DNA from: an uncultured Coriobacteriales bacterium
GTDB taxonomy: Bacteria > Actinomycetota > Coriobacteriia > Coriobacteriales > UMGS124
Assembly (NCBI GenBank): GCA_934636245.1
Contig: CAKUAI010000003.1
Coordinates: 120,305-184,304, forward strand
Direction of reading: 5' to 3'
DNA: 64,000 bases
Part shown: positions 1-64,000 of the stretch, piece by piece
Layout of the letters: the number at the start of each line of letters is the position of its first letter
Position numbering within the stretch: the stretch's first letter is position 1
The notes under the pieces: model-generated
Told to the model about the DNA's origin: nothing
What the model saw: only the letters and a program-made list of their open reading frames with translations
Databases searched by the model: none
Position numbers and translations under genes: made by a program

Positions 1-302
1 CTCGCGGACGACACGTTTGTCGCAGGCGTTGAAGTCAAATAGCCAAGAATCACGAGGCTCACAATCAAGTCGGTATCTTCGCGGAATCCGTCGCTGCTCG
101 ACACGGGGTTTCCCATGCGGGCGAGACTCCTGCTGCCTGATAGCCCAGCTGAAGAGGGTTCTTCTGCAGATACCAGGCAAATATAGGTGAACCATAGCCG
201 GGCGCAGCCTTGGCAGCAATCACCAAGGATGATGCGAAGCATCTGGTAAACGAACTGAGTGAATGCAGCAAATGTAACCGACCGAACAGAAAGGGCATTG
301 CA

Positions 303-1616
303 ATGGAAAAGGTAATTTCTAGAAGGGAAGCGGTAAAAGGGGCAGCGTTGATGCTGCTATGCGGCATGTCGGCGACGAGCACCGCAATGGCCGCAACGAC
401 GGTTTCGGGTGGCGGTGGCGGCCGCTACTCTGCGCCTGTTTCCACGGATGACAAAAGCATTCCGAAGACAAACATCGTGACAATTGACTCGTACGATGAG
501 GTTCCTACCAGCCTCATGAACGTCGTGTTACGAAACTATCTTCAGCTGCTCGACCTTCCGTTCAGCAAGACGGGCTTCGACGCGAGCTCGCCCGATGACG
601 CGAGCTCGACGGATAAGCCGCTTTTCGAGTTGGCGAACGGCAAACTGGCCGGACAGAAGACCGACAAAGTCGCAGTGAGATATGACGCCGTTGAGACCGG
701 CGAAGAGAAGGCGTCGAAGCTATATTTCTGTGTGTACGGGGCGCTGAATGACCATTGCGAGGGCAAAACCCAGGAGGTCATCGATGCAATTGCGGCGTCT
801 CTTGGGCTCGACTCGCTGGAATACACAACCGAACAGTCCGAGGATATCAACTGCTCCATTTTGATCAAGGGCGCCGAGCTTGTTCTCGACATTACGAACA
901 ACCTCGGCCTGGTCAGCGTTGTGGTCAGGCGTTCGGAAGCGCATTCTAAAGCCGTGGGTGATGTCAGCACTGCTGGGCTCGGCAAGCTCGCCGATTGGGT
1001 CTGGAGCATTGACGCGGGTCTCTACACTGGCGAAAGCTACAACAATATGATTGCCCTGGTCAGCGAGGGCGGTGCGGCCTGGTCGGTGCTGAATGGCGCC
1101 GAGGTGACCGCCGCGGCGGTCTTTGATGCGACGAGCCAGCTCCAAAACGCCGTCGACTCGCTCGTGACGCTCATGTTCCCGTTCACGGCCAGCGACTTCA
1201 TGGTCAATCTCAATGGCGCTTTGGAGAAAGTGAAGGATAAGACCGGCGCTCTTTACGTCGCACTCCCTGGCCAAACGAAAGATGGCGGGGCCTGCATTTT
1301 CGTCTACGACTCCAACCTTAGTCAGCCGACGGTTGCAATAGCATTTCTTGACGGCGATGAGGCGACCGTGCCCAGCGCGGATGTTGGTGGAATCTGGCGG
1401 GTCTTGGTTTTCCAGACGGGTTCGCTTGACGATTTTGCTCCGATCGTGATTGCTTCGATTATGGCCGAAGACCAAACGATCGGACTAAAAACAGCGACTG
1501 ATGTGTATGGCGATACCCTCAATGCCGTGAAAAACGGTGAGGAATACTGGTACAACGGCCGTCGCTTCGGTCTCCAGGCCAGCGACACTGCCGTCTTCAT
1601 CATTTCGGCGAGCTAG
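303..1616 (+). CDS. secreted hypothetical protein with Tat/Sec-type signal peptide
   Basis: In-frame ATG at 303 inside track ORF 210..1616 gives MEKVISRREAVKGAALMLLCGMSATSTAMA (RR, hydrophobic core, AxA). No catalytic motif recognised. Shares a short module (e.g. KLYFCVYGALNDH..VIDAIAASL) with 1998..3149 and 3476..4324. Confidence 0.6.
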   Translation: MEKVISRREAVKGAALMLLCGMSATSTAMAATTVSGGGGGRYSAPVSTDDKSIPKTNIVTIDSYDEVPTSLMNVVLRNYLQLLDLPFSKTGFDASSPDDASSTDKPLFELANGKLAGQKTDKVAVRYDAVETGEEKASKLYFCVYGALNDHCEGKTQEVIDAIAASLGLDSLEYTTEQSEDINCSILIKGAELVLDITNNLGLVSVVVRRSEAHSKAVGDVSTAGLGKLADWVWSIDAGLYTGESYNNMIALVSEGGAAWSVLNGAEVTAAAVFDATSQLQNAVDSLVTLMFPFTASDFMVNLNGALEKVKDKTGALYVALPGQTKDGGACIFVYDSNLSQPTVAIAFLDGDEATVPSADVGGIWRVLVFQTGSLDDFAPIVIASIMAEDQTIGLKTATDVYGDTLNAVKNGEEYWYNGRRFGLQASDTAVFIISAS

Positions 1617-1739
1617 AGATTTTGGGCAGGCGGGGCGCTGCTGGTCAAAGGCAGCGTCCCGCCGTGTTCTGGTGGGCATGCGGAAGTTCAGCTCGGAGGT
1701 CCGCATATCTATTCGATGCCTTCGTTTAGGAGGAGACCT

Positions 1740-1979
1740 ATGACCGAAAACGGCGACAAAGGGCCAGATGAGACGAACGTTCTCATGGCCATTGGGTTGG
1801 CAATCATCGCCATCTTCATGCTCTGGTGTTTCTCATCCTGCGGCGGCCCGCCAAGCTCGTCATACCACTCGAGCAGCAGCTACTCCAGCAGCAAAAAGAG
1901 CAGCTCTGGTTGGGACGCAGCCGTTGAGGAAGCGAGCCACTACCACTACGACTCTGCGGGACACATCTACAGGGATTAA
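1740..1979 (+). CDS. small single-pass membrane protein with Ser-rich tail
   Basis: ATG 1740 in track ORF 1716..1979, with AGGAGG at 1728-1733. One TM helix (VLMAIGLAIIAIFMLWCF) followed by SSSYHSSSSYSSSKKSSS. Confidence 0.5.
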   Translation: MTENGDKGPDETNVLMAIGLAIIAIFMLWCFSSCGGPPSSSYHSSSSYSSSKKSSSGWDAAVEEASHYHYDSAGHIYRD

Positions 1980-1997
1980 AGAAAGAAGGGCATTACG

Positions 1998-3149
1998 ATG
2001 GAATTCCGCATGACAAGAAGAGAGATGCTGGTGGGGCTTGGTCTTGTTGGGACGTCGCTTTGTTTCCCGTATATCGCCCATGGAACCGAGGCTGCCCCTT
2101 CTGATTCGAACGCAGTCAAGACAAAACAAATCGTTTGGAATGAGCTGCAGTTCGACGTTCCTGCCTCTTTCGAATGGAACGAGACCGGGAATTGCAACGG
2201 CATCCAGGTCGAGTGCCCTGTATACAGCGGTTTTGACAACGGCATAGCCCAGGTCTTCTTTGTGAAGAGATGGACCGTGGACGATTTCTCGGAGGACTCA
2301 TGGGCCAACCTCCTTACCTGCGACTTGTCTGCTTGGATTGACTGCGTCGTCACCAGCGATACGATGCTGCTCGGTTTTGACTACTGGGACGCCAAGTCTT
2401 ACAACAACGGTGACGTCAGGATTCTGGCCGTGTTTGGCAAAGACCATGAGCACAGCGACGAGAAGAAAGTGTGCGCCATGGCCACGGATGGCACTTCGGC
2501 CTGGTACATATGCCTTTTTTTCACCGACAACAACGACGACGACGCCACACAACGCGCCGTTGACTTGATACTGGGCAGCGCGACGTTGGCGCAGGGAGAA
2601 GCGGACTCCATCGACAGTGCTCCTCTAATCTCTTACGAGAAAGAGACCCTTGAGACTCAGGGTCTCTCGGTCGACCTCCCTGCGGGGTACCAACAGGATG
2701 AAGGCGGGGAGCACGCTTGGAGCGGCTACGTCAACGGGGTTTACTACCAGGTGACCATCGAGACCTTGGTTTCGAAGGGGTCGGACGATTGGTATGCCGT
2801 CGGCTACATCAAGGATGCCGACGGGCTTGAGTCCATAGCCAAGGAGTGCATTCTCAGCGACCCCGAACAATCCAACGTCGTGGTGTTTGGCAACAAGAGC
2901 TATTCGAATGAACACGTCGACGTGGCCGCGCTCTTCTGTTACATGGACTCTGACCCTGACAACGACCTGGTTATTGCTGCCGTTGTCGGTCGGGAGAGGG
3001 CCTGGCTTGTCGGGGTATGGGTGCAGTGCGAGGGTGATGACGAGATGGCCATCTCCCTTGTTGACCAGATTGCGGCGAGTATGACCGACGAGGCCGAGAC
3101 GAAACGAGGCAAGGCAGCCCTGCTGGAAAAGAGCAAGGCGAGGGGCTAG
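1998..3149 (+). CDS. secreted hypothetical protein (RR signal), internally duplicated domain
   Basis: N-terminus MEFRMTRREMLVGLGLVGTSLCFPYIAHG. Two halves each end in a similar module (AWYICLFFTDNNDDDATQRAVDLILGSATL / AWLVGVWVQCEGDDEMAISLVDQIAASMTD). Confidence 0.6.
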   Translation: MEFRMTRREMLVGLGLVGTSLCFPYIAHGTEAAPSDSNAVKTKQIVWNELQFDVPASFEWNETGNCNGIQVECPVYSGFDNGIAQVFFVKRWTVDDFSEDSWANLLTCDLSAWIDCVVTSDTMLLGFDYWDAKSYNNGDVRILAVFGKDHEHSDEKKVCAMATDGTSAWYICLFFTDNNDDDATQRAVDLILGSATLAQGEADSIDSAPLISYEKETLETQGLSVDLPAGYQQDEGGEHAWSGYVNGVYYQVTIETLVSKGSDDWYAVGYIKDADGLESIAKECILSDPEQSNVVVFGNKSYSNEHVDVAALFCYMDSDPDNDLVIAAVVGRERAWLVGVWVQCEGDDEMAISLVDQIAASMTDEAETKRGKAALLEKSKARG

Positions 3150-3189
3150 TCAATCGTTGGACATTCATATCAAGAGGAGATGATTCACC

Positions 3190-3390
3190 GTGTACACACC
3201 GCCTGGGTTCATTGTCCTGATAATCGCAATTGTCCTGCTGATTGCCTACATCCTGCTCATCAACCTCTTCATCGGGGTTGTCGAGGCCAAGGGCTACGCC
3301 GTCGCGAGCTGGCAGCTGTGGTTCCTCGGCATCGTCTTCACGCCGCTTGTGGTGGCGCTGTACGCTGCGATTCTGCCCGATAGGGGGTAG
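3190..3390 (+). CDS. small two-TM membrane protein
   Basis: GTG start at 3190 with GAGGAG about 10 nt upstream. Two hydrophobic helices (FIVLIIAIVLLIAYILLINLFIG; WFLGIVFTPLVVALYAAIL). Confidence 0.5.
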   Translation: MYTPPGFIVLIIAIVLLIAYILLINLFIGVVEAKGYAVASWQLWFLGIVFTPLVVALYAAILPDRG

Positions 3391-3475
3391 AAGATGTACT
3401 CACCCGCAACTCAAAGCGTCGTTCCCTGTGAGAGAGGCTGGTGACGGCGCTATATCGTAGTGATTGGAGGAGCAT

Positions 3476-4324
3476 ATGAAACGCAGAACGTTTCTTGCAT
3501 CGGCAGCAACTGTGCTCAGCTCGATTGTGTGGTCACCGTGCCTTGCGTTGGCGAAGGCTGACTTCTCTTTCTTGGACGAAATGTCTGAAGAGGAGCTTGA
3601 GGAGTTGCAGGCAGAGGTGCGGAATCGTCTGAGGGGTATGGATAGGGCGAATGAGTTTGGAACTGTCGTCGTCACTGCCGTCACTGAAGGCGAGATTACG
3701 TTCAGGGGGATACCGTGGGGAGCTACAATGAACGAAACGTGTGGACTGCTTGAGGCGGACGGGTTGCGCAGCGGTCAAGCCGTGGGACACGATATATACA
3801 GGCCATCCTTAATTTCTTACAGAAATTGCAGCCATGCCGGAGATAGCGTCGAAGACGGCGGAATTCAAATCGATTACAGCGATGTTCCGGTCGCCGGGTC
3901 TGCGGCGGAGGCGACCCTTTGCTTCAGGTACCCGCTCGATGACGACGGGCGGCTTGATTGCTCGGACGGTAGCGCTCAGTTCTACCTCGCACGCTACGCC
4001 CTGACCTTTGACGACCCGCTCGGAGCGTATAGTGACATAAAGGCAAAGCTCGATGGCGTATACGGTGAATGCTCTGTGTCGTCCGAGGGAGGTTGGGCCG
4101 ATGACAGGGCGAACACCTGGACTGACAAAGACGGCAACTGGGTCAGGCTCTCGCTTTATGAAGGCTATGATGAGTACACCTATTCGGGATATATCCTGCT
4201 GATTTACTGTGCTTCCGGAGCTGAGGATGCTCTCGATGAGATTGAGGGCGCGGCTCGACGGCTGAGGGTGGATGCGGAACGGGGCAAGCGCGAGACAAAT
4301 CAAGGCAATGTCTCTGGCCTGTAA
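3476..4324 (+). CDS. secreted hypothetical protein (RR signal)
   Basis: ATG 3476 (GGAGGAG upstream) gives MKRRTFLASAATVLSSIVWSPCLALA. C-terminal module YILLIYCASGAEDALDEIEGA resembles the modules in 303..1616 and 1998..3149. Confidence 0.6.
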   Translation: MKRRTFLASAATVLSSIVWSPCLALAKADFSFLDEMSEEELEELQAEVRNRLRGMDRANEFGTVVVTAVTEGEITFRGIPWGATMNETCGLLEADGLRSGQAVGHDIYRPSLISYRNCSHAGDSVEDGGIQIDYSDVPVAGSAAEATLCFRYPLDDDGRLDCSDGSAQFYLARYALTFDDPLGAYSDIKAKLDGVYGECSVSSEGGWADDRANTWTDKDGNWVRLSLYEGYDEYTYSGYILLIYCASGAEDALDEIEGAARRLRVDAERGKRETNQGNVSGL

Positions 4325-4363
4325 TTAAAACAAGCAAAAGATGCCAGAACGGCGTTGGCTATC

Positions 4364-4389
4364 AAGACCCGCTTCATGCGGGTCTTTTC
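4364..4389 (+). terminator. intrinsic terminator after the secreted-protein cluster
   Basis: AAGACCCGC-ttcat-GCGGGTCTT followed by a T-run, 40 nt after the stop at 4324. Confidence 0.7.
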
Positions 4390-4408
4390 ATATAAGCAAG
4401 TAAAGTTA

Positions 4409-4597
4409 GTCGTGCACGCTGGTATCGGAATGCGAGATGGCTTCGCCACCCGCAAGGCGAGGAACGGCATAAGCCCTGCGAGGCTGAAGTACATCATGGG
4501 GCATGCAGACATCGCGACCACGTACAACATCTACACCCACCTGGGCTTCGAGGATGTGCGTGAGGAGGTGCTGAGGATTGAGAGGGAGGGTCTCTGA
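4409..4597 (+). pseudogene. C-terminal remnant of a tyrosine recombinase / phage-type integrase
   Basis: Track ORF 4355..4597 ends ..GIGMRDGFATRKARNGISPARLKYIMGHADIATTYNIYTHLGFEDV. This matches the conserved box II region (hRHxFAT ... LGH..i.tT..YtH with catalytic Tyr). There is no N-terminal or core domain, and the ORF 5-prime end overlaps the preceding terminator. Confidence 0.7.
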
Positions 4598-4857
4598 GGA
4601 CGGCGTTTCCAGGTTGTCGTTTCAGGGATTTCCTGCTCGCACTCAGTAGCGCTGGTTGCTGAAACACCTGGTAAAGCTTGTGGTAGAAACTGTCTGAAAT
4701 CGGCTTTCTACCACATTTTGTACCAAAAATTCCCGCCTTGACGTCCATTTTGCCATCGATGTGGTGTTGTTCACGTTGGTTGACCGCATTCTCAAGCATC
4801 CCCACATATGCTATTCTACCTGCTTGAACATCGACCTTCAGCAAAGGAGCCCGCCTT

Positions 4858-5328
4858 ATGCAAACGCCCATCCGAATCCTTTTCGTCTGCAAGGGCAACA
4901 TCTGTAGGTCGCCCATGTGTGAGTTCGTGATGCGGGATTTGGCCATGAGGGCGGGGAGGGCCAACGAGTTCCGCATCGCTTCGGCGGCCACCACGAGCGA
5001 GGAAATCGGCAACTCGGTGCATCCTGGCACCAAGCGCATGCTTGCGGCGCACGACATTGCTTGCGTGGGCAAGACGGCCCGCCAAGTCAAGCGCGACGAG
5101 TACAAGAGCTGGGATCTTGTCGTTGCAATGGACGATGAGAACGTTTGCGACCTCATGCGCGTCTTTCGCAACGACCCCGAGCACAAGGTGCACAAGCTCA
5201 TGGAATACGTTGAGGGAGGCGACCTCACCACCGCCCGCGCCGTCGCCGACCCCTGGTATACCGGCGACTTCGAGACGACCTGGAATGACGTCCTCGCCGG
5301 TTGTCAGGGGATTCTCGCCGCAATGTAG
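4858..5328 (+). CDS. low-molecular-weight protein-tyrosine phosphatase (LMW-PTP)
   Basis: P-loop CX5R(S) motif ILFVCKGNICRSPM near the N-terminus, and a DP general-acid motif (ADPWYTG) near the C-terminus. 156 aa. Confidence 0.85.
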   Translation: MQTPIRILFVCKGNICRSPMCEFVMRDLAMRAGRANEFRIASAATTSEEIGNSVHPGTKRMLAAHDIACVGKTARQVKRDEYKSWDLVVAMDDENVCDLMRVFRNDPEHKVHKLMEYVEGGDLTTARAVADPWYTGDFETTWNDVLAGCQGILAAM

Positions 5329-5350
5329 GGGTTGGCAGCCGAGCTGCCCC

Positions 5351-5494
5351 GAAAAAGGCCGTATGTTTGCGTTTTAATTTGACCGGGTAAGGTAGCCGAC
5401 CATATGCGCCTAACGTTTTGCCTGGTAGATTGACTGCTGCTTCAGCGGGCTACTCTGCTTGCTGGATTAAAACGCAAACATGCACGTTTTTTGC
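5351..5494. mobile_element. MITE-like repeat, family 1, copy 1
   Basis: Terminal inverted repeats GAAAAAGGCCGTATGTTTGCGTTTTAAT ... ATTAAAACGCAAACATGCACGTTTTTTGC, with central CCTGGTAGAT. The same architecture occurs at 10402, 14615 and 19149. Confidence 0.75.
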
Positions 5495-5893
5495 GATGCA
5501 GGCAGTCATATGGCGCGCATGATTGGCCTACTGCCACAGTGGGCGCTCCGACTGCGTGTCTGTTGAGTAATCGCTTGTAATAATCAAGCGATTCTATCTG
5601 CTTAATTACTTAACGATGTACAAGGCGGGTATACATGGCACCTGCTGCGACGACGAGGCGCTCGCCATCCTCGTGAGCGGCCTGCACGCTGCGCAAACGA
5701 GGAGATTGGACTATCTTGCCGAAAGGCTGAGGAGCCGTGTGTGCACCGTCACGGACGTAATGGCCGTGCTGAAACATCGAGCCTAGAGCAGGAGCGACTG
5801 CAAAGAAAGCGGGGCCGAGCCCCCGGAAAGATCCTCGGGCTCGGTCCCGCACTGGTTTAGCGTGAGGTGGCGCGCTCGTGCATTGGCTGTTCG

Positions 5894-7642
5894 TTACGCC
5901 CCAGCGACGACGTTCTTGCCAGCGACGTAGCCGTAGAACAGGCCCATGGAGCGGGCGATGCCGGCCACGGCGATGGGGTACTGCACGGTGAAGCGGCTGC
6001 CCTGGATGTTGCCGGCGACGTAGAGGCCGGGGATGATCTTGCGGTCGCGGTCGTAGACGTGGCACTCCTCGTCGCTTTCAAGGCCGCCCACGCATGCCAG
6101 CGATGCGGCCGGGCTGAAGGTCGACGCATAGAACGGGCCGGTCTCGATGGGGAAGAGGCGCTTGGAGCTTTTGCCGAAGTCCTCGTCATAGCCACCTGCG
6201 CACAGCTCGTTGTAACGCTCGACTGCCTTGGCTGCGGCTTCGGCGTCGATGTCGAGCTGGGCAAAAAGCTCCTCGAGCGTGTCACCCTTGACGAGGGTTC
6301 CCTGCTCGACGCCGTCCTCGACGGCCTTGGGATAGATGATGGCCTCGGGCTCAATCATCGACTCGGTGATGCTCGCCTGATCATCGTCGACGTAGTAGCT
6401 CTTGGAGCCATGCGCAGGGGGCATGAAGGGAATTGCGGCAGGCCAGTTGGCGTCGAAAATCATGTAGCCTGTCATGTCGCGCTGGATCTCGAGCTGGTTT
6501 TCAAGCTGCTGGCCGGGAACCTCCTCGTTCATAAAGCGGTTGCCGTCCTTGTTGAGCAGCAGGAACGGCGTGCAACCCAGGGGACCCGAACCCATGTGGT
6601 GAATCATGAGGGCGTGGCGCAGCTGGATCATCGCGCCGGCCCAGTCGCCCATGACCAGGCCCTCGCCCTGTGCCACAGGGTCACCGTTGGGGTCGCGGAA
6701 CATGCCCATGCGCATGTTGCCGTTGTAAATCTGCTCGGGCAGGAAGAACTTGACGAACTGGTCGTTGGCAACGTAGTCGCCACAGGCCAGCACGACGCCC
6801 TTCGAGGCGGTCGCCTTGATGTACTTGCCGGTGTTGTAATTGTAGGCGTACACGCCGGTGACGCGGCCCGAATCGTCTTTGATGAGCTGCTCGACGCGCG
6901 TCTCGTAGTAACCCTTGCCACCGTTCTCCTCGGCGTATTCGAGCGCCATGGCGTCAAGCTCGCGGCCGCAGATGGCAGCGGAAGTGGGGTAGGTGGGGTA
7001 GGCCTCCTGCGTGTAGTCGTACTCCTCGGGCTGAGGCCAGCACAGAGGGGTCACGTAGTGGTCCTGGTCGCCGTTGGGCGGGAAGTCGTACATGTCCTTG
7101 CAGATGTAAATGTCGGGAGCGATTTTGAAGTACCAGTCGAACACGTCGCCTACCTCGTCGAACCAGCGCGTGTAGATGGAACGCTTCGCGAAGTAGCCGC
7201 CCTCGTCCATCTCGTGGTTGACAACCTCGTCGCGGTCGAGAATGCCGTAGTTGCCCCAAACCTTGTTAGCTTCGGAATTGATGATGGCGAACTGACGACC
7301 CGGCGCCGTGTTGCCCGTCGTCTTCTCGAACCAGACGACCTCGGCACCCTCTTCAACGGCGGCGCGGATTGCAGTGCAGCCGGCGATGCCGCAGCCCACA
7401 ACGATGACCTCGGTGTCTACCTCTTCCTCGACCATGTCGTCGGTAATTGCAGGCGGTTCGGCGGCCCAGGGATAGTCGGGGCGGGTGCCGTTGGGTGCCG
7501 CAGGGGCGCTGTCCTGGCCATCGCCTGCGGGAGGCTCGCCTGCGGGTGCCTCTTCGGCCAGGGCAACCGAGGCGGCGGCGATGCTTGCGCCAGCGGCGCC
7601 TGCTGCGGCGATAAACGTACGGCGGTTGAGCGCTGTGTTCAT
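5894..7642 (-). CDS. Tat-exported FAD-dependent oxidoreductase, fumarate reductase/flavocytochrome c flavoprotein family (substrate unknown)
   Basis: ATG 7642 (aa 79 of track ORF 5894..7876) gives MNTALNRRTFIAAAGAAGASIAAASVALA. Dinucleotide fold VIVVGCGIAGCTAIRAAVEEGAEVVWFEK. C-terminal IPGLYVAGN motif. Confidence 0.85.
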   Translation of the reverse strand: MNTALNRRTFIAAAGAAGASIAAASVALAEEAPAGEPPAGDGQDSAPAAPNGTRPDYPWAAEPPAITDDMVEEEVDTEVIVVGCGIAGCTAIRAAVEEGAEVVWFEKTTGNTAPGRQFAIINSEANKVWGNYGILDRDEVVNHEMDEGGYFAKRSIYTRWFDEVGDVFDWYFKIAPDIYICKDMYDFPPNGDQDHYVTPLCWPQPEEYDYTQEAYPTYPTSAAICGRELDAMALEYAEENGGKGYYETRVEQLIKDDSGRVTGVYAYNYNTGKYIKATASKGVVLACGDYVANDQFVKFFLPEQIYNGNMRMGMFRDPNGDPVAQGEGLVMGDWAGAMIQLRHALMIHHMGSGPLGCTPFLLLNKDGNRFMNEEVPGQQLENQLEIQRDMTGYMIFDANWPAAIPFMPPAHGSKSYYVDDDQASITESMIEPEAIIYPKAVEDGVEQGTLVKGDTLEELFAQLDIDAEAAAKAVERYNELCAGGYDEDFGKSSKRLFPIETGPFYASTFSPAASLACVGGLESDEECHVYDRDRKIIPGLYVAGNIQGSRFTVQYPIAVAGIARSMGLFYGYVAGKNVVAGA

Positions 7643-7863
7643 AACGATCCCCAATCTCTTTATGAATACCTGCTGCGTCGTGCAATGGGCAAACCGAAAT
7701 GCCTCTCGCACGCCTTGAAGCATAGAAAGCCCTGGCAGCTGAAACGGGTGAAAGTCGCATTGCGCGATGCTAGCGATGCGGCCGGGCGCGCGCCTTGGGG
7801 TCACCCGCAAGTTAGTATTGACGGTGCGTGAGCTGGAACAATCCATAGGATACTGACGACGCC

Positions 7864-7902
7864 GAATAACATACATTTCAACTCATCAAATGTATGTTAT
7901 TC
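7864..7902. promoter_or_regulatory. perfect 15-bp inverted repeat (candidate operator) in the divergent promoter region
   Basis: GAATAACATACATTT (7864-7878), 9-nt spacer, then AAATGTATGTTATTC (7888-7902). A third half-site GAAATGTATGTTG lies at 7938-7950. It sits in an AT-rich patch between the divergent reductase genes starting at 7642 (-) and 8288 (+). Confidence 0.55.
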
Positions 7903-8287
7903 GACAAAACCCCAGTTGACGAAAATCAAAATCTTCCGAAATGTATGTTGTTTTGCGCGCGGCCATCTAACCCTCCGTCCTGCGGGTTTCTTTCGCGCCC
8001 CAACCACCCCTGCCCGCGTCACGTGATTTCACGAAATCGGCGGTTTGAAAACAAGTTGAAAGTCATTCGCACATTTCGGGTGTGGCACCGGTCGGGCGGT
8101 AAGCGTTCTATATGCCCTGCGCGCCGATGCGCTGGCAGATGCATGCCTTGGCGCGAGGCGCGCACGCAAGGTTGGAGCCAGGCATGGCTCCATTCCCTGT
8201 GGACAGACGGGCGGGATAAAAACCTGCTCCCAAAGAGATTGGCAAGCGAGCCGCATGGCCCGCTTGACCGCGAAAGGAGTCTCACAC

Positions 8288-10150
8288 ATGTCCAAGATGA
8301 CGCGCAGGTTGTTTGTTGGGGCCGCTGCCGCAAGCGGTGTTGCGGCGATTTCGGCTTCTATTGCCCTGGCCGACGAAGCGAAGAAGGACGAGGCGGCGCA
8401 GGCCGACGCCCCCGCCGAGGACGCGGGCGAAGAAGACAAGAAGCCGGCTGGCCCCGGCGGCATGAGCGACCCTATCGACAGCGCCCGCGAGCTTTACAAG
8501 GGCTGGCTCGGCGAGGCCCCTCAGATTTCCGATGACGACATCGTCGAGACCTACGACGCTGATGTCGTCATTCTCGGTGGCGGCCATGCCGGCACGCAGT
8601 GCGCCAAGGAGGCCGCGAAGGCCGGCGCCAAGGTCGCGGTTCTCGACCAGCAGGCTCAGGACATGTTCATGTTCTACGGCGAGGACATCGGAACCTTCAA
8701 CTCGCAGTACGTGCAGGACATGGGCTACGGCCCCTACGACGAGCAGGACGTTCTGGCACAGTGGGAGCGCACCTGCGGCTACCGTGCCAACCCCGAGCTC
8801 GTGCTCACCTACATCCGTAACTCCGGCGCCATGATCGACGACGCCATTGCCATCTGCCAGGAGAAGGACCCCTCCATCCTGACGAACATGAACGTGCAGC
8901 AGCCCGACGTCACCTATTGGGTCGACAAGTCCCAGCCGTGCGACATGGGCAACTTCAAGACCTACGTGGGTACGTTCTGCATGCGCTCCGAGATCCTCGA
9001 CGAGGTCGCCGAGGGCGTGGGCGCCTACTCCACCATCGGCAAGCTCGAGGATTGCTGCCGCGAGGTGGCCGAGGCCAACGGTGCCACCTGGTATTACGAG
9101 ACGTCCGCCGTGTGTCTCGTGAAGGACGGCGACAAGGTCGTGGGTGCCATCGCCACCAACGCCGACGGTCAGTACGTGCGCTTCAACGCCGCCAAGGCCG
9201 TCGTCATCGCCACGGGCGCCTTCCAGAACTGTCAGCCCATGATGGCCGAGTTCTACAGCGAGGCCAAGGAGCTGCAGGCCAAGAACGGCATCGCCGCCTA
9301 CACGTCCACCGACATTCCCGAGTCCGGACGCGACACCGGCATCGGCCATCGCATGGGCTGCTGGGCAGGCGGCCGCATGGAGGCCGGCCCCATGGCATCG
9401 CTTGCCAACGTGTCGGCACCCGGCCCCTTCGGCTTTGCTCCCACGCTCATCCTCAACCGCGACGGCAAGCGCTTCATGAACGAGGCTGACTTCAACGCAA
9501 TGGGTAATATGATCAACCGCCAGCCCAAGGGCATCTACTGCAACCTGTTCGACGCCAACTACCGTGACATCATCGCGCGCGGCGGCACGAACCACGGCGG
9601 CGTCGACTTCGGCCAGGCAACCTACGTGGAGCAGTGGACCGAGGACATGACGCATGTCGCAGGCGCCGGCGCCGAGGGCTACGTGGTGCGCCACGGCTGC
9701 CTTACCGAGCGCGCCGACATGGGCAAGACTCCCGTGTACGGTGCCCAGACCCTGGAGGAGCTGGCCGGCTACCTGGGCTACGAGGGCGAGGCCGTCGACA
9801 ACTTCGTGGCGAGCGTCGAGCGCTACAACGAGCTGTGCGAGGCCGGCAAGGATGACGACTTCGGCAAGAAGGCCGACTTCATGCTGCCCATTGCCACACC
9901 TCCCTTCTACGGCTCGGTCGCCGATTCCTCCACGCAGGCTGGCACTGCCGTGTCGCTGGGCGGTCTGGTGACCGACACCACCTTCAACGTTCTGGGCGAC
10001 GACGACTGCGGCATTGAGGGCCTCTACGCCATCGGCAACTGCTGCGGCGGTCGCTACGCCCTCACCTACCCGGGCATTCTTGCGGGCAACTCGATCGGAA
10101 TGGCGATGACCAACGGCTATGTCTGCGGCCAGGTAGTCGCTGCGCTGTAG
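8288..10150 (+). CDS. Tat-exported FAD-dependent oxidoreductase, fumarate reductase flavoprotein family (substrate unknown)
   Basis: ATG 8288 with AAGGAG at 8274-8279. Signal peptide MSKMTRRLFVGAAAASGVAAISASIALA. FAD motif VVILGGGHAGTQCAKEAAKAGAKVAVLDQ. C-terminal IEGLYAIGNCCGG. Confidence 0.85.
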   Translation: MSKMTRRLFVGAAAASGVAAISASIALADEAKKDEAAQADAPAEDAGEEDKKPAGPGGMSDPIDSARELYKGWLGEAPQISDDDIVETYDADVVILGGGHAGTQCAKEAAKAGAKVAVLDQQAQDMFMFYGEDIGTFNSQYVQDMGYGPYDEQDVLAQWERTCGYRANPELVLTYIRNSGAMIDDAIAICQEKDPSILTNMNVQQPDVTYWVDKSQPCDMGNFKTYVGTFCMRSEILDEVAEGVGAYSTIGKLEDCCREVAEANGATWYYETSAVCLVKDGDKVVGAIATNADGQYVRFNAAKAVVIATGAFQNCQPMMAEFYSEAKELQAKNGIAAYTSTDIPESGRDTGIGHRMGCWAGGRMEAGPMASLANVSAPGPFGFAPTLILNRDGKRFMNEADFNAMGNMINRQPKGIYCNLFDANYRDIIARGGTNHGGVDFGQATYVEQWTEDMTHVAGAGAEGYVVRHGCLTERADMGKTPVYGAQTLEELAGYLGYEGEAVDNFVASVERYNELCEAGKDDDFGKKADFMLPIATPPFYGSVADSSTQAGTAVSLGGLVTDTTFNVLGDDDCGIEGLYAIGNCCGGRYALTYPGILAGNSIGMAMTNGYVCGQVVAAL

Positions 10151-10262
10151 GGTGCGCTAGCCTGATGCGCCCCGTTCCACAGACGCTCATGTACTCTAGT
10201 ACACATCGCACCTGTGCGCTTTGCGCATCAGAACCCGTGCTTCTGAGGGGATGTGGAACCTG
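10151..10262. repeat. single REP-like unit related to the 39150-39690 tandem array
   Basis: ..GCTCATGTACTCTAGTACACATCGCACCTGTGCGCTTTGCGCATCAGAACCCGTGCTTCTGAGGGGATGTGGAACC shares the CTCATGTACTCCAGTA..GCGC..TTGCGCATCAGAACCCGC..GAACC pattern of the array units. Confidence 0.6.
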
Positions 10263-10401
10263 GCTTCTTGAGTGATTGGTCGACCCCGCTCGAGCACTGC
10301 GAGGAGCGTGCTTGGGCGGGGTCGATTTGCGTTTGGGGAGCATCGAGGGCGTTGGGGCTATTCGCGCGACGATGCGGACGGCTCAATGGGCGGGCCAGCT
10401 C

Positions 10402-10546
10402 GAAAAAAGCTGCGAGTTTGCGTTTTAATCTGGCCGGGTGAGGTAGCCGACGGCCTGTGCTTGGCGTTTTGCCTAGTAGATAGGTTGCTGTTTTGGCGGG
10501 CCACTCAGCTTGATGAATCAAAACGCAAACATGCACGATTTTTTGC
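10402..10546. mobile_element. MITE-like repeat, family 1, copy 2
   Basis: GAAAAAAGCTGCGAGTTTGCGTTTTAAT ... ATCAAAACGCAAACATGCACGATTTTTTGC, with central CCTAGTAGAT. Confidence 0.75.
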
Positions 10547-10947
10547 CAGCCTCGATTGTCCGCGAGCCCGCGAGGCGCTTTCTTCTACACCCCGCGGGTC
10601 CCGACATGTGTTGCCTGCACTGCGTTTCATCCTCGCTGGCCTGGTGCTGTCCTCTGGTGCGTCTAACTGATACAAAAGATGGGTGCAATGTGTTATCTGG
10701 CTGATGGATGGCATGGGGCACTATGTCTCACTCGCTTGTTTTCGTTGGGCGTGGAGCCTGCTGCTTGTGGTGTACTCACATACCTCATTGCCTTGTAATT
10801 GCGTTGATCGTGCAGGTTGCCGGGCGTGCTTTGCGCGATACAGGATGACATTCGATGGACGAAGCAAAGAGGGCCACCATGCGCGACGCGGTCATCTTTG
10901 CTTGGCGCAGGTCGGGTTATACACATGATGTCGCGCGTCGCCTCGTG

Positions 10948-13900
10948 CTACGTCTCCTTTTCCTTGTTAACTTTCAAGTCTTCCATCATCTGGTGCGCAG
11001 CTTCGGGGCTTATGAGGCGAAGGGAGCAATCGTCGGGTTTGGGGAACGCGAGAAGGGGCAGGCTTCCGTACCAGATGGTCTGCTGGTCGAAAATGGCATA
11101 GCAGCTTGGGCCGGAATGTCCAAGTTCGACGCGGCAGCCACAGTTCGAAAGCCTGTTGAGCGCGTCTGCGGCAACGGTTGCCTTTTGAACGAGGCAGGTG
11201 GCGGTTATTCCTCGCTGCGTTGCATCCAGCAGGGATGATTCCAACCGCGTTACCAGGGTTGCGCTGACAAAGGGCGCGGCGATGATGATGCTGCGCCTCG
11301 CTTCGCGGATGTCGTGCACAAACGTTGCCAGGAATCTCTCTGCTGTTATAAATGCGCTGGTACCAGCATTGGTGGAATTCGATTCTGCGGTGGGTCCGGC
11401 AGTATCACCTGGCTTTTGCCAATCGCTTCCAATCGGCTCGTACCCGAGTCTCACGTATGTCTTGAGGCGCTTTTTGTACATCCGCTCAAGCATGGGAACG
11501 TTCAGGTCGACATAGTCGTACACGCGCACGTCGGTTTTGCCCTCCGAAGTGCGATGAAGGCGACCCGACTGTTGGGTGACGTTGCCGCTCCAGGAGATGG
11601 GCGTGGAGAGGAAGAGTGCGTCGAGGTTGGGCATGTCGAAGCCTTCTCCCAGGTAGCTTTCAGTGGCAACGAGGGAAAGCGACTGTTTCGTTGATGCCTG
11701 CAGCGCCTCAGCAATAGCCTCGCGGCGCTGGCGCGGGGTCCCTTCGCCCACGAGCAGCCGCACTTCGGCTCCGCCTTCCTCAATCAATCGCGCCAGTTCG
11801 CGTGCGTGCTTCTTGCGTTTGCTCACCACGAGGGGCGTCCTGCCTTCGTGTAGTGCGTCAAGCACGTCTTGGGCAATAAAGCGGGTGCGGTCGGCGTGAT
11901 CGCACGCGGCGTCGAGTACTTGCGCAAAAGATGCGTCCTCGGTTAGATTGGGGAAGTGCATGGCTACATAGCGCGTGACGAGGTGGCGAGCGAATCCCTG
12001 CTCGGCCGCCTGGGCCCGCACGTCGATGCTGTGGCGTACAGGCCCGCAGAGCATGGTAACTATGGGGTCGAGTCCGTCGGCGCGTTTGGGTGTGGCGCTC
12101 AATCCGTATACCCGTTGCGCCCGCACCGCCTTGAGCACGCGCTCAAGCTGCGGTGCCGCGGCGTGGTGGCATTCGTCGCAGATTACAAGGCCGTAGTTCT
12201 GAACGAGGTCTTTTACCTGGCGCTCTCCGGGTATGTCTGATTTTTCAAACAGGGATTGGAACGTTGCGACATCGACAAGGCCACTCGGTGCTGTTTTGCC
12301 TGCCCCTATCGCGCCGACGAGGGGTCGTTTCTTTTTACTCAGGTTGCCTTTCGGGGTGAGCTGCGGCGGCCGCGTGTCCTGAATCTCTAGAAACTCGCCG
12401 AGTTGTTCGACCCACTGTTCCAACAAGGGCGTTCTGGGCACGAGGACAAGGGTCGGAAGCCCCAATCGTGCAATCAAGCTTGCCGCAACGACCGTCTTGC
12501 CAAATCCCGTGGGGGCGCAGAGGATCCCGGTGTCATATTCCAGCAGCGCCTGAGCTGCATCTTCTTGGGCCGGCCGCAGCCTTCCGGCAAACTCTGCCTT
12601 AATGCGCCCTTCGGAAAACCGTTCGTCGAGAATCGTATATGCTGCGCCAGATTCCTCAAAAAGAAGAAGGAGATTCTCCTTGCAGCCACGCGGCAAGGTG
12701 ATGCAATCGCTGCGGTCCTCGGACAGATCGATGACGCGCGGCTTTCTCCAAACAGACTGGTGCATGGCCTGCGCGCGATAAAACTCGGGATTGGCGAAAG
12801 CGGCAAGCCGGCGAATGCGGTTGCATGCGGCGGCCGAAAGGCCTTCCAGGGGGACATAGACCATGTCGGATTCCGTGAGCACGGTAAGGGCCGGGAAGTC
12901 TTGCGGTGTGAGAGGATGCTTGGGTCGGCGCATGAACGAGCGCGCTCTCCCAGATTGCTGCGCCGGGGATGTTGTGTCTGCTGAGGGGGCGGAGAACCCG
13001 GCACACTCCTTATCTAGCTGCGTATATGCGAACGTCCCCAAGAGACCACCCGTGCGTTTTCTACATATAGCGACGGAGGTTTCGGCCTGCTTCTCCGTGA
13101 CCTTTCGGATGCGAGAAAGAAATTCCCATTGATCGGGATAGGGGTTGAAGGCGTCGTCGACAAAGACCGAGTTGCCCTCGCGCTGCGCCCGGCCTTGGAA
13201 TGGAAGGGAGATAAGGTTGCCAAAGCCACCTTCTACCAGCGTGTCTTGGGTGGGAAAGAGCCGGTCGTACGCATCGAGGCGCATGGTTTTGGATAGGCTG
13301 CACGCTAAGGTTATGAGCGCACAGCCCAAGTTGCGAGCGAGCTTTGCTGTGACCGGCTCCTCAAAAAACAACCATGCATGGCCGCCGTTGCCGGACCGCG
13401 ACCGCTCCACGGCGATATCGAGGTCGAGTTGGCGTCCGGCATCGCGATATGCGGCCACGTTTTGCTGCCAACCGGTATCGTCGAAGTCGGCGACAAGAAC
13501 GGAGGTCTCACAGTTTTCATCGGTCACATAGAGCCCCACGACATCGCGCAGGCGGTCATCGGCTCCCCTGAAATGGGCGATCAGCACCTGGTCGGTGAGG
13601 GGCTTGAGGTCGCGATTGGGGCAATGGGCGCACAGACCGGAGCTTTTGCGCTTTGTCGGGTTGGCCTTGGGGCAAACGTTTGCTTTCCATTCATTTGAAC
13701 AGGCGGGCACATAGGCGATGCCGCCGTCTTTGCGCTGGTAGCCGTGGGCATAGACGTTGTCGCGCCCGTGAAAGAGAGACTGGAACAGGCGCAGCTTGTC
13801 TGCGGTGGAACTCGCCGTAGTGACGATGCCTTCGGACTCGGCCCATTCCGAAAGGTCGGCAGCTCCCTGCAACCATTCGTTTTGAGTGGCGTAAAGCACG

Positions 13901-14040
13901 GTTTTCTCGGATGTATCGGGGGCAGACTGCTGACATGCTTCGCAGATTACAATGGGTTCGCCGTGCCCAACATGTGAGATGCACCGGCTGAGCGCGAGGC
14001 GTCGTCCGTTGATGAGTGCGTGCTTCGGGAGGCTGGGCAT
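10948..14040 (-). CDS. PrimPol (archaeo-eukaryotic primase)-like domain fused to an SF2 DEAD/DEAH helicase and a C-terminal PLD-like domain
   Basis: ATG 14040 (AAGGAG 9 nt upstream) inside track ORF 10948..14085. AEP motifs: VLVADFDD, SGNGGHAWLFF, GFGNLISLPFQG. Helicase motifs: Walker A CAPTGFGKT, motif II DECHH, motif VI QQSGRLHR. The C-terminus (IIIAAPFVS ... GHSGPSCYAIFDQQTIWYGS) looks PLD-like with a degenerate HxK. From memory, RefSeq names similar proteins 'TOTE conflict system archaeo-eukaryotic primase domain-containing protein'; this is unverified. Confidence 0.8.
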   Translation of the reverse strand: MPSLPKHALINGRRLALSRCISHVGHGEPIVICEACQQSAPDTSEKTVLYATQNEWLQGAADLSEWAESEGIVTTASSTADKLRLFQSLFHGRDNVYAHGYQRKDGGIAYVPACSNEWKANVCPKANPTKRKSSGLCAHCPNRDLKPLTDQVLIAHFRGADDRLRDVVGLYVTDENCETSVLVADFDDTGWQQNVAAYRDAGRQLDLDIAVERSRSGNGGHAWLFFEEPVTAKLARNLGCALITLACSLSKTMRLDAYDRLFPTQDTLVEGGFGNLISLPFQGRAQREGNSVFVDDAFNPYPDQWEFLSRIRKVTEKQAETSVAICRKRTGGLLGTFAYTQLDKECAGFSAPSADTTSPAQQSGRARSFMRRPKHPLTPQDFPALTVLTESDMVYVPLEGLSAAACNRIRRLAAFANPEFYRAQAMHQSVWRKPRVIDLSEDRSDCITLPRGCKENLLLLFEESGAAYTILDERFSEGRIKAEFAGRLRPAQEDAAQALLEYDTGILCAPTGFGKTVVAASLIARLGLPTLVLVPRTPLLEQWVEQLGEFLEIQDTRPPQLTPKGNLSKKKRPLVGAIGAGKTAPSGLVDVATFQSLFEKSDIPGERQVKDLVQNYGLVICDECHHAAAPQLERVLKAVRAQRVYGLSATPKRADGLDPIVTMLCGPVRHSIDVRAQAAEQGFARHLVTRYVAMHFPNLTEDASFAQVLDAACDHADRTRFIAQDVLDALHEGRTPLVVSKRKKHARELARLIEEGGAEVRLLVGEGTPRQRREAIAEALQASTKQSLSLVATESYLGEGFDMPNLDALFLSTPISWSGNVTQQSGRLHRTSEGKTDVRVYDYVDLNVPMLERMYKKRLKTYVRLGYEPIGSDWQKPGDTAGPTAESNSTNAGTSAFITAERFLATFVHDIREARRSIIIAAPFVSATLVTRLESSLLDATQRGITATCLVQKATVAADALNRLSNCGCRVELGHSGPSCYAIFDQQTIWYGSLPLLAFPKPDDCSLRLISPEAAHQMMEDLKVNKEKET

Positions 14041-14180
14041 GGCTGCTCGTCTCCTTCCCCAGGGGGTATGGCCGTTGTTGTGCAATTGTAGCAGGCGGCC
14101 GGGGCGATTAAAGTAGAGAGACGGCTTGCTCTTGGTGAATTACCCGCAAAGCAGTGTCGCACAGTGGCATTCGGCAATAC

Positions 14181-14249
14181 AAAGGGGCGGGTGCATTGCG
14201 TCATTTGACTGGTAGACGACTTGGGATGACACGTTGTACCCGTCCCTTT
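14181..14249. repeat. imperfect long hairpin element (box family), copy beta
   Basis: AAAGGGGCGGGTGCATTGCGTCAT - TTGACTGGTAGACGACTTGGG - ATGACACGTTGTACCCGTCCCTTT. About 19 of 24 arm positions are complementary. Confidence 0.65.
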
Positions 14250-14254
14250 CGTTA

Positions 14255-14329
14255 TTGTTGGCGGGCGACTCGATTGGAATGGCAGTGATCAATGGTTGCG
14301 TCTGCGGCTGGGTAGTCGCCGCGCTGTAG
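14255..14329 (+). pseudogene. orphan 3-prime relic (24 codons + stop) of a flavoprotein reductase gene
   Basis: Translates LLAGDSIGMAVINGCVCGWVVAAL*, compared with the end of 8288..10150, ILAGNSIGMAMTNGYVCGQVVAAL*. There is no upstream coding continuation. Confidence 0.8.
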
Positions 14330-14614
14330 CTTGCGAGGGCTTCGGCCTACTTTTCGTTCCGAGAGGCTTGCGTGCTCCGGCATGCATCGCTTTTGGACGC
14401 CTTGCAGGTCAGGGCCTGTGTTTTAGATAGCCGCGGGACGCCGTTTCCCGTGCAATCAATCGTTCCCGTTCAGGCGCACACGCGGCGCTTGGACGGGGGT
14501 GATCTGCGTTTGGGGCTGTTGGAATGACGCAAGGGGACGGGTGCAATGTGCCGTTTCTCGGGTCAGATGATGGTTTTGGAGCAACGTCGAGGAGCGGCGA
14601 TTGAACGGGGCCTC

Positions 14615-14757
14615 CAAAAATGCCGCATGTTTGCGTTTTAATCTGGCCGAATGGAGTAGCCAGCTATCCGCGCTTATCGTTTTGCCTGGTAGCCGGGTTG
14701 CCCCTTCTGCTGCCTACTCCGCTTGCTAAATTAAAACGCAAACATGCGCGATTTTTC
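14615..14757. mobile_element. MITE-like repeat, family 1, copy 3
   Basis: CAAAAATGCCGCATGTTTGCGTTTTAAT ... AATTAAAACGCAAACATGCGCGATTTTTC, with central CCTGGTAGCC. Confidence 0.75.
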
Positions 14758-14948
14758 TGTCACCCGACCAGCCGTGCTACAGGCGACCTGCCTGCAGGGC
14801 CCTCTTATGCGTTGGGGAAGTGCTCGCATGAGCTGTTTTCGGTAACGTAGGGAAGGAACGCCTTTTGGCCCAAGCCACCCTCTTTATATACTCTCCAGGT
14901 TACTGAGTCGTATCATTGCATCGACTGTTGTGATGACGGGGGAGTGGT

Positions 14949-16430
14949 ATGGGCACTGAAACGATCGGCAATCTTCAAGATGAACCGCGCAAGAATGCTT
15001 TCAAGTCTCCAGAAGTGCTTGCTGCCGTACTTTGTATTGCCTTGCAGCAAATGGGTACCGCATTGCTTACCTCGACATATGCTCAGAGCGCCGGTGCTGT
15101 TTTTGCATGGGAGGCTCCGATATCGTTCGGCTTCTCCGTTGTGCTCATTGCGATGCTGTACGTTCTCGTGTCTCGCTATCCCGGCAAAATTGCCGACAAG
15201 GCGTGGACGTTGGTCGGTGTGTTCGTCAACATACTGGGTGTATTTCTCATGGCGTTGTCATTGCGCACGGGTAGTATCGCCCTTGTCGTCGCGGGCGGTT
15301 GCCTGCGCGGGGCGGGCGGAGTGTGGACCATGTATATGGTTGGCCTGCTGCTTGTCGATATCGCTCGCACATACAGCGTCGCTGCCGTGCTTGGTGTTCT
15401 GGCGGCGGGCTGGGTTTTGGCCCTCCCAATTGAGGCGGCTGTTGCGAGCTTTACTTTAATGGGCAAGCTTGCCGTCGTTGCCTTCGTTCCCGCAATACTT
15501 GCAGTGCTGGCGTTCCCTGGATTTCATCGCGCAACTTTGCCCGCGCGTACTGCCGAGGCAAGCGCGAGCATGCGCGTGACTGAGCCTAAGTCGTTCATTC
15601 CCTTGAGCAGCACTGTTTTCGTAATGCTTGCGCTACTCAAGACTGCATTCTGTTTTGCGTCTGATTTTACGCGTGCCGAGGCGGATGTGCGTTTGCCTGT
15701 CCTCATTGCGTTTGTGATTTGCGTTTCCGCAGTGACTGCGTTGCTTTCAGTGAGAGCCCGCCACGGCCGGCCGGTTCTGGGACTGCTCTACAGGATTACG
15801 CTTATCTGCGTGTTGACCGGATTTCTGCTTTATATTCCACTGGCTTTGGGGCCCTCGTCCATATCAACTTGGGGAGGCATTGCGCTGGGCATGGGAGGAG
15901 ATCTGGCGCGAATCTTGTCCTATGTGCTGCTGGTCGAAATCGCAAAACGCAACCCTATTGACGCTCCGGGCGTTTGCCTCGTTGTGACGGGGGCCAACAC
16001 GCTCGGCGGTCTCATAGGAACTTTGTTTTCAAGCCTTGCAGCATCACTTTTGAATTCCCCTCTCTCTTATCAGTTGCTGCTCATTCTACTTGTTCTGGTT
16101 GTCATTGTTATAAACCTTGCCATGCCCAATGCGCTCGCGTTCGACGAGACGGTCAATGAGGTCGATTGCCCAAGCGAGGCTTCTGGCGCGGGTCTTATCG
16201 CGTCCTTTGAGGAATCCGTTTCGAAGTTGGCCGATAGTTTTGCCTTGACTCCGCGCGAGGCTGAGGCCATGGCCTTGCTTGCCCGGGGCCATGGAGCCCA
16301 ATCTATTCAGGAGCACATGGGGATATCGCATAACACGGTGAAGATGCACATTCGCAATGTGTATGCCAAGCTTGGTGTGCACTCGCGCCAGGAGCTCATT
16401 GACTTGGTCGAGGGCAACACGACGGCCTGA
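14949..16430 (+). CDS. LuxR-family transcriptional regulator with a polytopic N-terminal membrane domain
   Basis: About 10-12 hydrophobic helices followed by a C-terminal GerE/LuxR HTH: LTPREAEAMALLARGHGAQSIQEHMGISHNTVKMHIRNVYAKLGVHSRQELIDLV. Confidence 0.85.
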   Translation: MGTETIGNLQDEPRKNAFKSPEVLAAVLCIALQQMGTALLTSTYAQSAGAVFAWEAPISFGFSVVLIAMLYVLVSRYPGKIADKAWTLVGVFVNILGVFLMALSLRTGSIALVVAGGCLRGAGGVWTMYMVGLLLVDIARTYSVAAVLGVLAAGWVLALPIEAAVASFTLMGKLAVVAFVPAILAVLAFPGFHRATLPARTAEASASMRVTEPKSFIPLSSTVFVMLALLKTAFCFASDFTRAEADVRLPVLIAFVICVSAVTALLSVRARHGRPVLGLLYRITLICVLTGFLLYIPLALGPSSISTWGGIALGMGGDLARILSYVLLVEIAKRNPIDAPGVCLVVTGANTLGGLIGTLFSSLAASLLNSPLSYQLLLILLVLVVIVINLAMPNALAFDETVNEVDCPSEASGAGLIASFEESVSKLADSFALTPREAEAMALLARGHGAQSIQEHMGISHNTVKMHIRNVYAKLGVHSRQELIDLVEGNTTA

Positions 16431-16698
16431 TATGCGCTTTTTGGCATACACCCCTGGCGGGTGTTGCGGTCTTGAGGCCGGTGATGTTCTACGATGCTGA
16501 CTGGAAAGCATGGCCACATACCGATTGCCTTGCTCTTAAACATAGTTATTTACCAGGCAGTTTAATAAATACATCCCTCCTGGGTGTGTTGAAGTCCCTG
16601 TAGCGGAATAGTGTTCGAGATGTTAGGCGCAGAAAAGGGCGCCTGTCAGACGGCCATCTGGGGCTCTCTGGCAAAACTTCCGTGAAAGGGATGCTGAT

Positions 16699-18690
16699 AT
16701 GTCCGGAAATGTTTCTCGCCGTTCGTTTGTAGCCGCTGCGGCTGGTACTGCGGCGCTCGTCGCCTCCGGTTCGGCTGTTGCCCTGGCTGACGATTTGGCT
16801 GGAGTCGCCGATGGTACGTACACCGCCACACGTTCTGGTATTGGCGATGTTACCGTGACGCTTGTCATCGGCGACGGTGCCATCACGGATGCCCAGGTTG
16901 ATGTTTCCGGTGAGACGAGCTTTATCGGCGCACAGTTCGGTGACCTTTATGCCTCCTCTATTCTTGATGCTCAAGGGGCGGAGTTTGACACTACGACGGG
17001 TGCCACGATTACGTGTGATGCCGTGAAGCGCGCTGTGGTTGATTGCATTGCGCAGGCAAAGGGCGAACAGGCCCCCGTGTCTTCGGTGGTCGACGACGCT
17101 ACGGATACCGACTGGTTGGGTAGCGAGCCCGCGATTGACGAAGCAGGCGTTACCGAGACGTGGGACACCGACATTCTTATTGTGGGCGCGGGCAACGGTG
17201 GCCTCACTGCTGCGGCCTACGCCGCAAAGAACGGCCTTAATTTCCGTTGCATCGAGAAGTATTCAAGCCCTCAGGACGTACGCGGTTGGTACGGTGTCGT
17301 AGATTCCGCCGATGCCGCGGCTGCCGGCGCTGTGCCCATGGACCACAAGAAGCTCCTGTCTGAGATCAGCCGCTATGCAAGCGGCAAGTGCAACCAGCGA
17401 GTTGTGAAGATGTGGATGGACGAGTCCGCCGATATGCAGGCGTTTGTATCGAGCATTCTGACGGCCGATCCGTATAAGGCTTCCGTTGCTGTCACGACGG
17501 GAGAGGAGGCCTCTTGGCCTGCAGAGTGCGCTCAGGAAAATACCGACTACATGTTCCCTGAGATGGAGCACTTCTGGAACGCCTCCGATCCGTCGCAGCG
17601 TGTCCCGCGTTTGGGGATTTTTGCCGAGGTGTGCGAGGAGGCTGGCACGCCTGTGGACTTTAACACCGCCATGGTCAAGCTGGAGAAGGACGCCGATGGC
17701 CGCGTAACTGGCGTCATCGCTCAGAATCAGGAAGACTATCACCTCATTCGCATCAATGCGGCCAAGGGTGTGCTGCTCGCTTGTGGCGGTTATGCGGGCA
17801 ATCCTCGCATGATGCTTCAGCTTGACCCGCTTGGTGCGGCCGTCACTACTGCCGCCAGCTATAGCCCGCGTACGCACGGCGATGGAATCCGCGCAGCTGT
17901 TTGGGCCGGCGCTGATATCGACCAGGAAGGCGCGCCCATGCTGTTTGACCGCGGCATTGTTGAGCCTGGGGTAAACGGTGGTTATATCGAGAACGCCAAG
18001 GCCTTCGGCGGGCGCGAGTTCCCCGGTACCGTGAAGCAGTTCAACCCTGGTTCGCAGCCTTTCCTTAAGGTGAACCGCGACGGTGAGCGCTTCATGAACG
18101 AGAGCCAGCCCTACAATGACGCTTCGTTTGCCGCTTATAACCAGCCCGGCCATGTGTACTGCATGGTGTTCGACGGTAATGCCCAGGCGGATGTCGAGCG
18201 CTTCCATACCATCGGCTGCTCGGCTGGTACCCGCAACATGGGAATCGAGAATATTATGAGTCAGCAGCTGGAGAGCGGCCTGGTAAAGCAGGCCGACACG
18301 CTGGAGGAGCTGGCTGACGCGTTGGGCTTTGTGGACGAGGCCAAGGAGGCCTTCCTGGCCACGTGCGATCGCTACAACGCCCTGTATGACGCCCAGGAAG
18401 ACGAGGACTTCGGCAAGGCGTCTGTGCGCCTGTCCGAGCTGCGTACTGCTCCGTTCTATGGGTGCTGGCTCGGCGCTTCGTTGCTTACGACTATCCAGGG
18501 CGTGAAGATTAACGAAAAGGCCCAGGCCATGGATAAGGACGCTCAGCCCATCGAAGGCCTGTATGTTTGCGGCGATAACTCCGGCAGCTTCTTCGCCAAC
18601 AACTACCCCTGCCTGATGCCCGGTATTGCGTGCGGCCGTACGATGACCGAAGCAATCAAGGCCGTGAAGCAGATGGGCGGCTTGGAGTAA
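16699..18690 (+). CDS. Tat-exported flavin reductase: N-terminal FMN_bind (flavinylation) domain + FAD-dependent fumarate-reductase-like domain
   Basis: Signal peptide MSGNVSRRSFVAAAAGTAALVASGSAVALA. FMN_bind-like segment with the covalent-FMN motif D-T-T-T-G-A-T (nt 16987-17007). FAD motif ILIVGAGNGGLTAAAYAAKNG. C-terminal IEGLYVCGD. Confidence 0.85.
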   Translation: MSGNVSRRSFVAAAAGTAALVASGSAVALADDLAGVADGTYTATRSGIGDVTVTLVIGDGAITDAQVDVSGETSFIGAQFGDLYASSILDAQGAEFDTTTGATITCDAVKRAVVDCIAQAKGEQAPVSSVVDDATDTDWLGSEPAIDEAGVTETWDTDILIVGAGNGGLTAAAYAAKNGLNFRCIEKYSSPQDVRGWYGVVDSADAAAAGAVPMDHKKLLSEISRYASGKCNQRVVKMWMDESADMQAFVSSILTADPYKASVAVTTGEEASWPAECAQENTDYMFPEMEHFWNASDPSQRVPRLGIFAEVCEEAGTPVDFNTAMVKLEKDADGRVTGVIAQNQEDYHLIRINAAKGVLLACGGYAGNPRMMLQLDPLGAAVTTAASYSPRTHGDGIRAAVWAGADIDQEGAPMLFDRGIVEPGVNGGYIENAKAFGGREFPGTVKQFNPGSQPFLKVNRDGERFMNESQPYNDASFAAYNQPGHVYCMVFDGNAQADVERFHTIGCSAGTRNMGIENIMSQQLESGLVKQADTLEELADALGFVDEAKEAFLATCDRYNALYDAQEDEDFGKASVRLSELRTAPFYGCWLGASLLTTIQGVKINEKAQAMDKDAQPIEGLYVCGDNSGSFFANNYPCLMPGIACGRTMTEAIKAVKQMGGLE

Positions 18691-18772
18691 AAAGCAGCTT
18701 GCGTCGCGGCCTTGTCGCACCTGTTTTTGAATAACGTCAAGCCGTGCACGCATATTTGTTTTAGATTGCTAG

Positions 18773-18808
18773 GCGCCCCGGTGGATTGAATCCCATCGGG
18801 GCGTTTTT
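18773..18808 (+). terminator. intrinsic terminator
   Basis: CGCCCCG - loop - CGGGGCG followed by TTTTT (18804-18808), about 85 nt after the stop at 18690. Confidence 0.7.
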
Positions 18809-18837
18809 AGCTAACAAGCTAAGTTTACGAGACAAAG

Positions 18838-18900
18838 AGACGGGTGCACTGTGTCATTTGACTGGTAGAGGCCCTGGTATGACATGCTGTACCCGGCCTT
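18838..18900. repeat. imperfect long hairpin element (box family), copy gamma
   Basis: GACGGGTGCACTGTGTCAT - TTGACTGGTAGAGGCCCTGGT - ATGACATGCTGTACCCGGCC. Same loop start (TTGACTGGTAGA) as the 14181 copy. Confidence 0.65.
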
Positions 18901-18907
18901 CTCGTCA

Positions 18908-18982
18908 TTGCTGGCCGGCAACTCGATCGGTATGGCCATGACCAACGGTTATGTCTGCGGCCGGGTAGTCACCGCGGTGTAG
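18908..18982 (+). pseudogene. orphan 3-prime relic (24 codons + stop) of a flavoprotein reductase gene
   Basis: Translates LLAGNSIGMAMTNGYVCGRVVTAV*. It begins at the same codon as the 14255 relic. It is followed by a 49-nt stretch (19001-19049) identical to 10268-10316. Confidence 0.8.
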
Positions 18983-19076
18983 GTTGCGCTGGCCTCGCCT
19001 TTGAGTGATTGGTCGACCCCGCTCGAGCACTGCGAGGAGCGTGCTTGGGTAGGGTCGATCTGCGTTTGGGACTGTT

Positions 19077-19113
19077 GGAATGACGCAAAGGGACGGGTGC
19101 AATGCGTCATTCC
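19077..19113. repeat. perfect 11-bp stem hairpin containing the 24-nt box
   Basis: GGAATGACGCA - aagggacgggtgcaa - TGCGTCATTCC. A degenerate copy is at 14521-14557. Confidence 0.7.
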
Positions 19114-19148
19114 GCAGTGATGTGGGAGGCTGGCGGTTGGGCCAGCCC

Positions 19149-19292
19149 AAATAAGACGCGAGTTTGCGTTTTAATCTGACCGGGTGAGGTAGCGGGTTGC
19201 CTGTGCTCGGCGTTTTGCCTGGTAGATAGGTTGCTGTTTTGGCGAGCTACTCGGCTTGCTGAATTAAAACGCAAACATGCATGATTTTTTAC
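19149..19292. mobile_element. MITE-like repeat, family 1, copy 4
   Basis: AAATAAGACGCGAGTTTGCGTTTTAAT ... AATTAAAACGCAAACATGCATGATTTTTTAC, with central CCTGGTAGAT. Confidence 0.75.
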
Positions 19293-19464
19293 CGGCTCCC
19301 GGTTGGTTGCGGGGCCGTTGGACCTCGAGCTGCTTGTTCCTCGTGTCCGGCGCGCCCGGTCATGCTTCGCCTCCATTACGTTTCGTCCCCACTGGCCGGC
19401 GCCGCCTTCCTGCGCGTCTATAATGCCTCCTGGCAAGACCCTGATCTGGGAGAGAGGACGCACA

Positions 19465-20091
19465 ATGAAGGTTCTGCTTGTAAACGGAAGCCCGCGGGAG
19501 AACGGCAACACCTCGGTGGCGTTGGCGGAAGTGGCCCGTGCGCTTGAAGCCAACGGCATCGAGTCGCAGGTGTTTTGGCTCGGCACCAAGCCCATCAACG
19601 ACTGTATCGCCTGCGGTAAGTGCTCTGAGCTGGGCGGATGTTGTGTCATCGGCAACGACGTGGTGAACGAGTTCATCGAGGCCGCCCGCACTGCCGACGG
19701 CTTTGTGTTCGGCACGCCCGTGTACTACGCACACCCCACGGGCCGCATTCTCTCGGCGCTTGACCGCGCGTTCTACGCAGGCGGCAGCGCCTTTGCCCAC
19801 AAGCCCGCGGCTTGCGTGGCCGTTGCCCGCCGCGGTGGCACCACTGCCTCGTTTGACGTGCTCAATAAGTACTTCACCATCAAAGAGATGCCTGTGGTTT
19901 CCTCCACGTACTGGAACAATGTGCACGGTTGCACGCCCGGCGAGGCTGCCCGGGACGAGGAGGGCCTGCGTACGATGCGCAACCTTGCCTCCAACATGGC
20001 GTGGCTCCTGCGCTGCATCGAGGCCGGTCGCGCCGCGGGCATCGAGACGCCGCAGGCCGAGAGCGGCCCGTCGACGAACTTCATTCGATAG
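19465..20091 (+). CDS. iron-sulfur flavoprotein (Isf) / NADPH-dependent FMN reductase family, cytoplasmic
   Basis: ATG 19465 in track ORF 19303..20091 gives MKVLLVNGSPRENGNTS (flavodoxin-like FMN-reductase N-terminus). Compact Cys cluster DCIACGKCSELGGC (CX2CX2CX5C). No signal peptide. Confidence 0.8.
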   Translation: MKVLLVNGSPRENGNTSVALAEVARALEANGIESQVFWLGTKPINDCIACGKCSELGGCCVIGNDVVNEFIEAARTADGFVFGTPVYYAHPTGRILSALDRAFYAGGSAFAHKPAACVAVARRGGTTASFDVLNKYFTIKEMPVVSSTYWNNVHGCTPGEAARDEEGLRTMRNLASNMAWLLRCIEAGRAAGIETPQAESGPSTNFIR

Positions 20092-20275
20092 TCTAAAGGC
20101 CTTACCAACCTTGCGGGCCCCGGCCGGCAGGTACTTGCAGCTTGCAGGTCGGGGCTCATGCTTCCGCGACGTCCTCAGCGCCTCCCCTCTGCTTCTTTTG
20201 TCCTTGTTGGACTGATGCGCCTGCCAGGCGCTATCATGGGCTGCTTGACAATTATGAGGCAAGGCAACGGAGGGC

Positions 20276-21736
20276 ATGCAGGTGGACGGGCAAAGCGAAA
20301 ACGAGTCGATGGCGGGCGAGATGGCGCGTCCGGCTCCCATGATGTTCCACCCCGAGCTCTCCACGTCTCGCCGTTGGGCCGTGCTCGTCAGCTTCGTGTG
20401 GGCCTCGGCCATCTCCATCATGAGCCAGCTCACGATGACCACCTGCCTGCCGTCGATCCTGACCGACTTCGGGGTGTCCACCGAGCACGGCCAGTGGCTC
20501 ACCACCTTGTACATGCTGTCGCTGGGCATCATGGTGCCGTGCAGCGGATTCTTTACCACCCGCTTCCAGAGCAGACATATTTTCCTTGGTGCCAACCTGG
20601 TGTTTCTTGTCGGTCTGCTCGGTGCGTTCGCGCCGAACTTCCAGGCCCTCGTGGCTGTGCGCTTTGTGCAGGGGTTGGCGGCGGGCCTTTTCATCCCGCT
20701 CATGCAAATCGTCGCCTTCAGGCTCTTTCCGCCGGAGCGCCGTGGTTTCGCCATGGGCGTGGTGGCGATTGCCCTGGCGGCGGGCCCCACGATGGGTCCG
20801 CTCGTGGCCGGCATCTGCACCGACCTGTGGGGCTGGCGCGCGGTCTTTTTGGGTGTGGGCCTGCTCACGCTGAGCTCCATCGCGTCGTACCCGGTGATGC
20901 GCGTGCTGTCCGACCCCACGCAGCACTGTCCCTTCGACGTGCCGTCGCTGGCGATGCTCGCCGTGAGCTTCGTGGGGCTGCTTCTGGGCGTGTCGAACCT
21001 GGGGGTGTTTTCCAGCGACGCGGCGCAGGGCCTCGTGGAGTCGGGCCTGCCTCTCGTGGTGGGCGTGGCGGCCCTCGCGGTTTTCGTCCGTCGTCAAAAC
21101 AGGCTTGCCCAGCCCCTGCTCAACCTCGCGCCCTTCCGCGACCGCCGCTTCGTCATGGGTTCGGCCGCCGTCATGCTCGTCTTTGGCGTGCTTATCAACA
21201 CCGAAGTCTTCATGAGCGTCTACATCCAGTCTGACCAGGGCTTTTCGCCCACGGTGGCGGCGCTTACGCTGCTGCCGGGCTCGGTCATATCGGCAAGCCT
21301 GTGCCCCTTCACGGGCCGCGTGCTCGACAAGCACGGCCCTCTGGGTCTGGCAGTCGTGGGTTTTACGGTGCTCGTTGTCGCAGGCACGCTGGCCTCGTTC
21401 GTTGAGGTCTCCTCGCCCCTGGGCTACTCGGTGCTCGCCTTTTCCCTGCGCAGCTTCGGCAACGGCTTCGTGCTGCAGAACATGCAGACGTGGGCGTGCA
21501 ACGTCCTGCCTGAGCATCTCATGACACACGGCACGGCCATCACCAACACCATGCGCCAGATGGGTGGCGCCCTCATCAACGCCTCGCTCTTTTCGCTCAT
21601 GGGAGCCGCGACGCCCGCGCTTGGGCAGATGGGCGGCATCAAGTTGGCGTTTGCGGTGTCGACGGTCGCCGTCGCGCTCATGGGCGCGTGGCTAATCGCA
21701 AGCCTGGCGCGGGAGAAGAGGGGAGCAGCGCGATGA
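20276..21736 (+). CDS. MFS transporter (14-TMS drug:H+ antiporter-like)
   Basis: Many hydrophobic helices, with an MFS-like N-terminal region (WLTTLYMLSLGIMVPCSGFFTTRFQSRHIF). The start codon is uncertain among several N-terminal Met. Confidence 0.75.
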   Translation: MQVDGQSENESMAGEMARPAPMMFHPELSTSRRWAVLVSFVWASAISIMSQLTMTTCLPSILTDFGVSTEHGQWLTTLYMLSLGIMVPCSGFFTTRFQSRHIFLGANLVFLVGLLGAFAPNFQALVAVRFVQGLAAGLFIPLMQIVAFRLFPPERRGFAMGVVAIALAAGPTMGPLVAGICTDLWGWRAVFLGVGLLTLSSIASYPVMRVLSDPTQHCPFDVPSLAMLAVSFVGLLLGVSNLGVFSSDAAQGLVESGLPLVVGVAALAVFVRRQNRLAQPLLNLAPFRDRRFVMGSAAVMLVFGVLINTEVFMSVYIQSDQGFSPTVAALTLLPGSVISASLCPFTGRVLDKHGPLGLAVVGFTVLVVAGTLASFVEVSSPLGYSVLAFSLRSFGNGFVLQNMQTWACNVLPEHLMTHGTAITNTMRQMGGALINASLFSLMGAATPALGQMGGIKLAFAVSTVAVALMGAWLIASLAREKRGAAR

Positions 21737-22164
21737 ACATCGCCGTGAGTGCCTGCCTTCTGGGCACGCCCTGCCGCTACGACGGCGGCTCCAAGCCTTG
21801 CGATGCCGTGCTCGCCCTGGGAGAGCGTCACACCCTCGTGCCCATCTGCCCCGAGGTCATGGGAGGGCTTCCCACTCCGCGCCTGCCCAGCGAGATCGTC
21901 TGCGCCGAGCCCTGTTGCGTGCGTAACGCCGAGGGTGCCGACAACACGGAGGCCTTCGTGCGTGGGGCCGAGCTCGCCCTTGCCTGCGCGCAAGAACGCG
22001 CCTGCGAGCTGGCCATCCTCAAGGCCAAGAGCCCCAGCTGCGGCATCGGCCGCGTCTACGACGGTACCTTCACCGGCACGCTCACTTCCGGCGACGGTGT
22101 TGCGGCCGCCCTCTTCAAGCAGGCCGGCATCCCTACGACCGATGAGAACCACCTCCCCGAATGA
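21733..22164 (+). CDS. DUF523 family protein
   Basis: ATG 21733 overlaps the MFS stop (ATGA). N-terminus MNIAVSACLLGTPCRYDGGSK...LVPICPEVMGGLPTPR, with KAKSPSCG, is typical of DUF523. Confidence 0.7.
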   Translation: MNIAVSACLLGTPCRYDGGSKPCDAVLALGERHTLVPICPEVMGGLPTPRLPSEIVCAEPCCVRNAEGADNTEAFVRGAELALACAQERACELAILKAKSPSCGIGRVYDGTFTGTLTSGDGVAAALFKQAGIPTTDENHLPE

Positions 22165-22208
22165 CACAAGGGGACGGCCGTGTCGCGTCATCCCGACACT
22201 CCGCGCGC

Positions 22209-23684
22209 CTACCCCACTTCCTTCTCGCACAGAAGGTCGATGAGTTCCTGCTGGGAGTGGACGCCCATCTTGGCGTAGACGTTCTTCACGTGGTACTTCA
22301 CCGTGTTGTAGCTGATGCCGAGCTCCTCTTGGATGCGCGTGGCGGTGTTGCCGTGGGCGAGCAGCGTCATGACGTCGGCCTCGCGTGCCGTGAGGGCGTA
22401 GCGCGCCACCGCCTGCTCGCAGCGGGAGGCGAGGCTGTCGACATACTGCACCTCCACCTGTGGGGCCGCCACGTCGGGTGCGATGCCCTCGATCGCCGCG
22501 TCGAACACAAACGAGCGCCGCGTGAGCAGCGTATAGAGCACAAGGCCGGCCAATACGGCGATTACCAGGGCGTTCTGCAGCAGTTTGTCCCCGGCGAGCA
22601 GGGGAGCAAGGAAGCTGTTGGGAACAAGCCAGAGCGTCACGCCGACCGTGATGCCCGCGTAGCTTATGGCGTTGCCCCAGCAGATGGTGGGGATCGCCTC
22701 GGCGGTGTTGCGCTGCGCCGCAGCCGACAAGGCAAGCCAAATAAGCAGCTGCAGGCACATGTAGCCCATCATGAGCAGGGTGCTCGCGAGCTGTCCCGTG
22801 CGGGCGTCCCCCGTCAGCACGAACATGAACCCGACGGCCACGCTGAAAAAGGCCGCGACGAAGAGCGAGTCGACCTTCGTGGCGGCCTTCGCCTTCCAGG
22901 CGTAGAGGGCGACCGCCCCCGACGAGGCAAGGGAGGCGATGCTCACCGTCAGGGGTCCGGCGTAGTTCTCGCAGCGCAGGGCAAAGCCGTAGGCAACGCT
23001 GAAGACGAAGATGTACACATAGAACGCATGCGACAGGGGCAGGACCGCCTCGGGCTGGGCGACCTGCTGGCTTGACGTGGGCTCGACCAGGGGGAGGCGC
23101 TCGAAAAAGCCCTGGGTAAGGGGCCGGCAGAGCACGACGACCGCGACGCTTGAGACGGCCGCGATGAGGTTCACCAGTCCATAGGGCGCCCATTCGTTTA
23201 TGGCAAACGCCAACACGATGCCCGCCAGGCCCGATAGCGCCATGGAGAGGCAGGCTTGCCGGCGCGGCAGGCGCGCGAGGGACAACAGCCACAAGACGAT
23301 GCCCCACAGGTCGATGGGCGCCACCGCCACGACGCCGGCGACAATTGCAGGGGCGCTGCCAAGCACGACGCCAACGGCGCACAGGGCGTATCCCGCGACA
23401 CTCAGCCCGATGGTGCAGACGGTAAGCATGCGGGGCCGGATGAGTGCGGGCCGTTTGCGCGCGATTACGAGACAGGCGATGGCCAGGGCGATGCTGACCG
23501 CAGTGGAGAGGTCGCGTGACCAGTTGAAGATGCCGTCGTAGGCAAGGTAGAGCGTGCCGTTGAACACGAGCGTCATCATCATGGAGAGCGCGCTGGCAAT
23601 GAAAAGCCGCATGTATTCGGCCCTTGTGAGACCGTCTTCGTTGCGCGATGCCTGCGTTTCGCTCATGTCGCCCTGACCCTCCAT
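22209..23684 (-). CDS. LuxR-family transcriptional regulator with a polytopic N-terminal membrane domain
   Basis: C-terminal HTH LTAREADVMTLLAHGNTATRIQEELGISYNTVKYHVKNVYAKMGVHSQQELIDLL. The long track ORF (to 24110) runs into the divergent gene. The likely start is ATG 23684 (MEGQGDMSETQ); 23666 or 23702 are also possible. Confidence 0.8.
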   Translation of the reverse strand: MEGQGDMSETQASRNEDGLTRAEYMRLFIASALSMMMTLVFNGTLYLAYDGIFNWSRDLSTAVSIALAIACLVIARKRPALIRPRMLTVCTIGLSVAGYALCAVGVVLGSAPAIVAGVVAVAPIDLWGIVLWLLSLARLPRRQACLSMALSGLAGIVLAFAINEWAPYGLVNLIAAVSSVAVVVLCRPLTQGFFERLPLVEPTSSQQVAQPEAVLPLSHAFYVYIFVFSVAYGFALRCENYAGPLTVSIASLASSGAVALYAWKAKAATKVDSLFVAAFFSVAVGFMFVLTGDARTGQLASTLLMMGYMCLQLLIWLALSAAAQRNTAEAIPTICWGNAISYAGITVGVTLWLVPNSFLAPLLAGDKLLQNALVIAVLAGLVLYTLLTRRSFVFDAAIEGIAPDVAAPQVEVQYVDSLASRCEQAVARYALTAREADVMTLLAHGNTATRIQEELGISYNTVKYHVKNVYAKMGVHSQQELIDLLCEKEVG

Positions 23685-23883
23685 GGTCACCCCCAATTTC
23701 ATCGCGAGAAAATATACCACGTCTAGCAGGCGTTTGTCTGAACCCACTCGCAGCGGGTAGGGCGTTTTGCGGGCCGGGTGGGTAGAGTTCGGGTTGTTCG
23801 CGGCAAGGGAGGCGCACACAGAGACCACCTGCCGCCATACATTTCGCTTGTCACAATCAAGCACATGAGAAAGGATTCCAACC

Positions 23884-25950
23884 ATGGATCGTCGTTCTTT
23901 TGTCACTGGTTCCGCCCTGGGTCTGGCGGGCATCGCCGCCTCGGGCGCCATCGCCGGCGTCGCCCTGGCCGAAGAGGCCGCGGCCACCGAGGCCCCCGTC
24001 GCCACCGCCACGGCGGCCGAGGGCGCCCTCGCCGGCGCCGGCGTCTCCATCCCCGACGCCGCCCCCGCTTGGCTTGGCGCCGAGCCCGAGGTGGACGCCG
24101 CCGACATCACCGCGACCTACGACTGCGACATCCTCGTCGTCGGCGCGGGCTGCGCCGGTTCTGCCGCTGCCGCCACTGCCGCCGAGCTGGGCCTCAACTG
24201 CATCACGGTCGAGCGCGCCTCCTGCGTGCCCGAGACCCGCGAGTACCTCTGCGGCGTCAACACCAAGTACACTGCCGGCGAGGAGCCCGTCGACACCGGC
24301 AAACTCCTCAACGAGATCAGCCGCTACTCCTCCGGCAAGGCCGACCGCGACCTCATCAAGATGTTCATCGACAACTCCGCTGAGACCGTCGAGTGGGTGG
24401 GCAGCTACCTGGAGGCCGCCGGCAAGGAGTGCGTCATCGACGTGCCGAGCGACCACGCCACGGGTGGCACCGACTACTACCTGCCCGTCGTGCAGCACGA
24501 CTGGGAGCCTTCCTACACCCACCCCATGCGCAACGACCTCTTTATGGAAAAGGCCGCCGAGGAGGGCAACGCGGTTCTCTACAACTGCAAGCTCGTCAAG
24601 CTCATCCATGATGAGGAGGGTGTGAAAGGCGGCATCTGCGATTACGAGGGCAACCTTATTCAGATCAACGCTGCGCACACCGTCATCGCCACGGGTGGCT
24701 ATGGCGCCAACCCCGAGATGATGATGGCCCTGCAGCCTGACACCGTGCACTGCACCACCGCTTGCAGCTACCATGGCCTCGACGACGGTTCGGGCATCAA
24801 GGCTGGTATCTGGGCCGGTGGCTCCAAGCAGCCCGACGCCACGCCCATGATCTTCGATCGCGGCGCTGTGGTGCCCGGCCAGAATGCCGGCTATGAGCTG
24901 TGCGACGACGGCGCCTACCGCTTCCCTGGCAAGAATTACCAGCTCAATATCGGTAGTCAGCCCTTCCTTAAGGTCAACCGCGACGGCAAGCGCTTCGCCA
25001 ACGAGTCCACGCCCTATGACAACATGCTCTTTGCCACGCGCCGTCAGCCCGGCGGCGTGTTCTGCCAGGTGTTCGACGGCAACTGCGACCCGGACATTGT
25101 GCGCTTCTCGATGATCGGTTGCGCGAGCTACACCACCGCCATGGTGCGCGACGCCGGCTTCACCGCCGAGGAGTTCATCTCCATGGACGGCGGCGACGGC
25201 CTGTTCGTGAAGGCCGACACGCTTGAGGAGCTTGCCGACAAGCTGGGCTTCGAGGGCGACGCCAAGGACACCTTCCTGGCAACCTGCGAGCGCTACAACG
25301 AGCTGTTCGACGCCCAGAAGGACGACGACTACGGCAAGGAGGACTACCGCCTTTCCGAGCTGCGCACCCCGCCCTTCTACGGCTGCTGGTACGGCGCCTC
25401 GCTGCTCGGCACGCTCGACGGCCTCAACATCAACGCCAAGATGCAGGTGCTCGACGCCGACTACAACGTGGTGCCCGGCCTCTATGCCGCCGGCGACGCC
25501 TCGGGCAGCTTCTTCTACACCAACTACCCTGAGTACATCCCCGGCCTGGCCGCCTGCCGCTCGGTCACCGAGGGCCGTCAGTGCGTCAAGATGATCGCCG
25601 AGGACGCGGGCCTTGCTGCAGGTGCCGAGAAGACCCAGGTAGAGGCTCCTGTGGCAACTCCCGCTGTGGCCGACTGCGCCGACGGCGCCTACACGGGCAG
25701 CGCCGAGGGCATCGGTGGCACCCTCAACGTGACGATTGAGATCTCTGGCGGCAAGCTCACGGTGACCGAGATTGGCCCCAACTACGAGACTCCTCGCTAC
25801 CCGGGCTACGGCGCCATCGAGAACGGTACCTTCGCCGAGCAAATCGAGGCTGCTCAGTCCGACCAGATCGACGGCGTCACCATGGCGACCATCACCACCG
25901 GCGCCATCAAGCGTGCCCTGCGCGACGCCCTCTTGCAGGCTGCGAAGTAA
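23884..25950 (+). CDS. Tat-exported flavin reductase: FAD-dependent fumarate-reductase-like domain + C-terminal FMN_bind domain
   Basis: Signal peptide MDRRSFVTGSALGLAGIAASGAIAGVALA. FAD motif ILVVGAGCAGSAAAATAAELG. The C-terminal ~90 aa (DGAYTGSAEGIGGTLNVTIEISGGKLTV...) carry the flavinylation-like motif D-G-V-T-M-A-T (nt 25870-25890). Confidence 0.85.
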   Translation: MDRRSFVTGSALGLAGIAASGAIAGVALAEEAAATEAPVATATAAEGALAGAGVSIPDAAPAWLGAEPEVDAADITATYDCDILVVGAGCAGSAAAATAAELGLNCITVERASCVPETREYLCGVNTKYTAGEEPVDTGKLLNEISRYSSGKADRDLIKMFIDNSAETVEWVGSYLEAAGKECVIDVPSDHATGGTDYYLPVVQHDWEPSYTHPMRNDLFMEKAAEEGNAVLYNCKLVKLIHDEEGVKGGICDYEGNLIQINAAHTVIATGGYGANPEMMMALQPDTVHCTTACSYHGLDDGSGIKAGIWAGGSKQPDATPMIFDRGAVVPGQNAGYELCDDGAYRFPGKNYQLNIGSQPFLKVNRDGKRFANESTPYDNMLFATRRQPGGVFCQVFDGNCDPDIVRFSMIGCASYTTAMVRDAGFTAEEFISMDGGDGLFVKADTLEELADKLGFEGDAKDTFLATCERYNELFDAQKDDDYGKEDYRLSELRTPPFYGCWYGASLLGTLDGLNINAKMQVLDADYNVVPGLYAAGDASGSFFYTNYPEYIPGLAACRSVTEGRQCVKMIAEDAGLAAGAEKTQVEAPVATPAVADCADGAYTGSAEGIGGTLNVTIEISGGKLTVTEIGPNYETPRYPGYGAIENGTFAEQIEAAQSDQIDGVTMATITTGAIKRALRDALLQAAK

Positions 25951-26010
25951 CACGAAGGGGCGGGTGCGGTGTGCCATTCGCACGCCGCTACCTGCTAGAT
26001 AGCTAAACAC

Positions 26011-26045
26011 GCGCCCGGGGCCAGCCTCATGCCGGCCCCGGGCGC
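26011..26045. terminator. GC-rich hairpin between convergent genes
   Basis: GCGCCCGGGGCC - agcctcatgcc - GGCCCCGGGCGC, a 12-bp perfect stem. It lies between the stop at 25950 (+) and the stop at 26094 (-). Confidence 0.6.
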
Positions 26046-26093
26046 ACTTGTTTGCCGTATGTGCTGGCACGCCGCCTGCCGCGCCGCTCCGAG

Positions 26094-26558
26094 CTAGCTG
26101 ATGCGGAAGTTGCCTTCGAGCGGGTCGAAGCCGAACCAGTGGAAGCCGTCGATGTCGTAGGACGTGCACACCACGGGGAAGTCGACGCCCTTGTCGGTGT
26201 ACCAGAAATGCTTGATGTTCACCGAGTAGGTGTTGCGCGACGTGGGCACGCATTGACCTGACCAGTAAATGAGGTGGTCATTGTAGGTGACGATGAAGCC
26301 CTGCACATACTCCCAAGCGTTTGCGCTGGTAAGAGCAGTGGAACGGTCGGTGAAGTAGAGGTTGCGCAGCGTGCGGCTGCCGCCATCGACGCACGGCACG
26401 CTCACTGCGGTGTTCCAGAACCAGCCGTAGGGGATGTCGCCCTCCTTGGTGGGCGCGGTGGGCCAAGCGGCGAGTGCCTCGCTTGCTCCCATGGCGACGC
26501 TTGCTGCAAGAGCCGCCCCTGCCGTTGCCGTAATAAACGAGCGCCTGCTGAGTTCCAT
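26094..26558 (-). CDS. small Tat-exported hypothetical protein
   Basis: MELSRRSFITATAGAALAASVAMGASEALA signal peptide. The Trp/Tyr-rich mature part has no recognised motif. Confidence 0.6.
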   Translation of the reverse strand: MELSRRSFITATAGAALAASVAMGASEALAAWPTAPTKEGDIPYGWFWNTAVSVPCVDGGSRTLRNLYFTDRSTALTSANAWEYVQGFIVTYNDHLIYWSGQCVPTSRNTYSVNIKHFWYTDKGVDFPVVCTSYDIDGFHWFGFDPLEGNFRIS

Positions 26559-26772
26559 AACGCACTCCCATCTTCGTAGGGGCGCAGGGCCATGGTGCGC
26601 CTTGCTCTGTCAGCCTTACTGTACCATCTTTGGCCTGGTTGCGCACCTGCCAGCCCTACGGGGCTTGTACGCCTTCCTTCTCAAAAAATTTTTCCGCCCC
26701 GTGAAACATCTCAGCCCTCGCACGCGTATATATCAGTGAAGGGCGCCCTTCGAGAGTGCGACAGCGTGTCAC

Positions 26773-27312
26773 TTGAGTCCGATGTCGCGCGGCTACACTG
26801 TACGTCCCCTGCGTGAAAGGACCGCATCCGTGCAAGACAAAGAGCAGTTCATCAAGGTGGTGAACATGCACAAAGGCAGTGTGTTTCGCCTGGCATATGG
26901 CTACCTGCGCAACCGCGCCGACGCCGAAGACGTGGTGCAGGAAGTGTTTCTCAAGCTGCATCGTTTCGGCGGCAGCTTTGAGAGCGACGAGCACGTGAAG
27001 CGCTGGCTGCTGCGGGTGACCGTCAACGAATGCACGTCGGTGTACAGGGCGCTTCGCCTGCGGCCGGAGAACATCGATGATTACATCGATACGCTCGAGA
27101 TGCCCGAGAAGGAGCGCGACGGCGAGCTCGTGCGCCAGCTCATGGCCCTGCCCACGCGCTACCGCACGGTCCTCTACCTGTACTACTTCGAAGGTTACTC
27201 GACTCACGAGGTCGCAGACCTGCTAGGGGTGCCCGACGCCACGGTGCGCACGCGACTGGCGCGGGGACGTGCAAAGCTCAAGGACGTATTGGACGAAGGG
27301 GGCACGCGATGA
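26773..27312 (+). CDS. ECF-type RNA polymerase sigma-70 factor
   Basis: Region 2 (DAEDVVQEVFLKLHRF) and region 4 HTH (YRTVLYLYYFEGYSTHEVADLLGVPDATVRTRLARGRAKL). The start codon is uncertain. Confidence 0.85.
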   Translation: MSPMSRGYTVRPLRERTASVQDKEQFIKVVNMHKGSVFRLAYGYLRNRADAEDVVQEVFLKLHRFGGSFESDEHVKRWLLRVTVNECTSVYRALRLRPENIDDYIDTLEMPEKERDGELVRQLMALPTRYRTVLYLYYFEGYSTHEVADLLGVPDATVRTRLARGRAKLKDVLDEGGTR

Positions 27313-28535
27313 CCCATACACAGCACACCTCGTCGGAAATGACGCCCGAAGACCTCGATCGCGCGCGGTTCAAGCGGGCACTTTCGAGCATGGACGCCTC
27401 TGACGAGACGATTGAGAGGATCATGCGCATGGCTGAGAAAGAAGATAGGTTGCAGGCGCAACAGGAGCAGACGTTTTCCCAGGTAACAGGCTCGGGCTCG
27501 CACAGCAAGAAGGTGCCCCGCGCCCCGCGTGGCAGGCTTCGCGTGCGCACGGCGGTTGCAATCGCGGCCGCCACGGCGCTCGTCGCGTCGGCAGCGTATG
27601 CCGCGGTGAACGTCGATTTCGCTCAGCTCGCGTTCGGGCCAAAGGGCAACGCCGACGTCGAGGCGCACACGGTGGTGGAACAGGATTGCATCAACCCGGT
27701 GACCGGCGAGCCCAAGAGCTGGGTCGCCCCGTCGCGTACCTGGGCGGATGTGGACGAACAGACTGCCGAGCGCCTGCTCGACGGCTATGTGTTCGACGCG
27801 GGGCTCACGGCCGAGTTGCACGGTTATACGCTCACCGTGGGCCAGTGCGTGATGGACGAGAACGGCAACGGCATCGCGGCCATCACGATCGAGAACCCCG
27901 ACGGCGTCGATATTGCCGACGCTGGGTATGGCGAGGTGTACCTCTCGAACGACGCCCCGGTTTTCGAGCTCGTGCAGTCTCCCGACGGCGAGTCGCCCTG
28001 GGACGTTCGCATTGTGCGCGACGTCGAGGCCAGCACGGATACCAAGCTTGTGGGCGCCGCCTACTTCGGCCCGTTCAGGGGAACCATCGGCGAGGGCCTC
28101 GTCTGGTCGCTGGAAAACCGTGAAGACGGCGGTCAGTCCTCGGTGCAGGCCAGCAACGCTGCAGGTGAGTCCACCTATCTGCCTGCCGCAACCGTGCCTG
28201 CGAAGGAGTTCAAGGACGAAGACGGCGCGACGGTGGAGCTTTCTCCCATCGGTATGGTGCAGCATCCCGCCAGGGCCGACCAACACATACGGGAAGTGGT
28301 GATTCGCTTTACGGACGGCACCGAGTACACGGTGGACCGTTGGGGAGTGGATGACCCGGTTGTCAACAGCGTGCTGTCCTACGGATATGGCTGGGAGAAC
28401 GAGGACGACGGCGCCCGCGTGTTCAACCGCCTCGTCGACGTCGATGCGGTGGAGTCTATCGTGCTGCGTGGCGTCATTCGGGCCGATGACCCCAACGACG
28501 AGCAGGAATTCGAAACGGTGCTGAGCGCCTCGTAG
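27309..28535 (+). CDS. putative anti-sigma factor (single TM, large extracytoplasmic domain)
   Basis: Start overlaps the sigma-factor stop (ATGA). One TM segment (RTAVAIAAATALVASAAYAAV) at about aa 80. The remainder is an acidic extracytoplasmic domain of unknown fold. The call rests on position and topology only. Confidence 0.55.
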   Translation: MTHTQHTSSEMTPEDLDRARFKRALSSMDASDETIERIMRMAEKEDRLQAQQEQTFSQVTGSGSHSKKVPRAPRGRLRVRTAVAIAAATALVASAAYAAVNVDFAQLAFGPKGNADVEAHTVVEQDCINPVTGEPKSWVAPSRTWADVDEQTAERLLDGYVFDAGLTAELHGYTLTVGQCVMDENGNGIAAITIENPDGVDIADAGYGEVYLSNDAPVFELVQSPDGESPWDVRIVRDVEASTDTKLVGAAYFGPFRGTIGEGLVWSLENREDGGQSSVQASNAAGESTYLPAATVPAKEFKDEDGATVELSPIGMVQHPARADQHIREVVIRFTDGTEYTVDRWGVDDPVVNSVLSYGYGWENEDDGARVFNRLVDVDAVESIVLRGVIRADDPNDEQEFETVLSAS

Positions 28536-28744
28536 TGGCTGGTATAGGTGGACTTGTCTTGCAGGGTCACATGGCTGTTATTTCAAACCGTCTGGTTTGC
28601 TGCGCTTGTATCCGCTGACAGATATCCTGATTCGTGACTACGCAGCCGCCAGCTCGATTCTTTGGGGCGGCCCGGCGTGAACGACTTGAATTGTTGCGTT
28701 TTGCATTATCGGCCTAGGCAGCAGACTTGTAGCGCAATCGAAAA

Positions 28745-28782
28745 GCGCCCGCCTTCCTCGCGCAATCGAGGAAGGCGGGCGC
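28745..28782. terminator. hairpin between convergent genes
   Basis: GCGCCCGCCTTCCTCG - cgcaat - CGAGGAAGGCGGGCGC, a 16-bp perfect stem, preceded by AAAA and followed by ACTTGTTTG. Confidence 0.65.
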
Positions 28783-28858
28783 ACTTGTTTGCGCCGGTAG
28801 TTTTGCTCATCTGCGTTAGAGCTTGCTGATGCCGCAACGCCCTGTGCACGATATATCT

Positions 28859-30040
28859 CTACTGCAAGGTCACGAAAAGCCTCGTGACGAAGCCGGCCTC
28901 GTTGCAGCGCCAGCGCCAGCTGAAATACGTTCCCCAGAACTGCCCTGCGGCATCGAGCTGGTAGAACGTGTTGTCGAGCGTCTCGCCGTCAATATAGAAG
29001 TCGAGCATGTCGATGACGCAGCCAGGATAGGTGTACACCGCTTGAATCGCGGCGTCGGCCAGCGTGCAGGTCTCGGGGGAAAGACGCACGTACCCCGGGC
29101 GGCCCAAATCGACGGGCGAGTCGTGCCGGGGCGTCCATCCCCAGTGGTCGCGTGCCAGCGTCTGCTCCGACACCATGAAGTAGAACCGCTGGGCGCCGAT
29201 GTCCTCGTCCATGTCGTCCCAGGTGACGTCGGAGTAGTACCAGGTACCGCCGATGCACGTCATGTTCCAGGTGTGCAACATCTCCTGGCTGTCAACGACC
29301 TCGCAGGGGATGCCGAGCCGCTCCATGACGAGCGCGAAGGCCGACGAGTAGCCCGTGCAGACTGCCTTGCCAAAGGCGAGGGCGCCCAGCGGCGTGCGCG
29401 ACATGGTGTCGAGGATGTAGGGCTCAACCACGTCGTGGTCGTAGGCAACGTTGTTCTGCAGCCAGTCGTACACGTACAGCGCCTTGTCATATTCGCTGGC
29501 AGCGGGGTCAATCTGCGCGACAAGCGAGGTGATGGCGGCGTCGAGGTCGGCCTGGTAGGTCGCAAGCGCCGCGTTGTCGATGCGGTAGCTCACCTGGAAG
29601 GAGACGGTCTCTTCTCCGCGCGTCGAGTAGTCGATGGTCAGATAGTGGGCTGCCCAAGGTGCCGTGTGCAGGTATTCGAGGGCAGCCTCGAAGTCCTCGG
29701 TGCTGATATGGCTTGCCGAGATGTCCACCAGATCGAGGCTGCAAGCGATGAGCGTCTCATACAGCGCCTGCAGCGCGGCCAAAAAGCCTTCGGAGTATTG
29801 GGCGCGGTCGGCGTCGGTGATGCCTGGTACGCTAGGCGCAGCCGGGGTATCGGCCCCGCAAGACGAGGCAGGCATCGAGACCTGCGCACTGTCCTGGGCC
29901 CCCTGCGCCTCAAGTGCATCCCCGAAGACCGAGCGCGCGGCCCAGGCGGGGGAGGCCCTGCCCATCAAGCACGTGCCGGCAGCGAAAGTAAGCCCGACGA
30001 CAAGGTCGCGGCGGGAGACGGTGCGTTCGACGTGCTTCAT
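28859..30040 (-). CDS. secreted transglutaminase-like (Cys-His-Asp papain-fold) protein
   Basis: RR signal MKHVERTVSRRDLVVGLTFAAGTCLMG. Transglutaminase-core pattern GKAVCTGYSSAF ... MLHTWNMTCIGGTWYYSDVTWDD. Confidence 0.7.
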   Translation of the reverse strand: MKHVERTVSRRDLVVGLTFAAGTCLMGRASPAWAARSVFGDALEAQGAQDSAQVSMPASSCGADTPAAPSVPGITDADRAQYSEGFLAALQALYETLIACSLDLVDISASHISTEDFEAALEYLHTAPWAAHYLTIDYSTRGEETVSFQVSYRIDNAALATYQADLDAAITSLVAQIDPAASEYDKALYVYDWLQNNVAYDHDVVEPYILDTMSRTPLGALAFGKAVCTGYSSAFALVMERLGIPCEVVDSQEMLHTWNMTCIGGTWYYSDVTWDDMDEDIGAQRFYFMVSEQTLARDHWGWTPRHDSPVDLGRPGYVRLSPETCTLADAAIQAVYTYPGCVIDMLDFYIDGETLDNTFYQLDAAGQFWGTYFSWRWRCNEAGFVTRLFVTLQ

Positions 30041-30049
30041 GGGCCCTCC

Positions 30050-30772
30050 TTATGCGAAGTGCTTGCCCTCGCGCTTGTCGGCCGTCTGATCGGAATCGGC
30101 CTCGCTCGTGGCGGCAGCCTTCTTCCTGCGCTTTGCCTGCCAGCCCTTCACGACGCCGATGGCAGCGGGAATGGCCGAGATGGCGATGATGAGCACGAGC
30201 ACGAGCTCAAAGTGCTCCTGCACAAAGGGCACGCCGCCGAAGAAGTAGCCCAGCAGGGTGAAGACAGACGACCAGGTGATGCCGCCCAGGATGTTCCAGA
30301 TGACGAAGTGGTGCCACTTCATGCCGCCCATGCCCGAGAGGAACGGCACGAACGTGCGGATGAAGGGGAAGAAACGGCCGAGGAACACGGCGAGCGGGCC
30401 CCACTTGTCGATGAGGGCTTGAGACTTCTCGATGCGCTCGGGGGTCATCGACTTGACCTTGCCCGAGGCGATGATGCGCTGGCCGAAGAAGTGGCCGATG
30501 GCGAAGTTGCACTGGTCGCCCAGGATGGCTGCGCACCACACGGTGAGCAGCAGCGGGAAGAGCGACAGTCCGCCGCCGTCAGCTGCAAAGCAGCCGGCTG
30601 CGAACAGCAGCGAGTCGCCTGGCAGGAACGGGAACACGACCACGCCGGTCTCGATGAAGATGATGAGGAACAGCGGCGCGTACACCCACACGGCGCCCAG
30701 GCCGGTAATCCAACCGGCGATGGCGGTGCGCGGGTCCTGGATGAGTTCGATCAGGTATTGGATGGGGTTCAT
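30050..30772 (-). CDS. DedA/SNARE-associated family membrane protein
   Basis: Characteristic VFPFLPGDSLLFAAG motif and GRFFPFIRTF segment. Multiple TM helices. Confidence 0.8.
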   Translation of the reverse strand: MNPIQYLIELIQDPRTAIAGWITGLGAVWVYAPLFLIIFIETGVVVFPFLPGDSLLFAAGCFAADGGGLSLFPLLLTVWCAAILGDQCNFAIGHFFGQRIIASGKVKSMTPERIEKSQALIDKWGPLAVFLGRFFPFIRTFVPFLSGMGGMKWHHFVIWNILGGITWSSVFTLLGYFFGGVPFVQEHFELVLVLIIAISAIPAAIGVVKGWQAKRRKKAAATSEADSDQTADKREGKHFA

Positions 30773-31086
30773 GCGGGGGAGCGATCCTTCCGTGAGGCGG
30801 GCAACGTGCGTGCAAAAACGATCCGGCTGCAGCCTTGGTCCTGCCGACGCCGCGGCAAAGCCTCAAACGCATCCGAACTGGGGTCAAACAAAGCCTGCTG
30901 CAGTATACCCGCCCTTTACGCGCTGCCCCCGCCTCCCGCCAATCCTTGACATGGTTTTTGCTTGTGGCAGATGAGGACTGCACATACAAGGAGGTCGCCC
31001 CGGCAGGTCATGCGACGGCGCCGCATTGGCGCAGACGAGGGGCGAGTGTAGAATGGTGCCACCGGTCTTTCCGAGGAGGGGGCTCG

Positions 31087-32157
31087 ATGGACGAGAAACA
31101 GCTGGGGGCGTTTCAGGCCGCATATGAGACGGGGAGCATGGCAAAGGCGGCGGAGGAAGTCATCATCACGCCGCAGGGGCTTTCCCGCCTGATTGCCTCG
31201 CTTGAGGCGGAGCTGGGCGGGCGGCTTTTTACGCGGACGAGCCAGGGCGTCGTTCCCACCGACCTTGGGCGCAAGGCGTATCCCAGGACCATGAAAATAC
31301 TCGCGCTCATGCGGGAGATGCGCGTCGACGCCGATGATGGGCGAGAGGTCGTCTCCGTGGCGTCCACAAGCGGTGGTCTCACGTATTTCGGCAGCGCTTT
31401 GTTTGACGACTTCGAAAAGGAATGCCCGGACGTCGTTGTGCGCGTGGAGGAGGGCAACGACGAGCATATCGCGCGGATCGTCGCCGCCGGCTTGGCCGAT
31501 TGCGGGATTCTTTCGGGGTCGCCCGACCTTACGCGGTTCGACTCCACTCTTTTGGCGCGGCATCCTCATGCGCTTATCGCTCGGCCCGATGACCCGCTTG
31601 CCCTTCTCGCCGCTTCCCGGGAAGACGGCTGCGTTACGCTCGAGGACCTTCAGGGGCGCACCGTTGGCATTATGGGCGAGGGATTCAGCCCTTACAACTA
31701 CATTCGGGAGCGCATGCTGCGCGACTGCGTTGCGCCTGCCGCGCTCATCGGCTTTGCGGAAATGCATACGGGTATTGTTCGCGTTCGTTCAGAGGGGCTG
31801 TGCGTCATCACGACCGATTTCGTCGTGCCTCCCGGCACAGATGAGAGCCTGACAATTCTGCCGTTTCGCGACAAGCAGTTTACCTGGGATGAGTACGTCG
31901 TTGTCCCACGCGGCGTCAAGCCTTTTGAGGGCGTCGTCAAACTGCGCGATTTTCTCCCCCGCTGGTATCAGCAGCATGAGCGGGCCCTGTTCCCCTGGCG
32001 CAGCCCCGACGGCGCATGGCCGACGCCGCGCCCGTTGGGTTTCTTTCTGTGCTGGTGCGCTAGAGCCTTTTACGCAGCGGGCTCCATGTCCTTGATCTTG
32101 GCGCCGACGAGCAGGCCGAACGTGACGCAGGCGGAGATGGCGGAGCCGACGAGGTAG
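31087..32157 (+). CDS. LysR-family transcriptional regulator
   Basis: ATG 31087 (aa 85 of track ORF 30835..32157) gives MDEKQLGAFQAAYETGSMAKAAEEVIITPQGLSRLIASLEAELGGRLFTRT (LysR wHTH). The C-terminal ~55 aa run 88 nt into the convergent gene and may be a non-conserved extension. Confidence 0.8.
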   Translation: MDEKQLGAFQAAYETGSMAKAAEEVIITPQGLSRLIASLEAELGGRLFTRTSQGVVPTDLGRKAYPRTMKILALMREMRVDADDGREVVSVASTSGGLTYFGSALFDDFEKECPDVVVRVEEGNDEHIARIVAAGLADCGILSGSPDLTRFDSTLLARHPHALIARPDDPLALLAASREDGCVTLEDLQGRTVGIMGEGFSPYNYIRERMLRDCVAPAALIGFAEMHTGIVRVRSEGLCVITTDFVVPPGTDESLTILPFRDKQFTWDEYVVVPRGVKPFEGVVKLRDFLPRWYQQHERALFPWRSPDGAWPTPRPLGFFLCWCARAFYAAGSMSLILAPTSRPNVTQAEMAEPTR

Positions 32158-33620
32158 TGATTGCCCTCGATGGAGCGCAGCATCATCTCGCCCAGCACGA
32201 AGAGCCTGCCGCCGCCCACGGGGCGCTTGTACTGGTCGACAGCCTGGAAGTCGTCATCGCAGATAAAGCCGATGGTGGGGGCGTACAGGATGCAGGGACG
32301 GTTTGCCCATGCGTAGTACGGGGGCTTGTCCAGGGGGAAGGGGTCGCTCGTGCCGGCGCCGTTCAGATACTGCCTGTGGAAAAGTGTGTCCTCGCCGTTG
32401 GCCATGTCCTCGTTGTACTTGGCGAGCGTCTCGGCAAGCTTGGGGGCGTTGATCTTCTCGGCCAGCTCCTCAATTGTTTCGCCGCTGATAAGGTACTCGA
32501 GCTTGCTCTCGGTCAGGCCGAGCGGGTTGCCCTGCGCCATGGCGGCGTCGTAAATGTTCTGGTCGATGACGGTGTAGGCGAAATACGTGCCGGTGTCGGG
32601 GTTGATGCCCTGCTTGATGAGGTCGCGCGAGCGGCTGTTGGTCCAGTACTGGCCGTCGTCGGTGAAGCGCTCACCGTCCTTGTTGACCAGAATCGCGCCG
32701 AACTGGCAAAGCTCGCAGTAGTTGAGCGTGCCAGAGGGCTCGTAGCCTTCCACGAAATAGAGGTTCGAGCGGCCCCACATTGCGGCACCGAGCTGCATCG
32801 CGGCGAGGAAGCCGTCGCCATAAGCGCCCAGGCCGGTCACCTTGTCGACTTTGCTTGCGCCGGGGAGCATCTCCTCCATCATGGTGTCGTTGCGCATGAA
32901 GGCGCCCGTGGCAAGGACGGTGGCCTTTTTGCCGCGAATGGCAATCGTGTTTCCGTCCGGATCGGTGGCGTAGGCACCCAGAACCGTGCCGTCGCCATCG
33001 GCGATAAGCTCGGTGAAGGGGGTCTCGAACTTGATCTCGACGCCCTCTTCCACGCAGTGCTCCTCGAGCAGCGCGCAGAGCTGGCGCGGGTCGGTGACGT
33101 AGGTGCGGTTGGTGCTGTGGCCAGACGAGTTGATGACGGGACCGAACTCAAGACCCCAGTCGCGAAGCAGGTTGTAGGCGTCGGTGCAGTTCTCGGTAAA
33201 GGTGTGCACGAGGTTCTCGTTGCGTAGGGTGTCGGCGCTGGGGTAGTCGCCGTCGGCGCCGCCCCAGGCAAGCATGTCCTCGGCCATAGCCTCGGGAGAG
33301 TCCTCGATGCCCGCCTCCTCCTGTCGGTCGGTGCAGCAGGCGGAATAGTTACCCATGCAGTAGCACGTGGAGGACGTGAAGACGTTGTCTTCGCGCTCGA
33401 GAACAATGACGCTCTGGCCGTCGGCGGCTGCGGCGTACGCGGCGCTCAGGCCGGCAGAGCCAGCTCCGAGAACAAGTAGGTCGCACTCGAAGTCCTATGC
33501 TTCGGGAACCTTGCCGTTGGCGGCTGCCGGCTCATCGGCGAGGGCCATACCAGTGGCAAGGGTGGTGCATGCGGCCGTTCCGGCGCCAGCGATGAAATTA
33601 CGACGGGTCATATCGTGCAT
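32070..33620 (-). pseudogene. Tat-signal FAD-dependent reductase interrupted by an in-frame TAG
   Basis: Minus-strand reading from ATG 33620 (GAAGGGGA RBS) gives MHDMTRRNFIAGAGTAACTTLATGMALADEPAAANGKVPEA-TAG-DFECDLLVLGAGSAGLSAAYAAAADGQSVIVLER... This is in frame with track ORF 32070..33356. The stop codon occupies 33495-33497. Confidence 0.75.
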
Positions 33621-33757
33621 GATAAATCCCCTTCTTTTGGCGGGGCCCCCTTGGCCCTGCTCGCAATTGGTACATTACGGTTTCGCCGAGAAGCTGGGAA
33701 TAAACGGCTGAGACAGGGGGTCTCAACCCATAGTGGTGCCACGCTTGTTGACGGTCG

Positions 33758-34651
33758 TCAGCACATGCGGTGGTTATGCGACTTTGACCAGGAAAGCGCG
33801 AGCTCACGATAGGCCAGGGCGGCGGGAGTCAAGGTCCGAGCCTTGGACGTGACGAGATAGATTTCCCAGAAGAAGTCGTCTTCCTCGAAGGGGATGACAA
33901 CGGTGCTCGCCCAAGGGGTCCTCTCCTGCCAGTAGTCGGCGCCGATCCACACGGCGTTGTTGTCGTTGACGAGCGGCATCGCGCTGTACGTCTCTATCAC
34001 GCCTCTGATGCGGCTCCTGTCGACATCGGCTTTTACGAGCCTGTCGCATACGCCTTGAAAGTCCACGTAGTCGCGGCCAAGAAGCGTGACGGTTTGATTT
34101 GCAAGGTCGGCGAGGCGAACGCTCTCGCGTTTTGCAAGCGGGTTTGCCTCGTGAACGACGAGTATGTGCTTGAACGACATGAAATGCTCGACGGTATACG
34201 CTTCGTCGTCTATCGGTCCGCCGATGAAGCCTATCTCGGCTTCTCCGGAGCCAAGCATCTCAAGCGCCACTCGGTCGGTGACGTCGTCCATGATGAGTTT
34301 GACGTAGGGGTTTTCGCACTTGAAGGTGTACGTGAACTCATCGTCGAGGTACACGAGTGTTCCTGTGGTGGCGGCAATTCGTATCTCGGCGTTGGTTTGG
34401 CTGTTTGCGTCGCTTGAGACCTGTTCGAGGGCCTGCAGGAACTCCGCGGCCTTGGGATAGAGCGCCTGCGCATGGCTTGTGGGGACCGTCCCATGGGGCG
34501 ATCGGATGAAAAGCACGGCGCCCAACTCTTCCTCCATGCGCCTGATTGCCTTGGACAGGCCTTGAGGCGTCATGTAGAGCCTCGACGCCGCCTTGGTGAT
34601 GCTCCCGCAGTCAATGACCTTGACAAACGCCTCAACGCTGCTGATGTCCAT
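33758..34651 (-). CDS. LysR-family transcriptional regulator
   Basis: MDISSVEAFVKVIDCGSITKAASRLYMTPQGLSKAIRRMEEELGAVLFIRS wHTH plus a typical substrate-binding length (297 aa). Confidence 0.85.
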   Translation of the reverse strand: MDISSVEAFVKVIDCGSITKAASRLYMTPQGLSKAIRRMEEELGAVLFIRSPHGTVPTSHAQALYPKAAEFLQALEQVSSDANSQTNAEIRIAATTGTLVYLDDEFTYTFKCENPYVKLIMDDVTDRVALEMLGSGEAEIGFIGGPIDDEAYTVEHFMSFKHILVVHEANPLAKRESVRLADLANQTVTLLGRDYVDFQGVCDRLVKADVDRSRIRGVIETYSAMPLVNDNNAVWIGADYWQERTPWASTVVIPFEEDDFFWEIYLVTSKARTLTPAALAYRELALSWSKSHNHRMC

Positions 34652-34815
34652 GCTGCCGCCTTTGTCCGAAATTAACGACCAATGACATTATGGGAGATGC
34701 CGCTGCGTTTGGCTCTCAGAAACCTTGCGGCTTGCATAAGAGAGCCGCCCTCCTGCCTCGATGAGGCGAGAGGGCGGCCGTATGCTGCAGTGTTTTGGGG
34801 GATGTCTTGCCTTAC

Positions 34816-35685
34816 TTAGCCCTGCATGGTGAATTCGCTGGCGCGAACAAGCTGCTCATGAGCGGGCAGGTCGGCGTAGATGTTGCGGCCGAACTCGTAG
34901 GCAGCCTCGAGACCGCCGGTGTCCTCGATGTGCTTGAAGCTGCCCTGACGGTGCATCTCGGCGTTGGCACCCCAGCTGTTCTCGCCACAGCCGCCCACGA
35001 ACAGGTGGCCGCGATCGTGCAGGCCGATGTAGTTGCAAATGGCGGTGTGGTACCACTCGCGCACCCAGTTGTAGGTGTACCAGCCCGTGTCGGCGGAGGA
35101 GATGAGCAGCGCGACGTCGAGGTTGCGGTACATCTCATGCCAGTCGTGCGGCAGGTCGTAGATGTTGGAACCGTCGCTGACGCGGTAGAAGAGACGCTCG
35201 ATGGCGTTCTTGAGCATGCCGGTGACCATCCAGTAACGCATGGGCGTTGCGAAGACGATCATGTCGTAGTTCCAGTAAGCGTCGACAATCTGCTGCATGT
35301 CGTCGTCCCAGATGCAGGTGCGGTCCTCGCTCTGGCGGCAGTGGCCGCAGCCGATGCACGGCTTGAGGTCCATCTGGCCCAGCAGGAACGTCGTGACCTC
35401 GTGGCCCATCTCCTGGGCGCCACGGGCGAACTCATAGGCCATCTTGGCGGTGTTGCCCTCGGTGACGTCCTGACCCGAACCCACGAGGATGGCAATCTTC
35501 TTGGGCTCCTGAGCGGGCAGGTCCTCGGCGGCCACGTAGTCGGGGATGTACGGGTCGTCCTCGGAGGAGGCGGTGTCGGCCTTGGCCTGCTTGGTGCTAG
35601 TGGTAAATCCCAGAGCGCTCAGTGCGGCAGCGCCAGCGGCCATGGTCTGGGCAAAGCCTCGACGGCTCATTTCCATCTCAATCAT
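34816..35685 (-). CDS. Tat-exported iron-sulfur flavoprotein (Isf)/flavodoxin-like FMN reductase family protein
   Basis: ATG 35685 gives MIEMEMSRRGFAQTMAAGAAALSALGFTTS (RR signal). Flavodoxin-like KKIAILVGSG..GNTAKMA. Cys cluster PCIGCGHCRQSEDRTC (CX2CX2CX7C). Confidence 0.75.
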   Translation of the reverse strand: MIEMEMSRRGFAQTMAAGAAALSALGFTTSTKQAKADTASSEDDPYIPDYVAAEDLPAQEPKKIAILVGSGQDVTEGNTAKMAYEFARGAQEMGHEVTTFLLGQMDLKPCIGCGHCRQSEDRTCIWDDDMQQIVDAYWNYDMIVFATPMRYWMVTGMLKNAIERLFYRVSDGSNIYDLPHDWHEMYRNLDVALLISSADTGWYTYNWVREWYHTAICNYIGLHDRGHLFVGGCGENSWGANAEMHRQGSFKHIEDTGGLEAAYEFGRNIYADLPAHEQLVRASEFTMQG

Positions 35686-35914
35686 TTGATTTCCCTCACC
35701 CTTGGAATCCTTTATTCGCAGCTGCTTGACATGTAGTCTAGGGTGTGGAATGGGCAAACGGAATAAATGAGATCTTGCCCGGGGGCAACGAAATGTTGAG
35801 GGCAGTCACGCCTTCGAGCCTGTTCTGTCCAATTGGCTCGACGTCATGCACGGGCGACGGGCGGTGGGCAAAAATCAAAGCTCCTTCTAGTCACTGCCAG
35901 CGATTTTCGCGAGG

Positions 35915-36139
35915 TCATGCACCTCGCTTCTGTGCGACGACGTCTATTCCAAGCATTTGGGCGAGGCGAAGTGCCCGGCCCATCTCTACGGTGGGCTTGC
36001 CGCGCTCGACGTCGGAGACGAAATTGATTCCCACGCCGCACCATTCTGCCAGGTCGGTTTGTGTGAGGCCCTGCTCTTTTCGGGCCTGTCTAATAAGCGC
36101 GCCGAAGTCAGACACGTTTGCGACGGTTGTCATGGGCAT
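35915..36139 (-). CDS. XRE-family helix-turn-helix protein (HipB/antitoxin-like)
   Basis: ATG 36139 with GGAGG upstream. ALIRQARKEQGLTQTDLAEWCGVGINFVSDVERGKPTVEMGRALRLAQMLGI is a canonical HTH_XRE. No toxin partner is evident. Confidence 0.75.
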   Translation of the reverse strand: MPMTTVANVSDFGALIRQARKEQGLTQTDLAEWCGVGINFVSDVERGKPTVEMGRALRLAQMLGIDVVAQKRGA

Positions 36140-36324
36140 GCCTCCGGAATTGCGATTCACGCGAACGAATGAAATTCTACCAGACTCGCTGTGATTCACT
36201 CGTACGAGTGAAAATATCTTTCTAAAAGATTAATTCGCCCGTTCGCATGAAGTTTGTCTTGAGCGAAACCGGGTGGGAGGAGGGCCGTTTCTGAATGGGG
36301 CGCGCTTTGTCTTGGTGCGCGTCC

Positions 36325-37248
36325 CTACTCCGCCACTGCTTGTGCCAGCGACCAGAACGCTTTCGTCGCGCGGCGCATGTCGGCACCGCTGCCGCGTGGA
36401 CCTGCGGGTTTGCGCACGACGTAGGTCCCGAACCACTCGCCGCCTTCCACTGCCAGGCGCAGGGCCACGAAGCCGCGCGGGGTCTCGGCCACCGAGGGCG
36501 GAAAGCCGAAGCACGAGGCGTTGTACTCGTAGAGCAGGTGGCCCAAGAGGGCGGCGTCGGTCACGGTGGCGCAGATGTTGGGATGGACGTCCTCATCGGC
36601 GCAGCGCTGCATGACGAAGCGATGCACGTGGTTGTGTTGGCCGGCGGTTACAAGCCGCAGGTGGTTGAGGTCGCACAGCTCAAGATACGGCCTGCCCGCC
36701 AGGGGATGGTCGGCGGGGATGTAGAGCCATACGCCCACGCGCCGCACGCATGTGAAGTCGAGCGAGCCCAGAAGCGCCGGGTGCGAGCCGACGATGCCGA
36801 CGTCTGCATTGCCGCGCTCCACCGCCTCGAGCACGGTGTCGGTGCTCATCTCCTCGATGTAGAGGGCAACCTGCGGGTGCATGGCGGCATAGCGCTCGAA
36901 GAGGCCTTTCGGCACGGCTTTGCGCCCGCCGGTAACGAGGGCGATGTTGAGGGGCTCGCGCAGCTCGCCGTGTGCGTCGGGCGCGCCTCCGGGGTGGCGC
37001 AGGGTGCGCTCGCAGAGCTGGTCGAACGCGGCCACGACCCTGCGGCCCCCGCTCACGAGCTCCTCGCCGCGGTCGGTGGGCACGTACCCTGCGTCGATGC
37101 GCTCGAACAGGCGCGCCCCCGCCTCGGCCTCCAGGCTGCGTACCGTCTTGGCCACAGCCTGGCGGGACACGTGCAGCCGCTCGGCCGCCTTTGTGAGCGT
37201 GCCGCAGTCGTTGAGCGCGATGATGTAGCGCAGGTCTCGGATGTCCAT
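36325..37248 (-). CDS. LysR-family transcriptional regulator
   Basis: ATG 37248 gives MDIRDLRYIIALNDCGTLTKAAERLHVSRQAVAKTVRSLEAEAGARLFER. Divergent from the reductase gene at 37410. Confidence 0.85.
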   Translation of the reverse strand: MDIRDLRYIIALNDCGTLTKAAERLHVSRQAVAKTVRSLEAEAGARLFERIDAGYVPTDRGEELVSGGRRVVAAFDQLCERTLRHPGGAPDAHGELREPLNIALVTGGRKAVPKGLFERYAAMHPQVALYIEEMSTDTVLEAVERGNADVGIVGSHPALLGSLDFTCVRRVGVWLYIPADHPLAGRPYLELCDLNHLRLVTAGQHNHVHRFVMQRCADEDVHPNICATVTDAALLGHLLYEYNASCFGFPPSVAETPRGFVALRLAVEGGEWFGTYVVRKPAGPRGSGADMRRATKAFWSLAQAVAE

Positions 37249-37409
37249 GCGGGTCCTCGTTGCCTCGGTGAAACGTACGTAACTAAAGGTTACCCGAGAC
37301 GTAATCTCAAGTGGCGCTTTACGCATTGCATCCGTCTAAACTCCCCACTCGAAAGGCGGCGCAAAGGGGCGCCGTCGCACGGGGATTTCCAGAAATGGAG
37401 ACGATTCAC

Positions 37410-39149
37410 ATGCAGAAGAACATGAGCCGCAAGAGCTTCCTCGCAGGTGCCGGCACGGTTGCCGCAGCTGCAGTTGCTGGCAGTGCCGCCGTCGCGCTCG
37501 CCGACGACGCCAAGCCCGCCACTCAGGCCGCCGAGGGCAACATCATCACGCGCGAGACGCTCGAGCAGGGCACCTGGTCGTTCATGGTTGCTCCCGAGCC
37601 CGTCGCCGAGGACCAGATCGCCGAGACCAAGACGCACGAGATCGTCGTTGTGGGTTCCGGTGCCGCCGGCCTGTGCTGCGCGGTGTCGGCCGCTGAGCAG
37701 GGTGCCGACGTCATCGTGTTCTCCGCTGGCACCAAGCCGCTTTCGCGCGGCGGCTCCTTCCAGGCTATCGGCTCCAAGTACCAGGCCGAGCACGGCGTCG
37801 AGGACGACCCCGAGAAGCGCCGCGTCCAGACCCAGATCGACCTCATCGCCGGCGCCCGCATGATGGATTCCCGCAAGTGGATGCGCTGGGAGAACAATTC
37901 CGCCGAGTCCATGGACTGGATGATCGACAAGATGGCCGCCCGCGGCATCGAGTGTTCGCTCGCCATGCCCTACGCTGACGTCGACGGCGTGCTCGACACC
38001 CCGGCCGGCGAGCACAACTTCTGGACGGCCGACGCCCCCATGGGCGTTTTCCAGGGCGCCCCGCTCGTGGCCAAGGCCTGGGCCGACATCTTCACCGAGG
38101 ACTACGGCGGAGAGATCGACTACTCCACCGTCGCCCAGTACCTCATCCGCGAGGACGACAATACCGGTCGCGTGAGCGCGGTCATCGCCCAGGACGCCGA
38201 CGGCAACTACATCAAGTACGAGGCCACCAAGGCCGTCGTTCTCGCCACGGGCGACTTCTCCAAGGACTTCGACATGATGGCCCACTTTGCCCCCTACGCT
38301 TGGGAGCACTTCAAGGACGTCCTCACGCCCGAGGTGGACTACGACGCCGAGATGGTCTACACCGGCCTTATGCCTGGTACGGGCCAGAAGATGGGTCTGT
38401 GGATCGGCGCCGGCTGGCAGAAGACGTTCCCGAACCCCTCTGCCATCAACGGCGCCGTGTCGGGCCCCACGCACTGCGTGGTCGACTCCTTCTGGGGCAT
38501 CAACCTGGCCAAGGACGGCCGCCGCTTCCACAACGAGAACACCAACTTCGCCTTCGGCGCCTACACGCGCATGAACCTCAAGGGCGGCACCGCCTACGCC
38601 ATCTGGGACTCCCAGTACGCCTACACGCAGGATTCCTGGGACGGCCTGGGCGCCACCATCGACAACGTGAACGGCGAGATGTTCATGCCCAAGACCCCCG
38701 AACAGCTCATCGCCAGCTGGGATGCCAACGTCGAGTCGGGCAGCTACTTCAAGGCCGACACGCTTGAGGAGCTCATCGACCAGATGGAGGGCCTCGACAA
38801 GGAGAACGCCCTGGAGTCCATCGCCAACTACAACACCTACGCCAAGAACGGTCTTGACGAGGAGTTCCACGTGAACCCCGAGCTGCTGCACCCCATCGAG
38901 ACCGGCCCGTTCTACGGCTGCATCACGCCTGGCTCTACGTTCCTGTGCGTCATGGGCGGCCTGCGCTGCGATGAGCACTGCCAGGTGATGGACACCGCCG
39001 ACGAGCCCATCGAGGGCCTCTACGAGGTCGGCACCATGATCGGCGACTTCTACGGCGGCGCCTATAACTTTGCCTTCCAGGGCCAGAACCTGGGCGCATG
39101 CTGTACTACCTTCCCCTACCTCGTCGGTCGCGACCTCGCCGCCCTTTAA
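37410..39149 (+). CDS. Tat-exported FAD-dependent oxidoreductase, fumarate reductase flavoprotein family (substrate unknown)
   Basis: ATG 37410 gives MQKNMSRKSFLAGAGTVAAAAVAGSAAVALA. FAD motif IVVVGSGAAGLCCAVSAAEQGADVIVF. C-terminal IEGLYEVGT. Confidence 0.85.
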   Translation: MQKNMSRKSFLAGAGTVAAAAVAGSAAVALADDAKPATQAAEGNIITRETLEQGTWSFMVAPEPVAEDQIAETKTHEIVVVGSGAAGLCCAVSAAEQGADVIVFSAGTKPLSRGGSFQAIGSKYQAEHGVEDDPEKRRVQTQIDLIAGARMMDSRKWMRWENNSAESMDWMIDKMAARGIECSLAMPYADVDGVLDTPAGEHNFWTADAPMGVFQGAPLVAKAWADIFTEDYGGEIDYSTVAQYLIREDDNTGRVSAVIAQDADGNYIKYEATKAVVLATGDFSKDFDMMAHFAPYAWEHFKDVLTPEVDYDAEMVYTGLMPGTGQKMGLWIGAGWQKTFPNPSAINGAVSGPTHCVVDSFWGINLAKDGRRFHNENTNFAFGAYTRMNLKGGTAYAIWDSQYAYTQDSWDGLGATIDNVNGEMFMPKTPEQLIASWDANVESGSYFKADTLEELIDQMEGLDKENALESIANYNTYAKNGLDEEFHVNPELLHPIETGPFYGCITPGSTFLCVMGGLRCDEHCQVMDTADEPIEGLYEVGTMIGDFYGGAYNFAFQGQNLGACCTTFPYLVGRDLAAL

Positions 39150-39690
39150 AGTGTTGCGGAACCTCGTCCGCCGCGTTTCCAGAGGCTAGAGTACTCCAGT
39201 ACACGTCGCCTCCCGGCGCCTTGCGGACGAGAACCCGCTTTTGGGAGGGCAGAACCTCAGGCGCTGCGTTCTGCAAAGGCTCATGTACTCCAGTAGGCCA
39301 AAGGCCCGCACCGCGCACATCAACTCCGCGCGCTTTGCGCCTGAGAACCTGCTTTTAAGAGGGCGAAACCTCACGTGCGGCGTTGCGCAGGGTCTCACGT
39401 ACGTCCAGTACGCATCGACCCTGCGCGCCTTGCGCATCAGAACCCGCTTTTTGGAGCTGCAGAACCTCAGGCGCTGCGTTCTGCAAAGGCTCATGTACTC
39501 CAGTAGGCCAAGGGCGCGCATCTCGCACATCGACTCCGTGAGCCTTGTGGACGAGAACCCGCCTTTGGAAGGGCGGAACCTCACGCGCGGCGTTGCGCAG
39601 GGTCTCACGTACGTCCAGTACGCATCGGCCCTGCGCACGTTGCGCGTGAGAACTTGTTTTTGAGAGGGCGGAGCATCGTCTGTGATATTC
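39150..39690. repeat. tandem REP-like array: about 2.5 copies of a 210-bp unit built from two related ~95/115-bp subunits
   Basis: The landmark GTACTCCAGTA / GTACGTCCAGTA recurs at 39191, 39285, 39399, 39495 and 39609 (210-nt period). Subunits contain hairpins, e.g. GCGCAGGGTC-22 nt-GACCCTGCGC and GCAGAAC-12 nt-GTTCTGC. Confidence 0.8.
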
Positions 39691-39692
39691 AA

Positions 39693-39726
39693 GGGCGCTG
39701 GCATATTGATGTCAGCGCCCTTTTTT
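39693..39726 (+). terminator. intrinsic terminator after the tandem array
   Basis: GGGCGCTG - gcatattgatgt - CAGCGCCC followed by TTTTTT. Confidence 0.75.
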
Positions 39727-39781
39727 GTGCGAGTTGCGCGTATCAGTGTTCGTTATGATTGGCGGATGCTTCGACAATGAC

Positions 39782-39933
39782 GAAAATCGCCAAAAGTCTG
39801 CGTTATAACTCTGATGCTCCGGTAGCTCCAAAACACGCGGGTCATCTACCTGGGGTGATAGAGACACTCAATATGGAAAGCACGGGCCCGCAGCTCCTGG
39901 GTCATATTATTACGCAGACTTTTGGTCTTTTTG
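39782..39933. mobile_element. MITE-like repeat, family 2, copy A
   Basis: TIRs GAAAATCGCCAAAAGTCTGCGTTATAA ... TTATTACGCAGACTTTTGGTCTTTTTG. The TIR consensus resembles family 1 (GAAAA..GCC....GT[CT]TGCGTT[AT]TAA). Confidence 0.7.
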
Positions 39934-39988
39934 ATTGTCGCGCTCGGCAACGCATGACTAATGAGGCGATATCGACGTTGCTGTGGCG

Positions 39989-41173
39989 TCATTTTTTCCG
40001 GTTGCCTGCAAGCTGATGGATGTGAGACCAGCTACTCATGACTTCTCTGTGCAGTTCATCTGCTCGCCGTGCCTGTGTGTCGGTTTTCTTTCGGGGCTGG
40101 GTGCCCAGAAGCCGTGCGATCGTTTTCGTGAGTGCAGCGAATCTTTGTGCATCACGTAGCTGGGCAAATGTGATGGGAAGCACATTGATTCCCATGTAGC
40201 TGAGCGCAGTACAGCGGTCGGAGTCAGACAAGAAGCTGCGCTCTTCCTGATGGATAACAGCGCTTTGGCACTCAAGGTCGAGGCTGCCATCTTCCCAAAA
40301 GAGATCGCACATGCAAAACTGACGTTGAGCGAGAAGCCTGCCTTCTCGCGACAGTGTGACCTTGCGATTGAATGTAAAGTCGTCAAACCCTTCGCCGCCC
40401 AGGCGGCGGGGGAAGCCGAGCAGAATGCCAGCCCGGACTTCGAAGGGTGAGGCTGCGCCTTCCCGCATGAGTGAGGCGGCCTGCTGCAGGCGAAGCCTGC
40501 CACGTCTTGCGTCGGACATTTCCGCGAAGCGCAATATCGCGTAAGGTGTGGCGAGCGGAGGACGGGACCACAGGTTGGTAAGGCGACCCTTGCCATCCAC
40601 AAGAGGCTCCCATCCTGCGATCTTTGGAATCCCGCGTCTCTCGAGAATCCGTTGGAGGCATTCCCTGATAAGAGATGGGGGATTGTACACAGCAAAGGAG
40701 CCACAGAGTTCATCGCCCATCATGATCAGCTGAGCCAGGCTTGCATGGGCGGCGAATTGCTGCAGGATGAGCTCGGGAGTCGCCACCCAAATGTCGTCTA
40801 TGAGATGCACACGACCGCCCGACGGGATATCACCCGTCCAAAGGTGTGACCTTAGAAGCGACGATGCATGAAACTGAACGCGTGCATGTACAAGAATGTC
40901 AATGGACGCCGTGTGGTTGGCGGCAAGAGACGGAATAGCCCAGTGCAAGTCTCGACTTGTTGCGCCAGAGCGCCGAGTCCTTGTGTTTGGGTTTAAGAAC
41001 AGCGTGCATAGAGGAAGTTCAGCGAATGCCCTTGCTCGGAAGACCTGAAGCATGTCGGGGCTTATGATGTCTGACAGCAATGGATCATCGCCTGCTCCCG
41101 CTAGGAGCAGGTGGACAATCGGCGGGATTCGCCAGTAATTAAATGCCGTAACACCGCAAATAGTAGTCTCCAT
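39989..41173 (-). CDS. hypothetical protein with a C-terminal DUF559/Vsr-like endonuclease-fold region
   Basis: The C-terminal pattern ASPFEVRAGILLG...F..NRKV.......R..CMCDLFWEDGSLDLECQSAVIHQEE....D..RCTALSYMGINVLPITFAQL resembles DUF559 proteins (SP.E..l...l......Q......yr.D......lEvDG..H......D..R...L...G..v.R.t). The N-terminal part is unassigned. Visibly lower GC. Confidence 0.5.
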   Translation of the reverse strand: METTICGVTAFNYWRIPPIVHLLLAGAGDDPLLSDIISPDMLQVFRARAFAELPLCTLFLNPNTRTRRSGATSRDLHWAIPSLAANHTASIDILVHARVQFHASSLLRSHLWTGDIPSGGRVHLIDDIWVATPELILQQFAAHASLAQLIMMGDELCGSFAVYNPPSLIRECLQRILERRGIPKIAGWEPLVDGKGRLTNLWSRPPLATPYAILRFAEMSDARRGRLRLQQAASLMREGAASPFEVRAGILLGFPRRLGGEGFDDFTFNRKVTLSREGRLLAQRQFCMCDLFWEDGSLDLECQSAVIHQEERSFLSDSDRCTALSYMGINVLPITFAQLRDAQRFAALTKTIARLLGTQPRKKTDTQARRADELHREVMSSWSHIHQLAGNRKK

Positions 41174-41380
41174 GCGCTTACCCTACCATGCCCAGACAAC
41201 GGCATGGAGGGGCAGATTCACATTGGGGTCATTATTGCAAGACCTCCTTATTTTGTGACAAAAATACCTGGTAGATGTGACGTTTGTCACAAAAAGTCAC
41301 AGGATTTGAAGCAGGCAATCGACCTCAGGAGATACTCGGTTTTTTGAGGCAACGTTGCTGCGCTTCAAGGTGCTCACTGC

Positions 41381-41532
41381 GAAAAAAGCCAAAAGTATGC
41401 GTTATAAATTCCGCCACATTGGCAGAAGGAAGAACGGACTTTTTCGCCACTGTATCTACCTCGTGTAATGTTTGGGCGAGAATGGGCATGCAGAGCAGCT
41501 TGAAATTATAACGCAGACTTTTGGCAGTTTTG
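41381..41532. mobile_element. MITE-like repeat, family 2, copy B
   Basis: TIRs GAAAAAAGCCAAAAGTATGCGTTATAA ... ATTATAACGCAGACTTTTGGCAGTTTTGG. The interior differs from copy A. Confidence 0.7.
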
Positions 41533-41629
41533 GTTGCAGGGTAGCGCGGGATGTGGAAAAGGCCGGGCGAAAAGTCCGTCCGAATGGTCGTTCGCATTTG
41601 GATGGGCGTTTTTTGCTCACAGCCAACTT

Positions 41630-41896
41630 TTAGGGGCAGCAGCCGCGCCGATTATCTGCGCTGCGAGAGCCCCGCAGGGTCAGGTCCCGCTTCTGATGAT
41701 GTCGCATCATTGCTTGCAATTGGATATTGTTGGAGAGCGATGAATCGAAAAGTCCATCGAAGGCCTCTATGCTATCGGTACATGCTCGGGTCGCTATTAC
41801 TCGGGCAACTATCCCGTTTACCTGGTGGGCAATTGCCTGGGTCGCAATATGACCTTTGGCTACCAGGTCATTAAGGAGATTGCCGGCGAGGCGTAA
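41630..41896 (+). pseudogene. 3-prime relic of a flavoprotein reductase gene (in-frame TGA, 5-prime part missing)
   Basis: 41744..41896 translates IEKSIEGLYAIGTCSGRYYSGNYPVYLVGNCLGRNMTFGYQVIKEIAGEA*, compared with IEGLYAIGNCCGGRYALTYPGILAGNSIGMAMTNGYVCGQVVAAL* at 8288..10150. Upstream, ..SHHCLQLDIVGER-TGA resembles ..CDEHCQVMDTADEP of 37410..39149. It begins right after MITE copy B. Confidence 0.7.
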
Positions 41897-41932
41897 GGCT
41901 GTCGTTGTGCAATTGCATGATTGAGGCTAGCC

Positions 41933-41976
41933 AACGCGCGCCCCAGGTGCATGCCGTGCCTGGGGCGCGCGTTTTC
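41933..41976 (+). terminator. intrinsic terminator belonging to the relic gene
   Basis: AACGCGCGCCCCAGG - 11 nt - CCTGGGGCGCGCGTT followed by TTCG. Confidence 0.65.
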
Positions 41977-42112
41977 GCGTTCTATGCTGCGCTTTGTCCG
42001 GGCTGCCGCTCTCTGTTGCCCGTGCGCGTCGCATTGGTTGAGCACTTTGATTCCGGGACGGCAGGGCGAGCGCCTGAAACGTCCGTCCGCTCATGCCCTC
42101 GCGCCCGGGCGA

Positions 42113-43069
42113 TTACCCTCGAAAATATCGTTCGGCATACTCCAGGGACTTGTCTATGAATTCCTGCAGCTTATCTATATCGTTATACATTCCATGGTTG
42201 GAGTTGGGGAATTCGATATAGTCGTACGGTACATTGTGAAGGTCATAAGCATCCATCAGGTAATACTTCTGACTCACTGGGACGCAATGGTCGATTCGGC
42301 CGTATGCAATCAAAGAGGGGACCGAGTCGTCCGTCACGATTCCTGCTGGAGAGATCCGCTGGATGTCCAGCGTATAGTCGTCCAGCTCCTTTCCGGTCAT
42401 CATCTTGCAGAAGTCGCCTTCCGACGTAAGTCCGTCTACCTTCATGAGCAGGGACCACTCGGAGGGTTCAAAACAAGTGGGCGCAGCTACTTGGAAGACG
42501 AACCTGACCGGAATCGCAGAGTTCTCATTGTATGCCAAGTTCATGGCCAAGGTTCCACCTGCAGACACGCCGAATGGAGCCATGCCTGCGATGTGGTAGC
42601 CAAGTTCCTCCGCCTGTTGTTGGATCGCTTGAACGGCACTCTCAATCTCTTCGTTCATTTGATAGATGGATGCATCCTTGCCGTGCGTCTGCAAGGTGTA
42701 ATCTACAGAAGCGGTGATATATCCTTGCGAGGCGTAGTATCTGCACCACGTCTCACCGTCATCTTTTGAGCCGGAATTGAAGCTTCCGCCGTGAATATAG
42801 AGAATCAAGTATTGATTCTGGCTCTTGTCCAGTCCGGAGGGAACGTAGAGGTCGTACTGATTCCCATTTGCGTTTTCGTATGTCTGGTTTCTGAACACTT
42901 CTCCGCTCGAATCCTGTCCGAGCGATTTTACAAACCGTTCCGGCGCACTTCCCAGTAGAGAGATTCTTATCAGTGCGCTGGCAAGAAAGACGAGAATGAA
43001 TAATCCGACGTAGGCGATTGCTTTTGCTTTGTTGCTCATATGATGTTGTCCAACAGAAGTTTTCCGCAT
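42113..43069 (-). CDS. membrane-anchored alpha/beta hydrolase (esterase/lipase-like)
   Basis: N-terminal TM helix. HGG-type oxyanion motif LILYIHGGSFNSG. Nucleophile elbow GVSAGG (GxSxG). Late HCVP/NSNHGM His. AT-richer than the flanks. Confidence 0.8.
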   Translation of the reverse strand: MRKTSVGQHHMSNKAKAIAYVGLFILVFLASALIRISLLGSAPERFVKSLGQDSSGEVFRNQTYENANGNQYDLYVPSGLDKSQNQYLILYIHGGSFNSGSKDDGETWCRYYASQGYITASVDYTLQTHGKDASIYQMNEEIESAVQAIQQQAEELGYHIAGMAPFGVSAGGTLAMNLAYNENSAIPVRFVFQVAAPTCFEPSEWSLLMKVDGLTSEGDFCKMMTGKELDDYTLDIQRISPAGIVTDDSVPSLIAYGRIDHCVPVSQKYYLMDAYDLHNVPYDYIEFPNSNHGMYNDIDKLQEFIDKSLEYAERYFRG

Positions 43070-43206
43070 ATTGCCCCCGACACGATGGCTGTGGCAACGA
43101 CAATTGCCACCACGAGAAGGTTCTTCATTCGCACAATGCTCTCCCGATTGACGCGTTGTTTGTTTGATCCTTTTGGGATTTGCAACATTGCTTCCGCGCA
43201 GGGTCG

Positions 43207-44151
43207 CTATTTCATGTAGGTATCCAGATAGTCCACAACGGTATCCAGATACTCCATATAGACCGCATTGTCGTTTTGGAGGCCATGACCGGAATGTTCA
43301 GCCACGAAATACTGGTAGTCCACCCCGTTTTCTTCTAGTGCGGCGACCAGCGGTTTAGACGCGGCAAACGGCTGCATCTTATCGAGTGCGCCGTAGCACA
43401 ACACGGAGGGCACGGTGTCCTTCGTAACCCAGCGGTCTGCGGAAATCGGCTTGACCGATTCTAGATAGGCACCGGATGTAATGTCTTCCGGGGTAATTGT
43501 CTGACCGGATATCACGCTAAACAGCCCTGCGGCGGCCTCTGGGTTTTGGTCGAGTCCGAAGATACCCCAATCCTCCACGTGAAAACTGCCCGGGCCGACT
43601 GCTTCAAACATCATTTTGACTGGAACAGGCGAGGTAGCGGCATCTCGGTATGCATAAATCAACGCAAGACATCCCCCTGCGCTACCGCCGGAAATTGCCA
43701 TCCGGTCAATGTTGTAACCGAGCTTTTCGGCTCGTGCAACCACATGCGGCATGGCTTCTTTGATTTCTTCGGATTGGCTGTACACGCTGGCTTCAGGGTT
43801 TTCTGCCGAAAACAGCGTGTAATTTATTCCTGCCGCCACATAGCCTTTGCTGCATAGCCATTCAAGCATCTTGGCGTCGTCAGACTTGTCTCCGAGGGTA
43901 AACCCACCAGCATGGAGATAGACCACGAGACCGTAGTTCTCCTGGCTGCTATCTGCGGGAACATATAAATCGAACTTGTTGGCGGTACCGTCCCCATAGG
44001 GCAAGTCAGTATACGCAATGCCGACGGTTTCATCCCAATTAGTCTCGTACTTGCCCTGGGCCGGGTCGCCGGTTAACTTGAGAAGGGCAAAGATGATGAA
44101 AGCCGCAAGAAATGCAGCTGTATAGAGCAGCCCCCATTTCGGTATCCTCAC
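43207..44151 (-). CDS. membrane-anchored alpha/beta hydrolase, paralog of 42113..43069
   Basis: LVVYLHAGGFTLG, ISGGSAGG (GxSxG) and AEHSGHGL. Same architecture as its neighbour. Confidence 0.8.
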   Translation of the reverse strand: MRIPKWGLLYTAAFLAAFIIFALLKLTGDPAQGKYETNWDETVGIAYTDLPYGDGTANKFDLYVPADSSQENYGLVVYLHAGGFTLGDKSDDAKMLEWLCSKGYVAAGINYTLFSAENPEASVYSQSEEIKEAMPHVVARAEKLGYNIDRMAISGGSAGGCLALIYAYRDAATSPVPVKMMFEAVGPGSFHVEDWGIFGLDQNPEAAAGLFSVISGQTITPEDITSGAYLESVKPISADRWVTKDTVPSVLCYGALDKMQPFAASKPLVAALEENGVDYQYFVAEHSGHGLQNDNAVYMEYLDTVVDYLDTYMK

Positions 44152-44351
44152 AGGAAGTTCCCCCCGAACAAAGTGCCGCCCAGCAGCTGGTTAAGGGTGG
44201 CGCGAACAGCCAGACGCCCTAGAATTGCCCCTAGCAGAATTGAGACCGATAGAATAAGAAGCCGCTTTTTAACCAAAGTGATACCGCCAATTTTTAATAC
44301 GTCCAGAGTGCAGTTCGTCTTGATTTTTCGATGGGACGAATGTATCGTCAA
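44148..44351 (-). CDS. possible small membrane protein
   Basis: 67-aa ORF whose stop overlaps the start of 43207..44151 by 4 nt. One hydrophobic helix (LLILSVSILLGAILG). No other support. Confidence 0.35.
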   Translation of the reverse strand: MTIHSSHRKIKTNCTLDVLKIGGITLVKKRLLILSVSILLGAILGRLAVRATLNQLLGGTLFGGNFL

Positions 44352-44400
44352 CTCAGCGTCGAGTCAATTGTATCGGCATAAATGAGACAAAGAAGGGCGT

Positions 44401-44940
44401 TTGTATCATCCCATGAAGAGCATGAACAATCGGGAGAAGAACACCTATGTTCGACAGCACATCCTGTCTGCGTTGTTGGAATTGATGAATACGCAGAGCT
44501 TTGCATCCATTAGCATTCAGGGGCTGGTGAATGCCGCGGGGGTCGGAAGGGCTTCCTTTTATCGAAACTTTGCAAGTAAAGAAGATGTGCTGCGGCAAGA
44601 ATCGGTTCGATTGACTGCCGTATGGAAAGCACAGTTTGACGCAGCTCATCCTGATGGTACGCCGGGACAAGACTCATTGTGGCTCGTCAGCCTACTTGAC
44701 TTTTACAAGAGCCATGCTGAGTTTTACCTCGCGCTGTATCACGCGGGGCTCTCTGAAATCGTATTGGAAACGATTCTCGGTTACTTTGACCGATCGCCTG
44801 AGATTCCCAATGTGCTGGCCTATCTGAATTCTGCCATCGGGTATATGCTGTATGGCTGGATACACGAGTGGATGCGTCGCGGAATGCAAGAAACCGGAAC
44901 GGAGCTCGTCTGCATAATCGAGGAATCGCAGAAAAAGTGA
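44401..44940 (+). CDS. TetR/AcrR-family transcriptional regulator
   Basis: N-terminal HTH ILSALLELMNTQSFASISIQGLVNAAGVGRASFYRNFASKEDVL. Divergent from the hydrolase genes. Confidence 0.85.
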   Translation: MYHPMKSMNNREKNTYVRQHILSALLELMNTQSFASISIQGLVNAAGVGRASFYRNFASKEDVLRQESVRLTAVWKAQFDAAHPDGTPGQDSLWLVSLLDFYKSHAEFYLALYHAGLSEIVLETILGYFDRSPEIPNVLAYLNSAIGYMLYGWIHEWMRRGMQETGTELVCIIEESQKK

Positions 44941-45003
44941 GGCCAAGCGATGTGAGGCGTCCTAAAGAAGAGGCTGCGTGAGGCTGACGTTAGTAGAGAA
45001 ACT

Positions 45004-45040
45004 AAAAGAGCCGCCAGTCCTTGAGACTAGCGGCTCTTAT
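45004..45040. terminator. hairpin between the TetR gene and the tRNA
   Basis: AAAAGAGCCGC - 15 nt - GCGGCTCTTAT. A/T runs on both sides make it potentially bidirectional. Confidence 0.6.
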
Positions 45041-45049
45041 CATTTCAAG

Positions 45050-45126
45050 TGGTGCGGCGTACAGGATTCGAACCTGTGACGTTCTGATTCGTAGTCAGAC
45101 CCTCTATCCAGCTGAGGTAACGCCGC
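45050..45126 (-). tRNA. tRNA-Arg(ACG): tRNA-Arg (anticodon ACG), CCA encoded
   Basis: The reverse complement GCGGCGTTACCTCAGCTGGATAGAGGGTCTGACTACGAATCAGAACGTCACAGGTTCGAATCCTGTACGCCGCACCA folds by hand into a cloverleaf. It has a 7-bp acceptor stem, a D arm CCTC/GAGG, an anticodon stem TCTGA/TCAGA with loop CTACGAA, and a T arm ACAGG-TTCGAATC-CCTGT. Confidence 0.95.
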
Positions 45127-45484
45127 ATTGCAAGGAAGTAGTATGCCCTAGTTTGAGGCTGCTGTCAACAGGCATGAGATACTCTTCATAATTCAAACGA
45201 ATTCGAGAGATGACCGTGCTCTCTAGGGTCAAGGTGTCGGTCGGCATCTTGACGCATTCATTCCATCCAGCCGCGTCCCGATTATCCCGGCGAACATCGA
45301 CGAGTCCGTTGGACCTGGCGCACAGAAGTTCTTCGGCCGCTTACCGTGCGAATGTGACATTCAGGGCGCGTGGGGCTGCGGCCCGGTGGTTCCGGTAAAC
45401 ATGGGCTCCTTGTGCCAATGCGGTCCACCATGGCTCCCACGTTCAGCTATATCTTCGGCTGACCTGCCCGTCTGCCCCTGAAGG

Positions 45485-46399
45485 TCATCGTGCTTGTCTT
45501 GTTGATTTAAGCGCATCGAACACGGCGCGCACATGAGGGTTCGGCTCTCGACGCCGACGGACGACGCATAGGTCAAACGTGTCCTGGGTGTCGCTGAGTG
45601 GCCGGGATACGATATTTGGCCCCATGGTGGCATACCCAGGGAAATACACCCCGAATACAACCTGATCAGAAGATAATGGTGTGCAAATAGCGTGCTCATC
45701 GCAATAGAGGTGCGGCTCGCTGATGTCATGCTTGCGACAGATGCGTGCTACATATTCGTGATACCCAGCACGTCCTATCAGGGGATATGTCAGAAGTGTT
45801 TGCCCTCGGATGTTGTCAAATGTAATGTGCGGAAGCGATGCGAGCGGATGGCCTCGATAACAGGAGACGCCAAACGGCAAGTTCATCAGGTGCTCGACAC
45901 GCAGGCGTCGGTCATTGCGTAAAAATGCCCCATATGAAAAGGCGAGCAGTATATCGGCCTGGTCTTCAAAAAGAAGATCGATACTGTCTCTCAGCCCAAC
46001 GTCGCGAATGGGCACGGTAAGGGGGGTCCCATTTTCAATCACGGCATCCCGTGCATCGGCAACGAGACGAGAGAGGTCACTGTTGAGCAAGGGTCCTGCT
46101 ACTCGCACCGTTGCATTGGCCTCACGCGTCAATCCTGCGTTTTGCGCTGATCGCACGGAAGCAAGCGCTGTCTCATAAGATTCGACAACATCTCGCAGTC
46201 CATCTACGAACAGCTCGCCCTCTATGGTCAAATCGACGCTCGCGGTATCGCGGTCAAAAATGCGGAAACCAACCTCCCGCTCGGCGGCTGCCACATGTTT
46301 GCTCAGCGTTGGTTGGGTGACAAAAAGCTCTTCAGCTGCATCGCTGAAACTGAGCCTGTCAGCAACGGCTATCAACTCACGGCAAGAGCGAATATCCAC
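45485..46399 (-). CDS. LysR-family transcriptional regulator
   Basis: MDIRSCRELIAVADRLSFSDAAEELFVTQPTLSKHVAAAEREVGFRIFDR. Divergent from the reductase gene at 46608. Confidence 0.85.
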   Translation of the reverse strand: MDIRSCRELIAVADRLSFSDAAEELFVTQPTLSKHVAAAEREVGFRIFDRDTASVDLTIEGELFVDGLRDVVESYETALASVRSAQNAGLTREANATVRVAGPLLNSDLSRLVADARDAVIENGTPLTVPIRDVGLRDSIDLLFEDQADILLAFSYGAFLRNDRRLRVEHLMNLPFGVSCYRGHPLASLPHITFDNIRGQTLLTYPLIGRAGYHEYVARICRKHDISEPHLYCDEHAICTPLSSDQVVFGVYFPGYATMGPNIVSRPLSDTQDTFDLCVVRRRREPNPHVRAVFDALKSTRQAR

Positions 46400-46607
46400 G
46401 TCAACTCCCGTCTAACCATGTCAAGCAGCAGTTATTCCATTTTGTACTCAACATAGTGCCAAAACGGACCTTCCTGATACTTTCACCTGAGCCCATAGTA
46501 GTCCATGAAGACGGCATCGAAAAGGGAGGTGCCGCCTGATTCAGCTGGAGCCGGTTTTCGGTAAGCGGGTGGGGGATGAGGATCGGCACGTCGAAAGGGG
46601 AGCTAGC

Positions 46608-48293
46608 ATGACTGCAAACGTTATGTCACGCAGGGGTTTCGCCGGAGCCGTGGGTGCGGCTGGTATAGGCATGGCAGCGACGGGCTTTGTCAATGCCGCC
46701 ACAGCTCGCGCTGATGAGGCTTCTGTCTTGATTGGAAACCTTCCCGCAGAATGGGATGCTGAAGCCGATGTTGTTGTCATCGGCATGGGTGGAGCTGGCT
46801 TGTCTGCTGCCATTGCAGCAAAGCTCGCTGGAGCAGAATCGGTCATTACACTTGAAGCGGCCCCTGAAGAAGAGGCCGGCGGCACGACTCGTGTTTCGGG
46901 CGACATGTTGATGATTCCGGATGACGTGGATGGTGCGGTTGCTTATCAGACGGCCTTGAATGGCCCTTACGCCGTCGACCCTGATTGCATGAGGGCATGG
47001 GCAGAAGGTGTGACGGCCAACTATGACTGGCTCACGCAGGATCTTGGTTTTACGTTGGGCGATGCGGCGGCCGGTCGTCCCGAGTTTCCCGGCACTGTCG
47101 GTGGTGAGCACATCAAGACCTACTATGTCGACGGCATCTGTGGCATGAGCTCGCTGTGGATTCCCCTCATGGACAAGGCAAATGAGCTGGGCGTTGAGGC
47201 GCTGTATAACGCTCGCGCTGTCAGGCTTATTCACAACTATGAGACGAAGGAAGTCTACGGAGTTCTGACTGAGGACGGTCGAGCCATCAAGGCACGCAAG
47301 GGTGTGGTAATGGCATGCGGCGGTTTTGCTGGCAATCCTGAGATGATGCAGGATTATATGGCGTCCATGGGCTGCCCCAACACGTTCTTCCTTGGTTCTC
47401 CGTACAATGTGGGCGATGGTGTGAAGATGGCCCAACAGATCGGCGCCGATCTTTGGCACATGAATAGCTATGCGGGTGCTAGCACCTGCGTTCGAGCTAT
47501 GAGTGCTGATTCCATCATCTGCGACATTCCCTATCCCACCGGGCATGACTATATTTTTGTCAACGGTGAGGGAAAGCGTTTCATGTACGAGGAAAAGCGT
47601 TCCATTGTCCGCCATGGTAAGCAAAAGGACAAGGGAATCTGGCCTCTGCTTACCGTGCCTTCTCCTTCCTGGATGATTCTGGGAGGCAACAAGAGCGGCA
47701 CTATTGATATTCTGGGTATGGTCACCTATATGGATTGGCCTGTCATCATGGGCAAGGGGCTCAAGACGAATCAAGAGCTCATCGATGCCGGCATTATGTT
47801 CAAGGCCGACACAATCGAAGAGCTTGCCGAAAAAATTGGTTTCCCGCCCGAGACGCTTGCCGAGACCGTTGCGACATACAACCAGTATTGCGCTGACGGT
47901 GCCGATCCTGAATTTGGTCGTGGCGAAGAGGTCTATACCAGTAACCTGTTTAATGCCGTTGAAGGCAAGGACCAAATTTCCAATGCAGGCGAAGGCGAGG
48001 GAGGCGGCGAGGAGGAGCTTGCCATCATGGCGTTTGACCTTGAGCCGCTTGAGGGCCCGTTCTATGGCATCGAAATCGCCTTGGGTATTCTGAACAGCCA
48101 GGGCGGCGCCCGCCGCAATGGCCTGTGCGAGGTGCTTGATACGGATGGTCAGCCCATCCCGCGTCTCTACTCTGCTGGAGAGTTCGGCAGTATTTACGCT
48201 TATATGTACAATGGCGGCGGCAATATTTCCGAAGCCGTGGCAACTGGTCGCGTTGCCGGCCAACAGGCGGCCGGTCTTGACAGCTGGGAATAA
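46608..48293 (+). CDS. Tat-exported FAD-dependent oxidoreductase, fumarate reductase flavoprotein family (substrate unknown)
   Basis: ATG 46608 gives MTANVMSRRGFAGAVGAAGIGMAATGFVNAATARA. FAD motif VVVIGMGGAGLSAAIAAKLAGA. C-terminal IPRLYSAGE. Confidence 0.85.
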   Translation: MTANVMSRRGFAGAVGAAGIGMAATGFVNAATARADEASVLIGNLPAEWDAEADVVVIGMGGAGLSAAIAAKLAGAESVITLEAAPEEEAGGTTRVSGDMLMIPDDVDGAVAYQTALNGPYAVDPDCMRAWAEGVTANYDWLTQDLGFTLGDAAAGRPEFPGTVGGEHIKTYYVDGICGMSSLWIPLMDKANELGVEALYNARAVRLIHNYETKEVYGVLTEDGRAIKARKGVVMACGGFAGNPEMMQDYMASMGCPNTFFLGSPYNVGDGVKMAQQIGADLWHMNSYAGASTCVRAMSADSIICDIPYPTGHDYIFVNGEGKRFMYEEKRSIVRHGKQKDKGIWPLLTVPSPSWMILGGNKSGTIDILGMVTYMDWPVIMGKGLKTNQELIDAGIMFKADTIEELAEKIGFPPETLAETVATYNQYCADGADPEFGRGEEVYTSNLFNAVEGKDQISNAGEGEGGGEEELAIMAFDLEPLEGPFYGIEIALGILNSQGGARRNGLCEVLDTDGQPIPRLYSAGEFGSIYAYMYNGGGNISEAVATGRVAGQQAAGLDSWE

Positions 48294-48445
48294 TGTTCGC
48301 ACGGTAATTTCTGCATGAATTGCCCCTGCGCCTGCCGTATGGGAATCGGACGCAGGGGCACGTGTCTGTAGGGTCCATTGCGAACAACTGCCTGTGAGCG
48401 GGTTCTCGATGCTGCCTTGGTGTTTGATAGTGACTTGCGGTTCCA

Positions 48446-48494
48446 TGAAAATCCCCCAGTAGCGTATCCAGCAAGAAGCGTGCTACTGGGGGAT
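48446..48494 (-). terminator. hairpin downstream of 48525..49232
   Basis: ATCCCCCAGTAGC - 18 nt - GCTACTGGGGGAT, a 13-bp perfect stem, followed by a short T-run on the minus strand. Confidence 0.5.
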
Positions 48495-48524
48495 GCTTTA
48501 TCACTGATCTTTTGAGTGTGTATC

Positions 48525-49232
48525 TTAATCGCGCCAGCGCACGTGGTCTTCCTGGTAGTTGCCGCTGGCGAAGTTGTGGTCGCGGGTGCGCTTGGGGTAG
48601 CGGCGGTACAGCTCCTCAAGCTCGCTGCCAACGCCGGCGTCGCTCGTTACCTTGGACACGAAGATGTCGCGGTTCTGGAAGTTGTAGTCGGCCACGGCGC
48701 GAACGATTCGGCCGTCTTCGGCGTACTCGGCCATGAGGACGTGGTGGACGTAGCCGTCGGGGTCGTACTCGATGGTGGCACCGAGGCTGCCGGGCTCACC
48801 GGGCTTGTCGGTGGTCTCAAGGCGCAGGTGGACGGGCGCCACGGCGGGTGCCCCCTCTTCCTCGCTGGAAATGAGCTCAACGCGCGTGAAGCCGTAGCCC
48901 TTGGGGCCAACGCCCATGTAGAGCGCGCCAATCTCGCCGAACTCATAGCCCGAAAGCTCGCGCGCCTCGCTGAGCAGCATGTTCACGTACTCGGTTGCTT
49001 CAACGAGCTCGTGGGCAAGGGGGTTCTCCATGTCTGGCTCGCCCTCGGCAAAGGGGAAGGCGTAGACCGTCTTGAAGCCGCCCTTCTTGCGGCGCGACGT
49101 CACCACGGGCAGCATTCCTTTGACGCCGAAGGGGAAGTTCGCGTCGTTCTCCACCCGCGTGTCGATGTAGCGCTCAGCGCTCAGCTCGCTGCGCTCGGTG
49201 CCATATGAGTCGTTTGCGCCAATGAATTCCAA
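48525..49232 (-). CDS. hypothetical cytoplasmic protein
   Basis: 235-aa ORF with coherent composition, no signal peptide and no recognised motif. Confidence 0.55.
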   Translation of the reverse strand: MEFIGANDSYGTERSELSAERYIDTRVENDANFPFGVKGMLPVVTSRRKKGGFKTVYAFPFAEGEPDMENPLAHELVEATEYVNMLLSEARELSGYEFGEIGALYMGVGPKGYGFTRVELISSEEEGAPAVAPVHLRLETTDKPGEPGSLGATIEYDPDGYVHHVLMAEYAEDGRIVRAVADYNFQNRDIFVSKVTSDAGVGSELEELYRRYPKRTRDHNFASGNYQEDHVRWRD

Positions 49233-49351
49233 GGTTGCTCCTCAGTGGATGGGTCGTTTGGAGCCAGTATAGCGCAGGGCCGCGCGCATGCGGCTTGCAA
49301 GCGCGCGGCCCCATCGGGTCAACCAAAGAGGATGCTGGATGCGCGAGGCGT

Positions 49352-50302
49352 CTAGACCGTCTCGCAACCTTCGATTTCGCCCCTGTTCATCTCGGCCAGA
49401 AGCTCGCGCATCTCGTCGGGCGAGAACGTGTACTTCTTGGAACAGAAGTTGCAGGCAAGCTCGACGGGCTCGCCTTCGTCGATGAGCTTCGCAAGCTCGT
49501 CTTTGCCCAGCGAGATGAGGACGCGCTGAGTGCGCTCGCGGCTGCAGTTGCAGGCAAACGAGCAGGGGGTCGCCTCGAGCGGCTCAAAGTCGAGGCCCTT
49601 GAGAACGAGCTCCAGAATGTCGGCGGGAGCCAGGCCGTCCTCGAGCATCTTGGTGACGGAATGCACCTCGCCCAGGTTTGCCTCGAGCTTTGTGAGCGCC
49701 TCCTCGGAGCAGTCGGGCATGGCCTGCACGATGAAGCCGCCCGACTGGCGCACGGAGAGGTCGGTGTCCACGAGCACACCCACGCCCACCGAGGTCGGAA
49801 TCTGCTCGCTCTGCACGTAGTAGGCGCTGATGTCGTCGCCGATCTCGCCCGAGAACAGGTCGAGCTGGCTGCAATAAGGCTCGCCCCAGGTGGTGTCCTG
49901 GATGACGGTGAGGGTGCCTTGGCCCACAGCGGCCGACACGTCGAGCTTGCCCTGGCCGTTGAGGGGAATCCACACGTCGGGGTTGCCGGCGAAGCCTTTC
50001 ACGTGGCCCTGCGAGTCGGCGGTCACGGTGAGGCTGGCGAGCGGGCCGTCGCCCTTGATGACGAGGCTGAGCAGCTCGCCGGGGTCCTTGAGCATCGAGC
50101 CCATCATTGCGCCCGCCGTGAGAAGCCTACCGAGTGCCGCCGTGGCGACGGGGCTCGTCTGGTGCGCGTCGCGTGCGAACTGCACGGTGCGCTTCGTCGT
50201 GGTGGCAAACGCGCGAATCTCTCCGCCGCAGGCCGTGCCGCGCACCACGTAATCGGTGTCGCCCAATGCGGCGATTTGTGCGTCCAGTTCTTCCCTGGTC
50301 AT
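49352..50302 (-). CDS. hslO: Hsp33-family redox-regulated chaperone
   Basis: Typical Hsp33 body (..SPVATAALGRLLTAGAMMGSMLK..) and a C-terminal zinc centre, CxC ... CxxC (FACNCSRER ... LACNFCSKKYTF). Confidence 0.85.
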   Translation of the reverse strand: MTREELDAQIAALGDTDYVVRGTACGGEIRAFATTTKRTVQFARDAHQTSPVATAALGRLLTAGAMMGSMLKDPGELLSLVIKGDGPLASLTVTADSQGHVKGFAGNPDVWIPLNGQGKLDVSAAVGQGTLTVIQDTTWGEPYCSQLDLFSGEIGDDISAYYVQSEQIPTSVGVGVLVDTDLSVRQSGGFIVQAMPDCSEEALTKLEANLGEVHSVTKMLEDGLAPADILELVLKGLDFEPLEATPCSFACNCSRERTQRVLISLGKDELAKLIDEGEPVELACNFCSKKYTFSPDEMRELLAEMNRGEIEGCETV

Positions 50303-50437
50303 CTGTGCTCCTATCTGCCTGCCTGGCGTGTGGGCGGGGCCCAGCCAAGCGCGTATCGTCTTCGCGCGTCGCGCTATCGAGCGCGCGCCTTCAAGTCATC
50401 CGCGCATTATACAGGCGTTTGTTTGAAGCACGTGTGG

Positions 50438-51955
50438 TTATCGGGTCGATTGAACGCGGGTTTCAAGCAATGCGATGAGCTCCTCGCGGCTATGTGTATC
50501 GGTTTTGGCGTAGATGTTGCGTAGGTGCGTGCGAAGTGTACTTTCAGTTATGCACGCAGTATCGCAAATGAAAGTATTACTGTTTCCTTGGAGTACGAGC
50601 AACGAAATCTCTCGCTCGCGTTCAGAGAGTCCTAGGCCACCGCAAACATAGGTCATTTCTTCAAGCGTGATTGCGCTCAAGTCCATCGAGGATGCCTTAC
50701 TGGGCGTTTCATATCCACCGCGTTCTTGGGCTTCTTCCATTTCAAGGCGTTTGACCACCTCGCCATCTTCGAGAAGGAATACCGATACGAGTACGGTGAC
50801 AGCGATGATGGCGGCGGCTGTCCCTACGAGGGACAGGCCAGATAGGTTGAGTTGAGAGCAGAGAATTTCGCTGGTGGTACTGCAGGTAGTGAGGGCAATT
50901 TGGCCGACGGCGAACACGAATGCGCCGCCCCTTGGGTCGTGCTCGCCTATACGTGCCCAGAGCGTCCAGGTAAAAACGCGGAAAAACGCCCAGGCGCCGC
51001 CAATGGCCAAGGCCTCATAGTGTTGACTGCCTGGCTCTAGTACCAAGGTAAGGAGCAGACAGCCAATGACGAATGGGGTAATGAGGCGGTAAAGCCGGGA
51101 GAAACTGCCAATTTTACCTTGTGTGACCTGGGCGATTGCCAAGATAACAAGGCAAACACAGATGCCTGCGACAAGTGTATAAAACTCAGTGGAGACGGTC
51201 GTTTTTGTCTCTGAGAGATGGTTGGTGGCGATAAAGACTGCGCCGAGGGCACCCGTGGCGATGAAGGGCTTGAGGCTAGGGAGCGCATGGGTGGAGGAGC
51301 CGTCCCTTGAACCGTGGCTTGATTCCTCAGTGCCCCAGCCTTTTAAAGCCTCAGTTCTCAGGGCCAACAGAGTGACTCCTGATAGCAAGGGGAGTATGGG
51401 TCTAAAAACCAAGGCCGCCCCAGGAGAGAGGCATGCCTCTATCAAGCAGATACCGAACGAAATGCCGTAGCCGCCCGCAGTACAGCCAAGCATGTGAGAG
51501 GCGCCACAGGAGCTTAGGAGTTCTCCCCACAGCACGACAAGCCCCGCGCTCGTAGCGAACAGAATTCTTCCGATGGCAACGCCAACAAAGTGCGCCTCGT
51601 CGCCGATCCACCCACAAAGATAAAGCAGCACGGTTCCAAGGGCTGGTCCCATACAGGCGATAGAAATGAGCCAGCGGCGCTCAATAAGCATGCCAGGTTT
51701 CCGGTGCGTGCTCACAGCGAAAACAAGCAGCAGGAATAAGAGAAGGGTAGTGGCGGCATAGCCCCATATGCCGAGTGTCTCACGCACGCCGGACAGAGGG
51801 GCGGGGAAAAGAGTGGGCGAAATATCAATAGTTTGCCAACCGAGGTAGCAGCCGATGCCAACGGACATAAGCATGCGAGCGGCCGGACTGAAATCGGTTT
51901 TTCCACGCGCCCTGTGCGGGGAATTGTTCTCGATGTCCCGCGCCTCTTCTGCCAT
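50438..51955 (-). CDS. LuxR-family transcriptional regulator with a polytopic N-terminal membrane domain
   Basis: About 10-12 TM helices followed by the HTH LSEREREISLLVLQGNSNTFICDTACITESTLRTHLRNIYAKTDTHSREELIALL. Divergent from the reductase gene at 52213. Confidence 0.85.
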   Translation of the reverse strand: MAEEARDIENNSPHRARGKTDFSPAARMLMSVGIGCYLGWQTIDISPTLFPAPLSGVRETLGIWGYAATTLLLFLLLVFAVSTHRKPGMLIERRWLISIACMGPALGTVLLYLCGWIGDEAHFVGVAIGRILFATSAGLVVLWGELLSSCGASHMLGCTAGGYGISFGICLIEACLSPGAALVFRPILPLLSGVTLLALRTEALKGWGTEESSHGSRDGSSTHALPSLKPFIATGALGAVFIATNHLSETKTTVSTEFYTLVAGICVCLVILAIAQVTQGKIGSFSRLYRLITPFVIGCLLLTLVLEPGSQHYEALAIGGAWAFFRVFTWTLWARIGEHDPRGGAFVFAVGQIALTTCSTTSEILCSQLNLSGLSLVGTAAAIIAVTVLVSVFLLEDGEVVKRLEMEEAQERGGYETPSKASSMDLSAITLEEMTYVCGGLGLSEREREISLLVLQGNSNTFICDTACITESTLRTHLRNIYAKTDTHSREELIALLETRVQSTR

Positions 51956-52212
51956 TACGGTGACTCCCTAGCGTGCATCGTGAATAAAATCGACAAATAT
52001 CCAGCTCATAGACCGTGCGAGAAAAGCAATACCTCACAGTCTACCTCACGTGGGGACATACGGTACCTTTCATTTTCACGCAGGTTCATCGGCTTGACGT
52101 ATGGATTGATGGCTCGGCGCGGACGATGCTTTGAATTGTCCGACCGACGCATTCGCGCCTGTCGTTTTTTTGGCCTGGGCTGGTGTGCCCATCAATATAA
52201 GGAGGCTCTACT

Positions 52213-53652
52213 ATGAATGACAGCACTTTGAACCGTCGCTCTTTTGTTGCCCTGTCGTGCGCTGCTGCTGGTATGGTTGCGGCTGCTGGTACCGGTACTG
52301 CCAAGGCTGATGACGTTAAGGCCCAGGCTGTTGCTTTGGGCAATGCCGACGTCAACTTTGCCGAAGAAGTCGAAGTCCTCATTGTTGGTGCTGGCCTCTC
52401 TGGCATGATGGCTGCCTGGGAGATTGCCTCTGCGGGGCATCAGGTTCTCATTGCTGAGCAGAATGGCTTCCTTGGTGGCGACGCCATTTACTCTGCCGCT
52501 TGCATGATGTGCACTACTGCGGAGCTTACCAAGGAGGAGCGCCCTGAGAAGTACATGGATGAAGAAACCATCCGCACGCTTTTTGCTCCCTACTACGATT
52601 CCGAGCTTGCCCTTGACAAACTTGTTCAAAATCAGATGTGGGCAGGCAAGTGGATTGACCTGCTGCATTATGAATGGGGCTACGAGTTCCAGCCCCGCAT
52701 GGAGTGCCCCTATCTCCAGGCGTACTTCCCGAAGGATGGTATCTGCACTATGTATACCGCCTTTGACCTCATGGATCAGAAGATTCAAGAGGCCGGTGCG
52801 ACGTATGAGTACGACATTGAGATGACCACCCTTATCGTCGACGCCGAGGGTACTGTGTGTGGCGCACGCTTCCTGCAGAAGGACGGCACCTACAAGGACA
52901 TCAAGGCGGGCACTGTCGTTATTGCAACGGGCGGTTATGTCTCCAACCAGGAGTGGATGACCCAGTACGCGCCCGACTACGCCGATCTGGGCAACATCGT
53001 CTCCGGCCGCACTGGCGAGGGCATCAAGGCGGGTCTGGCAGCCGGTGGCACTCTGTTCGGCATGGGGCCCGTGGGCAACCTCAATCCTAAGTACGAGGCT
53101 GGCCACATGCTGGGCGTTCACTACCCCATCCTGGGCATTCTTCCCAATGGCAAGCGTTTTTACTGCGAGACTGCTGTTCACAACGCGGCCACCGGTGCCA
53201 TCGCCGCCGGCTATCACGAGTGGTATACCATTTTTGATGACGTCGCGATGAATGGTGTTGATCAGGAGCTCCTCAAGCATGCGGGAGATGCGGTTCAGAC
53301 CGCCGCTTCCTTTGAGGAGCTGGCTGAAATGACGGGTATTCATCCCGATTACCTGCAGGCTACCTTCGATGAATGGGCTTCGATTTGCAACGGTGAAGCA
53401 GAGGACCCCTTTGGTCGCACGCTTTTCCTGCAGGAGCTGCAGCCGCCGTTCTACTTCATCCGTAACGTTCCCGTGCGCTACAAGTCCCTTGGCGGCCTGA
53501 ACGTCGACCTGGAATACCATGTGCTCGATGCCGACGAGAACCCCATTCCCAACCTTTATGCCTGCGGCTGCGCTGCTGGCACTGAAGATATCTGCCCCGC
53601 TGCCGCTTCCGGCATGATTGTGGGCACGACGGTGGTTAACGATCTGGCATAA
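52213..53652 (+). CDS. Tat-exported FAD-dependent oxidoreductase, fumarate reductase flavoprotein family (substrate unknown)
   Basis: AAGGAGG RBS. Signal peptide MNDSTLNRRSFVALSCAAAGMVAAAGTGTAKA. FAD motif VLIVGAGLSGMMAAWEIASAGHQVLIAEQ. C-terminal IPNLYACG. Confidence 0.85.
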   Translation: MNDSTLNRRSFVALSCAAAGMVAAAGTGTAKADDVKAQAVALGNADVNFAEEVEVLIVGAGLSGMMAAWEIASAGHQVLIAEQNGFLGGDAIYSAACMMCTTAELTKEERPEKYMDEETIRTLFAPYYDSELALDKLVQNQMWAGKWIDLLHYEWGYEFQPRMECPYLQAYFPKDGICTMYTAFDLMDQKIQEAGATYEYDIEMTTLIVDAEGTVCGARFLQKDGTYKDIKAGTVVIATGGYVSNQEWMTQYAPDYADLGNIVSGRTGEGIKAGLAAGGTLFGMGPVGNLNPKYEAGHMLGVHYPILGILPNGKRFYCETAVHNAATGAIAAGYHEWYTIFDDVAMNGVDQELLKHAGDAVQTAASFEELAEMTGIHPDYLQATFDEWASICNGEAEDPFGRTLFLQELQPPFYFIRNVPVRYKSLGGLNVDLEYHVLDADENPIPNLYACGCAAGTEDICPAAASGMIVGTTVVNDLA

Positions 53653-53661
53653 GAAATGAAA

Positions 53662-53712
53662 AGCGCCCCCGCCTGGCTCACGTGTGTGGACCAAGCGGGG
53701 GCGCTGGTTTTA
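53662..53712 (+). terminator. intrinsic terminator
   Basis: AGCGCCCCCGC - 22 nt - GCGGGGGCGCT followed by GGTTTTAT. Confidence 0.65.
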
Positions 53713-53982
53713 TCGTGCGTGGATGGTGACGTGTGCAGGTTCGGGGCTTCTGCGGCCATCCGCCGTCACAGAGCGCACCAGTAGCTCGTAGTCGCCAACC
53801 TCAGTGGGTGTGAACGTGTAGCTCCAGCGTACGGCAACACTGACCTGAGAGTTGGAGGTGTCGAAGAACGCCCACTTCTCGCCGCCATCAAGGGAGAATT
53901 CGACTCCAATGATATGCGCGTCAAAATCATCGGCGTACCCGTCTACCTCCGGGGACTGTGTTTTCATCTCTGATGTCCGCAT
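53710..53982 (-). CDS. stand-alone Ig-like domain homologous to the C-terminus of the cytochrome-Mo fusion protein (possible gene remnant)
   Basis: VDGYADDFDAHIIGVEFSLDGGEKWAFFDTSNSQVSVAVRWSYTFTPTEVGDYELLVRSVTADGRRSPEPAHVTIHAR aligns by eye with FQGFADAYEVPVTAVEISMDKGATWTTYELGDTDVSRWINWKFEFTPEKAGGYLLMVRGVAADGSVSTDPSQVFFNVR of 62475..63938. Confidence 0.5.
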   Translation of the reverse strand: MRTSEMKTQSPEVDGYADDFDAHIIGVEFSLDGGEKWAFFDTSNSQVSVAVRWSYTFTPTEVGDYELLVRSVTADGRRSPEPAHVTIHAR

Positions 53983-54123
53983 TGTAGCACGAGCGGTTAT
54001 CGCAGGCGCACCGCGTGACCTCGAGAGGGGGGCGATGCGGGTTGAGTTGGATTAAAAAGCTCGGGATCTCGGATGCGCGCGACTTCCATTTCGGTGTACA
54101 GCACGAAGAAGATGTCCTTCTCA

Positions 54124-55377
54124 TCAGGCAACCTGATGGCGTTTGAACGTCCTTATCGCGAGAGCAATGCCCGCCGCGAAAAGCAGGAGGTAGAAAGCGG
54201 CGAGGAACACGGGCAGCTCGACCACGACAGGGCCTATGGCATACGAGACCATGTCGAAGAGGTTGAAGGGGTTCAGTGCGTCGTAGGGGAACAGGTAGAT
54301 GATGTGGTTCGCGATGCTGCTCGTCATCGTCGGCACGAAGACCGGAATCAAGATGAGAGCAACGCCGATTGCGAGGATTCCCATGGGGCTGTCTATCTTG
54401 GCCGATAGCGCGAGCACTATCCCAAGGAGGGCGAGGGTTGCGAGATACCCGACGAGGCAGCATGTGAGGGCAGCGGCTGACAGGCTTATGTCGTAGGTGC
54501 ATGTGATGCTGTAGATCTGGATGGGTAGACCTGCGCCGTCGGCTCCGTAGAAGACGAGCGTTATTGCCAGGAAGACGAGTGTGAAGACCCAGTATATTGC
54601 GCTTGCCGCGATTACAGAGGCCGCCGCCTTCGCGCGCCCGAGCCTTGATTTGCCGAACTTGGTGGACAGCAGGATGGCGTCGGTTTTGGCCTGGTACTCC
54701 CCGTTGAACACCGATGCGCACGTTATCACGACTGCGAGCATCGCGAATATGAGGAACTGGGCGAGGTTGAGGAAGTTCTCCCATCCTCCTGCGTATCCGT
54801 ACTCGATGGGCGTGTGCACGGCTTGCGCCTTCTCGTTCCAGAACGCCCTCTCCTCGTCGTTGTACGAAAGGACATCGTTCGCGTCGAGCTTGGAGGCTAT
54901 CTTCGAGCGGACTTGCCCGTAGAGGTCGACGGTGCCAGTCGTGTCGATAGTGGCTGCCACGGACACGGGCATCTGGTAGCCTTGCATCCAAGGGCCTGTC
55001 AGCAGCGCCATGAGGGCGCCGTTCTTCGCCCTGAACTCCCAGTACTCGCCCGCCTTCTCCCCGTAGGGCTTCCTGTCCATCCTGTACTCTGACCTGACCT
55101 CGCTGTCCGGACCGATGAACTCCTTGAACTCGCGGAGCGCCTCGGTGGCCTCCTCGTCGGTGATGGGGCCTGCGAGCGCTTCCGCGTTTGCCTTTATCGC
55201 GGTGATGGCGGCAGTGCCCTCGAATTCGGTGCCCATCTCCTTGGGGTTGAGGGCGTACTGGGACGTTATGTTGAAGAAGGCCATGACCGCGACCAACGCC
55301 AGGACGGCTGCTATGGAGACCTGCGAGACGCGCCTTGAGAGCACCTTCTTGAGCTCGTATCTGATGAGGCTACCCAC
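54124..55377 (-). CDS. ABC-2 type transporter permease
   Basis: One N-terminal TM helix, a large extracytoplasmic loop, then a C-terminal cluster of 5 TM helices. Its start overlaps the ATPase stop by 8 nt. Confidence 0.7.
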   Translation of the reverse strand: MGSLIRYELKKVLSRRVSQVSIAAVLALVAVMAFFNITSQYALNPKEMGTEFEGTAAITAIKANAEALAGPITDEEATEALREFKEFIGPDSEVRSEYRMDRKPYGEKAGEYWEFRAKNGALMALLTGPWMQGYQMPVSVAATIDTTGTVDLYGQVRSKIASKLDANDVLSYNDEERAFWNEKAQAVHTPIEYGYAGGWENFLNLAQFLIFAMLAVVITCASVFNGEYQAKTDAILLSTKFGKSRLGRAKAAASVIAASAIYWVFTLVFLAITLVFYGADGAGLPIQIYSITCTYDISLSAAALTCCLVGYLATLALLGIVLALSAKIDSPMGILAIGVALILIPVFVPTMTSSIANHIIYLFPYDALNPFNLFDMVSYAIGPVVVELPVFLAAFYLLLFAAGIALAIRTFKRHQVA

Positions 55378-56323
55378 GGTGCACTCCTTTCCTGTTTTCG
55401 ATTGCGTCCTGTCCCACTTCCGCTTTCGTCCGCGAAACCGGCAGGCCCCCGGACTGCTCCTGGAAGAGGTAAAGGTAGACGTCCTCCAGCGTCGGCTCCA
55501 CGGCGCGCGCGCTCGGATGCGGACGCTGCTGCGCCACCACGCGAACGATGGCAGAGCCGTCCTGGGCGTAGCGGATGTTGCCCACCGTGAGCGATGCCGA
55601 CATGGCGTCTGCCTCCCTCGGGGCGACAGCGCACTCCCAGACGCATCCCCTGATGCCCCCTGTGATCTCGTCGACCGTGCCCGTCGTGATGATGCCGCCA
55701 GCGCGCATCACGAGGATCTTGTCGGCGATGTACTCCACGTCCGAGACGATGTGCGTGGAGAGGATGACGATCTTGTCTTGGGCGAGAGAGGATATGAGGT
55801 TGCGGAAGCGGACGCGCTCCTTGGGGTCGAGCCCTGCGGTGGGCTCGTCGAGCACGAGGACAGACGGGTCGTTGAGCACCGCCTGGGCGATGCCGAGCCG
55901 CTGCTTCATGCCGCCGGAGAAGGTCTTGACCTTCCGTTTTGCGGCCTCTGCGAGGCCGACAACGCCCAGGAGTTCGCGTGTACGCACTTTTGCCTGCTGC
56001 GCGGTGAGCCCCTTGAGCGATGCCAGGTACATCATGAAGTCGCACGCCGTGAAATCCGGGTAGTAGCCGAAGTCCTGGGGCAGGTACCCGAGGCGCGCCC
56101 GATAGCCGTCGCCAAGCTGGTCTATGGGGATGCCCCCGAATAACACGCTTCCCGATGTTGGCCTCATGACGTCGCATATCATGCGCATGAGCGTGGTCTT
56201 GCCTGCGCCGTTGGCCCCGAGTAGGCCGTAGACGCCGGGCGTGAAGCTGAAGCTCACGCGATCGACAGCGATATGGCTGCCGAACTGCTTGGTGAGCCTG
56301 TCAAGCCTGAGTTCCATGTTCAC
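55370..56323 (-). CDS. ABC transporter ATP-binding protein
   Basis: Walker A GANGAGKTT, signature FSGGMKQRL, Walker B VLVLDEPTAGLD. Confidence 0.9.
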   Translation of the reverse strand: MNMELRLDRLTKQFGSHIAVDRVSFSFTPGVYGLLGANGAGKTTLMRMICDVMRPTSGSVLFGGIPIDQLGDGYRARLGYLPQDFGYYPDFTACDFMMYLASLKGLTAQQAKVRTRELLGVVGLAEAAKRKVKTFSGGMKQRLGIAQAVLNDPSVLVLDEPTAGLDPKERVRFRNLISSLAQDKIVILSTHIVSDVEYIADKILVMRAGGIITTGTVDEITGGIRGCVWECAVAPREADAMSASLTVGNIRYAQDGSAIVRVVAQQRPHPSARAVEPTLEDVYLYLFQEQSGGLPVSRTKAEVGQDAIENRKGVHRG

Positions 56324-56365
56324 TCCTTGTCCTTCGTTCGATGTTGCAGATAAGCAGGAGGAAAG

Positions 56366-57151
56366 CTAGAGCGCCGCCTTTGACAGGCGTGGCGAGAGGC
56401 CGCCTGAGACGCAGCGCATGAGCCTTGACGCCTCCAGGGCGGCGAGCGCCATGGAGGCCATGAGCGCCGCGACCCATACGGCGAGAGACGCGCCCTCGTA
56501 CCAGAGGGGGAACGCCGTGCTCAGCAGCCAGAGCGCCGCGAGTACGGACATCGCAGGAGCGACGCTGGCGACGAGCGAGTTGCCCGGCAGACGACGCGCC
56601 GCATAGAAGCAGGCGGCACACGAGCAGAAGAACGGCGTGCATGCGTACAGCAGTGCGCGAAGCGCGTCGATCCCAGCGAGCGTTGGCACTGCCGCAACGA
56701 CGAGCGTAATCCAAAGCACGTCGGCCAGGCCGAAAAGCAAAAGCCTGCTCGCTAACACTTGCACGCAGCTGAACCGGCACGAGTACTCCATCTCGCAGAC
56801 GCGGGTCTCGAAGCTCTTGAATACCGATGGTGCCGCTATGGCAACCGAGAGGGCCGATGCCGCCATGACGACGATGGGGCTTCCCGAGCGCAGGCCAATC
56901 TCGCCGACGAGAACGAGCATACATGCCAGAAGCGCGATCTGGAGCATCCATGCCCAGGGACGCACGAACCGAGCCTGGCTCGCGACGAACCGCCAGAGCG
57001 GGATGTAATCCGCCTCCCTCGTGCCTCCGCAGGCGCGAGCCGCCTCTGCTTCCACCAGCAGTAAGGTGCGCTTGCGCGCCGAGGCGTCGGGGGATGCCGC
57101 GTCAGCGGCGTAGTAGCTCCTCAGCGCATCCTTTAACTTCGAGTCACCCAT
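56366..57151 (-). CDS. polytopic membrane protein, putative anti-sigma factor
   Basis: Start overlaps the sigma gene stop by 8 nt. A soluble N-terminal ~60 aa is followed by about 6 TM helices. Functional assignment is by position only. Confidence 0.5.
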   Translation of the reverse strand: MGDSKLKDALRSYYAADAASPDASARKRTLLLVEAEAARACGGTREADYIPLWRFVASQARFVRPWAWMLQIALLACMLVLVGEIGLRSGSPIVVMAASALSVAIAAPSVFKSFETRVCEMEYSCRFSCVQVLASRLLLFGLADVLWITLVVAAVPTLAGIDALRALLYACTPFFCSCAACFYAARRLPGNSLVASVAPAMSVLAALWLLSTAFPLWYEGASLAVWVAALMASMALAALEASRLMRCVSGGLSPRLSKAAL

Positions 57152-57680
57152 GGCCTTCTCCCATCAGTTCCTTGAGCCTGCCGAGCGCGTGCCGCTCGAT
57201 TCGATAGAGGGCGAACCTCGACTTCCCCGTCACGGCGGAGATGTCGGACATAGGCAGGTCCTGTCCGTAGCGCAGCTCGATGACCTCGCGCTCCTCTTCC
57301 GTAAGGCGGGCGAGGGCATCCGCCACGATCAGCCGTCCGTCCATGTCTGCATGCCGCGCGTCAGGAATTGCCTGTGCATCGTCCTCGTCCAAGGCGCCAA
57401 CCGGTCTCTGGCCTCGGTAGAAGTCGGCGCAGACGTTGCGCGCGCAGGTGTAGAGATACGCGAGGGGCTTTCCATGCTCGGCGTATAGCGCATCGCTCCG
57501 CACGAGCCGAAGGAACACCTCCTGCGTCACGTCTCGGGCATCCTCTTTCGAGGGGAGCCTTCGCGCGCAGTAGCGGTACACTTCGTCGTAGTGCTCCTCT
57601 GCGAAGCGCCCTACCAAAGAGTCGTTCTCGCGGCCTGGCGCGTCCGCCCTGCCGTTGCTGCCGTATGGAAAGCCTTGCAT
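57144..57680 (-). CDS. ECF-type RNA polymerase sigma-70 factor
   Basis: Region 2 (DARDVTQEVFLRLV) and region 4 (REVIELRYGQDLPMSDISAVTGKSRFALYRIERHALGRLK). Confidence 0.85.
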   Translation of the reverse strand: MQGFPYGSNGRADAPGRENDSLVGRFAEEHYDEVYRYCARRLPSKEDARDVTQEVFLRLVRSDALYAEHGKPLAYLYTCARNVCADFYRGQRPVGALDEDDAQAIPDARHADMDGRLIVADALARLTEEEREVIELRYGQDLPMSDISAVTGKSRFALYRIERHALGRLKELMGEGHG

Positions 57681-57859
57681 TCTTTTCCCTCACCTCCTAT
57701 AGGGCATAACGTGGTTTGGCGCTGGGATGTGCGCGGAATTATGATATTTACGTCCCATGCAATGGAGGAAAACCACAGCCAGCGATGCTCGGTGAGTGGC
57801 GGATATGCGAGGGGGTGGCAGGCGGAAAGGGGCTTATTCGCTTTCCCAAACCGCTCTGG

Positions 57860-58353
57860 TCATTTGAACGAGGCGCGCCAGAGATTGTAATCGTCCTGAG
57901 TCATCTTCCCCGACTTGAGATCCTCCTGTGCGCCCTGCCATGCCTTGATAGCAGCGTCAAGCTTCTGGGCTCCCTTTGTCTTCGGGTCGATGCGCAGAGC
58001 GTCGATAGAATCTGGGGCGATTCCGAACGCTTCCTCAAGCCTGAAGAGATACTCCATGGCGTCACGTGCCGTGTCGGTCGAGTAACCCTCTAGCGCCCTC
58101 TCGCTCACCTTGAGAGCCTTGGCGATCTCTTTGAGCTTCTCTGGAGTCGGAGCTGCTCGGCGGCGTCCCTTCTCGCGTCCTCGCTCTTGACCATGTGCAT
58201 GTAGGCGAGGGCGAGGGCAGTGAAGTCGTGGACGATGGGCGCCCTCTTGGTGAACGACACGAGCACGCGGTCGATTCCCAGCTCTTCGACCGCCATCCTC
58301 GAGATGGAGCCGACGTGGTCGACGCCATCACGTCGACGGCTAAGACTTTGCAA
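57860..58353 (-). pseudogene. probable frameshifted gene (two abutting 82-aa ORFs), function unknown
   Basis: Track ORFs 58105..58353 and 57860..58108 are in different frames. Shifting frame near 58110-58150 gives a continuous reading ..AAPTPEKLKEIAKALKVSERALEGYSTD... Confidence 0.45.
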
Positions 58354-58460
58354 GCATGCAAGCAGAACTTTTATGTGTTATAGTTACAAGATAGTTAGCT
58401 CCGGTACGACCGCTGATTCAAGTCGCCGGGGCTCAATTTTTTTCTAAGGAAAGGTCCCCC

Positions 58461-59189
58461 ATGCCGGACGCTCCGAAGATAGACCGGGCGCACGTCATAT
58501 CGTGGCTTTCTGAACCGCGATATAGCAAATATCTCGAAGTAACACGAGGCGATGACGCCGTCGCTCTCAACCTCTACCTCTGGAACATCGGCCTTGCGCA
58601 GGCCGTCTTGAAAGACGTCTCGTTCTTCGAGGTCGCCCTCAGAAACGCGTACGACAGGGCAATATCCTCCACCTGGAGCGGGTCCGACCACTGGCTGTTC
58701 GACGACGCCTCTCCCGTAAGGCACCCGATCCTCAGGACGAATAAGCGCGGACAGGTCAACGATGCCAACCGACTGAACAGGAATTCGATTGACCACCTGA
58801 GAAGCGGCCTTCGCGAGAACGCGACCGCAGACGACATCGTCTCGAACCTCACGCTGGGTTTCTGGGCCCACATGACGGACCGCAGCCATGAACGCGATTT
58901 GTGGATTCCAATCATCCATAAGGCATGGCCAAAGGGGGCAGACCGAAACGACGTCAATGAATGGATAGCGGGAATCAACAAGATCCGTAATCGTGCCGCC
59001 CACCACGAACACCTCTTCGCACATGCGGGATGCGAATGCGGGACTTTGCGATCGTGCCGAAACGCCGCTTTGCTGTTCGCTCAGCTTGAGCCAATTGCGC
59101 ACAGTTATATTTACGAAGGAAGCATCAATAGATGCTCGGTCGACAACTACCTGGAGGAGCACCCGGCCCCTTGCGACGTTGCGGTCTGA
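58461..59189 (+). CDS. Abi-like protein (Abi_2 / AbiD-AbiF type abortive-infection family)
   Basis: Family hallmarks: N-terminal ..RYSKYL...LYLWNIGLAQAVLKDVSFFEVALRNAY, mid LTLGFWAHM, and C-terminal INKIRNRAAHHEHLF. Confidence 0.75.
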   Translation: MPDAPKIDRAHVISWLSEPRYSKYLEVTRGDDAVALNLYLWNIGLAQAVLKDVSFFEVALRNAYDRAISSTWSGSDHWLFDDASPVRHPILRTNKRGQVNDANRLNRNSIDHLRSGLRENATADDIVSNLTLGFWAHMTDRSHERDLWIPIIHKAWPKGADRNDVNEWIAGINKIRNRAAHHEHLFAHAGCECGTLRSCRNAALLFAQLEPIAHSYIYEGSINRCSVDNYLEEHPAPCDVAV

Positions 59190-59220
59190 GAAAACCCACG
59201 CGCGCAAGCCGGGGCAGATA

Positions 59221-59613
59221 TTTGATACCGATTCGTTTGTTTTTGCTCCGCCCGCCGATTTTGGTTGTGAATGCTGCCCAAATGTGCCCAGTGAATTGCT
59301 CGATGAGATGCCCTCAGGCGACTATGTCGTGTATTACCCCGAATCTATCGTTGGCGCTGACGGATCGAATCGATTCATCCACGACGTGAACCGCCTGCTT
59401 GATTATATTGAGGAGCACAATCTGGAGGTAGCCGGCGATTATTACGGGATTGTACTGGCAGAGAGTGAACTTTTTGGCTATGCAGAGGGAGACATGCTCT
59501 ATAAGATGTGCATCCCGGTGACTAAAAAGCGCATAGGGGAAAGTCAGAGAATCGTTGCCCCGCGGGGCATCCTTGGGCGCATGAGACAACTTGGCAAGAA
59601 GCAGGGGCAGTAG
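59221..59613 (+). pseudogene. startless C-terminal fragment of a GyrI-like (MerR/AraC effector-binding) domain protein
   Basis: ..MPSGDYVVYYPESIVGADGSNRFIHDVNRLLDYIEEHNLEVAGDYYGIVLAESELFGYAEGDMLYKMCIPVTKK resembles the second half of GyrI-like domains. There is no plausible start or HTH domain between the Abi stop (59189) and this reading frame. Confidence 0.4.
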
Positions 59614-59757
59614 CGAGCAGTTTCATATTGCCTGCTCAAATCTCGTTTTATTCCTCTTGGAGCTGGGCCCTTGCCGCTCCCAAACGAAAACGTGCCGACC
59701 AGGTCGCGAGGGACCCGGCCGGCACGGCAGGCAAAGCGTGCGTGAAGCGGCGGGTGG

Positions 59758-61308
59758 CTACGCCCTGGCCAGCTCGTTGAAGCGGAAGTTGCCCAGGGGG
59801 GTCTGATGGAAGCCCACGATGTCGGCGCGCGTGGCGTTGGGCCAAGGCATCGTGAACAGGGGAATCCACACGGCCTGCTCGCGGAAGGTCTGCTGCATCT
59901 GGTGGTACATCTCGACGCGCTTGTCGTCGTCGGTCTCAGCGTTGCAGGCGTCGTTGAGGGCGACCATGTCGTCGGGCTGGCGGAAGTTCGTATCGAAGCC
60001 GGAAGCGCCGTCGAAGTCGAAGATCCACTGCATGAACTCGGAGGGATCCTGGATGTCGTCGGACCAGTAGTCGATGATGGCGTCGAAATCCATGGCGTAC
60101 ATGCGGGTCTTGTACGAGGTGGCCTCGATCTCCTCGATGGAGACGGTCACGCCAATCTTGGCCCACTGCTGCGTGAGAATCATGGCAATCTGCTTGTCGA
60201 CCTCGTTGCCGCTGCGCATGAGGATGGTGATCGGGAAGCCACCGTCCAGGCCGGCCTGGGCGAGCAGCGCCTTGGCGCCCTCGATGTCGGGCTCGACGGG
60301 GTCGAGGGAGTGGTCGCAGTACTTGCTGGTGGGGGCGAAGATGGTGCCGATGGCGGTGCCGTAGCCGAAGAGCGCGACGTCCACGATCTCCTGGGGGTCC
60401 GTGGCCTTGATGAGGGCCTGGCGGGCCTCGTCATGGGCGAGGTACTCGTTCTCGACGTTGAGCGACATGAAGCGGGTGATGGTGGAGGGCAAGGCCGCAA
60501 CGACGCAGTTGGGGTCGCTCTCAATCTGCATGAGGGAGGAGAGGGGCAGGTCAACGGCGATGTCGATGTCGCCGCCCTGCAGCTGGATCTGACGGGAGGC
60601 GTCGTCGGCGACAACGCGGAACTCGATGTCAGCCGTGGCGGGCACGCCGTCCTCGCGGTAGTAGGGGTTGGCAGTCATGGCCAGGTACTCGCCGCGCTTC
60701 CACTCCTTGATCATGTAGGTGCCGGTGCCCAGGGGGCCGTCGACGTAGCGATCCGCGCCGACCGACTCGAAGTAGGCCTTGCTCTGGACGCCCAGGGTAA
60801 AGATGCACAGGTTGGCGAGCGTGCTGGCGGCCTCAGACTTCATGTACACGATGACGGTCGTGTCGTCGGGGCACTCGACATGGTCGAGGTTCTCGACGCA
60901 CATGTGCCAGTTGGAATCCTCGGACTGGATGGCGCGGTCGAACGTGAACTGCCAGTCCTCGGCGGTGACGGGGGAGCCGTCGGAGAAGGTGAGGCCTTCC
61001 TTGACCTTGAAGGTGTAGGTGAGGCCGTCGTCGGAGACGTCGTAGCTCTCGGCCAGGCACAGCTCGATGTCGGAGCCGTCGTCGCTGGTCATGACAAGGC
61101 CCTCAAGGATGAGGTTGAAGATGAAGATGTTGGTGTTGCCGACGCAGGTGACGGGGTCCAGGTTGTCGGAGTCCTGAGCACGGCCGATGACGATCGGCTT
61201 GGACTCGCCGTCGGCGAGCGCGCCGGCCGGTGCCAGGGCAGAAAGGGCGGCCAGTGCAGCGGCGCCCTTGAGGAAGCCCCTGCGGTTCATGGTGAAGTCA
61301 GAGCTCAT
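59758..61308 (-). CDS. ABC-type substrate-binding protein, family 5 (peptide/nickel/opine type), RR signal, no cognate permease nearby
   Basis: ATG 61308 (AAGGTGG upstream) gives MSSDFTMNRRGFLKGAAALAALSALAPAGALA. The body reads like SBP_bac_5 (..VIGRAQDSDNLDPV.., ..YMIKEWKRGEYLAMTANPYY..). Confidence 0.75.
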   Translation of the reverse strand: MSSDFTMNRRGFLKGAAALAALSALAPAGALADGESKPIVIGRAQDSDNLDPVTCVGNTNIFIFNLILEGLVMTSDDGSDIELCLAESYDVSDDGLTYTFKVKEGLTFSDGSPVTAEDWQFTFDRAIQSEDSNWHMCVENLDHVECPDDTTVIVYMKSEAASTLANLCIFTLGVQSKAYFESVGADRYVDGPLGTGTYMIKEWKRGEYLAMTANPYYREDGVPATADIEFRVVADDASRQIQLQGGDIDIAVDLPLSSLMQIESDPNCVVAALPSTITRFMSLNVENEYLAHDEARQALIKATDPQEIVDVALFGYGTAIGTIFAPTSKYCDHSLDPVEPDIEGAKALLAQAGLDGGFPITILMRSGNEVDKQIAMILTQQWAKIGVTVSIEEIEATSYKTRMYAMDFDAIIDYWSDDIQDPSEFMQWIFDFDGASGFDTNFRQPDDMVALNDACNAETDDDKRVEMYHQMQQTFREQAVWIPLFTMPWPNATRADIVGFHQTPLGNFRFNELARA

Positions 61309-61505
61309 GTCTCGTACCACCTTTGGTTGGTCCGGTCACGCCTGTGCCCCTTTGACACGACGTGGCGGCGGAAGGTTGGCCGCATTGTAAGCCACTTCTT
61401 CCAACAAGGCGATAGATATGCATCATTTCGCTTAAAAAGGCTTAAATACTAATTTTTGAGCGTAAATGACGCATACAGGGGCTCATATAGAGTCTACGGC
61501 GGGTA

Positions 61506-61542
61506 ACAAAAACCCGCAGGGAACAAAACTGTTCCCTGCGGG
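61506..61542 (-). terminator. intrinsic terminator after 61586..62392
   Basis: On the minus strand: CCCGCAGGGAAC - 6 nt - GTTCCCTGCGGG followed by TTTTTG. 12-bp perfect stem. Confidence 0.8.
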
Positions 61543-61585
61543 CTTCCTGGGAGGCAATGGTTGCGCCGTGATGGCGCCGTCGCCT

Positions 61586-62392
61586 TTATGCGCCAGCGAG
61601 AATGCCGACGTTGGGACGGTTGACGTACTGGTCCTCGGGTGCGTCCTCGCTGCCGGGGATGGCGGGTGCGACGGCCTCGGCGGTTACCTCGATGGACACG
61701 ACGTTGCGCGTGAAATACTTGGCGGCGGTGCCGTCGAGCCACACCTGGTTGGTGCCGCCCACGGAGGCGCCCAGGTCCTCGCCGTTGATGGCGCTGGCGA
61801 TGATGGCCCTGCGCTGCATGACGTAATCAAGCGGCAGCGACATGGTGTAGCCGTCGGCGGAGGTCAGCGTGACGGTGTTGGCGTTGGCTGCGGGCCTTGC
61901 GCGCTCGATGAGGGCGGCCAGGGACACGCCGCTCACGTCGGCGTTCACCACAGCGCGGCCGCCGGCGGGGTTCGCGGCGCAGGAGCAGCCCATGATCTGA
62001 GACAGCGTGCCGTCATCCTGGGCAATCTCACCGATGGTGGCGTTGTAGGGGTTGGCCACGTCGCCGCACACGGCGATGGACCAGTCGTCGGCCTGGGTCA
62101 CGGCAAGCTCGGTGGAGGCGCCGCACAGCGTGGCGCTGGCCTTCTGGAAGACGTCGGCGATACGGTCGTTGGGCGTAACCGTCGTCTGGTCAAAGGAGAA
62201 CTCGCCCTGAACGTTGGGAACGCGCACGACGCCGCTGGCAAGGGCCTCTCCCTCAACAGCCTGGCTGGAGGCGGGCACGGTCGTCCAGGTGGCAGATGCA
62301 TCGGCAGCCGGGCTGGCGGCAATGGCGAGGCCGGGTACGAGCAGGGCAGCCGCTCCGGCGGCGCTCAGCACTTTTGTCGTTGAGACTTTCAT
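61586..62392 (-). CDS. secreted molybdopterin-dependent oxidoreductase (sulfite-oxidase fold, Oxidored_molyb-type domain)
   Basis: ATG 62392 gives MKVSTTKVLSAAGAAALLVPGLAIAA (Sec signal). Core pattern ..MGCSCAANPAGG.. VSGVSLAALIERA....VTLTSADGYTMSLPLDYV...AIIASAINGEDL......NQVWLDGTAAKYFTRNVVSIEV matches the C...G..L..LL......v...a.DGY.......a.l....NGe.L fold signature. Confidence 0.65.
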   Translation of the reverse strand: MKVSTTKVLSAAGAAALLVPGLAIAASPAADASATWTTVPASSQAVEGEALASGVVRVPNVQGEFSFDQTTVTPNDRIADVFQKASATLCGASTELAVTQADDWSIAVCGDVANPYNATIGEIAQDDGTLSQIMGCSCAANPAGGRAVVNADVSGVSLAALIERARPAANANTVTLTSADGYTMSLPLDYVMQRRAIIASAINGEDLGASVGGTNQVWLDGTAAKYFTRNVVSIEVTAEAVAPAIPGSEDAPEDQYVNRPNVGILAGA

Positions 62393-62474
62393 TTCTAGCT
62401 CCATCCTCGTAGTGCGGGGTAGCTTGGTTTGAGTGTCAATTTGAGTGTCAAGTTCAGGTAGAGCCTTGCGCGGC

Positions 62475-63938
62475 TTACCTCACGTTGAAGAAGACCTGCG
62501 AGGGGTCGGTGCTGACGGAGCCGTCGGCTGCGACGCCGCGAACCATAAGCAGGTAGCCGCCGGCCTTCTCGGGCGTGAACTCAAACTTCCAGTTGATCCA
62601 GCGAGAGACGTCGGTGTCGCCCAGCTCGTAGGTCGTCCACGTGGCGCCCTTGTCCATGGAGATCTCGACGGCGGTCACGGGTACCTCGTAAGCGTCGGCA
62701 AAGCCCTGGAACTCAATGGTCTCGCCCAGCGGGAAGATGGTGCCGTTCTTGACGTAGAAGATGGAGGTGTTCGGCTTGTTGAACATCTCGCCGGTCTTGG
62801 GGTTCGTGAAGCCCTGGAAAATGCGAGGAGCGTTGTCCTCATAGGTGAACTTCAGCTCAACAACGCGCTTGGTGTAGTGGCAGCCACCGGCAGGGGCGGT
62901 CCAAAGCTGGACGGGGTAGCCCTGGAGCATGCCGAGGGGCTCGCCGTTGATCTCGGTCACGAGCATCATGCTGTCGAGGTACTCGTAGACGTACTCCATG
63001 GGCAGCGGGTACACGTCCCAGCCGTCATCGGCAACGGAGTGCATGGCGGTGGCGGCGGGGTCGACGCCGGCATCCTCAAGGATGGTGGCCAGCGGGATGC
63101 CCTTGACGACGACGTTGCACACATAGGCGCCGGCGGGCGGGTTGGTCTGGCAGTCCATCTTGATGGTGCGCTCAACCATCTGGTCCTCGTAGTCGGAGAG
63201 CTTGAAGGTGAACGGGTTGGAGGCCGCGTCGCCGTCGACGGTGATCTCCCAGTTCTCATAAGCCTCGACCGACGTGTCGTTGTCGGGGGTCACGCCGCGG
63301 TGGTCGTTGTTCTCCCAGTAATAGAAGACCTCGTCGGTGTCGGTGATGGTGTCCTGCGTGAAGCTGAACGTGGCGCCCGACAGGTCGGAGACGTTGGAGA
63401 CGCCCATGTAGGCCTCGTTGTACTTCACGAGGTCCCACATCTCGAACTCGCCGGTGGCGGGGCTCACATAGTGACACGAGTCGCAGCTACCGCCCAGGGC
63501 GGCGAACTCCGCGCTCGTGTTGTGGATGGCGTGCATGCTGTCCTGGAAGTACAGCGCCTTGGAGTGGCACATGTAGCAGAACTTGATGGTCGCGTCGACG
63601 TTATAGGGGTTCCACAGCTCGGGGTGCGGCATATCCATTTCCTGGGTTACATCCAGGATGGAGGTGTGGCAGCCGCTTTCGGTGCAGCCGCGCTTGTCGC
63701 CCTTGAGCGAAGTGGTGTTCCACAGGAACGGGTCGCTCGGAATGGTCTGGAGCTGCGTGCCGTCCTCGAGCGTCACAACCTCAGGGGAGTGCTCCGCCAT
63801 TGCGACGGCGGCCTTGTCCTTCTGAGCGACCTCCTCAGCCATGCCCGTGTTCGGTGCCAGGCCGGCGGCCATCATTGTGCCAGCAAGCACGCATGCGGCG
63901 CCGCATGCCAGCAACCTTGTGGCAATCCTTCCCTCCAT
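62475..63938 (-). CDS. fusion protein: N-terminal triheme c-type cytochrome (c3-like) + sulfite-oxidase-fold Mo domain + C-terminal Ig-like domain
   Basis: ATG 63938 gives MEGRIATRLLACGAACVLAGTMMAAG (signal/anchor). Heme sites: CTESGCH (CX4CH), CYMCH and CDSCH. The Mo-domain pattern MDCQTNPPAG...VVVKGIPLATILEDAG......SVADDGWDVYPLPMEYV...MLVTEINGEPL...GYPVQLWTAPAGGCHYTKRVVELKF is followed by a beta-rich Ig-like tail. Confidence 0.7.
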   Translation of the reverse strand: MEGRIATRLLACGAACVLAGTMMAAGLAPNTGMAEEVAQKDKAAVAMAEHSPEVVTLEDGTQLQTIPSDPFLWNTTSLKGDKRGCTESGCHTSILDVTQEMDMPHPELWNPYNVDATIKFCYMCHSKALYFQDSMHAIHNTSAEFAALGGSCDSCHYVSPATGEFEMWDLVKYNEAYMGVSNVSDLSGATFSFTQDTITDTDEVFYYWENNDHRGVTPDNDTSVEAYENWEITVDGDAASNPFTFKLSDYEDQMVERTIKMDCQTNPPAGAYVCNVVVKGIPLATILEDAGVDPAATAMHSVADDGWDVYPLPMEYVYEYLDSMMLVTEINGEPLGMLQGYPVQLWTAPAGGCHYTKRVVELKFTYEDNAPRIFQGFTNPKTGEMFNKPNTSIFYVKNGTIFPLGETIEFQGFADAYEVPVTAVEISMDKGATWTTYELGDTDVSRWINWKFEFTPEKAGGYLLMVRGVAADGSVSTDPSQVFFNVR

Positions 63939-64000
63939 GATGTGTCCCCTTTCTTTGTGGTGCACCGTATGCACGCGGATACACCGCCCTCGGGTCGCGC

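Follow-up and report, generated by a model that had tools for sequence, protein, structure and literature searches.

The window, a stretch of 64,000 nucleotides from an uncultured Coriobacteriales bacterium, contains three consecutive genes whose deduced products are a triheme cytochrome c fused to a sulfite oxidase (SUOX) fold domain (P1), a second protein with SUOX fold (P2) and a family-5 solute-binding protein (SBP). The genes and the features identified in this region are the following:

59691..59726, minus strand: terminator-like hairpin after the SBP gene (terminator scan)
59758..61308, minus strand: family-5 SBP with Tat signal (SBP_bac_5, Pfam E 3e-85)
61505..61542, minus strand: intrinsic terminator ending the P1-P2 transcription unit, an 18-pair stem-loop followed by UUUUUGUU
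61586..62392, minus strand: P2, 268 aa, predicted Sec-exported, heme-less paralog of the SUOX part of P1 (Pfam E 2e-17)
61979..61987, minus strand: C136-S-C138 motif of P2, with C138 aligning to the Mo-ligand cysteine Cys104 of SorA (alignments)
62393..62474, minus strand: P1-P2 spacer of 82 nt with no terminator inside
62475..63938, minus strand: P1, 487 aa, triheme cytochrome c, SorA-like SUOX-fold domain and Ig-like C-terminal domain
62475..62771, minus strand: C-terminal Ig-like domain of P1, homologous to the SUOX dimerisation domain (profile alignment, SorA residues 250-349)
62835..63263, minus strand: SUOX-fold (Oxidored_molyb) domain of P1, residues 226-368 (Pfam E 6e-17)
63150..63152, minus strand: codon of P1 Cys263, the counterpart of the Mo-ligating cysteine (SorA Cys104) in alignments with 6y0k and 2blf
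63471..63485, minus strand: P1 heme motif 3, C152-x-x-C155-H156 (invariant in alignments A1 and A3)
63564..63578, minus strand: P1 heme motif 2, C121-x-x-C124-H125 (invariant in alignments A1 and A3)
63666..63686, minus strand: P1 heme motif 1, C85-x4-C90-H91 (alignments)
63837..63938, minus strand: predicted N-terminal Sec-type signal or anchor of P1, residues 1-34, MEGRIATRLLACGAACVLAGTMMAAGLAPNTGMA (sequence reading)

The P1 gene begins with the ATG codon at position 63938, which is preceded by the ribosome binding site AAAGGGGA according to the list of open reading frames and the sequence, and no twin-arginine motif was read in residues 1-34 of the deduced protein. The three heme motifs are accompanied by one further conserved histidine per heme, which is the combination expected of a multiheme c-type (bis-His) protein, with H105, H136 and H139 as candidate distal heme ligands. 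The order of a triheme segment, an Oxidored_molyb domain and an Ig-like tail that had been proposed for 62475..63938 in the initial annotation was recovered by means of the ORF data, Pfam and profile alignment, although the Mo-co_dimer match in the Ig-like domain is weak. The description of the triheme segment as c3-like could not be retained, as all matches of P1 to the multiheme models of Pfam and NCBIfam remained below the cut-offs and the protein accordingly falls into no named subfamily. The CX4CH spacing of motif 1 is present in P1, but represents a lineage-specific insertion of two residues, with CXXCH being found in most of the aligned homologs.

Both proteins clearly exceeded the cut-off of 24 bits for Oxidored_molyb (PF00174), with scores of 62.2 bits for P1 and 63.8 bits for P2, and a profile comparison by hhalign (probability 100%, E 6e-75) identified them as paralogs. 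A Foldseek search with the AF2 model of P1 (pLDDT 85.8) placed SorA (2blf) on top with an E-value of 4e-20, with T. thermophilus SO, SorT and chicken SO likewise among the hits, which ranged from 1e-20 to 1e-17 over approximately 340 columns; SorA was also the best sequence-profile match (E 9e-28). The corresponding search with P2 yielded nitrate reductase, SorA and YedY at E-values of 1e-10 to 1e-11, and the structural matches thus agree with the SUOX fold that had been assigned to both proteins. The residues C90, C136 and C138 of P2 are invariant in alignment A2, and the position of C138 is in accordance with the earlier proposal of a second secreted SUOX-fold protein, located 82 nt downstream, with a CSC motif at the Mo-ligand position. 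The P2 protein of the window locus is devoid of the Ig domain. The spacer between both genes contains a 12-nt tandem duplication (TTGACACTCAAA, two copies) at 62428-62451, and the strong terminator that had been noted after P2 was missed by a simple consensus scan but is evident from its folding energy of -31.5 kcal/mol (z -7.1).

A total of 104 homologs of P1 was collected. Among 100 representatives of clusters formed at 50% identity, heme motifs 2 and 3, H136, H139 and C263 are invariant, while heme motif 1 and H105 are conserved to at least 90%, H105, H136 and H139 all being invariant in alignment A1. All three heme motifs occur in 97 of the 99 full-length family members, and the orthologs thus retain the heme motifs as well as a cysteine in the place of the Mo ligand, as would be expected from the initial annotation. 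A P2 gene accompanies 76 of the 84 triheme-SUOX genes detected in Coriobacteriia and gut Clostridia (74 by the automatic rule and two that were masked by ORF overlap), and the unpaired genes are mostly located at contig ends. Accordingly, P1 and P2 constitute a conserved two-gene module, and the view of the heme fusion and the tandem Mo-domain pair as an uncharacterised arrangement was borne out. Several loci are often present per genome, for instance five in Raoultibacter timonensis and three in the window's own MAG. At least ten members of the P1 family carry N-terminal fusions to FMN_bind domains with SGAT flavinylation motifs, and some members display weak similarity to MtrC/MtrF domains.

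According to their signals, P1 and P2 are predicted to be extracytoplasmic proteins that use the Sec or the lipoprotein route. No twin-arginine motif was found in 50 of 55 and 83 of 92 members of the P1 family, most of which contain a lipobox, nor in 68 of 71 members of the P2 family. In the controls taken from these genomes, the motif is present in 13 of 13 cases for the NrfC-like proteins and in 50 of 60 for the SBP clade; where an FeS partner is encoded in one operon with P1 and P2, it bears a Tat signal in contrast to their Sec or lipoprotein signals. For the periplasmic Mo enzymes known to date, cofactor loading takes place in the cytoplasm and is followed by Tat export in the folded state (PMC10609526). 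This route, by which extracytoplasmic SUOX members are supplied, was rejected for P1 and P2, as both families mostly lack the RR motif; with Sec or lipoprotein signals instead of Tat signals, Moco could not be loaded by the known route and the proteins are problematic as conventional Moco enzymes. A Mo-pterin at the cysteines of P1 and P2 would require cofactor loading outside the cytoplasm, a process that to our knowledge has never been described. Moreover, the arginine of the G-x-P-x-R-L-V-V-P motif of SorA and T. thermophilus SO is replaced by glutamine in the aligned sequences of P1 and P2. The locus appears to specify a heme-wired, sulfite-oxidase-like pair that is probably exported unfolded by gut anaerobes.

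The recurrent partners of the module are a quinol dehydrogenase of the NrfC/NrfD type, regulators of the LuxR or MerR type, ResB, small Ig-like proteins and a PTP-like phosphatase. Genes for a 4Fe-4S NrfC-like protein with Tat signal and for NrfD are located directly downstream of the pair in approximately 15 of 84 loci (about 18%), a LuxR gene lies within 3 kb of the P1 gene in 29 of 84, a ResB gene adjoins the pair in four loci of Clostridia, and the cytoplasmic PTP-like phosphatase recurs in 12 loci. Neither a quinol dehydrogenase nor a cytochrome c biogenesis gene was seen within the window. The neighbourhood survey revealed no MsrQ or Ferric_reduct gene recurring beside the pairs and no diguanylate cyclase neighbours. 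The window includes five confirmed FAD_binding_2 reductase genes, a sixth probably being present as judged from a related locus, and two LuxR regulators, and a divergent gene encoding a GerE regulator of 503 aa follows just past its end. In E. lenta, reductases are reported to adjoin such regulators and to be induced by their substrates (bioRxiv 10.1101/2022.12.26.521950).

The SBP was confirmed as an SBP_bac_5 protein (286.9 bits versus a cut-off of 32.4) with an RR signal, the motif being NRRGFLKG. The NCBIfam models of named specificities were missed, with scores of 199 versus 393 for NikA, 166 versus 594 for GsiB and 124 versus 1005 for DppA. The earlier statement that no ABC permease or ATPase is encoded nearby holds for the components of an Opp-type importer, none of which was found within about 10 kb, but not for ABC proteins in general, since a sigma/anti-sigma operon 3.4 kb away encodes an ATPase of the ABC_tran family (55370-56323) together with a membrane protein of 417 aa (54124-55377). 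A separate promoter of the SBP gene, which had also been assumed, received no support from a consensus scan, in which no sigma-70-like site was detected.

The pair was compared with characterised proteins of the SUOX fold and with respiratory chains of similar composition. In SorAB of Starkeya novella, SorT/SorU and SoxCD, a SUOX-fold Mo domain is likewise combined with an Ig-like dimerisation domain, and SorAB shares the c-type heme partner and the extracytoplasmic location with the system described here. However, SorAB consists of two subunits that differ in their export, a heme-bearing one that uses Sec and SorA itself, which uses Tat, whereas P1 combines three predicted hemes and the SUOX domain in one Sec/lipoprotein polypeptide, and the partner of SorA is a cytochrome while that of P1 is a heme-less SUOX paralog. 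An assignment to SorA, SoxC or SorT was rejected by the NCBIfam scores of 45.7 versus 600, 46.5 versus 420 and 42.7 versus 570, respectively. The comparison of the sulfite pocket, which covered R109 and Y236 of SorA, revealed that R109 corresponds to Pro268 in P1, with arginine in no family member, and that the Y236 region is unconserved; these sulfite-binding residues of SorAB are thus absent. MsrP/YedY, which is fed from the quinol pool via the hemes of MsrQ/YedZ, resembles the pair as a reductive extracytoplasmic enzyme and has the short loop after the cysteine in common with P1 and P2, but it is exported by Tat and its b-type hemes are bound by a separate membrane protein; P2 reached 13.8 bits with PRK05363 (cut-off 207) and no MsrQ-type partner was seen beside the pair. 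The substrate-pocket check against known SUOX enzymes that had been suggested by the initial annotation was therefore negative, the sulfite dehydrogenase residues being absent and the cut-offs for SorA, SoxC, SorT and MsrP being missed about nine-fold or more.

PruR of Agrobacterium (PDB 7kos, 7kom, 7rkb) is a Sec-exported protein with SUOX fold, as are P1 and P2 by prediction, and we know of no other SUOX-fold protein that combines Sec export with the lack of Moco. It differs from the pair by a tryptophan in place of the cysteine, a truncated pocket and hairpin, the lack of hemes and the signalling partner DcpA. An assignment of P1 and P2 to the PruR-type pterin-binding proteins was rejected in view of the invariant cysteine, the lack of a diguanylate cyclase neighbour and the weak structural match, as the PruR structures ranked outside the Foldseek top 50 for P1 and reached 1e-5 for P2. 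A further resemblance concerns the Nrf system. The P1-P2 pair followed by NrfC and NrfD mirrors the NrfD-NrfC-NrfB-NrfA chain of NrfABCD, with the triheme domain of P1 taking the place of the small multiheme carrier NrfB; in contrast, the catalytic end is a SUOX-fold domain fused to the carrier instead of a pentaheme nitrite reductase, and NrfCD is absent from the window locus. The inducible extracytoplasmic flavin and DMSO-family reductases of Eggerthellaceae occur in the same hosts, genomic islands and LuxR-type neighbourhoods as the pair and likewise comprise many paralogs per genome, and the FMN_bind fusions of P1 members add to this likeness. The catalytic fold of the pair is nevertheless PF00174. 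The survey of reductase arsenals by Little et al. counted PF00384 and PF00890 only, and for this reason the P1-P2 family was left out.

The best explanation of these data, which we rate as evenly balanced between right and wrong, is that P1 and P2 form an extracytoplasmic, heme-fed redox module of respiratory type, most likely a terminal reductase for a substrate other than sulfite, with the SBP as a bystander. Both proteins would be exported via the Sec or lipoprotein pathway, and three c-type bis-His hemes would be covalently attached to P1 outside the cell. These hemes may serve as an electron wire from the membrane quinol pool to the SUOX-fold pocket with the invariant Cys263, the electron donor probably being the NrfD/NrfC-type quinol dehydrogenase next to the pair where a genome encodes one there, and a shared donor encoded elsewhere in the case of the window's genome. 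The most likely role of P2, with its invariant Cys138, is that of a partner of P1 in a pseudo-homodimer, in analogy to the dimers of SUOX enzymes, yet this dimer model is incomplete, since the P2 of the window has no Ig domain and the small Ig-like proteins near the pair have no signal peptide. The multi-copy nature of the family, its location among inducible reductases and its LuxR-type flanks point most probably to a role of the pair in anaerobic respiration, as a terminal reductase that is specific for its substrate.

A possible, if doubtful, alternative is that the SUOX-fold domains contain no Mo cofactor and that the pocket takes up a compound present outside the cell, for instance a pterin without Mo, a different small redox molecule or a Cys-held metal, a ligand that the hemes of P1 would reduce or oxidise as cofactor or substrate. 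The family-wide Sec/lipoprotein signals next to a Tat-exported FeS partner and the replacement of the canonical GxPxR arginine are in line with this possibility, and PruR provides a precedent as a Sec-dependently exported SUOX fold that binds a pterin without Mo (PMC11194511). Speculatively, the PTP-like phosphatase could process an exported cofactor precursor. However, the cysteines of P1 and P2 are invariant at the exact Mo-ligand position that is occupied by tryptophan in PruR with its truncated hairpin, both proteins match the structures of Moco enzymes (E 1e-20 and 1e-11) better than those of PruR, and no gene of the neighbourhood indicates an alternative cofactor. An oxidative direction, in which the pair would act like a fused SorAB by oxidising its substrate at the SUOX site and releasing the electrons through the hemes into the quinone pool or to a different acceptor, is improbable. 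NrfCD-type modules are reversible in principle, which counts in its favour. The closest solved structures are sulfite dehydrogenases, whose c-type heme partner takes electrons from Mo (PMC3561395), but the missing SorA residues and the NCBIfam scores of 43-47 bits versus cut-offs of 420-600 argue against this direction, as do the strictly anaerobic hosts with their large reductase arsenals, the position of the genes in a reductase island with LuxR regulators and the FMN_bind fusions, which are similar to those of extracellular reductases.

Quite improbable is a non-catalytic role of the pair as an electron conduit or surface binding protein, in which the hemes would transfer electrons to acceptors outside the cell, while the SUOX and Ig-like domains would have a scaffolding or binding function. 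Lipid-anchored multiheme proteins with Ig-like domains and the MtrC/MtrF similarity would suit such a conduit, but the active-site cysteine is as conserved as the heme ligands, the strictly co-inherited paralog P2 keeps an invariant cysteine of its own, and substrate specificity is indicated by the large number of paralogs per genome, which have regulators of their own. The view of all three genes as one extracytoplasmic module, with the orphan SBP and its Tat signal serving both Mo-domain proteins by substrate delivery or sensing, is very unlikely and was largely refuted by synteny. It was suggested by the same-strand adjacency in the window species and the lack of an Opp-type permease within about 10 kb, but an SBP5 gene lies within 3 kb of P1 in only one of 84 loci, that of the window species. 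The expected co-occurrence of three genes was consequently found for P1 and P2, but not for the SBP, and a role of the latter in substrate delivery or sensing was abandoned. The strong terminator separates the P2 and SBP genes, the Tat signal is a trait of the whole SBP clade, homologs with 65-67% identity occur in unrelated contexts, and the 62% identical homolog P0198 heads a full Opp-type ABC operon with two BPD_transp_1 and two ABC_tran/oligo_HPY genes. The SBP is an unrelated neighbour outside the P1-P2 module.

It is regarded as a rule that extracytoplasmic molybdoenzymes acquire their cofactor in the cytoplasm and are then exported by Tat, and heme c and Moco are normally found on separate subunits for that reason. 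A precursor of the Sec or lipoprotein type that combines three c-type hemes and a SUOX domain would either break this rule or reveal new chemistry in an old fold. We tentatively propose, at somewhat less than an even chance, a widespread redox family of gut anaerobes in which the SUOX fold is employed outside the cell after Sec export and either receives a molybdopterin-type cofactor beyond the cytoplasm or, with its conserved cysteine, has been converted to Mo-independent redox catalysis supplied by the fused c-type hemes. If true, the respiratory-type reductases of 'high-reductase' gut bacteria would include a third class that has been overlooked, equipped with an accessory set of its own comprising the small Ig-like proteins and the PTP-like phosphatase. 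Identification of the cofactor would make extracytoplasmic cofactor loading directly testable and, together with the substrate, would add a class to gut microbial redox metabolism. The P1-P2 genes are located among substrate-inducible reductases acting on dietary and host metabolites. They occur abundantly in Coriobacteriia and Clostridia of the human gut, and more than 300 metagenomic member sequences belong to each of the clusters that contain P1, P2 and the SBP of the window.

Three minus-strand genes and a terminator hairpin are present as the initial annotation had described them. Two of the genes encode proteins of the sulfite-oxidase (SUOX) fold, referred to here as P1 and P2, and the third encodes a solute-binding protein (SBP). 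The respective features are:

62475-63938, minus strand: P1, 487 aa, a triheme cytochrome c joined to a SUOX-fold domain and an Ig-like tail; ATG start preceded by AAAGGGGA
61586-62392, minus strand: P2, 268 aa, a heme-less paralog of the SUOX part of P1; start 82 nt past the P1 stop
61505-61542, minus strand: hairpin terminator (-31.5 kcal/mol, z -7.1), then a U-run
59758-61308, minus strand: SBP_bac_5 protein (Pfam E 3e-85) with the Tat-type signal NRRGFLKG

The P1 N-terminus (MEGRIATRLLACGAACVLAGTMMAAGLAPNTGMA) reads as a hydrophobic stretch without twin arginine and precedes the heme motifs C85-x4-C90-H91, C121-x2-C124-H125 and C152-x2-C155-H156. The Pfam domain Oxidored_molyb covers residues 226-368 of P1 (E 6e-17, 62 bits versus a cut-off of 24) with a tail weakly resembling Mo-co_dimer behind it, and P2 combines a Sec-type signal (…LAIA|A) with an Oxidored_molyb domain (E 2e-17). 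A promoter scan of the locus found no sites. The P1-P2 spacer carries a 12-nt tandem duplication at 62428-62451 of the window (TTGACACTCAAA twice) with a TTGACA hexamer inside each unit; among the homologous loci fetched, the repeat is single in the same-species strains L003, L005, L015 and L089 and doubled in L002 and L004.

The SUOX fold proposed for both proteins was borne out by structure models and profile matches. The AlphaFold model of P1 (pLDDT 85.8) matched SorA, T. thermophilus SO, SorT and chicken SO over about 340 columns with E values of 4e-20 to 1e-17, and YedY with 1e-8. The P2 model (pLDDT 73) matched nitrate reductase, SorA and YedY with 1e-10 to 1e-11 and PruR with 1e-5. The family profile aligned with SorA (E 9e-28) and placed C263 of P1 on SorA Cys104, the Mo ligand; C138 of P2 falls on the same position, so that the predicted cysteine is present in both proteins, and C90 and C136 of P2 are also invariant. 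The heme motifs are likewise conserved in orthologs. Among 100 aligned relatives, the second and third motifs (C121, C124, H125, C152, C155, H156) are invariant along with H136, H139 and C263, and conservation of the first motif and of H105 reaches at least 90%. Since three conserved non-motif histidines are available for three hemes, the latter are predicted to be bis-His electron-transfer hemes. Used alone as a phmmer query against 1.84 billion representatives, the heme domain found just 152 relatives, mostly fusions of 450-650 aa, the remainder being short fragments; the 100 aligned sequences were drawn from this set.

Two assignments were rejected. A small Cgr1-like multiheme cytochrome (L014:5218-5853), encoded beside a flavin reductase gene, was dismissed as a homolog of the triheme domain since BLASTP matched the heme motifs only (E 0.016). 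An identity as sulfite dehydrogenase or MsrP was ruled out by curated cut-offs, the NCBIfam equivalog scores of the pair being about ten-fold too low, and by pocket residues, as SorA R109 is replaced by Pro in P1 and the Y236 region lacks conservation.

Homolog searches recovered full-length relatives down to about 30% identity for P1 and about 30-35% for P2, and a synteny census was carried out on 80 loci from GTDB species genomes and metagenome contigs, in which ORFs were called and scored with custom HMMs. A heme-less SUOX paralog directly follows the triheme-SUOX gene on the same strand in 74 of 84 non-redundant cases, and two further pairs were masked by ORF-overlap artefacts. Five of the unpaired genes are located at contig ends, one is followed by just 442 nt of sequence, and two (L030 and L039) are without an adjacent paralog in the available sequence. 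Carriers of the pair include Lancefieldella sp. Marseille-QA0953 (chromosome OZ221969.1), Solobacterium sp. UBA1761, Slackia exigua ATCC 700122, MAGs of Christensenellales and Oscillospiraceae, and the cultivable Raoultibacter timonensis, Slackia faecicanis, Adlercreutzia and Eggerthella sinensis. In a profile-profile comparison, P2 proved to be paralogous to residues 176-487 of P1 (probability 100%, E 6e-75); both have the Cys loop and a G-x-F-S-F-x-Q motif ahead of the domain, and long P2 forms also share the Ig domain. P1 and P2 are thus a conserved pair, and the census yielded the following neighbours:

Neighbours of the triheme-SUOX genes and P1-P2 pairs
LuxR/GerE regulators: 29 of 84 triheme-SUOX genes
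Ig-like proteins lacking a signal peptide, about 92 aa long: 23 of 84
Tat-signal NrfC-like 4Fe-4S protein and NrfD-like membrane protein, both immediately downstream: about 15 of 84
Y_phosphatase3 protein containing an HCxxGKDRT loop, in some cases with the same Ig-like domain attached: 12 loci
MerR-type regulators: 8 loci
ResB, adjoining the pair: 4 Clostridia loci

The co-occurrence initially proposed for all three genes holds for P1 and P2 and fails for the SBP gene, as an SBP_bac_5 gene is present within 3 kb of only one of the 84 triheme-SUOX genes, that of the window species. The SBP homolog P0198 (62% identity) is encoded by the first gene of a complete Opp-type operon, and the homologs P0185 and P0191 (65-67% identity) are orphans sharing a conserved context unrelated to the pair. 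The census and these contexts rule out the SBP as a module member and make its suggested role in substrate delivery or sensing very unlikely. All three homologs possess RR signals, and within the SBP clade a Tat motif is present in 50 of 60 sequences. The idea that a Tat-signal SBP ferries the cofactor out to Sec-exported SUOX domains was likewise rejected, since the SBP and the pair do not occur together and a Tat signal characterises the clade as a whole, down to the homolog heading an ordinary ABC operon. Because the SBP homologs are independent of the pair, neither the orphan status nor the Tat signal of the SBP is informative on the SUOX genes.

Lipoprotein signals (…LAAC, …LWAC, …AAGC) predominate among P1 homologs, and P2 homologs have either Sec or lipoprotein signals. 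The hydrophobic region is not preceded by RR in 50 of 55 and 83 of 92 P1 members, nor in 68 of 71 P2 members. By the same rule, all 13 NrfC-like proteins encoded in the operons of the pair have a Tat motif. At least ten members contain FMN_bind domains at the N-terminus, with SGAT flavinylation motifs, which together with the ResB neighbours indicates that P1 and P2 are extracytoplasmic.

Periplasmic Mo enzymes are understood to receive their cofactor in the cytoplasm and to be exported in folded form by Tat (PMC10609526). Where bacterial sulfite oxidoreductases are described with a cytochrome c partner, this is always an additional subunit of its own (PMC3561395). The fusion of c-type hemes to a SUOX domain within one Sec precursor would therefore imply either that the molybdenum cofactor (Moco) is loaded outside the cytoplasm or that the SUOX fold works without it. 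PruR, the sole known precedent for a SUOX fold that is exported by Sec and works without Moco, has a shortened pocket and a Trp at the Cys position (PMC11194511), whereas P1 and P2 retain the Cys and are structurally nearer to true Moco enzymes, which argues against Moco-free use. A canonical site is in turn disfavoured by the Arg of the GxPxR(L/V)VVP motif of SorA and T. thermophilus SO, which is Gln in both P1 and P2. It is quite possible, though less likely than not, that the cofactor biology of the family is new.

In the Nrf chain, electrons pass from NrfD via NrfC to a multiheme carrier. The NrfD-NrfC-multiheme arrangement at some of the pair loci mirrors this chain and supports a path in which electrons would flow from quinol via NrfD and NrfC to the triheme wire and the SUOX pocket; the quinol dehydrogenase of the window species would be encoded elsewhere than at this locus. 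The many paralogs per genome, the regulators, the reductase-island setting and the substrate induction of neighbouring reductase classes (bioRxiv 10.1101/2022.12.26.521950) favour a reductive direction. The pair reads as a lipid-anchored terminal oxidoreductase, probably heterodimeric, with a predicted flow direction and a putative cofactor.

Literature searches brought up no description of a fusion between heme c and a SUOX domain or of a molybdoenzyme exported by Sec. The gut reductase arsenal survey restricted its count to PF00384 and PF00890 and does not mention PF00174 (bioRxiv 10.1101/2022.12.26.521950), a flavinylation survey is without mention of molybdenum, SUOX or PF00174 (PMC8238504), and the source annotations of the homologs give nothing beyond "molybdopterin-dependent oxidoreductase". 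The fold is known, and the novelty lies in the architecture, the partner and the route of export.

The PTP-like, cytoplasmic Y_phosphatase3 gene was observed at L040:6965-7651, L009:12866-13603, L011:12783-13820, L014:417-1487, L025:10163-10894 and other loci. These neighbours span Coriobacteriia and Clostridia, are fused to the Ig-like domain at five of the 12 loci, and form a compact phosphatase-P1-P2-Ig cassette amid housekeeping genes on a Lancefieldella chromosome. Coupling to the stop codon of a short P2 is common among the small Ig-like genes; long P2 forms contain the domain as a fused part. At L009:10470-10748, and also at L040, L050 and L058, the Ig-like ORF often begins at an ATGA overlap with the short-P2 stop, coinciding with the domain boundary of long P2 forms (340-380 aa); the gene may be split here, or the overlap may serve for translational coupling or frameshifting.

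At 99% identity, the window matches a contig of the uncultured human-gut Coriobacteriales MAG MGYG-HGUT-00585, and region 8255-53652 of the window is a reductase island. The genes in this region and between it and the SBP gene include:

8255-10150, 16699-18690, 23884-25950, 37311-39149 and 46569-48293: FAD_binding_2 reductases (Pfam), two also with FMN_bind
about 52213-53652: putative sixth reductase, suggested by how a related locus is annotated; a Pfam query of the opposite strand here gave no hit
14949-16430 and 50438-51955: LuxR/GerE regulators
20276-21736: MFS transporter
10948-14085, minus strand: AEP-TOTE primase protein, 1045 aa (E 1.5e-78), plus ResIII/DEAD helicase domains
53710-53982, minus strand: Ig-like ORF, 90 aa (MRTSEMKTQSPEVDGYADDFDAHIIGVEFSLDGG...), homologous to the P1 C-terminal Ig-like domain, without signal peptide
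58461-59189, plus strand: Abi_2 abortive-infection-type gene just downstream of the SBP gene
59308-59613, plus strand: short ORF next to the Abi_2 gene, C-terminus …EEHNLEVAGDYYGIVLAESELFGYAEGDMLYKMCIPV

Contigs with an identical P1 encode a divergent 503-aa GerE-family regulator just past the window end and, about 9 kb beyond it, a DMSO-reductase-family protein, which indicates that the organism makes Moco. The gene at 10948-14085 belongs to a TOTE-type conflict (defence) system located inside the island. The ORF at 53710-53982 is the final gene of a sigma/anti-sigma/ABC-2 operon, and a second Ig-like copy lies just past the window end beside a LuxR gene (L002:7832-8122); none of the Ig-like ORFs of about 92 aa, including 53710-53982, reaches a Pfam cut-off. 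The C-terminus encoded at 59308-59613 is similar to the C-terminal portion of the MerR-type regulators flanking the pairs at eight other loci; the ORF looks like a truncated remnant that has no HTH.
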